From an uncultured Lentisphaeria bacterium (lineage in GTDB: Bacteria > Verrucomicrobiota > Lentisphaeria > JABSQK01 > JAJFLO01): DNA of 32,000 nt. The stretch spans positions 930,001 through 962,000 of the forward strand of contig OX638337.1 of NCBI GenBank assembly GCA_951812855.1, read 5' to 3'. This document shows positions 1 through 32,000 of the stretch, piece after piece. Under the pieces are notes generated by a model. The model did not search any database. It saw nothing but the letters and a program-made list of their open reading frames with translations, and had not been told where the DNA came from. The stretch's first letter is position 1. Each line of letters starts with the position of its first letter. The position numbers and the translations under genes are program-made.

Positions 1-317
1 TCCAATTTATATTTTACAAAATGGCCAACCATTTTCTGAAGAGAGTCCTTCAGGATTGATATTGTTTTGTCTTTTTCCGGATAATAAATTGTCAATGCTT
101 TAGATGTATCGCCTTTGGTTGACTGTCTCAGGCAAAGAAAAGAATATAACCCTGCAACATGATCAATATGACCATGGGAGAGAAAAATTTTTTCAACTGC
201 GAATATTCCCTGTTTCAGGAATAATGAAGCACCTTCGCCACAGTCAAATAATAACCGGTCCGGTGCATAAAAAAACCAGTTGGAATAGAGTCCTTTGGAA
301 TATGCTTTAAGTATCAT
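1..317 (-). CDS. MBL-fold metallo-hydrolase (RNase Z/ElaC-like), N-terminal part; gene continues past the window edge
   Basis: Not in the ORF track because it is open to the edge. Hand translation of the minus strand from the ATG at 317-315 gives MILKAYSKGLYSNWFFYAPDRLLFDCGEGASLFLKQGIFAVEKIFLSHGHIDHVAGLYSFLCLRQ... It carries the HxHxDH metal-binding signature (SHGHIDH) of the metallo-beta-lactamase fold. The 104..310 plus ORF is its antisense shadow. Confidence 0.7.
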   Translation of the reverse strand, partial: MILKAYSKGLYSNWFFYAPDRLLFDCGEGASLFLKQGIFAVEKIFLSHGHIDHVAGLYSFLCLRQSTKGDTSKALTIYYPEKDKTISILKDSLQKMVGHFVKYKL

Positions 318-595
318 CGTTTTATCTGATAAGTTTTTAGATTTAACAAAAGGTCAATAAGATCACTAAAGAGTCTGCAATTACAAGAGGCTTCAATTTA
401 TTTGTATCTTGGGCATCCTGTTTGTGCAACATTTTTTGGTATTATAGTTTTGGAATTATTCTATTGAGAATATATGAATTCAGCAGGCTCCATAGAGTCT
501 CTGTATTTCAATCTGTCACCATTAAGACTGTTTCTAAAAAAATTAATGGATTTATAAGAGCCTTAATCAACCGTGAGTTTTTTCAATTGTTGTAA

Positions 596-1063
596 CGGTT
601 TGGCTGCCGTTTATTATTTCAGCATTATGGTACAAAAGAACAAAAAAACTATTACCTTCCAGACCTTGCAAATGGACAGGAAGTTTCCTGTTTCGCCTTA
701 ACCGAGCCAACTGCAGGACCTGATGCCGGGGCAATCGCCGCTCATGGAGAAATCTTCAAACATGAGAGTGGCGAACTTTATATGCGGCTTAACTTTCAAA
801 AACGCTACATTACACTGGCAGCTATATCAACGGTTATGGGATTGGCATTTAACCTGGATGATCCGGAAAACCTGCTTGGTAAAGGGACCGATTCAGGTAT
901 TACCTGTGCCTTAATTCCCAGTAATACACCTGGGGCTCGACTTGGAAGACGGCATGATCCTTTGGGTTCAGCTTTTTTCAATTGTCCAATTAATGGCGAA
1001 AATATTGAAGTGCCGTTGAACAAATATATTATCGGTGGAGTTGAAAATGCTGGCACATGTTAA
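596..1063 (+). pseudogene. Internal fragment of a FadE-type acyl-CoA dehydrogenase, truncated at both ends with no start codon
   Basis: The frame is open only from 596 (TAA at 593-595). Translation: ..[49 protein letters not shown]...[91 protein letters not shown]. By recall this follows the middle of E. coli FadE (LLQHYGT.EQK..YLP.LA.GQEI.CFALT.P.AGSDAGAI ... KRYITLAP.ATVLGLAF ... [11 protein letters not shown]...GRRH.PL ... DYIIGG...AG). Only about 155 aa of a much longer protein (about 800 aa by recall) remain. Similarity stops at about 1050-1056, where the RT remnant begins on the other strand. Confidence 0.7.
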
Positions 1064-1413
1064 TGAATTGTCTCTCTGCCGGCAGGGCAGTGACGCTTCC
1101 CGTAACCGTATAGTCTTTGACCATATTAAGTGCATTTTCTGCTTCCTCGAGATTTTGACACAAGACAACAAAATCATCCGCATAGCGGATCATATGAAAT
1201 CGGGATTCTGTCATCTGATGATCCAATGCATTCAGATAAAGACTGGCCAACACGGGTGAAATAACTGCCCCCGGAGAACTACCGCTTTGAGGTCTCCACG
1301 ATTCGAGAACGGCTCGGGCTTCGAACGGTGAGCTATTAAGTCCCTGAATAATTTCATTAACAAATCGATGATCGAGATCTATTCCATTTATTTAATGATG
1401 AGTGATTAATCAT
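1029..1413 (-). pseudogene. Group II intron-type reverse transcriptase remnant (frameshifted, internally deleted, C-terminally truncated)
   Basis: GGAGG (1425-1421) lies 7 nt before the ATG at 1413-1411, which opens MINHSSLNKWNRS..* (short frame). The next frame reads NGIDLDHRFVNEIIQGLNSSPFEARAVLESWRPQSGSSPGAVISPVLASLYLNALDHQMTESRFHMIRYADDFVVLCQNLEEAENALNMVKDY...ALPAERQFI. IIQ.L....P...V resembles RT0. PQ.G...ISP.LA..YL..LD is RT4 and RYADDFVV is the RT5 YADD box of group II intron RTs (compare my recall of LtrA: IIQSLKDGTYYPQPV / TPQGGILSPLLANIYLHELD / VRYADDFII). RT1-RT3, the X/maturase domain and the DNA-binding/endonuclease parts are absent. Confidence 0.7.
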
Positions 1414-1707
1414 TTGACGACCTCCAGAGTGATAAGGTTGATTTTACCAGGAGAAGAGAGAGTTCTGCCTTCCCCTGGTAAAATGCCCGCCACCCCGCCC
1501 CGGGACAACAGTAATTTCCTGGAAGTCAGGTGGTCGCCATATGTCACAAATATAGGCGGAACTCCAAATGAACACCTAATGCCCTTAGGTTAAAGGGCAT
1601 TGCATCCATACTGAGTTTCTGATAATCACGATCTGATCGTTTATGGATGATGATTCATATTAGTAATGAATCTTCGTATGATATTGAAACAGTCACTGTG
1701 AATCACA
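1029..1707 (-). mobile_element. Eroded group II intron remnant: 5' ribozyme-side non-coding segment plus decayed intron ORF; the 3' domains are missing
   Basis: The RT remnant (next feature) is preceded on the minus strand by about 300 nt of hairpin-rich non-coding sequence. This includes an 11-bp perfect inverted repeat (1441-1451 / 1474-1484) and a 9-bp stem (1578-1586 / 1593-1601). A GTGTG matching the GUGYG intron 5' consensus sits at 1707-1703 (minus). No domain V/VI-like sequence or intron 3' end is present because the element is cut off at about 1056. The 5' boundary is uncertain. Confidence 0.45.
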
Positions 1708-1741
1708 CAATTTAATAACCAGCTAATCTGAAAAATGACGT

Positions 1742-3202
1742 TTAAGCAGGCGATTTGTCCTCAATGGATTTAAGCAATTCTTCCCCGGGTTGAATACACT
1801 TTAAATCGTGGCCCAAAAATGATTCAATTTGAGGAATATTAAATGATTCATCTTCACAAGCAAAACTTATCGATTTTCCCAGTAAACCAGCCCTTCCTGT
1901 CCGCCCGATTCTATGGACATAATCTTCAGGATCATTGGGCAAATTATAATTTATAACCAGATTTACATTTTCAACATGCAATCCCCGGCCGGCAACATCG
2001 GTTGCCACTAAAATTCGAACTTTTTTATTCTTAAAATTTTCCAGTGTCTGTATCCGTTTTTTCTGAGCAACAGCACCTGTTAAAAGCGAACAATTGAATC
2101 CATGCTTGTTCAATGTTCTATTTAACATTTGCGTTTCATCCCGTGTATTGCTAAATATTATAACTGATTCAGAATTATCGTTTTTGAGAAGATTATATAG
2201 CAATACATATTTTTGTTCTGTTGTTACAATATACACATTTTGATTTACAGATTCAGATACAATATTTTCAGGATTAATTTCAGCGACATATGCATTTTTT
2301 GTCCAGCGGTCAACATAACGATCAATTTCCGGAACCATTGTTGCACTGAACATCAGAGTTTGTCTTGACTCTCTCGATGGAAGATAATAGACAATTTTAG
2401 TTACATCCGGTATAAACCCCATATCAAGCATTCGATCCGCTTCATCAATAACCAAAATTTCTACACACCGCAGATAAATGACTCGATTCCGCCTAAAATC
2501 CAAAAGCCTGCCGGGCGTAGCAATAACAATATCAATTAACTCGTTCTTAAGTCGTTTTTGTTGAAGATGATAGTCAATCCCGCCAATAACGCTCATAATG
2601 TTTAAATCACAGTATTTAGCTAAAAGTAATGCCTCTTCTTCAACCTGAATCGCCAACTCTCTTGTTGGGGCCAACACCAGTGCACGAGGCGATCCATTTT
2701 TACGGTTCTTATTACCGGAGCAACTCAATAATTGTATAAAAACGGAAATAAGAAAGGCAATCGTTTTACCCGTACCTGTCTGAGCTTGTCCAGAGCAGTC
2801 TCTGCCTTTAAGCGTTTCCGGCAGCACTGCTGCCTGAATAGGAGAACAGTATTCGAAGTTTAAATCTGCAATCGCATGTAAAACTTCATCGTCTAAACCT
2901 AAATCGTGGAAGCGAATCTTATCCTTTACTTTCTCAACTTGAAATGTTGAAGCATCCCACTTTTTATCCTTCGAAATGGATTCTGATTTGTTCACCTTAG
3001 GTTGATTACTTCTGACTCTTTTTTCAGATTTCCCGGAAATCGAATCATCTTCATGTCTATATCTCTTTTTTCTAACCCGTTTAACTTTTCTCTCCATCGG
3101 CTTAGGTTCAGTAACTGATTCTGTGTCATCAGGTGTTCGCTGCAATTTAGAAGCAGCAGACACCAACATTTTTTGTATATTTTTTAATATTTCTTTGACC
3201 AA
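1742..3202 (-). CDS. DEAD-box ATP-dependent RNA helicase (RhlB/RhlE-like) with a basic N-terminal extension
   Basis: 486-aa ORF carrying AQTGTGKT (motif I), PTRELA (Ia), VIDEADRM (DEAD box), SAT (III) and HRIGRTGRAG (VI). The track start at 3202 is a TTG. The in-frame ATG at 3169 (MLVSAAS..) is an alternative start. Confidence 0.9.
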   Translation of the reverse strand: MVKEILKNIQKMLVSAASKLQRTPDDTESVTEPKPMERKVKRVRKKRYRHEDDSISGKSEKRVRSNQPKVNKSESISKDKKWDASTFQVEKVKDKIRFHDLGLDDEVLHAIADLNFEYCSPIQAAVLPETLKGRDCSGQAQTGTGKTIAFLISVFIQLLSCSGNKNRKNGSPRALVLAPTRELAIQVEEEALLLAKYCDLNIMSVIGGIDYHLQQKRLKNELIDIVIATPGRLLDFRRNRVIYLRCVEILVIDEADRMLDMGFIPDVTKIVYYLPSRESRQTLMFSATMVPEIDRYVDRWTKNAYVAEINPENIVSESVNQNVYIVTTEQKYVLLYNLLKNDNSESVIIFSNTRDETQMLNRTLNKHGFNCSLLTGAVAQKKRIQTLENFKNKKVRILVATDVAGRGLHVENVNLVINYNLPNDPEDYVHRIGRTGRAGLLGKSISFACEDESFNIPQIESFLGHDLKCIQPGEELLKSIEDKSPA

Positions 3203-3642
3203 AATTTAATCCCCACGATTGAAACAGACACCAAAATCAATATGTGAAACATCACACTATTGTATTCCTATTTCCGTTTTTTTTTTGCACTCTCCAAATT
3301 TTTCAATTTCTACAACATGATCCTGAGTAAAACTTCCAAGGTATTTTATTCTACCCTTAACTTAGAATTTCAGCCCCTTTTGGAACCTTCTCAATTTTAT
3401 CTTACACAGGCTTTGAGATATCGTTTCAAACTAAGACCTTTTTCTTCTCTGGCTTATTTTGAGAATGGAGAGAAAGAGTTACAATTAATAACGCTGTTAA
3501 TAAAATTATAATGCTTCTGCCAGGTATACCGATTTCATATCCCCGCAACATAATAGAGCCATACTGAAACGAAATCAAATTTATGGAAAAAATGAGATGA
3601 GCCATTTAGGGCGGGATGCAGAAATTGAACCTGCAATTCTAT

Positions 3643-3671
3643 TTGCACATGCAGTTATTGCTTTTTATAAA
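3643..3671 (+). promoter_or_regulatory. Putative sigma70-type promoter for the metal-uptake module
   Basis: TTGCAC (3643-3648), a 17-nt spacer, then TATAAA (3666-3671), about 60 nt upstream of the 3730 start. A perfect 10-bp AT palindrome, AATATATATT (3678-3687), lies just downstream and could be an operator. The region is AT-rich, so both could arise by chance. Confidence 0.3.
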
Positions 3672-3729
3672 TCAGACAATATATATTATTCGGAAATGAA
3701 ATCGTCAATTAAGAATTCAATCAGCGTAA

Positions 3730-4140
3730 ATGAAAGAAAATAGAACTCAACTGGTTTCAAAATGGTCATCGGTACTGCTGTCCATAATCTTTATATGGAC
3801 GTTCAGTTTCCATGACTGGCACTATATCAGTGATGGTGAACACCACGATTGCGAGACTTGCAACACATTGACTGATGCATCCGATGTTTCTATTCAATGT
3901 GGTGGCCAGTGTAGTGATCCGGACCATCACCATCATGACCATTCCTCTACAGAACACTCTGACAATTGTATCGTATGCCAGGGGAACGGAGTTGACCATT
4001 GTTCACTGGCTCAGATTTCATTGTTATTGGTTTGCACTCCGCCGCCTTCTCCGGCCAGAAGCAGCCATCCTCAATCTTCAACTCATCTTTTCGACGCCTC
4101 CCCGCGGGGTCCTCCTGTACTGAACGGCTCTATAATATAA
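3730..4140 (+). CDS. His/Cys-rich small protein with an N-terminal hydrophobic anchor (putative periplasmic metal-binding protein)
   Basis: 136-aa ORF with a hydrophobic segment (SSVLLSIIFIWTFSF). Ligand-rich motifs follow: HDWH, EHHDCETC, CGGQC, DPDHHHHDH, CIVCQGNGVDHC. The tail is Pro/Ser-rich and ends ..SPRGPPVL. It is the first gene of a same-strand metal-transport cluster. There is no clear SD and several alternative-frame ORFs overlap it, so the frame call is tentative. Confidence 0.5.
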   Translation: MKENRTQLVSKWSSVLLSIIFIWTFSFHDWHYISDGEHHDCETCNTLTDASDVSIQCGGQCSDPDHHHHDHSSTEHSDNCIVCQGNGVDHCSLAQISLLLVCTPPPSPARSSHPQSSTHLFDASPRGPPVLNGSII

Positions 4141-4245
4141 TACTCCGATTTGACTGGCTGACGCCTTCACCTGCCGTGATCTGACTTTGTCCCGCCAGCA
4201 ATTTCCATTTTTAATCCACTTTTATAGAACTTAAAGGAGACTTAA

Positions 4246-5664
4246 ATGAATTTTCATCATGTTACGATTGTTGTTTTAACAATCATTTTTATTACAGGAG
4301 CAAACGCTCTGGGCGACGAGAACAGCAACGAAGTTGCAGCTCTTCGTCAGGAAATCAATCAACTGAAAAACCTGATATCAGATATAAAAGAGAAGTCTGC
4401 TCGGGAAACTGAGCAGTTGCGAGTAGAAATTAAGACAATGCAAGACAATTACGAAAGCCGAATCTCGGAGTTCAACAAAAAGATCGCAGGAATCAAATCG
4501 GATATGCCGTCTACCGATGATTCAGGCGTAACCGGCGCCGATTCACGTCGAATACGTGATAATAGTTTCAACCCGTCGATCGGTGTAGTTCTGAACGGGA
4601 AGTTTTCAGATTTTTCTGAGAAGAATTCAGAAATACTTGGATTCGGCATCGGCGAGGAAGGAGAACGCGGACGCGAGGGTCTTGGTATTGATGAATCGGA
4701 GATCAACTTTTCCTCTAACATTGACGACAAATTCTATGGAAGTGTGACTGCTGCAATCGTACGCGAGGGAGATGAGGATATTGTTGAGTTGGAAGAAGCG
4801 TATATCCAGACACTTCCTGATTTCGGACTGGCTGATGGTCTTACACTGAAAGCGGGACGTGCTTTCTGGACCCTGGGATACCTAAACGAACACCACGCCC
4901 ATTCTGACGATTTTGCCGACCGCCCCCTGCCCTATCGTGCTTACTTTAACAAATCATTCAATGATGACGGTTTGGAACTAACCTATGTAATGCCATTCGA
5001 CTTTTACACAGAAGTTGGAGGCGGTACATTTCGCGGAGATGATTTTCCCAGTGGAGGCGGAACAGGTTCTTCTCCGGAAAGTTTCTCTGGATTTATTCGA
5101 ATTGGAGCTGATATTGGCCACAATCAATCCTGGAGAATGGGAGGCTACTATCTGGGTTCCAATGTTAACCTGCGCAATTCAAATGAAGACAAAGTTACGT
5201 TTAGTGGAGAAAGTGATTTATACGGTACAGATTTTCGCTACACCTGGGCACCAACAGGAAACGCCAACGAACAGGAAATTATCCTGCAGGCTGAATACTT
5301 CAAACGAGATGATGATGGTTTTTATAATGATACGAATGAAAGTACCGGTTCAGTTAGATTTGATGACGATACTCGTGGTTGGTATGTCCAGGGTGTCTAT
5401 AAATTTCTACAAAATTGGAGAATTGGTGCACGTTATAGTGAACTTACCAGAGCAAAAACTCCAGCTGGACTAGAAGACAGTGCATTAGATGCGAAGGGAC
5501 ATGATCCGAATACAACCTCCTTAATGCTTGATTGGACAAATAGTGAATTTAGTCGTATTCGACTTCAATATAACTATGAAGAACTGAGTAAAAACGCGGA
5601 GGACAATCAATTGATACTACAATATATCATCAGCCTGGGAGCTCATGGTGCCCATAAATTCTAA
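4246..5664 (+). CDS. Outer-membrane beta-barrel protein with signal peptide and N-terminal coiled coil (porin-like, metal-cluster associated)
   Basis: 472-aa ORF preceded by a strong SD (AAGGAG at 4233-4238). It has a signal-like N-terminus (VVLTIIFITGANALG) and heptad-like EVAALRQEINQLKNLISDIKEK... The rest is rich in Gly/Tyr/Asp/Asn with alternating beta-strand pattern, and it ends in Phe (..GAHGAHKF), as is typical of OMPs. Confidence 0.65.
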   Translation: MNFHHVTIVVLTIIFITGANALGDENSNEVAALRQEINQLKNLISDIKEKSARETEQLRVEIKTMQDNYESRISEFNKKIAGIKSDMPSTDDSGVTGADSRRIRDNSFNPSIGVVLNGKFSDFSEKNSEILGFGIGEEGERGREGLGIDESEINFSSNIDDKFYGSVTAAIVREGDEDIVELEEAYIQTLPDFGLADGLTLKAGRAFWTLGYLNEHHAHSDDFADRPLPYRAYFNKSFNDDGLELTYVMPFDFYTEVGGGTFRGDDFPSGGGTGSSPESFSGFIRIGADIGHNQSWRMGGYYLGSNVNLRNSNEDKVTFSGESDLYGTDFRYTWAPTGNANEQEIILQAEYFKRDDDGFYNDTNESTGSVRFDDDTRGWYVQGVYKFLQNWRIGARYSELTRAKTPAGLEDSALDAKGHDPNTTSLMLDWTNSEFSRIRLQYNYEELSKNAEDNQLILQYIISLGAHGAHKF

Positions 5665-5695
5665 TATCTCTAATTTGAAACTGCGAGGAAAAAGC

Positions 5696-6607
5696 ATGTT
5701 TAAAAAATTATTAATTGTCATATCCATTGCCCTCTATTCTCTGCCGGCTTCCACAACGGCCAAAGTTAGAATATTTGCATGTGAACCCGAATGGGCATCT
5801 TTGTGTATAGAAATTGGAGGGGATAGGATCAATGTCTATTCCGCTACAACCGCTAATCAAGATCCACATTATATCAGAGCAAAACCAGGTTTAATTGCAA
5901 AAATGAGAAAAAGTGATTTGGTTATCGGCTCCGGGGCCAGCCTGGAGGCTGGCTGGCTGCCAATACTACTACGCAAATCGGGAAATCCTAAAACATCTCC
6001 CGGAGGAATTGGGTATCTAATGGCATCAGACTACGTTCCGATATTTGGTCGAACAAGTAAGGCAGACAGGAGTCATGGCGATATTCATCCAGAAGGAAAT
6101 CCTCATGTTCATTTGGATCCAAACAATATCAGCCTCGTAGCCGATGAGCTCGTCAAGCGTCTGGCATTGATCGAACCCGAAAACCAGCTCTATTTCCAAA
6201 AACAACATAAAATTTTTTCCGAGCGATGGCGTGCTGAAATAGCACGTTGGGAAAAATTCACCGAGAAATTCAGAGATAAGCCGGTCGCAGTCCATCATAC
6301 GTCATTTACTTACCTCGAGAATTGGCTTGGTCTCCGACGAATTGCAACGTTGGAGCCAAAGCCTGGATTACCACCGACAACATCACATCTTAAGTCATTG
6401 CTTAAAACGCTTAGGGGTAATCCGGCCAGAGTGATTCTGCGCGCACCCTATACCCGGGACAAAGGCAGCATATGGCTGTCAGACAAAACTGGTATTCCTG
6501 CACTGGAACTGCCCTATACTATAGGTGGAGATCACCATTGCAGCGATCTGTTCACACTCTATGATCGAACATTGGAATTGTTGAGTGAGGCTTTGGATGA
6601 TGAGTAA
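5696..6607 (+). CDS. Metal ABC transporter substrate-binding protein (ZnuA/TroA family)
   Basis: The track ORF starts at 5645. The likelier start is the ATG at 5696 (MFKKLLIVISIALYSLPASTTA, signal peptide), preceded by GAGGAA. Family hallmarks: NQDPHYIRAKPG, GDIHPEGNPHVHLDPNN, AVHHTSFTYL. The stop overlaps the permease start. Confidence 0.8.
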   Translation: MFKKLLIVISIALYSLPASTTAKVRIFACEPEWASLCIEIGGDRINVYSATTANQDPHYIRAKPGLIAKMRKSDLVIGSGASLEAGWLPILLRKSGNPKTSPGGIGYLMASDYVPIFGRTSKADRSHGDIHPEGNPHVHLDPNNISLVADELVKRLALIEPENQLYFQKQHKIFSERWRAEIARWEKFTEKFRDKPVAVHHTSFTYLENWLGLRRIATLEPKPGLPPTTSHLKSLLKTLRGNPARVILRAPYTRDKGSIWLSDKTGIPALELPYTIGGDHHCSDLFTLYDRTLELLSEALDDE

Positions 6608-7373
6608 TGAATTGATCGAGATCATAGGACCTGCATTTGTTGCGGGCCTCATGATTGCTCTCACTCACGCACCTCTCGGACTTGAGGTATATAAACGGGG
6701 AATCATTTTTATCGATCTGGCAATCGCACAATTCGCCGGTCTCGGGATGGTGACGGCAAACCTGATATGGCAGGAACCGGCATGGTGGATGGTTCAGATT
6801 CTTGCATTGGGATCGGCAATCGCAGCGTCGCTGGTCTTTCGGATGACAGAACGAATTCTTCCGGAAGAGCAAGAAGCCATTATTGGAAGCAGTTTTGTAC
6901 TTGCAGGAGCAACGGTAATCCTGCTTCTCGCAGATCAACCCCATGGTGGAGAGGAAATTCAACATCTCTTATCCGGCCAAATTCTTTTTGTCTCCTGGTC
7001 TGATGTAATATTCCATGTGCCGGTGTATTTATTCATACTCATATTATGGTTCAAATGGTCAGAGCATGCCAGACAGGGGAAACTATTCTATCTGTTATTT
7101 GCCTTTGCAATCACCTCTTCGGTCCAACTTGTCGGTGTTTTTGTTGTTTTCGCCAGCTTAATATTACCCGCACTTGCTGCGTTAAAATCGAAGCAAAAGT
7201 TGCCACTGGCATGGACCTGCGGTATTGCGTCAGTGATAATCGGTATTGTCGTTTCGACACTGATCGATGCACCGACAGGTCCAGTCATCGTTTTGACTTT
7301 TGTATTGACAGCTGTAACTATCAGAATTGCAACGGAACCGTTTAGCAACCTGTTTTCAACATCATTGAAGTAA
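6597..7373 (+). CDS. Metal ABC transporter permease (ZnuB / ABC-3 family)
   Basis: Polytopic hydrophobic ORF: FVAGLMIALTHAPLGLEVYKRGIIFIDLAIAQFAGLGMV..., LLSGQILFVSWSDV. ATG ATG at 6597/6600 overlaps the upstream stop (6605-6607). The track start at 6585 is a GTG. Confidence 0.8.
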   Translation: MMSNELIEIIGPAFVAGLMIALTHAPLGLEVYKRGIIFIDLAIAQFAGLGMVTANLIWQEPAWWMVQILALGSAIAASLVFRMTERILPEEQEAIIGSSFVLAGATVILLLADQPHGGEEIQHLLSGQILFVSWSDVIFHVPVYLFILILWFKWSEHARQGKLFYLLFAFAITSSVQLVGVFVVFASLILPALAALKSKQKLPLAWTCGIASVIIGIVVSTLIDAPTGPVIVLTFVLTAVTIRIATEPFSNLFSTSLK

Positions 7374-7477
7374 TTTCTATCAAAATAATTTTATAGTGAT
7401 TTTCGAATGTATTGGAACATTTTTCGGAATCCGGCGGGAGTATATAAACAAAGTATGGCTTGTTTGTGTTCACAGTA

Positions 7478-7510
7478 TAAAAATGAAAAGGGCGGCCGCA
7501 TGGCCGCCCT
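7478..7510 (-). terminator. Rho-independent terminator downstream of the tRNA
   Basis: GGGCGGCC (7490-7497) pairs with GGCCGCCC (7502-7509) around a 4-nt loop. On the minus strand the stem is followed by TTTTCATTTTT. It lies immediately 3' of the tRNA end at 7514. Confidence 0.65.
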
Positions 7511-7513
7511 GTC

Positions 7514-7590
7514 TGGTAGCGGGGGCAGGATTTGAACCTGCGACCTTCAGGTTATGAGCCTGACAAGCTACCGGACTGCTCTACCCCGCA
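7514..7590 (-). tRNA. tRNA-Met (CAT), initiator type, with encoded CCA
   Basis: The 77-nt cloverleaf folds by hand: TGCGGGG-T-A-GAGC-AGTCCGGTA-GCTT-G-TCAGG-CTCATAA-CCTGA-AGGTC-GCAGG-TTCAAAT-CCTGC-CCCCGCT-A-CCA. Acceptor pairs 2-7 are identical to my recall of E. coli tRNA-fMet. Position 1:72 is unpaired (U:U) and A11:U24 is present; both are initiator marks. Only two of the usual three G:C pairs close the anticodon stem. Confidence 0.85.
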
Positions 7591-7658
7591 ATATTAAATT
7601 ATCAGGTTTTGTGCGGAACTGCCTGAATGATAAAAATGGCGATCCCGCAAACGCGGGA

Positions 7659-7731
7659 TTATAAGTCTGACAAGCTATCGGTCTTCGCAAAAATGGCTTC
7701 GACGAAACTGCTCTGACTGCATTGCACCGCA
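7659..7731 (-). pseudogene. Decayed tandem copy of the tRNA-Met gene
   Basis: Minus strand: aatttaatctTGCGGTGCAATGCAGTCAGAGCAG...CCGATAGCTTGTCAGACTTATAA. The functional gene reads aatttaatatTGCGGGGTAGAGCAGTCCGGTAGCTTGTCAGGCTCATAA. The two share the upstream flank, the acceptor 5' strand, D-arm pieces and the anticodon-arm 5' half. The copy carries an insertion, has no T-arm and cannot fold into a cloverleaf. Confidence 0.55.
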
Positions 7732-7966
7732 AGATTAAATTGTTGTGGATGAATTACATTCACCTCGGATTACGTTAATTTAATGTTAATGGTTATCAAT
7801 CCCAAAAGTTAAGAATTTTAAACTATAAGATTTGTGTGGATAAAATGATGAAAGCAATGGCGGATTTGCTGAATATACGATAGCAAATGCATTTTATTGT
7901 TTCCCGATTCAAGGTGACTGTGACGCTGCCCGGGAGGCGGTTATATGCATCGATCATTAATTTTCA

Positions 7967-10900
7967 TCAAATTGTTTGAAAAACCGCACATGAAACTCGC
8001 TGATGTTCCATCGTTGTGAACATTTCAGCCTGGGAAATATCGACATCTTTATTTGTATCGAACAATTCTTGAAAACTCAGATCGTTATTTTCTAATTTTA
8101 TACTCCAGTCTTTACACCCGTCACGATCAATAGATGTCAGTAAGGAATAATGACTTGAAAAGGGAATAAAACTATCCGCTCTAACTGAACCACATTCTAA
8201 ATCAAGTTTTTTATCTTCAGCAACATTATAGAGCAATGATTCTTTCGCTGTGATATTTGTTGCGGTTATTTTTATCATAACACAATTTTCCACATTTAAT
8301 TCACCGGCATCTACACCAATCAACAAACTATTTTTAACGGATCCCTTGGTTATTTTTGAACCCCATATAAACGAATGATCATCAACCTCAACATCATTTA
8401 TTTCACTATGATCAATGCGTTTAGCTAAATTAAAAAAACGGCGCATCACTTCTGCTTCATTAGTATTTTGAATCATTTTCATACAATTCTTCATGAAAAA
8501 CTTTACCTGCCCATAATCCCACCAATAACTTTCATCCCCCACATTTACGGCACCGAATATCCCCATCTCAGGATGATTTTCCTGTAACTTCTTTTTTAAT
8601 AATGACATTCGTTCATAATGTTGCCCGGATATTTCAGAGGCTTCACCTTTTTGATCCATAATTTTTAGATATGTCTTACTATCCAGGGTTAATGGCATCC
8701 AGAAATGTGGATCTGAATCTAATTTTGACGATTTTTGATCAAGTTCATCAGTAAATTCATTTAAAAGAATCGTCGTTAATTCAGCTGAAATGCTAAATGA
8801 ACCAAGACTCACTCCAATACCGTTTTCAACACCAATTATGTTATTATCAATTAGATGACTGGCTGTTTCATGCGAAATTTTTTCCACTTGTGCTGCGTTA
8901 CTGCTATCGTCAACACTAATGAGCCCATATTTATCTAAATCCCTTTCTTTCCACTCCTGTTCATCCGGCATTGGACCGAGACAACATAAAATATCTGCAT
9001 GGTGAGTTGGAGTATAGTTGATCTTAGTGCATGAGATGAAAATTTGATCTCCCCAGAAGACTGAAACTCTTCCCTTCCGGCTTGATGCATATAACGAGGT
9101 CTGTTTTATTACGGCTTCAAGAATTGTTATTGGTTTCGGTTTATCATTAATGTATACCATTCCAGGCAGCTTAACTCCGGGTTTATTATTGTTTTCACTG
9201 CCGGGCAGAGGGGCAAGTCGAGTCCCCTTGCCGGCTGTATGATATAAACCGACAGAAGCTCTGTTATTAAGCTTTTCAAATAAATCAATATTAAAATTCT
9301 GAGCTTTTTCAGCCGCCTTTTTGAGTGCATATAACGTACCCAGTCCATTACCTGCACCACCATCCCAATCCTCATGAACCGCAATTATGACCGCATTGTC
9401 ATTGGTAATTTGTCCGCGTGTACTTTCAAGTCTCTGCTGCCAATAATCTTCCTGAAACTTGCTGGTTGTTGACACAATTACGATATCCATGCCGCCACCA
9501 TTCAGAATTGTTGAATTTATATTTTCTATATTAGTAAAGATCAGTCTTTCATTTTGGGTATAGTCATCGCCTAATGTCTCTTCAATATTGATTTGAAAAT
9601 CGTCATCCGTTGCGGCTGATATAATTTCAAGTGCCTTTTTATTAATCTCCGATGCACGTTCCTTTGAATCAGATTCCGTATAGCATCTGAATTCCGGAGC
9701 ATTGCCAGATGGGCGCAAATGAATAATGTCGTTATTTTTAAATGTCATACGCACACCATCGGTAAAATCAACAGTCTTAACTTTACCAAAAAATATATCG
9801 AAGTAATTATTAGCTAATTGCTCGTCTTCCTGGCGAAATCTTAATAAAAGATGTTTACCGCGTTCTGAGGAAAAATCGCGAAGTAAACCACTTGCAGTAT
9901 ATCGAGTTGGTAAACCATCCATTACTTTTGAAACAGGGACACTTTTTTCCTTTGCATAGATTAAAACCGAAAGTATGGGTAATACCGCATCGCGTGTTGG
10001 CAATGCCCTTAACTTACGGGTGCTCCGGGGAGTAGAAAGAGTTGATGCTGTAAGCAAACCGCCATTTCCTTCATACCCTATAATCCGTTTATGAGCCCAG
10101 GCAACAGCACTCATCATTGCTGCGATAACATAAGGCGAACCAATTTTAGTCCTTGCAATATTAGGGAATTTACCACACAACTCCAACGCTGTATTACAAC
10201 TTACAGGTACAATAACAGAATCAGATTTAAAAAATATGGCAGTAATTAATCCTAAAATATCTCCGGGAACTAACGTTCCGGTTTCATCCATAACCAATGG
10301 GCGGTCACTATCACCATCAAAGCTAACTAAGGCATCAGCCTGACTGTCGTTAACCCATTTTTCGAGGTCTTCTACGTTTTCAACAGCCTCGGTATCAACA
10401 GGTATAAACTTTTCAGATCGACCTACAGACGTTATGTCCGCACCCAGTTCAGAAAGAATTTCAACAAGAATATCCCGGCCAACTGCAGAGTGTTCATAAA
10501 CCACAATTGACATACCGTTTAAGCTATCCTGAGGGAAAAAATCGAGATATCGCTTAATATACAAAGATTGAGCTTCTTCTGATACATCCGGTGTTACATC
10601 AGCGTTAGCCTCTTTAAGATTTCCATTCTCATTAAACGGATACTCCGGATCTCCAATAAACGCTTCATCGGCGAGTTTAAATTTGTTATATAATCGTGTA
10701 ATCTCAGATTCATCATCTTTTAAGATCTCACCTTTTGGCACATTAAATTTAATCCCGTTACGATCATCAGGAATATGACTTCCCGTCACCATAATTCCGC
10801 CAATTTTATTTTGAATACAGTAGTTAACAAGAGCCGGTGTTGGTATTTGACCACAATTTACAACGTCAACATTTTCCCTTTTCAATGCATATGAAACTGC

Positions 10901-11071
10901 ATTCATAATTCGGGGAGTACTGCTTCGGCGATCACCTGCTATGGCGACCTTATCGGGACATTTCTGAGTTCTTAAAAAATCAAGAAATGCTAACGTATAA
11001 AGACAGCATTCCCGATCTGACATTTCACTAACGAGACCTCTGACTCCACTGGTTCCAAACTTTAACGCCAT
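7967..11071 (-). CDS. Bifunctional fusion: phosphohexomutase (PGM/PMM family) N-terminal half plus sugar-1-phosphate nucleotidyltransferase-like C-terminal half
   Basis: N-terminal half: FGTSGVRG, the VTGSHIPDDRNGIKF phosphoserine loop, the FDGDSDRP metal loop, GYEGNGG and HLRPSGNAPEFRCY. C-terminal half: IVIVSTTSKFQEDYWQQRL, DWDGGAGNGLGT and HTAGKGTRLAPLPG (G-x-G-T-R-L nucleotidyltransferase signature), then a repetitive beta-helix-like tail. This pattern recalls the fucokinase/GDP-fucose-pyrophosphorylase family. The likely start is the ATG at 11071 (MALKFGTSG), preceded by AGAAGG. The track start at 11095 is a TTG. Confidence 0.7.
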   Translation of the reverse strand: MALKFGTSGVRGLVSEMSDRECCLYTLAFLDFLRTQKCPDKVAIAGDRRSSTPRIMNAVSYALKRENVDVVNCGQIPTPALVNYCIQNKIGGIMVTGSHIPDDRNGIKFNVPKGEILKDDESEITRLYNKFKLADEAFIGDPEYPFNENGNLKEANADVTPDVSEEAQSLYIKRYLDFFPQDSLNGMSIVVYEHSAVGRDILVEILSELGADITSVGRSEKFIPVDTEAVENVEDLEKWVNDSQADALVSFDGDSDRPLVMDETGTLVPGDILGLITAIFFKSDSVIVPVSCNTALELCGKFPNIARTKIGSPYVIAAMMSAVAWAHKRIIGYEGNGGLLTASTLSTPRSTRKLRALPTRDAVLPILSVLIYAKEKSVPVSKVMDGLPTRYTASGLLRDFSSERGKHLLLRFRQEDEQLANNYFDIFFGKVKTVDFTDGVRMTFKNNDIIHLRPSGNAPEFRCYTESDSKERASEINKKALEIISAATDDDFQINIEETLGDDYTQNERLIFTNIENINSTILNGGGMDIVIVSTTSKFQEDYWQQRLESTRGQITNDNAVIIAVHEDWDGGAGNGLGTLYALKKAAEKAQNFNIDLFEKLNNRASVGLYHTAGKGTRLAPLPGSENNNKPGVKLPGMVYINDKPKPITILEAVIKQTSLYASSRKGRVSVFWGDQIFISCTKINYTPTHHADILCCLGPMPDEQEWKERDLDKYGLISVDDSSNAAQVEKISHETASHLIDNNIIGVENGIGVSLGSFSISAELTTILLNEFTDELDQKSSKLDSDPHFWMPLTLDSKTYLKIMDQKGEASEISGQHYERMSLLKKKLQENHPEMGIFGAVNVGDESYWWDYGQVKFFMKNCMKMIQNTNEAEVMRRFFNLAKRIDHSEINDVEVDDHSFIWGSKITKGSVKNSLLIGVDAGELNVENCVMIKITATNITAKESLLYNVAEDKKLDLECGSVRADSFIPFSSHYSLLTSIDRDGCKDWSIKLENNDLSFQELFDTNKDVDISQAEMFTTMEHQRVSCAVFQTI

Positions 11072-11124
11072 TAAAATACCTTCTCTAAAATTCAATACTC
11101 CGGAGTTGTATATAATTCATTTAT

Positions 11125-12015
11125 CTACACAATTCCCAATGAAGGTCTTGGATACGAACCTAACACTTTGACAACTTCTATTTGACTGCCTTTCGGTTTT
11201 AATCGGTATCTGATGGCATCAATGCATCGAATAAAATCAGGATTTGATTTATGACACATAATTTCAAGGTAAAACATTTGCGGTTCAACATCAGTTGTTG
11301 ATACATCATCGATCGCCGGGCGGGAATGGATTTTTGCGTTATTAAGATCATGGTACGCGATTTGGCTTAAAATTTCAGCAAGTAAACCTGAACGGTCAAC
11401 TTGTGGAGTTACTGCAATCATAGTAAAAAACTGTTCAGCGGGTTCATAAAACGTATCATCATTAAGTGCGATTAAATAGAAATCGGTAAAATTAATTCTC
11501 CCATGCCGCCTGTTGCCAATATTGCCCGCGATAATATTGAGCCCCTGGCAACCGAGTGCTTCTGCACTGGCAATTGCAATTCCTGAATTCTCTTTTTTTA
11601 CCCTGGCAGCACCTTCAGCTGTACTGGTAACAGCAACTTCAACACAGTCGGGATAATGTTCCCAAAGATATTCGGAACATTGAGCCAATGCCTTTGGATG
11701 GGAATAAACATGGTTTGCTGAATCATTATCGGAACTTCCCAAAGCCCATTCAACTGCAACCCGCTGGGAACTGATCAGGCACAATTGATTTTCATAAATT
11801 AGATCAATGCTTTCCTGAACTAATCCTTCTAAGTAATTATAATAGGGAAGTACAGCAAACTCTGCATTTAATTTTGAGTCTGCAGACAAGCTGCGGGCTA
11901 CAGCCTCAATTGTGGGTAAGGGAACAATTTCAACTCTGTCATCTAATTTTTCCAATAACAACTTTGCTGCTTTTTCAGAATATGTATTTTCAGGTCCTAA
12001 ATATGAGAGTCTCAT
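11125..12015 (-). CDS. Prephenate dehydratase-like protein (PDT catalytic domain plus ACT domain), divergent at canonical motifs
   Basis: 296-aa ORF with LSYLGPENTYSEKAA, SHPKALAQCSEYL and an ACT-like C-terminus with IHSRP. The canonical PIENS and TRF motifs read instead as LPYYNY and NFTDF. Confidence 0.65.
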   Translation of the reverse strand: MRLSYLGPENTYSEKAAKLLLEKLDDRVEIVPLPTIEAVARSLSADSKLNAEFAVLPYYNYLEGLVQESIDLIYENQLCLISSQRVAVEWALGSSDNDSANHVYSHPKALAQCSEYLWEHYPDCVEVAVTSTAEGAARVKKENSGIAIASAEALGCQGLNIIAGNIGNRRHGRINFTDFYLIALNDDTFYEPAEQFFTMIAVTPQVDRSGLLAEILSQIAYHDLNNAKIHSRPAIDDVSTTDVEPQMFYLEIMCHKSNPDFIRCIDAIRYRLKPKGSQIEVVKVLGSYPRPSLGIV

Positions 12016-12061
12016 AGCTAACTATTCCGATTATAATTTTCATATACCATTTTATCATAAT

Positions 12062-12118
12062 AAAAAAAACAGTATCCAATGCTGAACATATTTAATCCGA
12101 AATCACACTGGATAAACG
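12062..12118 (-). terminator. Possible intrinsic terminator after the zinc-ribbon gene
   Basis: On the minus-strand transcript a 9-bp stem (12114-12106 with 12081-12073, one G:U) is followed by CUG and U8 (12069-12062). The loop is long (24 nt), so this is weak. Confidence 0.3.
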
Positions 12119-12121
12119 TTT

Positions 12122-12541
12122 TTACACGCCATCAACCATTAGACATCCTCTAAATAAAATAATAAAAAATAATAAAATTATAAAAGGTAAAGCAATAATG
12201 AATCCACAACCGTATTTAAGAAAATCGGAAAACTCTGAATCTTTTTCCTGTTCTTTGAGAACAAGCCTTCCTGTTTTCAGATTCACTCTGCAAAATCTGC
12301 AAATAATTGCTTCCAGTTTTATAATTTCAGCACAATACGGGCACGCTCTCGTATCTTTTTTTGTCGGGATTTCGATGTCATCATCAACAATTTCAGCCTC
12401 AATAGGGTCATCAGCAACAGAAGAGCAAGGCTCCTCTATTTCCTCATTCTCTTTTTCCCTCCGGCCAGATGTCGAACTATTGCAGTTTGGACAATTTAAA
12501 TAACTTACAGGTATATATGCACCACACTCAAAACAATTCAT
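12122..12541 (-). CDS. Double zinc-ribbon protein with a C-terminal transmembrane anchor (hypothetical)
   Basis: 139-aa ORF with CFECGAYIPVSYLNCPNC and CPYCAEIIKLEAIICRFC (two CxxC...CxxC ribbons). An acidic linker joins them and the C-terminus is hydrophobic (GFIIALPFIILLFFIILF). It starts 21 nt after the thiolase stop on the same strand. Confidence 0.55.
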   Translation of the reverse strand: MNCFECGAYIPVSYLNCPNCNSSTSGRREKENEEIEEPCSSVADDPIEAEIVDDDIEIPTKKDTRACPYCAEIIKLEAIICRFCRVNLKTGRLVLKEQEKDSEFSDFLKYGCGFIIALPFIILLFFIILFRGCLMVDGV

Positions 12542-12562
12542 TGATCATTTGAATCCACGGGT

Positions 12563-13606
12563 CTACCATTCCAATCCAAGCATTAAGGTGTTAAGACCAC
12601 TGCCAATTCCTAAAAATCCAACACGTTCACCCTCTTCTAAAATAGCTCTTTCTTCAGATAAAGCCGCCGTCAACGGTAAGGAGACAGTACCCATATTCCC
12701 CAGATATTCAAAGGTGCTGAGATCTTTTTCTTTCGGCATGTCTAAAGCATTTAATATTTGCTTCTGATGCTCCGCCCCTACCTGGTGACAGACAATTTTA
12801 TCAACATCTTCAGCATTATATTGAATCTCCTCTAAAAAATCGACCCAGGTACTCTTAAATAATTTGATACCATACTTTAGAACATTTGCTGAATCTGTTG
12901 TCATAAATGGATACATATGTCCATTTGATGAACGTTCTGTCCCCCACCGGCATAAATTATGAAATTCCGGTGCAGTACGGTGCATACCCCCAACTAATTT
13001 GTGACCTTGATTTTCAGAAAATGAATCATCTGTCAACAATACGGCAATAGAACCAGAGCCTCCAGTAAGTGTAGCCAGAGATGTCAGGAAAAAATCCATG
13101 GATTTTTCATCAAGCATCTTTGAAATCATTGTTTCATTGATTTCCCGTGCACTTTCACAGGAGACAACAAGACCCGCACGAATTTGTCCGAGTTCGATTC
13201 GATTCGCAATATCAAGCATTCCGTTGAGCACTCCCAGGCACGCATTTGAAATGTCGTATACAATCGTTTTAGAACTTGCACCCAGTACATGAGCAACCGG
13301 ACACGCGGTAGCCGGTTCGAAGTTTTCTCTGCACACTCCGGAATATACGAGAACTTCAATGTCAGAAATATCTAAATCTCCCTTGCTTAATGCATTCTGA
13401 GCTGCACTGATTGCTCCCTGTGACAATGGTGTATTCGGCTCCCACCATCGACGTTCGTAAATTCCAGTCAAAGTCTCTAATTGACCTGGTTGCATGTGAA
13501 GTGTCTCATACAAGCTTTCTAAACGTTCTTCAAGTTCCAGTGATGTAACGACAACGGGTGCTAATTCATATCCTATTGATCTAACATATACACGATTATA
13601 ACGCAC
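12563..13606 (-). CDS. Thiolase-fold condensing enzyme, OleA-like / KAS III (FabH) family
   Basis: 347-aa ORF with a GTG start at 13606, 4 nt after the upstream stop. It has a Cys-His-Asn triad: DISNACLG (Cys codon 13238-13240, aa 123), CHQVG, and GNMGTVSLP 30 residues after the His. It ends GIGSGLNTLMLGLEW. A Glu in FEPATA lies 26 residues before the Cys. HQV replaces the FabH HQAN. Confidence 0.8.
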   Translation of the reverse strand: MRYNRVYVRSIGYELAPVVVTSLELEERLESLYETLHMQPGQLETLTGIYERRWWEPNTPLSQGAISAAQNALSKGDLDISDIEVLVYSGVCRENFEPATACPVAHVLGASSKTIVYDISNACLGVLNGMLDIANRIELGQIRAGLVVSCESAREINETMISKMLDEKSMDFFLTSLATLTGGSGSIAVLLTDDSFSENQGHKLVGGMHRTAPEFHNLCRWGTERSSNGHMYPFMTTDSANVLKYGIKLFKSTWVDFLEEIQYNAEDVDKIVCHQVGAEHQKQILNALDMPKEKDLSTFEYLGNMGTVSLPLTAALSEERAILEEGERVGFLGIGSGLNTLMLGLEW

Positions 13607-13610
13607 AATT

Positions 13611-16022
13611 TTATCCTGAATATTTTAATGTAAATTGTTTCATTTCATAAATAATCCGTCCATCTACACTGAGAAAGCCATCGGCATAAATAATATGATT
13701 TTTCTCGTCAATTTCCATGATACAGGCTTCAACAGTCACTTGCTCATCAGTTGGTATGATTTGACCCCGATAAACCCAGCTATGCTCTTTATTTAATGCA
13801 ATATTCTCAAATGTTAACGTAGGTTTTTCTCCCCAGTGCTCAACTGCAAAGACTTGTAACAATTGGATAAATGATTCAAGGCCGAGTGATCCGGGACATA
13901 CCGGATCTTCGTAAAAGTGTGCCTTGAAAAACCACTCATCAGGATTCACGTTCTTTATGCCCCTGATAAATCCTTTCCCTGCGGGACCGCCATCCTTAAC
14001 AAACAAACTGACGTGATCAATCATCCGGAGCATTTCGTCTGGAAACGGTTTAGATTCAGGAAACGGGAATGACGATCCGCGAGCGATTTCCTGTTCGTCT
14101 GGAACATAAGGTTTTGCACCGATTATTCCGACCTGATCTGCCAGAGCAGCTTTTGTAAAGAAACCAAAATAAGTTTTTCCCCTATAGATTGACTGACCTT
14201 GGTTTTTAACATGAAAATCAAAATGCTGAATTACCATTCCGCCTGATGTAGAAACAGATGTAATTTTTATGTTAACAGATACTATACCGGCAGTTTCTTC
14301 AACGGGCAGATATTGAACCGCACTTCCTCCTAAATTACGAAATTTAAGATCAACATCGCTTGTAAGAGCTGATCCTATATAAGCGGCTAACCAACCACAC
14401 GGCTGCAACGCAATTTCCAGCAATACACTAAATGGCATTCCACTTACATTTGACTTAAAATACCATTCACCTGGAGGAACATCATATTCACCGGTAATCT
14501 CACCTCCCCCAACCATTTTCCATTGTTCCGCATCAATGGCGACAATCCGATCCAAAAACTGGTATGGTGGTCCCGGTAATCTGGCAATTTTACGATCATT
14601 ATCAAAAATTTTGTACTGCTCTCCAAATGCTTCCGAGGGTTTACCAATTGCAAACGCAAGAATTCGGTCCCGATCAAATATCGGAGCATTTGATTGCTGA
14701 ATCTGTTCCGGTTTATCATTGATTGTTTGCGAATTCCAGAGCGTTTCTAATTTTTCGCGGGTTAATCCCGTCAGTCGAACTGACATATCCGTTATTTCAA
14801 CGATCGGCTTACCATCAGCAAACATTAATGCATCAACTATGGTATACGGTTCCGGACGATATCCCAGTTCCTTAACAGATATTTCGTAAATCACCTTCTC
14901 TGTCGATTGCAAAACCTGTCCCCGACATTTTAACCGTCCTTTAATTCCAGTTACCGGTTCGCATACGGCATCTGATTTTTCCCCTATCCATCCTATTCTC
15001 ATCAGGTAAACTCGCAGGGTATGTAAACAGCATTCATACATCAACGTCCCCGGCATGACTTTATCATCCACGAAATGACATGTTAAGAACCAGTCATCCG
15101 GATGAATATCTGCCTCTCCTTTGATTAATCCTAATCCGAATCGTCCACCCTTCGGATTCAATTCTAAGATACGATCAACCAATTTCATTTTACCAGCAGG
15201 AAGGGTTAAGGGATCATTGAGACTGATTCCTGAAAATAAGTGTCCGAAACATCCTTCAAAATTGCCGTTTCTCAAAGCAGCAATCTGGTCATCACTGTAA
15301 GATTCCACGACCATCGGTACAAATTCTGTCCAATCATCGGGAACAATTCCCTTTACTTTCTTTTTCTGAAACTCTGTTTTAATTATCCCCTTACCTGCAT
15401 CAAGTTCTTTTTGAGTAAAGAAGCCCGCACATCCGTTCTCCATTGTCAACAAGGGTTTACCATCAACAGTACCTTCGAAATTGAATCGAAATAAATACGT
15501 GTTACCCTGCTTAAAAAAGTGATCTATTTTAATATCGTAATGAATCACTCTTCCGGGTCCCGGCAATGAACTGTGAAACGTAACTTCTGCATCCAGTAAC
15601 CGATAAACGGCGAATCCCTTAGACTCAAAATCAATTCCAAGATAACCCGATAAAAAGAGATCTGCCTGCCCGGCTTCAACAGCAATACATGTTGGAATCC
15701 GGCCATTGTCCAAATACCACGAATTTGGATGGATATCATGCTCGGTAACAACCCGTCCAGATGTCATTGATCGCACTTCACCATTAATTTCCATTATACG
15801 ATCTACCAGCATCAGCGGTTCATCAGGCAGCCGTACCCGAGTGGGGTAGGAATCAACGTCATTAAATTCCGGGCCCAATACTTTTCCTATAGATCCAATT
15901 GCGAATTCCATGCACATCTCTCGGTCCAGTACAGGAACAATTTCCTCCCGCTGATCCGAAAAACTACTATTGTTAGATTCATCGGCCACATTATTAGACA
16001 TTTGTTCGCTAAGATCAGGTGT
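13611..16022 (-). other. PfaC-like domains: two FabA-type dehydratase/isomerase units, each preceded by a pseudo-DH hot-dog
   Basis: DWFLTCHFVDDKVMPGTL (His codon 15075-15077, aa 1835) and EWFFKAHFYEDPVCPGSLG (His codon 13917-13919, aa 2221). The preceding pseudo-DH segments begin LDREMCMEFAIGSIGKVLG and FDRDRILAFAIGKPSEAFG. Confidence 0.8.
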
Positions 16023-19000
16023 CGTATCGAAATTTGCCGGTGATGATGAATTTTTTAATTGTTCCAGTAACTGCTGAGAAATTTCTTCTCCACCATTACG
16101 GTTGGCAATCATCCCGAGCAATTGCATCTGATATGAAATAGTCGATGAAATAGTCTTCGACAATTGATTTGAAAAATCAAGATACTGCTGATGAGCGTTT
16201 ATTTTCTCTTCTTCCGAGCTGATCATATGCTGAATTACGGGATCAGAAATATCAGAGGAATTTTGCCTATATTCTAAAGGTTCACTCGGTACTGGAACTT
16301 TCTCTTTTAAAATAGGTGCAGATACAGTCATTTCCGGAAAATCCGGAATTTTAAATTCACCGGTATCAGTTGATACTGTAATATATTCAGCCGGATTTAA
16401 TTCTGATACATCCTGATGTTCTAAAACATTTGTATCGTGTCCATATAAATTTGATAAATCAACAGGAGAACGTTCCGCAATAAGATTTGCTAATAGACGC
16501 AAAATTGCGACGATACTGTCCTGTCCATGATAACAGACTGATCTGACCATATGTGGCCGATCCTTTAAAATGCTGGAAATCATTCGAGTACATGAGACTC
16601 CCGGGCCTATTTCGATGAACAACCGCACCCCATCTTTGTATGAGTTTTCAATTAAACCCGGAAAATTCACTTTTGTCAATGCCTGTGCCTGAATAGAATC
16701 TGAAACTCTGGCACTGCTGATTGGATAACTCTTTTCCCAGGCCATACTGTAAAATCGGATATGCTCAGGTTTGCCCGTTTTCAATGTATGAAATTCCCGA
16801 TATTCATTTTCAATGGCTTTTGCAACCTCACAATGAACGGTTGGTGCCCCATAGATAGGCAGAAATCGACATCCCAGGGATTTCACAACATCTTCTACCT
16901 GATCATTATCTCCGCCGATGACACACTCATCCGGAGTATTTACGATCAATAAATACACTCTGTCTTTTTTGCTAATCACTTTCTCCACTTGCTGAGGTGA
17001 ACAGTCAATCATACCAATTGTCCACGAAACGTCTTCTTCATTCGGAACATTCCATGATTTTCGAACAGTACGACATTCTCCGACTAATTCATTTGAGAAT
17101 ATTGGTGATGCGTTCATTCGTCGAATCATTTCGTCACGATCATTCCAGGCACCCAGAGCAACGAGCCCTGATGATTCTCCCAGGCTATAACCAATCATAG
17201 CATCCGGCTTAACACCAAAATATCGAACAATATCACTGATCGCTGTGCCAATAAACACTTGTCCGGTTATCATGGCTTTGTGATTCTTAAAGGCATCACA
17301 ACCCGTTTTGTCATACCAGAAATAATCGGGTAATAATTGATCATGCAAAAATTCATTTTCGGTATCCTGTTTATGGAATATTTCCGGCCAGGCCGCTGAT
17401 AAATCTCGTCCCATTCCCCGAAAATGATTCCCAAAGCCGGGAAAAACAAATGCAAGCCGGCCCGATTTTCCAAGCGGTTTCGGATTAAAGAAAATTTGTT
17501 CAATCTCATCAGGTCTCCAGGAATCATCATCTATATTTTCCAATGCCTTATTTATCAGCGTAAACAGCTCTGATTGATTCTTTGCCAGAATTGTTAATCC
17601 CAGTTTCTCTTTTATTTGTGTTCTATATTTTGCCCACCATTTCCTTGCCCAGTATTCGATGCTATATGAATTATCGTTACTCGTTATGAATTCTCTCAGT
17701 TCAATTAATCGATTACTTAAATCAAGATTAGTATTTCCTTCAATCGCAAATATTGCTGCTGACCTGGCACCCAGAGGCTGATAACGATCTCCATTAACAA
17801 GAGACGGATTTAACTTTTCATATCCTTCAAGTATGACATGAGTACAATTTCCATCCATACTGAAACAGCTGACTCCTGATCGCCGCGGTCCGTTTACTCT
17901 GTTACGTAACCAAAATTGTGAGGCTTTTGGAAACACAAATCCTCTTTTTTCAAGATCTGTATTGCTTGAATCAACATTTCTTAATGGTGGCAGCATTTCC
18001 TGATAAAGACACAAACACACTTTGACTATCGACGCCAATCCCGCTGCAGCGCCAGTATGTCCAATATCTGATTTTACACTATTAAGAAAACAGGAAAAAT
18101 CACTGTTCTTCCCGCTAAAAAGATCCAGTAAAGCGGAACATTCCATGTCATCTTCGGGGGGATATCCACTCCCGTGTGCTTCAAGTAATTGAAGGGAATC
18201 AGGATCGATTCCAGATTCTGTATATGCTCTGCTAAACGCAGTTTTATACGCGTTAGAAGATGGAACAAGGGTATTAAAATCAGGACCGGCTGCAGTACCA
18301 ATTCCTCTAATTACTGAATAGATTCTATTTCCATCTCTTTCAGCATCGTCAAGTCGTTTTAATATTAAAGCAGCAGCACCTTCTCCGACAACAGTACCGT
18401 CTGCGTTGGCATCAAATGGTTTTAATAATGATTGATTTGAAAATGAGCGGTCCGCGTGTGTATTAATTAAAGATCGGATATCCCCGGCAAGATCTACAGC
18501 ACCGACAAGTGCCTGATTTATCTCTCCATTTTGTAATGCATGACACGCAACGTCCAATGCATGTATTCCCGAACTCTCTTCACTTGAAATTGTGTGGCTT
18601 GGACCACCCACACGAAACTCTCTGGCGATTCGACTGGCAACAATACCGCCTAAAGCTCCCATCGTCCGGTCTGCATTCAACGGGGGACCTGCAGCATTCC
18701 TCATTTTATCGAGCAATTCATTAAATTCACTTTCAGAGAGTTCTGAACCATTACGTTTACAGTAATCATTGAGTTGATTATATAAGGCCCACCTGAAATG
18801 AAAATTAGTGGTACACAAATCCAAACCCAACCCTATAAATACTCCTGTATCCAGCCCATCCTTATCATCATAATCTGCATCCTGAAATGCCTCATCAGCA
18901 GCAAGCAGCATTACCAGTTGTTGTGGTAACATTTCCTTGAGTTCGTTTGGTGGAATGCGATATTTCCCAATCTGGATATTTAACTGATCGATAAAATAAC

Positions 19001-20579
19001 CTTGAAATGACGACTGATCATATCCTGCCGTCTTAAACCACCTGCTCTCCAAAGCCCCCCACCATTGACGATTGAAATCTGAAGTCTTTGTATTATCCCC
19101 GCCTAATACTCTTTCCTGAAACTCTCTCAGGTTTTTCCAAGGTCCGAAATAAGTGCCAAGGCCAACAATAGCAATTGGTACCTGAGCATTATCTTTTTGT
19201 TTTGATTTTCTCGATTTTTTATGCCTCTTTACCGAAGGGAACCATTCTTCAACAATAACATGGGCATTGATACCCCCAAAACCAAAGGCATTAACAGCTG
19301 CCCTTCTTGGAGAATCCCCATCTTTACGCAACCATTTTTCACTCTTTTTGAGGACCTGAAATTGTGAATCATCGATATCAAAATCCGGATTCGGTGTTTG
19401 AAAATTTGCGGTTGGCGGTAACGTTTCATTTTTTATCGATAGCAATACTTTAATCAAACCTGCAGCACCGGCACCCGTTAGTAAATGACCTACATTTGAT
19501 TTAACTGAACCGATAACACAGGGATTCTCTCTTTTGGGAGCTCTGTCCCATAAACGGCATAAGCTGTCAAATTCTACACGATCCCCCAGTGGCGTGCCGG
19601 TTGCATGGCATTCAATCAGATCGATGTCCCATGGATTCAGTTTGGCCTGTTCATATGCAGGCTTCATTGACCGTAATTGACCTTCAGAATCAGGAGCTAA
19701 GAGATTGCCTTCAATATCATTTGATAGACCAATACCTTTTATTACTCCATAAATTGTATCCTCCGCCTGTATTGCATCATCTAATCGTTTTAGGACAACT
19801 ATCCCGGCACCTTCACCAACAATTAACCCGTCACCCCGTGCATCAAACGGTGTACATTGTCCTTTTACTGACAATGCATGAAGCTGCGAAAATCCCATTT
19901 GGGTATATAACGAATCTGCACGTGATACACCTCCAGTCAACATTGCATCCGCCCGCCCCGCCTGCAGTTCATCAACTGCGAGTTTCAATGCGTATAAAGA
20001 CGATGCACATGCTGCGTCCAGCGTATAGGTCCCCCCCCCTAATCCTAAAGATTTTGCAAGTATGCCTGCAGGTAATCCGGTTACATATCGATTAATCGAA
20101 TTGTTTGGACATCCACAATTATTAACGTTTAACTGAGGAATTTTCTCAAAAAATGTTTTACCCAAAATTTCCAGTGCTTGTGCAGATGATTTCTCTGTAG
20201 GCAATGCGATGTTGCCGATTACAATGCCTGCTCTCCTAAGATCTAATGAATCGGTTTTGCAATCTTTAAATGCATTTCTGCCAGCGTGCAGAACATAGTG
20301 ATTGAGTAAATCAAGTGATGATAAAAAGGCAGGATTGATATCCAGACCGGCAATATCCAATGAAAAGTTTTCTATAAAACAACTTCGAGTTGAATATACT
20401 TTGTCTGGTTTTACTCCGGATTTATCATATAAAACATCGGAATCAAGTATCCACCGCCCTTTTGGAACGTCCTTATTGGCATCGTAACCGTTAAGAATGT
20501 TATTCCAAAATTTCTCAAGAATGAGGGCTTCGGGGAAAATGCCACCAATTCCAACAATTGCTATTGGTATATCATTCAT
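13611..20579 (-). CDS. pfaC: PfaC-like PUFA/secondary-lipid synthase subunit: KS-CLF-AT-(pseudoDH+FabA-type DH)x2
   Basis: 2322-aa ORF; its domains are listed separately. The start lies 2 nt after the pfaA-like stop. Confidence 0.9.
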   Translation of the reverse strand: MNDIPIAIVGIGGIFPEALILEKFWNNILNGYDANKDVPKGRWILDSDVLYDKSGVKPDKVYSTRSCFIENFSLDIAGLDINPAFLSSLDLLNHYVLHAGRNAFKDCKTDSLDLRRAGIVIGNIALPTEKSSAQALEILGKTFFEKIPQLNVNNCGCPNNSINRYVTGLPAGILAKSLGLGGGTYTLDAACASSLYALKLAVDELQAGRADAMLTGGVSRADSLYTQMGFSQLHALSVKGQCTPFDARGDGLIVGEGAGIVVLKRLDDAIQAEDTIYGVIKGIGLSNDIEGNLLAPDSEGQLRSMKPAYEQAKLNPWDIDLIECHATGTPLGDRVEFDSLCRLWDRAPKRENPCVIGSVKSNVGHLLTGAGAAGLIKVLLSIKNETLPPTANFQTPNPDFDIDDSQFQVLKKSEKWLRKDGDSPRRAAVNAFGFGGINAHVIVEEWFPSVKRHKKSRKSKQKDNAQVPIAIVGLGTYFGPWKNLREFQERVLGGDNTKTSDFNRQWWGALESRWFKTAGYDQSSFQGYFIDQLNIQIGKYRIPPNELKEMLPQQLVMLLAADEAFQDADYDDKDGLDTGVFIGLGLDLCTTNFHFRWALYNQLNDYCKRNGSELSESEFNELLDKMRNAAGPPLNADRTMGALGGIVASRIAREFRVGGPSHTISSEESSGIHALDVACHALQNGEINQALVGAVDLAGDIRSLINTHADRSFSNQSLLKPFDANADGTVVGEGAAALILKRLDDAERDGNRIYSVIRGIGTAAGPDFNTLVPSSNAYKTAFSRAYTESGIDPDSLQLLEAHGSGYPPEDDMECSALLDLFSGKNSDFSCFLNSVKSDIGHTGAAAGLASIVKVCLCLYQEMLPPLRNVDSSNTDLEKRGFVFPKASQFWLRNRVNGPRRSGVSCFSMDGNCTHVILEGYEKLNPSLVNGDRYQPLGARSAAIFAIEGNTNLDLSNRLIELREFITSNDNSYSIEYWARKWWAKYRTQIKEKLGLTILAKNQSELFTLINKALENIDDDSWRPDEIEQIFFNPKPLGKSGRLAFVFPGFGNHFRGMGRDLSAAWPEIFHKQDTENEFLHDQLLPDYFWYDKTGCDAFKNHKAMITGQVFIGTAISDIVRYFGVKPDAMIGYSLGESSGLVALGAWNDRDEMIRRMNASPIFSNELVGECRTVRKSWNVPNEEDVSWTIGMIDCSPQQVEKVISKKDRVYLLIVNTPDECVIGGDNDQVEDVVKSLGCRFLPIYGAPTVHCEVAKAIENEYREFHTLKTGKPEHIRFYSMAWEKSYPISSARVSDSIQAQALTKVNFPGLIENSYKDGVRLFIEIGPGVSCTRMISSILKDRPHMVRSVCYHGQDSIVAILRLLANLIAERSPVDLSNLYGHDTNVLEHQDVSELNPAEYITVSTDTGEFKIPDFPEMTVSAPILKEKVPVPSEPLEYRQNSSDISDPVIQHMISSEEEKINAHQQYLDFSNQLSKTISSTISYQMQLLGMIANRNGGEEISQQLLEQLKNSSSPANFDTTPDLSEQMSNNVADESNNSSFSDQREEIVPVLDREMCMEFAIGSIGKVLGPEFNDVDSYPTRVRLPDEPLMLVDRIMEINGEVRSMTSGRVVTEHDIHPNSWYLDNGRIPTCIAVEAGQADLFLSGYLGIDFESKGFAVYRLLDAEVTFHSSLPGPGRVIHYDIKIDHFFKQGNTYLFRFNFEGTVDGKPLLTMENGCAGFFTQKELDAGKGIIKTEFQKKKVKGIVPDDWTEFVPMVVESYSDDQIAALRNGNFEGCFGHLFSGISLNDPLTLPAGKMKLVDRILELNPKGGRFGLGLIKGEADIHPDDWFLTCHFVDDKVMPGTLMYECCLHTLRVYLMRIGWIGEKSDAVCEPVTGIKGRLKCRGQVLQSTEKVIYEISVKELGYRPEPYTIVDALMFADGKPIVEITDMSVRLTGLTREKLETLWNSQTINDKPEQIQQSNAPIFDRDRILAFAIGKPSEAFGEQYKIFDNDRKIARLPGPPYQFLDRIVAIDAEQWKMVGGGEITGEYDVPPGEWYFKSNVSGMPFSVLLEIALQPCGWLAAYIGSALTSDVDLKFRNLGGSAVQYLPVEETAGIVSVNIKITSVSTSGGMVIQHFDFHVKNQGQSIYRGKTYFGFFTKAALADQVGIIGAKPYVPDEQEIARGSSFPFPESKPFPDEMLRMIDHVSLFVKDGGPAGKGFIRGIKNVNPDEWFFKAHFYEDPVCPGSLGLESFIQLLQVFAVEHWGEKPTLTFENIALNKEHSWVYRGQIIPTDEQVTVEACIMEIDEKNHIIYADGFLSVDGRIIYEMKQFTLKYSG
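16530..17492 (-). other. PfaC-like domain: PfaB-type acyltransferase
   Basis: LAFVFPGFGNHFRGMGRDL; IGYSLGESSG (Ser codon 17184-17186, aa 1132). It has GYSxGE rather than the GHSxG/AFHS of malonyl transferases. Confidence 0.75.
17865..19190 (-). other. PfaC-like domain: chain-length-factor (KS-like, no active-site Cys)
   Basis: IAIVGLGTYFG. The KS-equivalent motif reads TISSEESSG; the position aligned to Cys is the Glu codon at 18576-18578. EAHGSGYPPED and NSVKSDIGH are retained. Confidence 0.75.
19245..20573 (-). other. PfaC-like domain: ketosynthase (KS)
   Basis: IAIVGIGGIFP; TLDAACASS (Cys codon 20007-20009, aa 191); ECHATGTPLGD; GSVKSNVGH. Confidence 0.85.
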
Positions 20580-20581
20580 TC

Positions 20582-21478
20582 CTAAGAAACAGTATGCAAG
20601 ACAGGTTCTAATTTATTTTTATTAAAGGCTTTATATAAAGATTTATCCTGAATACAACAATAATCTTCGATCTTCGCAATAATTAAGCCTCTGCTATCCT
20701 GAAACTCAATATCCGCATGGATTGAAGATGCGACTTTATCCGTAATTTGAATTACGATTCGCATTCCGTCCCCTGGAAAATCACTTTGGAACTGCTTGTA
20801 ACTTCCAATAGACACAGGTAATGAGGGAGTATCATCTTCTTCAATACTCCACAAAATCATTAATTGGAAACTGACATCTAATACAAGTGGGTCAGATAAC
20901 CACTTTTGCCTTAACGGTTTGTTAATCCAATCTTTAGGTAATGAGGCTGATTGACTCCATCCAATCATTCCCTTTGTTGAAATTCCATCTATTCGGTCAA
21001 TTCCCTGGAAAAGTTTTCCATGGAAGAGTTTATTATCACTGTAAAAATCATTATCATGTGGATAATCTTCCAGCTTTGTTTCCTTTATCTGCGAGGCAAC
21101 CTGCTGATATTTCACGCATAGCAAGACATCAGCTTCAGCATGGACAACTTCATTTTCATCTGCAACCCGACATAATTGGATTGGAACAATAAACTGATCA
21201 TTATCCTTCTGAATTTTTGCAGATTTCAGACGAATCGTGACTTCCTCTCCATTAGAAATATCGACCCGTGAGTAAATTTTAAACTGGTCGAGTCCTTTAA
21301 ATCGTAAACCGGGATTTCCATGGATAGCACTGTGTCCCATCCACTCAATCATCATCGACATTGGCAGAACACCTTTTCCATTAAATGTATGAGATTCTAA
21401 AAATGGATAATCATCAATTGTCAATTTTCGGTCCAGCACGGTTGAATACGTATGAGCCTGTGATGATTGTTTTCGTTG
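20582..21478 (-). other. PfaA-like domain: PKS-type dehydratase
   Basis: HxxxGxxxxP motif in LESHTFNGKGVLPMSMMIEW (His codon 21389-21391, aa 2069). Confidence 0.75.
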
Positions 21479-24400
21479 TTTTACCTGTGTGGTTATCTTC
21501 GTATTCGGGCCGAAAACAACGATTTCCGCCGGATGACGACCGCCATTTAAGCTGATTTCCTTTACAAGTAAATCGCCGCCAGCCTTTAACGGTATGAGAC
21601 CAATATTCTCCTGTTCGAATATTGTTTTCAATTCAGGCGTTACCATTCCTCCATTCCAGGGTCCCCAATTTACAGAAACCACTCTGCAATTTCTGCGCTC
21701 TAACGATTGCTGTTGAGCTATTTTATTCAGAACTTCATTTGCGACAGCATAATCTATTTGTCCTTTCCTCCCGTATCGTCCGGTCGATGAAGAAAACATT
21801 GCAATAAATTTGAGATCTTCATTTTTCAGTGCTGCGAGTAATGCTAACTGACCAGCCACCTTTGTCGAATAAACTAAATCAAATTGCTCCTCTGTTTTAT
21901 CTTCTATAAGCCGATCTGCAAGGACTCCTGCACCATGAATTAAACCGCGAACAGGTCCAAAATCTTTCTTAATTTCTTTGACCACATTCGATACTTCTTG
22001 TTTATTCCGGATATCAACAGATCGGTAAATAACAGTGGATCCTTCTGCCCTAAAACGCTCAAGATTATTTAAAACCTCCCTATTGTTTATAATTGATTGA
22101 TATTCCGCCTGAACCTCTTTCGGCAACATTTTCTTTTGGGAATGACCGATTATTCCACGTTTAATTGCACCCTCATCTGCCAATGATTTCAACCATTCCG
22201 GTTCAACAGCCGGCTCAGGACTCCGACCTAATATCGCCAGGGCAGGCTGCCATTTTTTTACTAATGCCATAGTGCTTTCCGCTGTAACTCCCCGGGCACC
22301 TCCGGTAATAATCACCACATCGTCTTTACTCAACGACAGTGTCGATACTTTTTTGTCTGAATTTGCTGATAACAACTCTAATCCGATACTGCCATTTTGA
22401 GAAACACCGACTTCGACAGGCCCTTCGCAGAATAATTCATCGGCAATTCGTTGACTAATAGTTGCAGCACTTTTAGTACTTACATCATAATCAATGGCTT
22501 TACATTTAACTTCAGACCATTCATGATGTGCAGTTTTTGACAATCCCGCCAATCCTCCTGACATTGGATCACTTTTACCATTCAAGCCATCGATACCGAA
22601 CTTACCGTCCAACCGTGATACGGTAACAAATAGGGATTCATCGTTACGCCCCGCTTCTCGTAAGGCTTTAGAACAATTTTTTAACAACGTAAATGCATTT
22701 CTCAGGATTCGGTCTTCTGTGCCTGATCGAGGTGATATAATGATCAATCCATTCAGTTTCGATGGATATTCCAAATTGTCAATTGAGCTTAGATCAACTA
22801 ATTTCGTTTGAAACCCTCGTTTTATCAGCTCTTTGCTCAGCCGATTAGAAATCCCATTTTTCCCATCATTCGTGATCCAGAACACGGAACCTCTTGTAAA
22901 GTTAATCTTCCGTCTTTCTGAAGCCGGATCTAAATTTACCAGTTGAAGTTCAAAACGTTCAACAAACTCATCATTCTCGTTTTCGCTGGATTGATCCTGA
23001 TTTGAAACACTGTCAGAATGTACAGGCACAGAATCAACAACTCTCTGAGTATCATTATTTTCTCCAAGAAACTCGACAATCTGGTTTAATGTTCGTAATA
23101 CCCCGAGCTGCTCCGGTCCCACGCCAGGTGAATCTGGAAGTTTTTCCTGGATGGCCGATAAAATTTCTACGCGTTTGATAGAATCAATTCCCAAGTCTGA
23201 ATCCAACCCCATATCCAATGCAAGCATATCAACCGGATATCCTGTTTTATCAGCGACAACGTCCAGCAGCACAGACGCAATATGTTCGTTGTCCGCAGAA
23301 CACGTGGATTTTGTCACAGTGGGTGATTGTACAGTTGATTCTCCCTCTGGTTCATTTTGTGTTAAATAATCAACGATTTCGCCCAATGTCCTGAGAACAC
23401 CAAGATGCTCCTGCCCAACCTGAGGAGAATCAGGCAATTTCTCGTGTAAATCAGACAATATTTCAACACGTTTAATGGAGTCAATACCCAAATCCGAATC
23501 CAGCCCCATTTCCATTGATAACATGTCTTTCGGGTAACCGGTTTTTTCTGAAACTATGTTTAACAAAACAGACTCTGCCATACTGCGACTTGTGTTTATT
23601 TGCGATGATTCGTTTGAATCAGTTGTAACAACAGTTTCACTCACTTCAGTGGTTGAATTGACCGCTAAAAATCCAACAATTTCATCTAATGTTCGCAACG
23701 TACCCAATTGTTCAGGACCAATTTTTGGTGCTTCGGGAATCTTATCCTGAAGATCTGATAAAATTTCGACACGTTTAATTGAATCAACTCCTAAATCTGA
23801 ATCCAGTCCCATATCCATGGTTAACATGTCTTCTGGATAACCTGTTTTTTCTGAAACAATTGAAATAAGAACAGAAGCAATGTCTACCTTATTACTATTG
23901 TTGGTTCCAGACTTGGATTGAACAGAAACGTCTGTAACAATTACAGAATTTTCTTCACTTTTCCTGGAATTTGCACCTAAAAATTCTACAATTTCCTCTA
24001 ATGTTCGGAGTGTTCCAAGATGTTCCGGGCCTGCAGCTGGAGAATCAGGCAGAGCCTCCTGCAACGATGACAATATCTCAACACGCTTTATTGAATCGAT
24101 TCCTAAATCTGAATCCAACCCCATATCAAGAGTCAACATTTCAACCGGATATCCAGTCTTCTCAGATACAACACTTAACAATACTTGTTTAATGCGGTTA
24201 TTGTTTGTAGACGTTTGCGATGGTGTGGAAGAATCAGGTTTTACTACAGGTTCAGGATCAGGTGTATTTACTGTAACAGGTTTACCTTGATTTACAGCAG
24301 AACCGGCACTTGCTGTCGGTGGGGATTCGACACTCTTTGAACTGCCGGTTGACATCGTCGAACCGACTACCCCGGGGGGGTGCTTATTGAGCGTATGCTG

Positions 24401-27400
24401 TTGTTGAGAAATTAAAGCATTCAATGTTTGCTGAGCCTCTTGCTGGCCTTGTAAAAACTGACTATGCAATTTTGATGTATTCGTTTGAAGTTGTTGCAAT
24501 GCCACCATATTTTGCTGGGTTAACTTTAATGTCTCTATTAGTGCTTTATTGTCCATTGGGTTATCTAAATGAGTATTCCCGACAGAGATTGATTTATTCA
24601 TTGTATTCATAGTTTTAACATCGTTTAATTGTCCTGTATCTGAGGCATGAATATTTGGCCGGGAACCTCTTTCAAATGTGTCAGTACTCGATATGGGCAG
24701 GTTGGCTGTTTGTTTGGGTTTAGGTGGCTTCACCGATTTTGGTTCAAAACTATTTGCACCGCAAAGTGCCACAACGAAACCGGATTTCTCTTCGGGTTCC
24801 AGGTTCACTCCTTCATCCCATTGATCAAGGTGAACGGCATACCCCATTGATGCTAACTGGGCTAATACCATAGCTAAACTAAGAACACCTGAACGTCTTC
24901 CCCTCGATGAATCCAGAGCTAAAGAAGTACATTCCCTGTTTTTCAATATAGAATTTATTAATCCACTTAACTGATTGCCGGGACCAACTTCTAAAAATGT
25001 TCGTACCCCAGACGTATACATATTTTCAATCTGCTGAATAAATTCAACCGGCTTCGAGATTTGCTCTGCAAGAATTTGACGGGCCTTGTCAACAGCCTTG
25101 GGATAGGGCTTAGCCGTCGTATTTGCATATACCGGAATTTTGCCTGTGTTAAAAGAAATTTTCTCAAGTACTTCCCTAAACGGTTTACTCGCATGAGAAA
25201 CCCATTCGCTATGGAATGCAGCTGATACGTTTAATTTCTTATTTGTAATATTTTTTTGTGTAAAAATCTTTGCTGCTTTTTCAATTTCGTTTAATGCTCC
25301 GGATAAAACAGTTTGTTCGGGTGCATTTTTATTTGCTATAACAAGGTTTAAGCCTTCTTTTTTAATCAGATCCAAGGCTTGTTTTACCGAACTTCGGACA
25401 GCCAACATTGCACTTTTAATTTCTTCAGTTTCAGCCATTAGCTGACCTCGAACATTTGAGAGCTTATGCAAGGCTTTTTCGCGAATTTTCCCGGCAACAC
25501 ACAGTGCCGTCAATTCTCCATAACTGTGTCCTGCAACTGCATCGGGACTAATAGAAAAATGCTTAAAAATATTTGCCACACCTAAACTAACCGCACCAAT
25601 TGCAGGTTGGACATTTTTAGTGTCTCTGAGTGCTGATTCGTGCTTTAACTGAGCTTCTTCTGTGAATTCTGACTGAGGATAAATCAAATCACTCAGCTTA
25701 ATATTTGACAATGAATCCTTAAATTCAGAAAAGACATTATTTGCATCTGAAAGGGCTTTCTGAAACTGCGGAAATTTACATGCCAAATCCCTTAACATAC
25801 CAAGATATTGTGCACCCTGGCCCGGAAAAATAAATCCAAGCTTCCCTATCTCTTTTTCGCTGAAAAAATAAATTCCATCGGGTGTATTCCAATTGTCTCC
25901 ACTATCATTTTTCTGTAATTTGGAAATAATAGATGTGAAAGATTTACTAATATCTGTGCGTTGTTTCTCAATAACCATCATTAACCGGACTTTAGCATCT
26001 GTCTTAAATTCTTTTCTTGACAGAGCAGATTTTCTTCTCAATTGCTTCCAATTAAGATCACGTGGCCACGCCTTAATTTTGTCGATTAGTTTTTCTTTAT
26101 TTTCTGCTGAAAAACCAAGAATCTGTACATCACCGTCCCAGGTAATTTCCTGTTTTTCAGATTTGGCCTCTTCCATAACACAGTGAAAATTACTGCCGCC
26201 AAATCCAAATGCACTTACAGCAGCTCTCCTGGGATGATTCGGGTTGGGCAACCACGGTTGCTGTTCGCAGTTAATATAGAATGGGGTTTCACCTGATTCG
26301 ATAAGTTCTAATGGTTTGTCAACCTTTATTGTTGGGGGAATTACTTTATGATATAGAGCCAAAGCTGCTTTAATAACACCGGCCACTCCGGCCGCGGCTT
26401 TAGTATGGCCAATTTGAGATTTCACCGAACCAAGAGCACACCAGGTTCCCTGGGATTTATATGAACGATAAATGTCTGAAAGTGCTTTTACTTCTACAGC
26501 ATCACCAACTTTTGTTCCCGTTCCATGGGCTTCTACTAATTCGATAGTATCCGGGTTAATATCCGCCAATTCATAAGCTTCCCGTAAACAGCGGCTCTGG
26601 CCTTCACTGCTTGGGGCATAGACCGCATTGCCTTTACCATCACTTGATGAACCAATACCTTTTATGACCGCATAGATTTTATCGTTATCCCGTTCTGCAT
26701 CATCCAGGCGTTTCAGGATTACTGCACCTAAACCCTCTCCCAGAATCGTGCCATCTGCATTTGCAGCAAATGGTTTGGAATTACCTGTCGGTGATAACGC
26801 GGGAGTTTTACTAAAACACATATACATGAAAATATCGTTAAAGGTATCCATTCCCCCGGTAACGACCATATCAGCACGTCCTGCAGCCAACTCTAAACTC
26901 GCCAGGTGAAATGCGGTGAGCGAACTTGCACACGCAGCGTCAACAACACAATTTGTACCCCCCAGATCAAACCGATTTGCAATTCGGCCGGCTGCGACAT
27001 TACCCAACAACCCGGGAAATGAGTTTTCCTGCCAATCAACATAGGAATCGGAAATCCGGTCCATAACATCATTTTTTGTATGATCATCAACACCAGCAGC
27101 CTCAAGTGCATTTCGCCAAACTGGAAATCCTAATCGAGTCCCTAACGTCACCACAAGTTCAAGAGCACCCGTAATGCCTAATATCACACTGGTATTTTTA
27201 CGATTGAAGTCGCTCTTATCCCCATATCCCGCATCATCAAGTGCCTGTTTAGCCACGACCATACCTAATAATTGTGTCGTATCAATTGAATCAATATCAC
27301 GGGGAGAGATACCATATTCCATTGGATTAAAATCGACCCTGGATATGAATCCGCCTCGACGGGCATACGTGTGATCTCGTTTTTGCGGATCTTTATTGTA

Positions 27401-27595
27401 ATAATCTTCCGGTCGCCAGTGTGTTTCCGGTATATCTGAAATCCCATCGACTTTATTTGTAATATTTGCCCAATATGCATCCGCAGTATCTGCTTTTGGA
27501 AACAAACATCCCATCCCTACAATTGCTAACGGAACTTGTTTGCTGGTTTTTGAAGCAGTTTTCTTCGCAGGGTTACGCGATGTTGTTTTTTTCAT
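20582..27595 (-). CDS. pfaA: PfaA-like PUFA/secondary-lipid synthase subunit: KS-AT-ACPx4-KR-DH
   Basis: 2337-aa ORF; its domains are listed separately. Its ATG overlaps the pfaD-like stop (ATGA, 27595-27592). Confidence 0.9.
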   Translation of the reverse strand: MKKTTSRNPAKKTASKTSKQVPLAIVGMGCLFPKADTADAYWANITNKVDGISDIPETHWRPEDYYNKDPQKRDHTYARRGGFISRVDFNPMEYGISPRDIDSIDTTQLLGMVVAKQALDDAGYGDKSDFNRKNTSVILGITGALELVVTLGTRLGFPVWRNALEAAGVDDHTKNDVMDRISDSYVDWQENSFPGLLGNVAAGRIANRFDLGGTNCVVDAACASSLTAFHLASLELAAGRADMVVTGGMDTFNDIFMYMCFSKTPALSPTGNSKPFAANADGTILGEGLGAVILKRLDDAERDNDKIYAVIKGIGSSSDGKGNAVYAPSSEGQSRCLREAYELADINPDTIELVEAHGTGTKVGDAVEVKALSDIYRSYKSQGTWCALGSVKSQIGHTKAAAGVAGVIKAALALYHKVIPPTIKVDKPLELIESGETPFYINCEQQPWLPNPNHPRRAAVSAFGFGGSNFHCVMEEAKSEKQEITWDGDVQILGFSAENKEKLIDKIKAWPRDLNWKQLRRKSALSRKEFKTDAKVRLMMVIEKQRTDISKSFTSIISKLQKNDSGDNWNTPDGIYFFSEKEIGKLGFIFPGQGAQYLGMLRDLACKFPQFQKALSDANNVFSEFKDSLSNIKLSDLIYPQSEFTEEAQLKHESALRDTKNVQPAIGAVSLGVANIFKHFSISPDAVAGHSYGELTALCVAGKIREKALHKLSNVRGQLMAETEEIKSAMLAVRSSVKQALDLIKKEGLNLVIANKNAPEQTVLSGALNEIEKAAKIFTQKNITNKKLNVSAAFHSEWVSHASKPFREVLEKISFNTGKIPVYANTTAKPYPKAVDKARQILAEQISKPVEFIQQIENMYTSGVRTFLEVGPGNQLSGLINSILKNRECTSLALDSSRGRRSGVLSLAMVLAQLASMGYAVHLDQWDEGVNLEPEEKSGFVVALCGANSFEPKSVKPPKPKQTANLPISSTDTFERGSRPNIHASDTGQLNDVKTMNTMNKSISVGNTHLDNPMDNKALIETLKLTQQNMVALQQLQTNTSKLHSQFLQGQQEAQQTLNALISQQQHTLNKHPPGVVGSTMSTGSSKSVESPPTASAGSAVNQGKPVTVNTPDPEPVVKPDSSTPSQTSTNNNRIKQVLLSVVSEKTGYPVEMLTLDMGLDSDLGIDSIKRVEILSSLQEALPDSPAAGPEHLGTLRTLEEIVEFLGANSRKSEENSVIVTDVSVQSKSGTNNSNKVDIASVLISIVSEKTGYPEDMLTMDMGLDSDLGVDSIKRVEILSDLQDKIPEAPKIGPEQLGTLRTLDEIVGFLAVNSTTEVSETVVTTDSNESSQINTSRSMAESVLLNIVSEKTGYPKDMLSMEMGLDSDLGIDSIKRVEILSDLHEKLPDSPQVGQEHLGVLRTLGEIVDYLTQNEPEGESTVQSPTVTKSTCSADNEHIASVLLDVVADKTGYPVDMLALDMGLDSDLGIDSIKRVEILSAIQEKLPDSPGVGPEQLGVLRTLNQIVEFLGENNDTQRVVDSVPVHSDSVSNQDQSSENENDEFVERFELQLVNLDPASERRKINFTRGSVFWITNDGKNGISNRLSKELIKRGFQTKLVDLSSIDNLEYPSKLNGLIIISPRSGTEDRILRNAFTLLKNCSKALREAGRNDESLFVTVSRLDGKFGIDGLNGKSDPMSGGLAGLSKTAHHEWSEVKCKAIDYDVSTKSAATISQRIADELFCEGPVEVGVSQNGSIGLELLSANSDKKVSTLSLSKDDVVIITGGARGVTAESTMALVKKWQPALAILGRSPEPAVEPEWLKSLADEGAIKRGIIGHSQKKMLPKEVQAEYQSIINNREVLNNLERFRAEGSTVIYRSVDIRNKQEVSNVVKEIKKDFGPVRGLIHGAGVLADRLIEDKTEEQFDLVYSTKVAGQLALLAALKNEDLKFIAMFSSSTGRYGRKGQIDYAVANEVLNKIAQQQSLERRNCRVVSVNWGPWNGGMVTPELKTIFEQENIGLIPLKAGGDLLVKEISLNGGRHPAEIVVFGPNTKITTQVKQRKQSSQAHTYSTVLDRKLTIDDYPFLESHTFNGKGVLPMSMMIEWMGHSAIHGNPGLRFKGLDQFKIYSRVDISNGEEVTIRLKSAKIQKDNDQFIVPIQLCRVADENEVVHAEADVLLCVKYQQVASQIKETKLEDYPHDNDFYSDNKLFHGKLFQGIDRIDGISTKGMIGWSQSASLPKDWINKPLRQKWLSDPLVLDVSFQLMILWSIEEDDTPSLPVSIGSYKQFQSDFPGDGMRIVIQITDKVASSIHADIEFQDSRGLIIAKIEDYCCIQDKSLYKAFNKNKLEPVLHTVS
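21566..22918 (-). other. PfaA-like domain: ketoreductase (structural plus catalytic subdomains)
   Basis: VVIITGGARGVT Rossmann motif (about 22290-22320); SSSTGRYGRKGQIDYAVANE (catalytic Tyr context). Confidence 0.8.
23066..24208 (-). repeat. Four tandem ACP domains (coding repeat of about 300 nt)
   Basis: The motif GLDSDLG(I/V)DSIKRVEILS occurs four times. The phosphopantetheine Ser codons are at 24092-24094, 23780-23782, 23477-23479 and 23180-23182 (aa 1168, 1272, 1373, 1472). The core peptides are near-identical, but the DNA differs at many synonymous sites. Confidence 0.9.
24896..25813 (-). other. PfaA-like domain: malonyl-type acyltransferase
   Basis: FIFPGQGAQYLGM; AGHSYGE (Ser codon 25523-25525, aa 691); VSAAFHS. 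Confidence 0.85.
26186..27538 (-). other. PfaA-like domain: ketosynthase
   Basis: LAIVGMGCLFP; VVDAACASS (Cys codon 26930-26932, aa 222); EAHGTGTKVGD; GSVKSQIGH. Confidence 0.85.
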
Positions 27596-29238
27596 TTCAT
27601 TAATTCCTTAATCCGATGTTCAGTTAATGGAGAAGGATTCATTAGCTCCGACGATAATGATACGCCCTGATATCTAAGCGTATTCAAGCGGAGCTGTACA
27701 GCTGTACCGAAAAGTACATTCAGTGCAATCGTAACAACTCTTCGATTTTGATAATCTTCCAAAAATGTTCCTTTTACCCATTCGTTAAATGCCCCCATAG
27801 CGGGTCCGCACCAAATTTGATAATCAATCTTGCGATCGGGTACACCCGCATTAGCCCATTTAGATGACTGTCCAAGATATGATCTGAAGACTAACGCCAT
27901 TTGATGTTTTGAATCGTTCTCTGCCCGGATAAGCTGCTGAGGATCCCGCTCACGAAAAAAAGCCCTGGTATCGTTCCAAACTCCGTCAAGTGATTTTTTA
28001 AAGTAGCCCTTTTCCAAAGATTCCTTTTGATCAGGTGGTATTGCATTTAAACTTTTATATTTTCGATAGATATCATACAGCTTTGCCGCCCGCATTGCAA
28101 ACATTGTTCCACGTTTTAACACCTGAACTTTTACGCCCATTTCAAACATGTCAGCAGCCGGTGCCATTGTTATATCTGCCTGCTGAGCTTGTGATAACAT
28201 CTCTCGAACACTGTCAGACGTTCCAGCTTCAAGGGTACATTGGTTGATAGTTCCCACAACGATATACGCCGCTCCCATTGAAAAAACTGCAGCAGCGGAT
28301 GCAGGTGAGGCAATGCCGCCACCGGCACCAACACGAATCGTTGATGAATAATTGTATTTTTTCTGAATATCATCACGTAATGCAATAATAGTTGGAAACA
28401 ATGCCAATGCCTGCTGATTATCTGTATGACCGCCAGAATCAGCTTCCACAGTAATATCCTGTGCCATAGGGATCGTTGATGCCATTTTGGCCTGTTCCTG
28501 TGTTATATCGCCTGTGCGAACTAATTCATCTAAAATTTTATCTGGAGGCGGACTGAAAAACTTAGAGGCAACTTCAATTCGGGAAATTTTAGCGACAATT
28601 CGATTCGGAGTAATTATTTTACCTGAAGAGTCCTGATGAATTCCATGAACTCGATAACGGACAACAGAAGGGGTGAGTCCTAAAAATGCTGATGCTTCTA
28701 CTAAATTAATATCGTTTTCAATATAGAAATCCACAATGGCTGATTCTAAATCCTGCTCGTTGGGGCTGTGAATCAAATTAAAACCGGAAGTAAATTTGTC
28801 TTTGAATTTCCTCAAATAGTCACTCGCTGTTTTTACCTTGGAAATGGGTAGCCCGGCGGCTCCAAAAAAGCCCAGCATCCCGCCTTTTCCCATCGCTTCA
28901 ACAATTTCCACAGATCCGATACCGTTTGCCATCGACCCAGAAACATAAGGGTACTTTAAACCATAGTCTCTGCAGAAGGTCGCGTCTCCTAAATCTGTTA
29001 TTGCACACCGGGGAACATAGCCGATTATTGAATAACCGTTTTTATCATCATTTATTTCACCCAAACATACCTTCCCGCCTTTTCCAACCCCCACAGAACC
29101 TTCTTTTTCGATTATAACAACCGGGTGGTTTATTTTATAAATTGCTTCTTTAAGATGATTTTCATCTATTGAAGGCAGTGAACCGTCTGGATACCAGCGA
29201 CCTAAAGATGAAGAGGCAGACAGTGATTTAGTTGTCAT
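27592..29238 (-). CDS. pfaD: PfaD-family trans-acting enoyl reductase (FMN, nitronate-monooxygenase-like fold)
   Basis: 548-aa ORF with YPYVSGSMANGIGS, GMLGFFGAAG, NLIHSP, VEADSGGHTDN, VGAGGGIASP and MAPAADMFEMGVKVQVLKRG, the typical PfaD signature blocks by recall. No SD precedes the ATG at 29238-29236. Confidence 0.9.
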   Translation of the reverse strand: MTTKSLSASSSLGRWYPDGSLPSIDENHLKEAIYKINHPVVIIEKEGSVGVGKGGKVCLGEINDDKNGYSIIGYVPRCAITDLGDATFCRDYGLKYPYVSGSMANGIGSVEIVEAMGKGGMLGFFGAAGLPISKVKTASDYLRKFKDKFTSGFNLIHSPNEQDLESAIVDFYIENDINLVEASAFLGLTPSVVRYRVHGIHQDSSGKIITPNRIVAKISRIEVASKFFSPPPDKILDELVRTGDITQEQAKMASTIPMAQDITVEADSGGHTDNQQALALFPTIIALRDDIQKKYNYSSTIRVGAGGGIASPASAAAVFSMGAAYIVVGTINQCTLEAGTSDSVREMLSQAQQADITMAPAADMFEMGVKVQVLKRGTMFAMRAAKLYDIYRKYKSLNAIPPDQKESLEKGYFKKSLDGVWNDTRAFFRERDPQQLIRAENDSKHQMALVFRSYLGQSSKWANAGVPDRKIDYQIWCGPAMGAFNEWVKGTFLEDYQNRRVVTIALNVLFGTAVQLRLNTLRYQGVSLSSELMNPSPLTEHRIKELMK

Positions 29239-29241
29239 ATG

Positions 29242-29593
29242 TTATTGGTAACCTATTGTAAAAACACGTGTTTTAAAATAATCAAAATCAAATGGTTTGG
29301 AAACAAAATCGTAAGCCCCGGCATTAGAGTAATATCGTTATCATTATTATCGGGATTTTTGGGAATATTTTTTTAATGAGGACAAAACCGTCTGCCCTCC
29401 CATGTCGGGCATATGTATATCGAGCAGGATCACGTCAAATTTATGAATCCCGGCCATGGTCATACCTTCTTCGCCAGAGGTTAAATTTATTACTTGATAC
29501 GACCCGTTCTGCTAATATTGAAAATTCATATTCAATGCTATATTCACGGATACAGTTATTTATGGCTTCTTTTATGTTCTCATCATTTTTCAT
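29242..29593 (-). pseudogene. CheY-like receiver-domain gene, disrupted (frameshifts, in-frame stops, internal deletion)
   Basis: Hand translation shows receiver blocks split over frames. MKNDENIKEAINNCIREY.. runs from the ATG at 29593. QNGSYQVINLTSGEEGMTMAGIHKFDVILLDIHMPDMGGQTVLSSLKKYSQKSR* spans 29511-29347. PIIMITILL* spans 29353-29324. RYYSNAGAYDFVSKPFDFDYFKTRVFTIGYQ* ends at 29242. The phospho-acceptor D (LLDI) and the KPF lysine are recognisable. The beta1 strand with its acidic pair, and about 10 residues between PIIMIT and AGAYDF, are missing. The stop lies 3 nt before the pfaD-like ATG. Confidence 0.7.
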
Positions 29594-29950
29594 ATTTGGA
29601 TACCCCTCCAACATCATTCTAAATATTTAAATGGTAAATATTACATTTAATGGAGAGTAATCAAGCAAGTATACCATTTTTGTAAAAACAGTATAAAGAA
29701 TATATAAAACATTATCGAATTTTCATTAGAAACACAGGGAATAAATAATCGTCGCACTATAATAACACAATTTTATAACGCCCTGAATATAAAAATCAGG
29801 ATTAATGTCCCCGATGAATACCGGCTCATATTAGTTAGTTGAGAATAATTCAATAAGTCAGCATTGTTAAATTTTGGTATTGGATGTAGGTTTTGCGTTC
29901 TTTAAATTAATAATTTTTCAACAACAAAACGATGTAATATTGACAATTCA

Positions 29951-30286
29951 ATGAATACAACCACGATTATTGCACAAACGAATTCCCCGGGGACTCCACA
30001 AAAAAGTCCAGGACTTCTGGATATGTTTATCCCCATGATTTTGATGTTTATAATCATGTATGTAATCCTTATTAAACCTCAACAAAAGAAACAAAAGCAG
30101 CATCAGGAACTGATCAATAAACTCAAAGCAGGCGATAAAGTAGTGACGAGCGGCGGAATTCATGGTGCTATCACTGCAGTAAAAGATGAAACTGTTCTAC
30201 TGAAAGTAGCTGACAATGTAAAAATTGAAGTCAATCGACTTAATGTACTCGATACTATATCAGGAGAGAAAAAGGAAACTGGTTAA
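29951..30286 (+). CDS. yajC: Preprotein translocase subunit YajC
   Basis: 111-aa ORF with a single TM segment (MFIPMILMFIIMYVILIKPQQKKQK), then LKAGDKVVTSGGIHGAI..V......LKVADNVKIEV, the typical YajC pattern. It lies directly upstream of secDF. Confidence 0.85.
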   Translation: MNTTTIIAQTNSPGTPQKSPGLLDMFIPMILMFIIMYVILIKPQQKKQKQHQELINKLKAGDKVVTSGGIHGAITAVKDETVLLKVADNVKIEVNRLNVLDTISGEKKETG

Positions 30287-30288
30287 TT

Positions 30289-32000
30289 ATGAAAAACTCT
30301 GTACCTGGAAGACTGTTTGTAATTTTTATTATACTGCTGGGATGGTGGTATTCGTTATATCCAATTAACGATCGCCCTTTTTATGATGTTCTTCGGGAAG
30401 AAATTAACCGGGACACAGACGTCAACGAAATTGAAAATATCATTAAAAAGGCACAGGAAATTGAAAAAATCAAGGCTGCAGAAGGTTTAGCGATGAGTCC
30501 GGCGAAAGCTGTAAAATTAGCTGCGTCAGATTTAAAAGTAAATCTTCGTGATTTTATCAGCATCTACAACCAGCCAAAGGCATCAAATGATGTTGTAATA
30601 AATTTTGTTCGCCGTAAAGCCGCAGGAAAAATTCGACTGGGATTAGATCTTAAAGGTGGAACCGAATTTATTATTGCGTTTGATGAAGAGGAATTTAAGA
30701 AAAATGAACCTGAAAAGGAAATTACCGAAGCTCAGCAAGAAATTATTGAAATATTACGAAACCGTGTTGATCAGAGTGGAATAGTCGAAGCCGAAATAAA
30801 ACCAATTGGGCCATCCACAATATCCTTGAAAATTCCAAGTATTGATACTGATGATATCCAAAAGAACAGAGAGCTGATTCAAAGAACAGCAAAATTGGAT
30901 TTTAGACTCGTGCATGAAGACAGTGCAACATTAGTGAGTAACGAAAAAAACGAAGACTTTGTTCCTCCCGCTGCCTATGAACGTATGGAAATGGCAAACT
31001 CGTCAGACGCAGAGACACCAACGCAGATTTTGTATATTAAACGAATTCCTGAAAGCGTTGGAGGCAAGCATATTCTCCGTGCTTTTCCGAATGTAAACCA
31101 ATTTGGAAGTTACTCCGTCAGTCTGGAATTTAATACTGAAGGTGCCAGGCTGTTTCATGATGTCACCAGTGCAAATACCGGCCGAAGATTGGCTGTTGTT
31201 CTGGATGGCACGGTATATAGTGCACCGAATATCAACGAACCGATTGCCGGCGGACGTGCAGAAATTTCAGGCAGTTTCAGCTCAGAAGAAGCGACAGATT
31301 TAGGTGTCGTTTTAAGATGCGGTAATTTACCCGTTGATATTAGTATCGAAGGTGAATTCAGTACGGATCCAACATTGGGAAGGGATTCCGTAGAAAGCGG
31401 CAAAAACGCTTCGATTTGTGGATTGGTCGCTGTAATAATATTTATGGTTATTTATTATCGGACCGCAGGGATTGTTGCAACTATTGCACTGACTGCAAAT
31501 ATACTGCTTGTACTGGGGACTCTGACAATTGCCGGTGCAACCATAACGCTGCCGGGAATCGCAGGTATTGTCCTGACAATTGGTATGGCTGTTGATGCAA
31601 ATGTTCTCATATTTGAACGGATTCGGGAAGAATTGGATAATAAAAAATCGACTCCAAATGCAATACATACTGGCTATAATCGTGCGTTTATCACAATTCT
31701 TGATGCAAACTTAACCACGTTATTCACCGCATTGATACTCTATAAATTCGGATCCGGTCCTATCCGGGGGTTTGCAGTTACATTAAGCATTGGTATACTC
31801 GCGAGTTTATTTACATCCTTATTTATGACACGGGCAATTTTTGATCTGTTTATATGGATGGATAAACTAAAAAATCTAAATCTTTCCCCATGGTTCACGG
31901 TCAAGAATGTAAAGTTTTTGAATTTCAGAAAACTCACATCACTTGCGTCTGTTATACTGATTGTTATTTTAGCGGCACTAATGACAGGTCGCGGCAAATC
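30289..32000 (+). CDS. secDF: Protein translocase subunit SecDF (fused), 5' part; continues past the window
   Basis: Not in the track because it is open to the edge. Hand translation from the ATG at 30289 shows no stops: MKNSVPGRLFVIFIILLGWW...LGLDLKGGTEFII...ILRNRVDQSGIVEAEI...AKLDFRLV...RLAVVLDGTVYSAPNINEPIAGGRAEISG...GIAGIVLTIGMAVDANVLIFERIREE...LDANLTTLFTALILYKFGSGPIRGFAVTLSIGILASLF. It then runs on without a stop into a SecF-like N-terminus (VKFLNFRKLTSLASVILIVILAAL). Confidence 0.85.
   Translation, partial: MKNSVPGRLFVIFIILLGWWYSLYPINDRPFYDVLREEINRDTDVNEIENIIKKAQEIEKIKAAEGLAMSPAKAVKLAASDLKVNLRDFISIYNQPKASNDVVINFVRRKAAGKIRLGLDLKGGTEFIIAFDEEEFKKNEPEKEITEAQQEIIEILRNRVDQSGIVEAEIKPIGPSTISLKIPSIDTDDIQKNRELIQRTAKLDFRLVHEDSATLVSNEKNEDFVPPAAYERMEMANSSDAETPTQILYIKRIPESVGGKHILRAFPNVNQFGSYSVSLEFNTEGARLFHDVTSANTGRRLAVVLDGTVYSAPNINEPIAGGRAEISGSFSSEEATDLGVVLRCGNLPVDISIEGEFSTDPTLGRDSVESGKNASICGLVAVIIFMVIYYRTAGIVATIALTANILLVLGTLTIAGATITLPGIAGIVLTIGMAVDANVLIFERIREELDNKKSTPNAIHTGYNRAFITILDANLTTLFTALILYKFGSGPIRGFAVTLSIGILASLFTSLFMTRAIFDLFIWMDKLKNLNLSPWFTVKNVKFLNFRKLTSLASVILIVILAALMTGRGK

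Follow-up and report, generated by a model that had tools for sequence, protein, structure and literature searches.

The window analysed here, a stretch of 32,000 nucleotides, carries on its minus strand four open reading frames that together span about 16.7 kb: pfaD (ORF1, 27592-29238), a pfaA-like gene (ORF2, 20582-27595), a pfaBC fusion (13611-20579) and oleA (ORF4, 12563-13606). Read from the sequence, pfaD and pfaA overlap by 4 nt (ATGA at 27595-27592, which combines the ATG of pfaA with the TGA of pfaD), pfaA and pfaBC are separated by a 2-nt gap (20580-20581), and a 4-nt gap (13607-13610) lies between pfaBC and the GTG start of oleA. An earlier note on this DNA had described four tightly packed minus-strand frames with these junctions, and both its coordinates and its junctions are exact. 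Across relatives, dN/dS falls between 0.04 and 0.07 in all four genes, at saturated dS, and all four are under strong purifying selection.

The first three genes encode the parts of a Pfa synthase. PfaD, a trans-acting enoyl reductase (ER) of 548 aa, matches the pfaD_fam model TIGR02814 over residues 79-517 with 628.6 bits (cutoff 449), as well as the Pfam families NMO and FabD_helical_ins, and its gene has a dN/dS of 0.062 when compared with the relative L092. The PfaA-like protein (KS-MAT-ACPx4-KR-DH', 2337 aa) scores 1695 bits on the PfaA model TIGR02813 (cutoff 1010), and Pfam places a KS at 22-425, an AT at 588-885, four PP-binding domains, a KR at 1761-1981 and a PS-DH at 2184-2314. Its active-site motifs are intact (DAACASS with Cys222, HGTGT, and GHSYG with Ser691), and four ACP motifs of the form LGxDSIKRVEI carry Ser1168, Ser1272, Ser1373 and Ser1472. 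The third protein, of 2322 aa, is a pfaBC fusion by its Pfam and NCBIfam domains, with the architecture KS-CLF-AT-(pseudoDH+FabA DH)x2: Pfam detects two KS domains, an AT at 1044-1334 (GYSLG) and FabA in four stretches, while the pfaB_fam model covers residues 1039-1378 with 112 bits, under its cutoff of 144. The first KS has Cys191, to which the second aligns a Glu, and judged by this alignment the second KS is the CLF, lacking the active Cys. Neither the four proteins nor the rest of the window showed an AGPAT, TE or PPTase domain; a C-terminal AGPAT of the myxobacterial Pfa1-3 type is likewise missing from PfaBC, in which the second FabA domain ends at residue 2313 of 2322. The earlier note had called this a Pfa-type megasynthase operon without a stand-alone pfaB, AGPAT or TE. 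The PfaD and PfaA scores above curated cutoffs and the domain search of the window bear out that description, and all of its domain calls hold in Pfam and TIGRFAM profile checks.

The last gene encodes a protein of 347 aa that scores 463 bits on NF006720 (cutoff 285), on which the crystallised OleA chain of X. campestris (3ROW) scores 475 bits. On true FabH models ORF4 obtains 83-103 bits (cutoffs 249-292), and ORF4 and X. campestris OleA together obtain 83-129. Its best PDB matches are 3ROW, 3S20, 4KU5 and 5VXD, at full length with E 2.5e-48; chains outside the OleA group, mostly annotated FabH, match at E 8e-21 or weaker. Glu97, Cys123, His274 and Asn304 correspond to Glu117, Cys143, His285 and Asn315 of the X. 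campestris enzyme and do not vary across 84 aligned OleAs, so that the OleA-specific glutamate base (Xc Glu117) is present in addition to the catalytic Cys-His-Asn. Homologues at 52-67% identity bear the JGI name 'acyl-CoA:acyl-CoA alkyltransferase', and with a dN/dS of 0.037 the gene is the most constrained of its neighbourhood. By family score and catalytic residues, we identify ORF4 as OleA, which in long-chain olefin biosynthesis carries out the head-to-head Claisen condensation. The same evidence supports the earlier note in placing a Claisen-condensing thiolase in the off-loading position; that note had stopped at an OleA/FabH-like enzyme, without recognising OleA proper, and for this reason overlooked the one real oddity, namely that oleBCD and pfaE do not follow it. 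Three other identities for ORF4, a FabH/KAS III priming enzyme, a DarB/StlD-type ketosynthase and an HMG-CoA synthase, were set aside on family scores. One position sets the lineage of the window apart: residue 71 is Lys in all 79 other aligned sequences, nearly all of them oleBCD-linked (X. campestris OleA and L008 have it too), and is Asn or Asp here, a change that could reflect an altered partner or substrate of OleA.

Across genomes this arrangement is common. The gene immediately after pfaD is pfaA in 45 of 46 metagenome loci, and an ER-first order is the rule in this PfaD clade. Directly upstream of oleA lies pfaBC in 60-64 of 72 OleA loci from different species, and taxa with this adjacency include Desulfuromonadales, Verrucomicrobiota, Planctomycetota, Elusimicrobia, and Beta- and Gammaproteobacteria. 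The fusion that puts the AT after the CLF is the defining feature of Shulse and Allen's Type I (PMC3098273). In Geobacter bemidjiensis, which produces C31:9 (hentriacontanonaene), pfaD, A, B and C, oleA, B, C and D, and pfaE stand in tandem (reviewed in PMC4882568), and C31:9 is made by all Gemmataceae (PMC7397252), a family that contributes three of the pfa-ole loci compared here. The claim of the earlier note that the layout is unusual is contradicted by these counts and by the Type I definition; its novelty had been tied beforehand to the order being absent from characterised producers, and G. bemidjiensis has that order. The pfaD-pfaA-pfaBC-oleA operon is an ordinary member of a widespread bacterial pfa-ole gene set, whose product is a very long polyunsaturated lipid formed from two fatty chains linked head to head. 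It has one odd feature, which is that the finishing genes oleBCD do not adjoin. Directly downstream of oleA, oleB is found in 70 of 72 species-level loci; it is missing there solely in this lineage and in Verrucomicrobia OFTM198, whose oleA stands alone. Complete pfaA-pfaBC-oleA-oleB-oleC-oleD arrays occur in 53 of the 55 loci with enough room.

In the window, tblastn with Geobacter OleB, OleC and OleD gave no match to oleB, oleC or oleD, and the Geobacter PPTase gave none to an Sfp-type PPTase (pfaE); an ACPS domain is likewise absent from the open reading frames of the window and its flanks. Neither ole genes nor a PPTase were found in these flanks, which extend about 8 kb beyond the high-coordinate end and, on a shorter alternative contig, just about 3 kb beyond position 1. 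Three sequenced relatives (83-92% OleA identity), among them OFTM167 and JGI 3300021183, share with the window the truncation immediately after oleA, and the genes that follow here encode a zinc-ribbon protein, a prephenate dehydratase and a PGM fusion. When OleC and OleB of Desulfobacterales CSMAG_1531, the reciprocal nearest outgroup, were searched against a set of 5.8 billion proteins, the best 120 matches to each included none on a contig of 1.94 Mb, the size of the closed genome that holds the window, and the landscape of identities was flat (62-67%), which makes this weak negative evidence for absence. The ACPs need a PPTase to work, so one must be encoded elsewhere in the genome, and since it is not local either, the genes of the pathway are already dispersed.

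Beginning 21 nt beyond the stop codon of oleA, the next gene (12122-12541, minus strand) encodes a 139-aa protein that appears to be a small double zinc ribbon and has a hydrophobic helix at its C-terminus; its Pfam DZR match (4.9e-5) is below the cutoff. All three relatives have this gene in the corresponding place; it is 65% identical to the OFTM167 copy and has a dN/dS of 0.147. No terminator-like site was found on the minus strand from oleA to the end of the PGM-fusion gene, a range that spans the next three genes, in promoter and terminator scans that performed at chance level. The zinc-ribbon gene is possibly co-transcribed with oleA, and its product is a candidate, as yet unproven, part of the pfa-oleA system. 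An Rfam scan returned one tRNA and nothing else. Outside the window, the 8-kb flank contains yajC, secDF, a UbiE-type methyltransferase gene, menF and menD, and the 3-kb flank an acyl-CoA-dehydrogenase-like fragment and a lactamase_B protein.

Taken together, the assignments of the genes, their intact catalytic residues, and the conservation and synteny established here make it probable that the operon is the biosynthetic front half of a Type I-like pfa/ole supercluster. An iterative Pfa synthase, consisting of a KS/CLF pair, a MAT and an embedded AT, a KR, FabA-type dehydratase/isomerases and the trans ER PfaD, would build a polyunsaturated acyl chain of medium length on its four tandem ACPs; by analogy this chain may be 16:4n-3. 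OleA would then off-load the synthase by taking two acyl chains directly from the carrier and joining them in a non-decarboxylative Claisen condensation to a C32 2-alkenyl-3-keto acid. We infer the chain length, this direct hand-off from ACP to OleA and the final product; in E. coli equipped with pfaA-E and oleA only, OleA acts on Pfa-ACP-bound 16:4n-3 and a 31:8 ketone is formed (PMC6463001). With OleA as the off-loading enzyme, the lack of a thioesterase, PfaB or AGPAT would be explained. By analogy, the end product would be one of two: if the reductase OleD, the beta-lactone synthetase OleC and the beta-lactone decarboxylase OleB are encoded elsewhere in the 1.94-Mb genome, they would convert the acid into a C31:9-type polyolefin by reduction, closure to a beta-lactone and decarboxylation, and if OleBCD are absent, it would decarboxylate spontaneously to a 31:8-type ketone. 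Counting against this front-half reading is that, with neither oleBCD nor a PPTase at the locus, the pathway is incomplete as seen; the lack of a 1.94-Mb contig among the best 120 OleC and OleB matches and the change at Lys71 also weigh against it.

The alternative that survives best is nested within this explanation and differs in the last steps only: a natural pathway of Pfa synthase and OleA in a lineage that has lost oleBCD, ending with the OleA product itself, with a polyunsaturated C31 ketone of the 31:8 type from spontaneous decarboxylation, or with a beta-keto or beta-hydroxy branched acid made through an unrelated reductase. We regard such a loss as a substantial possibility, though one that stops short of being probable. 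It fits the near-universal oleB of other loci, the break that the relatives share with the window, the small genome, the lineage-specific change at Lys71, the lack of OleC and OleB from a 1.94-Mb contig among the best 120 matches and the ketone formed by the engineered equivalent (PMC6463001). Against it stand the ease with which an orthologue is missed among 120 matches of such even identity and the dispersal of pathway genes that the non-local PPTase already implies. A further point against it is that we know of no described natural organism that produces ketones with OleA only. Its most specific form, in which a small-genome verrucomicrobial lineage kept the Pfa synthase and OleA, discarded OleBCD, and finishes its lipid as a 31:8-type ketone or another keto-acid derivative, is offered a shade more tentatively.

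It is unlikely that the cluster is a PUFA synthase supplying EPA, DHA, ARA or similar acids to membranes, with the thiolase incidental to it. The PUFA synthases of myxobacteria (pfa1-3) and thraustochytrids are ER-first, three-gene systems with the AT after the CLF, so the order ER, KS-AT-ACPn-KR-DH, KS-CLF-AT-DH2 is common to them and to the window, and PfaA exceeds the cutoff of a model named for omega-3 PfaA. Yet nothing here would release or transfer a fatty acid, as AGPAT, PfaB and thioesterase are all missing; only 4 nt separate oleA from the upstream pfaBC, and no gene of the neighbourhood is more constrained; the nearest relatives all have ole genes; and the organisms examined that have this type of cluster, Geobacter and Gemmataceae, make C31:9. 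Still less credible is a priming role for ORF4, as a FabH-type (KAS III) ketosynthase that would supply the Pfa synthase with an unusual starter unit: NCBIfam and PDB do name the family '3-oxoacyl-ACP synthase III', and Pfam ACP_syn_III_C matches, but its scores on true FabH models fall far below their cutoffs, against 463 bits on the OleA-containing model, the OleA-specific Glu is conserved, and the homologues have oleB downstream in nearly all loci. That the locus is a decaying remnant of a pfa-ole cluster and no longer yields any product, as the absence of oleBCD and the PPTase might suggest, is the least probable reading in view of 16.7 kb of uninterrupted reading frames in a genome of 1.94 Mb, every catalytic motif intact and the low dN/dS across relatives.

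On the preferred reading, as the front half of a pfa/ole supercluster, the gain is mainly one of annotation: a gene that databases list as '3-oxoacyl-ACP synthase III' is identified as OleA, and the cluster is assigned to the common pfa-ole hydrocarbon system, not to a new PUFA synthase layout. What retains interest is the conserved uncoupling of the operon from oleBCD. If oleBCD are truly absent, the lineage would show that in nature a Pfa assembly line can end with OleA and no other Ole enzyme, and it would point to polyunsaturated long-chain ketones as a class of bacterial lipids that might serve as a biomarker. The engineered pfa+oleA ketone pathway would then have its first counterpart in nature, and loss of the otherwise invariant Lys71 could mark a changed OleA partnership.

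Among known systems, the myxobacterial pfa1-pfa2-pfa3 and thraustochytrid synthases resemble the window in their ER-first, three-gene order with the AT behind the CLF (PMC13311796). The window differs from myxobacterial pfa1-3 in lacking the C-terminal AGPAT and in having OleA attached, and its nearest relatives are ole-linked, not myxobacterial. X. campestris OleA (PDB 3ROW, 4KU5, 5VXD) aligns over its full length, belongs to the same NCBIfam family and has the same four catalytic residues; unlike the enzyme of the window, it uses saturated or branched acyl-CoAs derived from FAS II, is encoded in an oleABCD operon and has Lys at the residue-71 position. In Shewanella and Photobacterium, with pfaABCDE and oleABCD, the Pfa synthase feeds OleA, which takes the chain from the Pfa ACPs, as proposed here, and in its set of genes (Pfa synthase and OleA, no OleBCD) the window equals the E. 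coli ketone construct minus the PPTase (PMC6463001). These gammaproteobacterial clusters, unlike the window, have a separate pfaB, pfaD in last place, and pfa and ole in separate operons, and their synthase also makes EPA or DHA besides the 31:9 hydrocarbon. In the Geobacter-type supercluster (Shulse and Allen Type I), oleB-oleC-oleD-pfaE follow oleA, at the place taken in the window by the zinc-ribbon, prephenate dehydratase and PGM-fusion genes, whereas from pfaD to oleA the two agree in gene order, orientation and domain architectures. Our Type I-like placement is based on this shared synteny and on pairwise identity to Geobacter sp. AOG1, which amounts to 63% for OleA, 52% for PfaBC (over its full length, with the same architecture) and 45% for PfaA.

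Four open reading frames, all on the minus strand, make up the cluster: a PfaD-family enoyl reductase (ORF1, 27592-29238; 629 bits on TIGR02814, cutoff 449), a PfaA-type protein (ORF2, 20582-27595; 1695 bits on TIGR02813, cutoff 1010), a pfaBC fusion (ORF3, 13611-20579) and a 347-aa FabH/thiolase-fold protein (ORF4, 12563-13606), all assigned with Pfam and NCBIfam. As read from the sequence, ATGA at 27595-27592 holds both the ORF2 start and the ORF1 stop, 2 nt separate ORF2 from ORF3, and ORF4 starts with GTG 4 nt 3' of ORF3, confirming the tight packing described in the earlier note, whose domain calls were likewise all recovered by Pfam, NCBIfam and motif inspection. ORF2 carries KS, AT, four PP-binding, KR and PS-DH N-terminal domains, with intact active sites (KS Cys222, AT Ser691) and four ACP sites of the form LGxDSIKRVEI. 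ORF3 combines a pair of KS-like domains and an AT with FabA-like sequence in four stretches, and the AT additionally gives a sub-cutoff match to the PfaB family model; KS Cys191 and GYSLG are intact in this protein, and its second KS-like domain has a Glu aligned to the catalytic Cys, as predicted for a chain-length factor. A myxobacterial-type synthase for membrane PUFAs is a less likely reading of this architecture, since AGPAT, PfaB and TE are missing and oleA is tightly coupled to the synthase genes.

ORF4 could alternatively encode a FabH-type primer, which is also less likely in view of its family scores and glutamate base. A full-length match of ORF4 to NF006720 (NCBIfam, cutoff 285) reached 463 bits, vs only 83-103 bits on genuine FabH models with cutoffs of 249-292. 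Despite its name, NF006720 represents the OleA family, because the Xanthomonas campestris OleA chain 3ROW, rebuilt for scoring out of its alignment to ORF4, obtains 475 bits there. The top solved structures are X. campestris OleA (3ROW, 3S20, 4KU5, 5VXD, 6B2R and others; E 2.5e-48, end to end), and chains outside this group, mostly annotated FabH, match from 8e-21. The OleA catalytic residues Glu97, Cys123, His274 and Asn304, which align with X. campestris Glu117, Cys143, His285 and Asn315, do not vary across an alignment of 84 OleA sequences, and several homologues at 61-64% identity bear the JGI name 'acyl-CoA:acyl-CoA alkyltransferase'. Judged by sequence, the terminal thiolase is OleA. Only 4 of 137 highly conserved columns differ in the window lineage: Lys71, invariant in 79/79 other OleA sequences and likewise present in those of X. 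campestris and the Verrucomicrobia genome OFTM198, is Asn in the window (codon about 13394-13396, minus strand) and Asp in its relatives, and the remaining changes are G250F, A317S and C340T, of which G250F and C340T are common to OFTM198 OleA.

The layout with no oleBCD after oleA recurs in two relatives, the Verrucomicrobia MAG OFTM167 (OleA 92%, PfaBC 84% identity) and a JGI contig (3300021183; OleA 83%), and a further contig (PfaD 82%) carries pfaD-pfaA-pfaBC. Purifying selection is strong on each of the four genes (dN/dS 0.037 for oleA, 0.065 for pfaBC, 0.065 for pfaA and 0.062 for pfaD, at saturated dS of 1.3-1.7), oleA being the most constrained gene in the neighbourhood, and these low ratios, together with the intact motifs, make a dead remnant of a cluster less likely. 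Several shorter alternative contigs of the window region exist in the ENA assembly ERZ18545485 (atg000609l, atg002889l, atg002449l, atg002847l); on one, atg000609l (comparison locus L173), the pfaBC product was called at 2330 aa vs 2322 aa in the window (13611-20579), suggesting co-existing strain variants.

Downstream of oleA on the minus strand lie a 139-aa double zinc-ribbon protein (12122-12541; two CxxC...CxxC ribbons, an acidic linker and a C-terminal hydrophobic helix), beginning 21 nt past the oleA stop, then prephenate dehydratase, a 1042-aa phosphoglucomutase-family fusion (7967-11095; 1034 aa with the gene callers' start) and, directly 3' of it, tRNA-Met (CAT; 7514-7590), followed by a strong terminator, a 9-bp hairpin with 8 GC pairs and a T-run (7489-7510), which is the first terminator-like site 3' of the pfa-oleA genes on this strand. 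The zinc-ribbon gene holds an identical position in all three relatives and has diverged more quickly than the genes around it (65% identity, dN/dS 0.15). In the fusion, the N-terminal ~490 aa, with four PGM_PMM domains, form a complete phosphoglucomutase/phosphomannomutase, and a Pfam search at E<=0.1 assigned no family to the C-terminal ~540 aa. The relatives keep this protein, at 75% identity in OFTM167 and with a length of 1036 aa in the JGI contig. Elsewhere in the window, two plus-strand ORFs of 136 aa (3730-4140) and 472 aa (4246-5664) upstream of a ZnuA/ABC-3 metal-uptake pair gave no significant Pfam match, the longer showing only weak coiled-coil-type similarity. Beyond position 32000, after yajC-secDF, menaquinone-type genes encode a UbiE-like methyltransferase, isochorismate synthase and a MenD-like TPP enzyme (locus L086, 13113-17178).

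Homologues of OleB, OleC, OleD and the PPTase were absent from the window by tblastn with Geobacter sp. AOG1 queries, and from flanks of ~8 kb past its high-coordinate end and ~3 kb past position 1, on a contig of 1,941,460 bp (ENA assembly ERZ18545485; hifiasm-style name ending in 'c'). As a proxy for the rest of the genome, a collection of 5.8 billion proteins was queried with OleC and OleB of Desulfobacterales CSMAG_1531, the reciprocal nearest outgroup; the best 120 of each search included no match or cluster member on a contig of about 1.94 Mb, which is weak negative evidence only, as family identities are flat (62-67%). Because the ACPs need a PPTase and none is local, it must be encoded elsewhere, so that the genes of the pathway are scattered over this genome. 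Among the 72 loci, oleB is otherwise lacking only in OFTM198; its OleA (L008 10001-11044, JAJFLP010000080.1) is intact (65% identity, 452 bits on NF006720), with neither pfa nor oleBCD within 10 kb either side and with multihaem cytochromes, a DUF1573 protein, PTS EIIA and dnaE as neighbours. Unlinked or lost oleBCD and pfaE are the one remaining peculiarity, conserved in a small-genome verrucomicrobial lineage.

We propose that the Pfa synthase would build a ~C16 polyunsaturated acyl chain on its tandem ACPs, and that OleA would off-load it by joining two chains in a head-to-head Claisen condensation, a scheme we regard as quite probable up to the condensation step. [quoted passage not shown] The resulting C32 beta-keto acid could become a C31:9-type olefin via unlinked OleBCD or, if OleBCD are absent, decarboxylate to a 31:8-type ketone; the two endings appear about equally likely, the ketone taken by itself being tentative. 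Expression of pfaA-E plus oleA without oleBCD yields the 31:8 ketone, the beta-keto acid decarboxylating spontaneously (PMC6463001).

Scanning ORF4 against one genome per GTDB species returned 80 loci (52-91% identity) in Desulfuromonadales/Geobacter, Desulfobacterales, Verrucomicrobiota, Planctomycetota (including Gemmataceae and Phycisphaerae), Ca. Uabimicrobium, Elusimicrobia, Beta- and Gammaproteobacteria and Ca. Xenobia, which were annotated by tblastn with the window proteins and the AOG1 OleB, OleC, OleD and PPTase. At loci with room, oleB lay immediately 3' of oleA in 70/72 (including L052, where the genes overlap by 3 nt) and pfaBC immediately 5' in at least 60/72; the complete oleB-oleC-oleD set was present in 53 of the 55 with at least 5 kb downstream. 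In an ORF1 scan of JGI metagenomes, 45/46 loci with room had pfaA co-directional with pfaD and right behind it. By these counts the supercluster is very widespread and as a rule has ER-first order, AT behind CLF and a terminal condensing thiolase, so the earlier note, sound in its sequence facts, erred in calling the layout unusual. Two Candidatus Uabimicrobium chromosomes (L050, L064) have this supercluster in rearranged form, pfaA-pfaBC-oleA-oleB-oleC-oleD-pfaD, with pfaD after oleD and not before pfaA. Six loci from Thiotrichaceae and other Gammaproteobacteria MAGs (L063, L067, L070, L079, L080, L085) encode an OleA with ~50 extra residues (match length 1197 nt) and have oleA-oleB spacing of 1.3-2.5 kb.

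The pfaBC fusion defines Type I of Shulse and Allen, listed for Geobacter, Pelobacter, Desulfuromonas and Gemmata and proposed to feed the ole pathway (PMC3098273). Members of the Gemmataceae all have C31:9 as a characteristic compound (PMC7397252), and oleABCD have been reported from freshwater Opitutae MAGs (PMC5673642). The same order, thiolase included, occurs in a characterised hydrocarbon producer, a finding that the earlier note had named as one that would count against its reading: in G. bemidjiensis, a maker of C31:9 hentriacontanonaene, the genes pfaD, A, B, C, oleA, B, C, D and pfaE lie in tandem (review PMC4882568). The window cluster belongs to this known pfa-ole supercluster.

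Follow-up and report, generated by a model that had tools for sequence, protein, structure and literature searches.

Organization of the pfaD-pfaA-pfaC-oleA operon

The window analysed here is a 32,000-nucleotide stretch of contig OX638337.1 from an uncultured Lentisphaeria bacterium, and it carries a Pfa-type synthase operon with an oleA gene at its end. The first operon gene (27592..29238, minus strand) encodes a pfaD-like enoyl reductase of 548 aa, which scored 628.6 bits with TIGR02814 (pfaD_fam, cut-off 449), and overlaps the pfaA-like gene by 4 nt. The pfaA-like subunit (20582..27595, minus strand; 2337 aa) has the layout KS-AT-ACP x4-KR-DH and scored 1695 bits with TIGR02813 (cut-off 1010); Pfam detected its KS, AT, four PP-binding, KR and PS-DH domains. 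The pfaC-like subunit (13611..20579, minus strand; 2322 aa) is of the pfaBC-fusion type, with KS-CLF-AT and four FabA-type dehydratase hot-dog segments (Pfam ketoacyl-synt twice, Acyl_transf_1, FabA four times). It shares 51% identity with the Geobacter AOG1 subunit preceding oleABCD. By Pfam and NCBIfam, pfaD (ER), pfaA (KS-AT-ACPn-KR-DH) and the pfaBC fusion (KS-CLF-AT-DH2) are all present. No thioesterase domain was found in the synthase using Pfam.

The oleA gene is located at 12563..13606 on the minus strand and encodes an OleA thiolase of 347 aa (acyl-CoA:acyl-CoA alkyltransferase type). The assignment draws on the NF006720 score, the PDB match, the AlphaFold model, the invariant residues and the dN/dS value given below. 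A sequence-only reading of the same DNA had placed an OleA-like gene at these coordinates, abutting the PfaC-like gene with its start 4 nt past the stop; all of this was confirmed, the distance from the junction letters (...TCA GGA TAA AATT GTG...). The start codon is GTG, and AGGA is located 9 nt upstream of it. The intergenic gaps in pfaD-pfaA-pfaC-oleA are -4, 2 and 4 nt, and oleA is the last biosynthetic gene of this tightly packed operon. The Pfa synthase operon plus OleA occupies 18.7 kb.

Downstream of oleA lie a zinc-ribbon gene, a prephenate dehydratase (PDT) gene and a PGM-fusion gene. The zinc-ribbon gene (12122..12541, minus strand), 21 nt after oleA, encodes a double-zinc-ribbon protein of 139 aa with a hydrophobic C-terminus (Pfam DZR, below cut-off). 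No terminator-like site was found between oleA and this gene, and the two are probably co-transcribed. Its position is kept in the genome OFTM167 and in a JGI relative (L091), with a dN/dS of 0.15, and the protein may be unrelated to the pathway.

Family, fold and catalytic residues of OleA

The window protein is named '3-oxoacyl-ACP synthase III' in databases. It scored 463.4 bits with the NCBIfam model NF006720 (PRK09258; EC 2.3.3.20; cut-off 285), matching profile positions 1-338. NF006720 was validated as an OleA model with the Xanthomonas OleA core (475 bits) and with a Geobacter OleA flanked by oleBCD (496 bits). The best sequence matches among solved structures were all Xanthomonas OleA entries (E 2.5e-48, full-length), while the best non-OleA match was 1e-20 or weaker. 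Aligned with Xanthomonas campestris OleA (PDB 3ROW, 4KU3, 5VXF and others), the window protein is covered over its full length at about 33% identity, with a single 9-residue insertion of its own. The p-distance between the two is 0.67, compared with a family median of 0.64. The AlphaFold monomer model (pLDDT 89.5) shows the OleA fold, with a TM of 0.92 to OleA structures. When the model was compared by fold with the PDB, Xanthomonas OleA structures took the first 28 places at TM 0.88-0.92 (27 labelled OleA, and the X. oryzae orthologue 3FK5, which was deposited as FabH), and FabH hits reached 0.77-0.83. The family score and the best structure match identify the product as a true OleA orthologue, rather than a protein of the FabH, DarB or LstAB type, which bears out the 'OleA-like' call of the sequence-only reading.

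The motifs quoted in that reading were all found in the window protein: FEPATA at residues 96-101 (Glu97), NACLG at 121-125 (Cys123), CHQVG at 273-277 (His274), GNMGT at 303-307 (Asn304) and the C-terminal GIGSGLN...W. Glu97 and Cys123 are 26 residues apart, the spacing it had given. In a gap-free HMMER alignment Glu97 falls on the LEPSTA of Xanthomonas OleA (LQPSTA in the E117Q crystal sequence) and is thus homologous to Glu117, while Cys123, His274 and Asn304 align with the catalytic Cys143, His285 and Asn315. None of the four residues varies across 86 OleA family sequences. At columns that are at least 95% conserved in the family alignment, the window protein has just three deviations, all conservative. 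The catalytic Cys of Shewanella OleA, known from the C123A mutant, has the same number as in the window protein (PMC6463001).

FabH (KAS III) shares its thiolase fold and Cys-His-Asn triad with the window OleA. The condensation by FabH, however, uses malonyl-ACP and is decarboxylative, and FabH lacks a Glu at the position of OleA Glu117, where E. coli FabH has Phe87 and the window OleA has Glu97. The shared fold and triad, together with the database name, speak for a housekeeping FabH or another KAS III type (DarB/StlD, PqsD, the CorB/MxnB pyrone synthase or the LstAB/NltAB beta-lactone type), but such an identity is hardly credible and is effectively refuted by the family scores. The FabH models gave 82.6 bits (TIGR00747, cut-off 292.1) and 103.4 bits (NF006829, cut-off 249), and the StlD/DarB model NF005293 had no match at E <= 0.001. 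Compared with 2.5e-48 for OleA, the E-values were 1e-12 for PqsD and about 2e-5 for both CorB and E. coli FabH, and the gene belongs to a pfa rather than a fab operon. LstA/LstB and NltA/NltB are described as OleA-like heterodimers of beta-lactone pathways, from the same superfamily and with the same type of condensation. Their paired genes lie in oleACD-type clusters without oleB, whereas the window has a single complete gene bearing both Cys and Glu, with no heterodimer partner and no oleC or oleD nearby, which disfavours this type. The sequence-only reading had left DarB and LstAB-type thiolases open; the former is without a match and the latter is not favoured.

Relatives of oleA and the search for oleBCD

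The window oleA gave a dN/dS of 0.037 against the OFTM167 gene (92% identical, dS about 1.3), and pfaC gave 0.064. The oleA gene is under strong purifying selection, tighter than pfaC.

Of 80 related genome loci, about 70 have the gene order pfaC-oleA-oleB-oleC-oleD, and OleA orthologues of 55-67% identity accordingly have two or more of oleB, oleC and oleD no further than six genes away in about 70 of the 80; the window oleA is orthologous to these oleA genes of pfa-oleABCD loci. The abutment of pfaC and oleA, pointed out in the sequence-only reading, is therefore the majority arrangement, common and already published as pfa-ole linkage (PMC3098273). What is peculiar to this lineage is oleA without adjacent oleBCD. 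The lineage consists of the window, the MAG OFTM167 and a JGI relative; in a sister lineage, OFTM198, oleA is likewise without oleBCD. A literature search for the OFTM MAG names gave no match. The order pfaC-oleA-zinc-ribbon-PDT-PGM is stable in three relatives with OleA identities of 83-100%. In a neighbour-joining OleA tree the window protein was placed in a clade with those of two loci, L010 and L012 (168 of 200 bootstraps). In L010, oleB, oleC and oleD are adjacent to oleA; in L012, oleB is adjacent and the contig ends there.

The locus of Geobacter AOG1 (L003) has the same pfaA-pfaC-oleA order, stopping short of pfaD, and its PfaA and PfaBC-fusion domain layouts match those of the window. 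Its OleA is 63% identical, also 347 aa long, and has identical catalytic residues. In AOG1, oleB, oleC, oleD and a PPTase gene directly follow oleA, whereas the window has the zinc-ribbon, prephenate dehydratase and PGM-fusion genes in that place.

Two sets of OleB/C/D proteins and one PPTase were used as tblastn queries at E <= 1. The flanks of the window were recovered from contigs identical to its ends: L089 extends it by about 3 kb at the low-coordinate end and L090 by 9.3 kb at the high-coordinate end. These flanks carry menaquinone genes and a metallo-beta-lactamase-fold gene. No oleBCD was detected in the window or in either flank, and no remnant in about 5 kb downstream of the OFTM167 oleA or 10 kb downstream of the L091 oleA. 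The earlier statement that oleBCD is missing from the window was confirmed; the term 'orphan' holds for the window plus its flanks of about 3 kb and 9.3 kb and does not stand as a genome-wide claim. A published definition of a 'high-confidence OleA' asks for two or more flanking ole genes no further than six genes away (PMC7064751), and the window oleA, with no ole partner in the window or the flanks, falls outside this definition. The same tblastn search detected no PPTase in the window or its two flanks. Since the ACP domains of PfaA require a PPTase, one or more pathway genes must be located elsewhere.

OleC and OleD of L010 were used as queries against a collection of 5.8 billion proteins. 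Among the best 120 of at least 8000 candidates in each search, none came from the window's genome or was a possible OFTM167 protein. The match lists were flat (62-66% identity) and proteins can be hidden by the clustering at 90% identity, which makes this weak evidence of absence. For calibration, OleC proteins from loci with an OleA equally or less similar to L010 ranked 4, 10, 61 and 62, which suggests that a co-evolving OleC of the window lineage should have ranked in the best 120. Ten clusters were inspected and had no member assignable to the window's genome. Four OleC matches were followed to their loci: P0150, P0232 and P0123 belong to other organisms and have the canonical order oleA-oleB-oleC-oleD around them, and P0144 is located in an oleC-oleD locus with a cut upstream gene. 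When an OleC profile was searched against JGI metagenomes, none of the matches listed came from the three samples that contain the 83% relative. Split ole clusters were found in this material, with at least five JGI loci having oleC-oleD but neither oleA nor oleB in the 6 kb upstream, and at least two having pfaC-oleB-oleC-oleD and no oleA. The low-GC orphan oleC-oleD loci L171, L151, L172 and L136 were not accepted as partners because their low identity to L010 OleC (54-56%) does not mirror the OleA tree.

Proposed reaction and end product

OleA is a thiolase-fold enzyme that joins two long acyl chains head-to-head in a Claisen condensation without decarboxylation, giving a 2-alkyl-3-keto acid. 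The window gene very probably encodes a functional OleA that closes the pfaD-pfaA-pfaC-oleA operon and condenses Pfa-built acyl chains head-to-head. If the system works as in Shewanella and Geobacter, the Pfa synthase would build a polyunsaturated acyl chain of medium or long length on the carrier domains of PfaA. OleA would take two such chains, presumably handed over directly from the ACP domains, and one would be loaded onto Cys123. In a homodimer, Glu97 of the partner subunit could then deprotonate the alpha-carbon of the Cys123-bound chain, and this carbon would attack the second chain. The condensation would also off-load a synthase that has no thioesterase domain. Against this explanation, the ole genes that should flank a high-confidence OleA are missing from the window and flanks, and identity to the sole structurally characterised OleA is about 33%.

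Type I pfa-like clusters have been linked to ole genes, and Geobacter bemidjiensis produces C31:9 (PMC3098273). When pfaA-E and oleA alone were expressed in E. coli, a 31:8 ketone was formed without the acyl-CoA synthetase FadD, indicating that OleA draws its chains from the synthase (PMC6463001). In Shewanella oneidensis and S. pealeana, the Pfa synthase feeds OleA, giving the C31:9 polyolefin, or the 31:8 ketone with OleA alone, and Shewanella is the functional model for the outcome with OleA only. Shewanella has oleABCD as an operon of its own, without linkage to pfa, and pfaB and pfaC as two genes, whereas in the window oleA belongs to the pfa operon and has no oleBCD next to it. The Xanthomonas enzyme works in a setting unlike that of the window, with FAS II-derived C10-C16 acyl-CoAs, an oleABCD cluster and no Pfa synthase.

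Whether the end product is a polyolefin, with oleBCD elsewhere, or a polyunsaturated ketone, from OleA only, is about evenly balanced. The chance is close to even that the full Ole pathway is present, with oleB, oleC, oleD and the PPTase gene elsewhere on the 1.94 Mb chromosome and a polyunsaturated very-long-chain olefin like C31:9 as product, as in Shewanella and Geobacter. The essential PPTase is also missing from the window and flanks, which shows pathway genes to be dispersed; the split ole clusters of other organisms (the at least five and at least two JGI loci above) set a precedent, and the strong purifying selection on oleA agrees with an intact pathway. The OleC and OleD searches count against it, as the best 120 of at least 8000 candidates in each search included none from the window's genome or OFTM167 and the calibration proteins ranked within that number, although the test is weak. 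It is possible, at somewhat below an even chance, that oleBCD was lost and pfaDAC-oleA retained, the keto acid decarboxylating spontaneously to a very-long-chain polyunsaturated ketone or serving an unrelated enzyme. Such a loss is consistent with the lack of any oleBCD remnant at E <= 1 in the window, the flanks and the downstream stretches of OFTM167 and L091, with the gene order kept in three relatives, with OFTM198 and with the weak OleC and OleD negatives. The small genome (a single contig of 1.94 Mb) and gene debris nearby are compatible with gene loss, and pfa plus oleA alone does yield the 31:8 ketone experimentally (PMC6463001). The absence of oleBCD, however, covers the window, flanks and relatives' stretches rather than the whole genome, no literature report was found of a wild organism with a ketone as end product, and the tight long-term constraint on oleA is equally explained by an intact dispersed pathway. 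The keto-acid or ketone end product drawn in the sequence-only reading from the missing oleBCD does not follow yet; the PPTase is also elsewhere and split ole clusters exist.

A new function for this OleA homologue, as a primer synthase or an off-loading acyltransferase or thioesterase of the Pfa synthase without head-to-head condensation, is improbable. OleA efficiently hydrolyses p-nitrophenyl esters (PMC7064751), so its acyl-enzyme can react without a condensation, and the Pfa synthase has no thioesterase domain. Against this, the four OleA catalytic residues are retained, including the Glu needed for the condensation step only; the three conservative changes at highly conserved columns are no more than in canonical cluster members, and the p-distance of 0.67 against a median of 0.64 reveals no rate acceleration relative to the family. 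The priming role considered earlier is unlikely because the non-decarboxylative OleA catalytic set is invariant.

OleA and its cooperation with a Pfa-type synthase were known before, and in this family oleA as a rule adjoins pfaC; taken alone, the result corrects the annotation '3-oxoacyl-ACP synthase III' to OleA. What stands out is an oleA detached from oleBCD in one lineage and yet very tightly constrained. We tentatively consider that a small-genome PVC bacterium may have kept the Pfa operon and OleA and dropped OleBCD, naturally making a very-long-chain polyunsaturated ketone or some other lipid derived from the keto acid. If the genome is truly without oleBCD, OleA would for the first time be seen to end the pathway in nature, in an 'OleA-only' branch of head-to-head synthesis known to date from engineered strains only, and this would point to polyunsaturated ketones as genuine membrane or storage lipids.

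OleA family membership and catalytic residues

The oleA ORF is located at 12563..13606 on the minus strand and encodes a 347-aa protein from a GTG start. The junction with the 2322-aa ORF upstream consists of a TAA stop, AATT and the GTG of oleA, with AGGA 9 nt before the GTG. This start is correct, since the N-terminus (MRYNRVYV...GYELAPVVVTS) agrees with those of homologues. The translation contains FEPATA (Glu97), NACLG (Cys123), CHQVG (His274) and GNMGT (Asn304), with 26 residues from Glu97 to Cys123, and ends in GIGSGLN...W. The coordinates, the motifs, the Glu-Cys spacing and the 4-nt distance from the PfaC-like stop claimed by the sequence-only reading were all correct.

NF006720/PRK09258 was the sole NCBIfam family over its cut-off, matching the window OleA end to end (463 bits vs 285). 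This family carries the generic label '3-oxoacyl-ACP synthase III'. It is an OleA model, because it scored 475 bits on the core of crystallised Xanthomonas campestris OleA (sequence read from the PDB-search alignment) and 496 bits on a Geobacter protein directly preceding oleB, oleC and oleD. Two identities that the sequence-only reading had left open were excluded by family profiles: FabH models reached 83-103 bits against cut-offs of 249-292, and no StlD/DarB profile of NCBIfam matched the protein. LstAB/NltAB are encoded by paired genes, whereas the window has a single gene with both Cys and Glu; the LstAB type is unlikely.

The best twelve matches among all PDB sequences were Xanthomonas OleA entries (E 2.5e-48 to 4e-46, residues 3-347), followed by Burkholderia KAS III (8e-21) and, more weakly, PqsD (1e-12), CorB and E. 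coli FabH (both ∼2e-5). In the PDB-search alignment, FEPATA stood opposite LEPSTA in wild-type OleA and opposite LQPSTA in the E117Q mutant, establishing that Glu97 is homologous to the catalytic Glu117, as had been proposed; the Cys, His and Asn likewise aligned to Xanthomonas OleA residues. An AlphaFold2 model (34-sequence alignment, pLDDT 89.5, pTM 0.90) had Xanthomonas OleA as its 28 best PDB structure matches (TM-scores 0.88-0.92): 27 bear the label OleA, and the remaining one is 3FK5, an orthologue from X. oryzae that was deposited under the name FabH. FabH structures ranked after these (TM 0.77-0.83). Profile, sequence and structure comparisons thus bear out the OleA-like claim, and identification of the protein as OleA is strongly supported.

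The pfa-oleA operon, its neighbours and selection on oleA

Upstream of oleA, domain and family profile matches identified genes for a PfaD-family enoyl reductase (27592..29238), a PfaA-type subunit with KS-AT-4xACP-KR-DH (20582..27595) and a PfaBC-fusion-type subunit with KS-CLF-AT-DH (13611..20579), all on the minus strand. The intergenic gaps of pfaD-pfaA-pfaC-oleA are −4, 2 and 4 nt, so the four genes form a single operon with oleA last, coupling it to a Type I Pfa-like synthase. The minus-strand gene at 12122..12541, which begins 21 nt past oleA and may be in the same operon, encodes a double-zinc-ribbon protein of 139 aa whose C-terminus is hydrophobic. This gene holds the slot of oleB in canonical clusters; its position is kept in three relatives, and it is 65% identical to that of OFTM167 (dN/dS 0.15).

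Further downstream are a prephenate dehydratase gene and a gene for a 1042-aa PGM-fusion protein (7967-11095, minus strand) with four PGM/PMM domains and a C-terminal region of ∼540 aa that had no Pfam match. The PGM-fusion gene is also found two genes downstream of oleA in OFTM167 and a JGI relative. Beyond it lie zinc-uptake genes and a DEAD-box helicase gene. The stretch 3730-7373 encodes a small Cys/His-rich protein (136 aa, HHHHDH run), a 472-aa protein with no family match, and ZnuA-like and ABC-3 permease proteins, and resembles a cluster for metal (zinc) uptake. yajC and secD are on the other side of the operon. An acyl-CoA dehydrogenase middle-domain fragment (782..1063, plus strand) is overlapped by a reverse-transcriptase fragment with a YADD motif (1029..1253, minus strand). 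Both are below Pfam cut-off and resemble remnants of pseudogenes, consistent with genome shrinkage.

The exact OleA protein is encoded on ENA ERZ18545485 ptg000035c (1,941,460 bp; we take the suffix 'c' to mean circular under hifiasm naming) and on a 1,947,381-bp NCBI contig. Three alternate contigs of ERZ18545485 (atg000609l, atg002449l, atg002889l) are 100% identical to the window and the primary contig ptg000035c differs at 48 of 21,044 bases, indicating that the sample contains two very close strains. The ptg/atg contig names may point to a host genome project. Among genomes, the MAG 'Verrucomicrobia bacterium OFTM167' is closest (92% OleA identity); OleA of the JGI relative is 83% identical. 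Both relatives have the order pfaC-oleA-zinc ribbon-prephenate dehydratase-PGM fusion, and G+C is 39-40% in all three.

Compared with OFTM167, oleA showed dN = 0.050, dS = 1.33 and dN/dS = 0.037, below pfaC (0.064), the prephenate dehydratase gene (0.077) and the zinc-ribbon gene (0.147); oleA is under selective constraint. Glu97, Cys123, His274 and Asn304 are invariant across 86 sequences. At columns conserved in ≥95% of sequences the window OleA has three departures, all conservative (K71N, A186S, A317S), within the 0-4 of canonical-cluster members, and it is not unusually distant from the outgroup. Judged from these alignments, it has no sign of decay or altered function.

Distribution of pfaC-oleA and detachment from oleBCD

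A scan with one genome per species gave 80 loci (52-91% identity), in Verrucomicrobiota, Planctomycetota, Desulfuromonadales, Betaproteobacteria, Elusimicrobia, Gammaproteobacteria and others. By tblastn, ∼70 of them had the order pfaC-oleA-oleB-oleC-oleD, ∼15 of these with a PPTase gene after the ole genes. The abutment of pfaC and oleA, which had drawn notice in the sequence-only reading, is therefore the standard architecture. The link of pfa-ole clusters to olefin formation has been published, and Geobacter bemidjiensis makes hentriacontanonaene (PMC3098273).

The claim that the window has no oleBCD held: queries with OleB, OleC and OleD of two organisms and PPTase of one found no tblastn match (E ≤ 1) in the window or in its flanks as obtained from alternate contigs of 100% identity (∼3 kb past the low-coordinate end, 9.3 kb past the high-coordinate end). 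oleA was likewise without oleBCD after it in the rest of the window lineage, in the MAG OFTM198 and in L008 (contig of ERZ25072980), and probably in L015 (Lentisphaerales contig). In a neighbour-joining OleA tree rooted on Xanthomonas OleA (200 bootstraps), the window, OFTM167 and the JGI relative clustered in 200/200, with OFTM198 as sister (178/200). These four, L008, L015, L010 and L012 formed a clade of eight (168/200). The detachment is derived, since oleB, oleC and oleD adjoin oleA in L010 and oleB is kept in L012, whose contig stops there. Local detachment of oleA from oleBCD is real and conserved in the window lineage. The term orphan thus holds locally (the window plus ∼3 kb and 9.3 kb) and across the lineage; genome-wide it may hold.

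The OFTM198 oleA (JAJFLP010000080.1, 10001-11044) is solitary: neither pfa nor oleBCD occurs within 10 kb of it, and its neighbours are multihaem cytochrome genes. Its product has 13 departures at the ≥95% columns, the highest among 85 family members, which may indicate relaxed selection or changed function.

Location of oleBCD and the product of OleA

That oleBCD are located elsewhere in the genome is given a little under an even chance. The four ACP domains of PfaA need a PPTase and none is encoded nearby, so the pathway is certainly not confined to the locus. Split arrangements also exist in other organisms: at least five JGI loci (L104, L108, L112, L138, L171) carry oleC-oleD but neither oleA nor oleB within 6 kb upstream, and L108, L112 and L138 among these also encode a PPTase; at least two loci (L134, L174) have pfaC-oleB-oleC-oleD with oleA missing. 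Against this location stands an indirect test, in which OleC and OleD of L010 served as queries against a protein collection; among complete clusters, L010 is the one most similar to the window locus (67% identity in OleA, 58% in PfaC). As the oleA genome is a single contig, matches on a 1.94 Mb contig were sought; none was among the best 120 of 8000 candidates in either search, and NCBI-only OleC entries among the best 120 traced to other assemblies.

For calibration, L010 OleA scored 537 bits on the window, 540 on L021, 538 on L019, 532 on L016 and 493 on L043, and the OleC of the latter four ranked 4, 10, 61 and 62 among the best 120. For several loci scoring 513-525 in OleA, no OleC could be recognised among the best 120 matches, and clustering at 90% identity hides members (the window OleA stands under that of OFTM167). 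With the pool of 8000 saturated, these searches are weak evidence of absence. True absence of oleBCD from the genome is a serious but lesser possibility, and other outcomes take the small remainder.

In OleA condensation chemistry, according to the Glu117 and His285 studies as cited in PMC7064751, one acyl chain would be loaded on the Cys, the Glu of the partner subunit would abstract an alpha-proton, and the carbanion would attack a second acyl thioester to give a 2-alkyl-3-keto acid. OleA of Pfa-containing bacteria uses Pfa-made chains (PMC6463001). pfaA-E with oleA alone gave a 31:8 ketone also when acyl-CoA synthetase was lacking, and EPA was still depressed by inactive OleA, indicating direct OleA-synthase contact (PMC6463001). 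The domain search found no thioesterase domain in the window Pfa synthase, so OleA is likely also the release step and would off-load the synthase; a priming role is unlikely. OleD, OleC and OleB would take the pathway on to a polyolefin; in their absence, by analogy, the keto acid would decarboxylate spontaneously and leave a ketone (PMC6463001). OleA with a Pfa synthase is of an already known kind, and the sole potentially novel element would be a natural OleA-only pathway.
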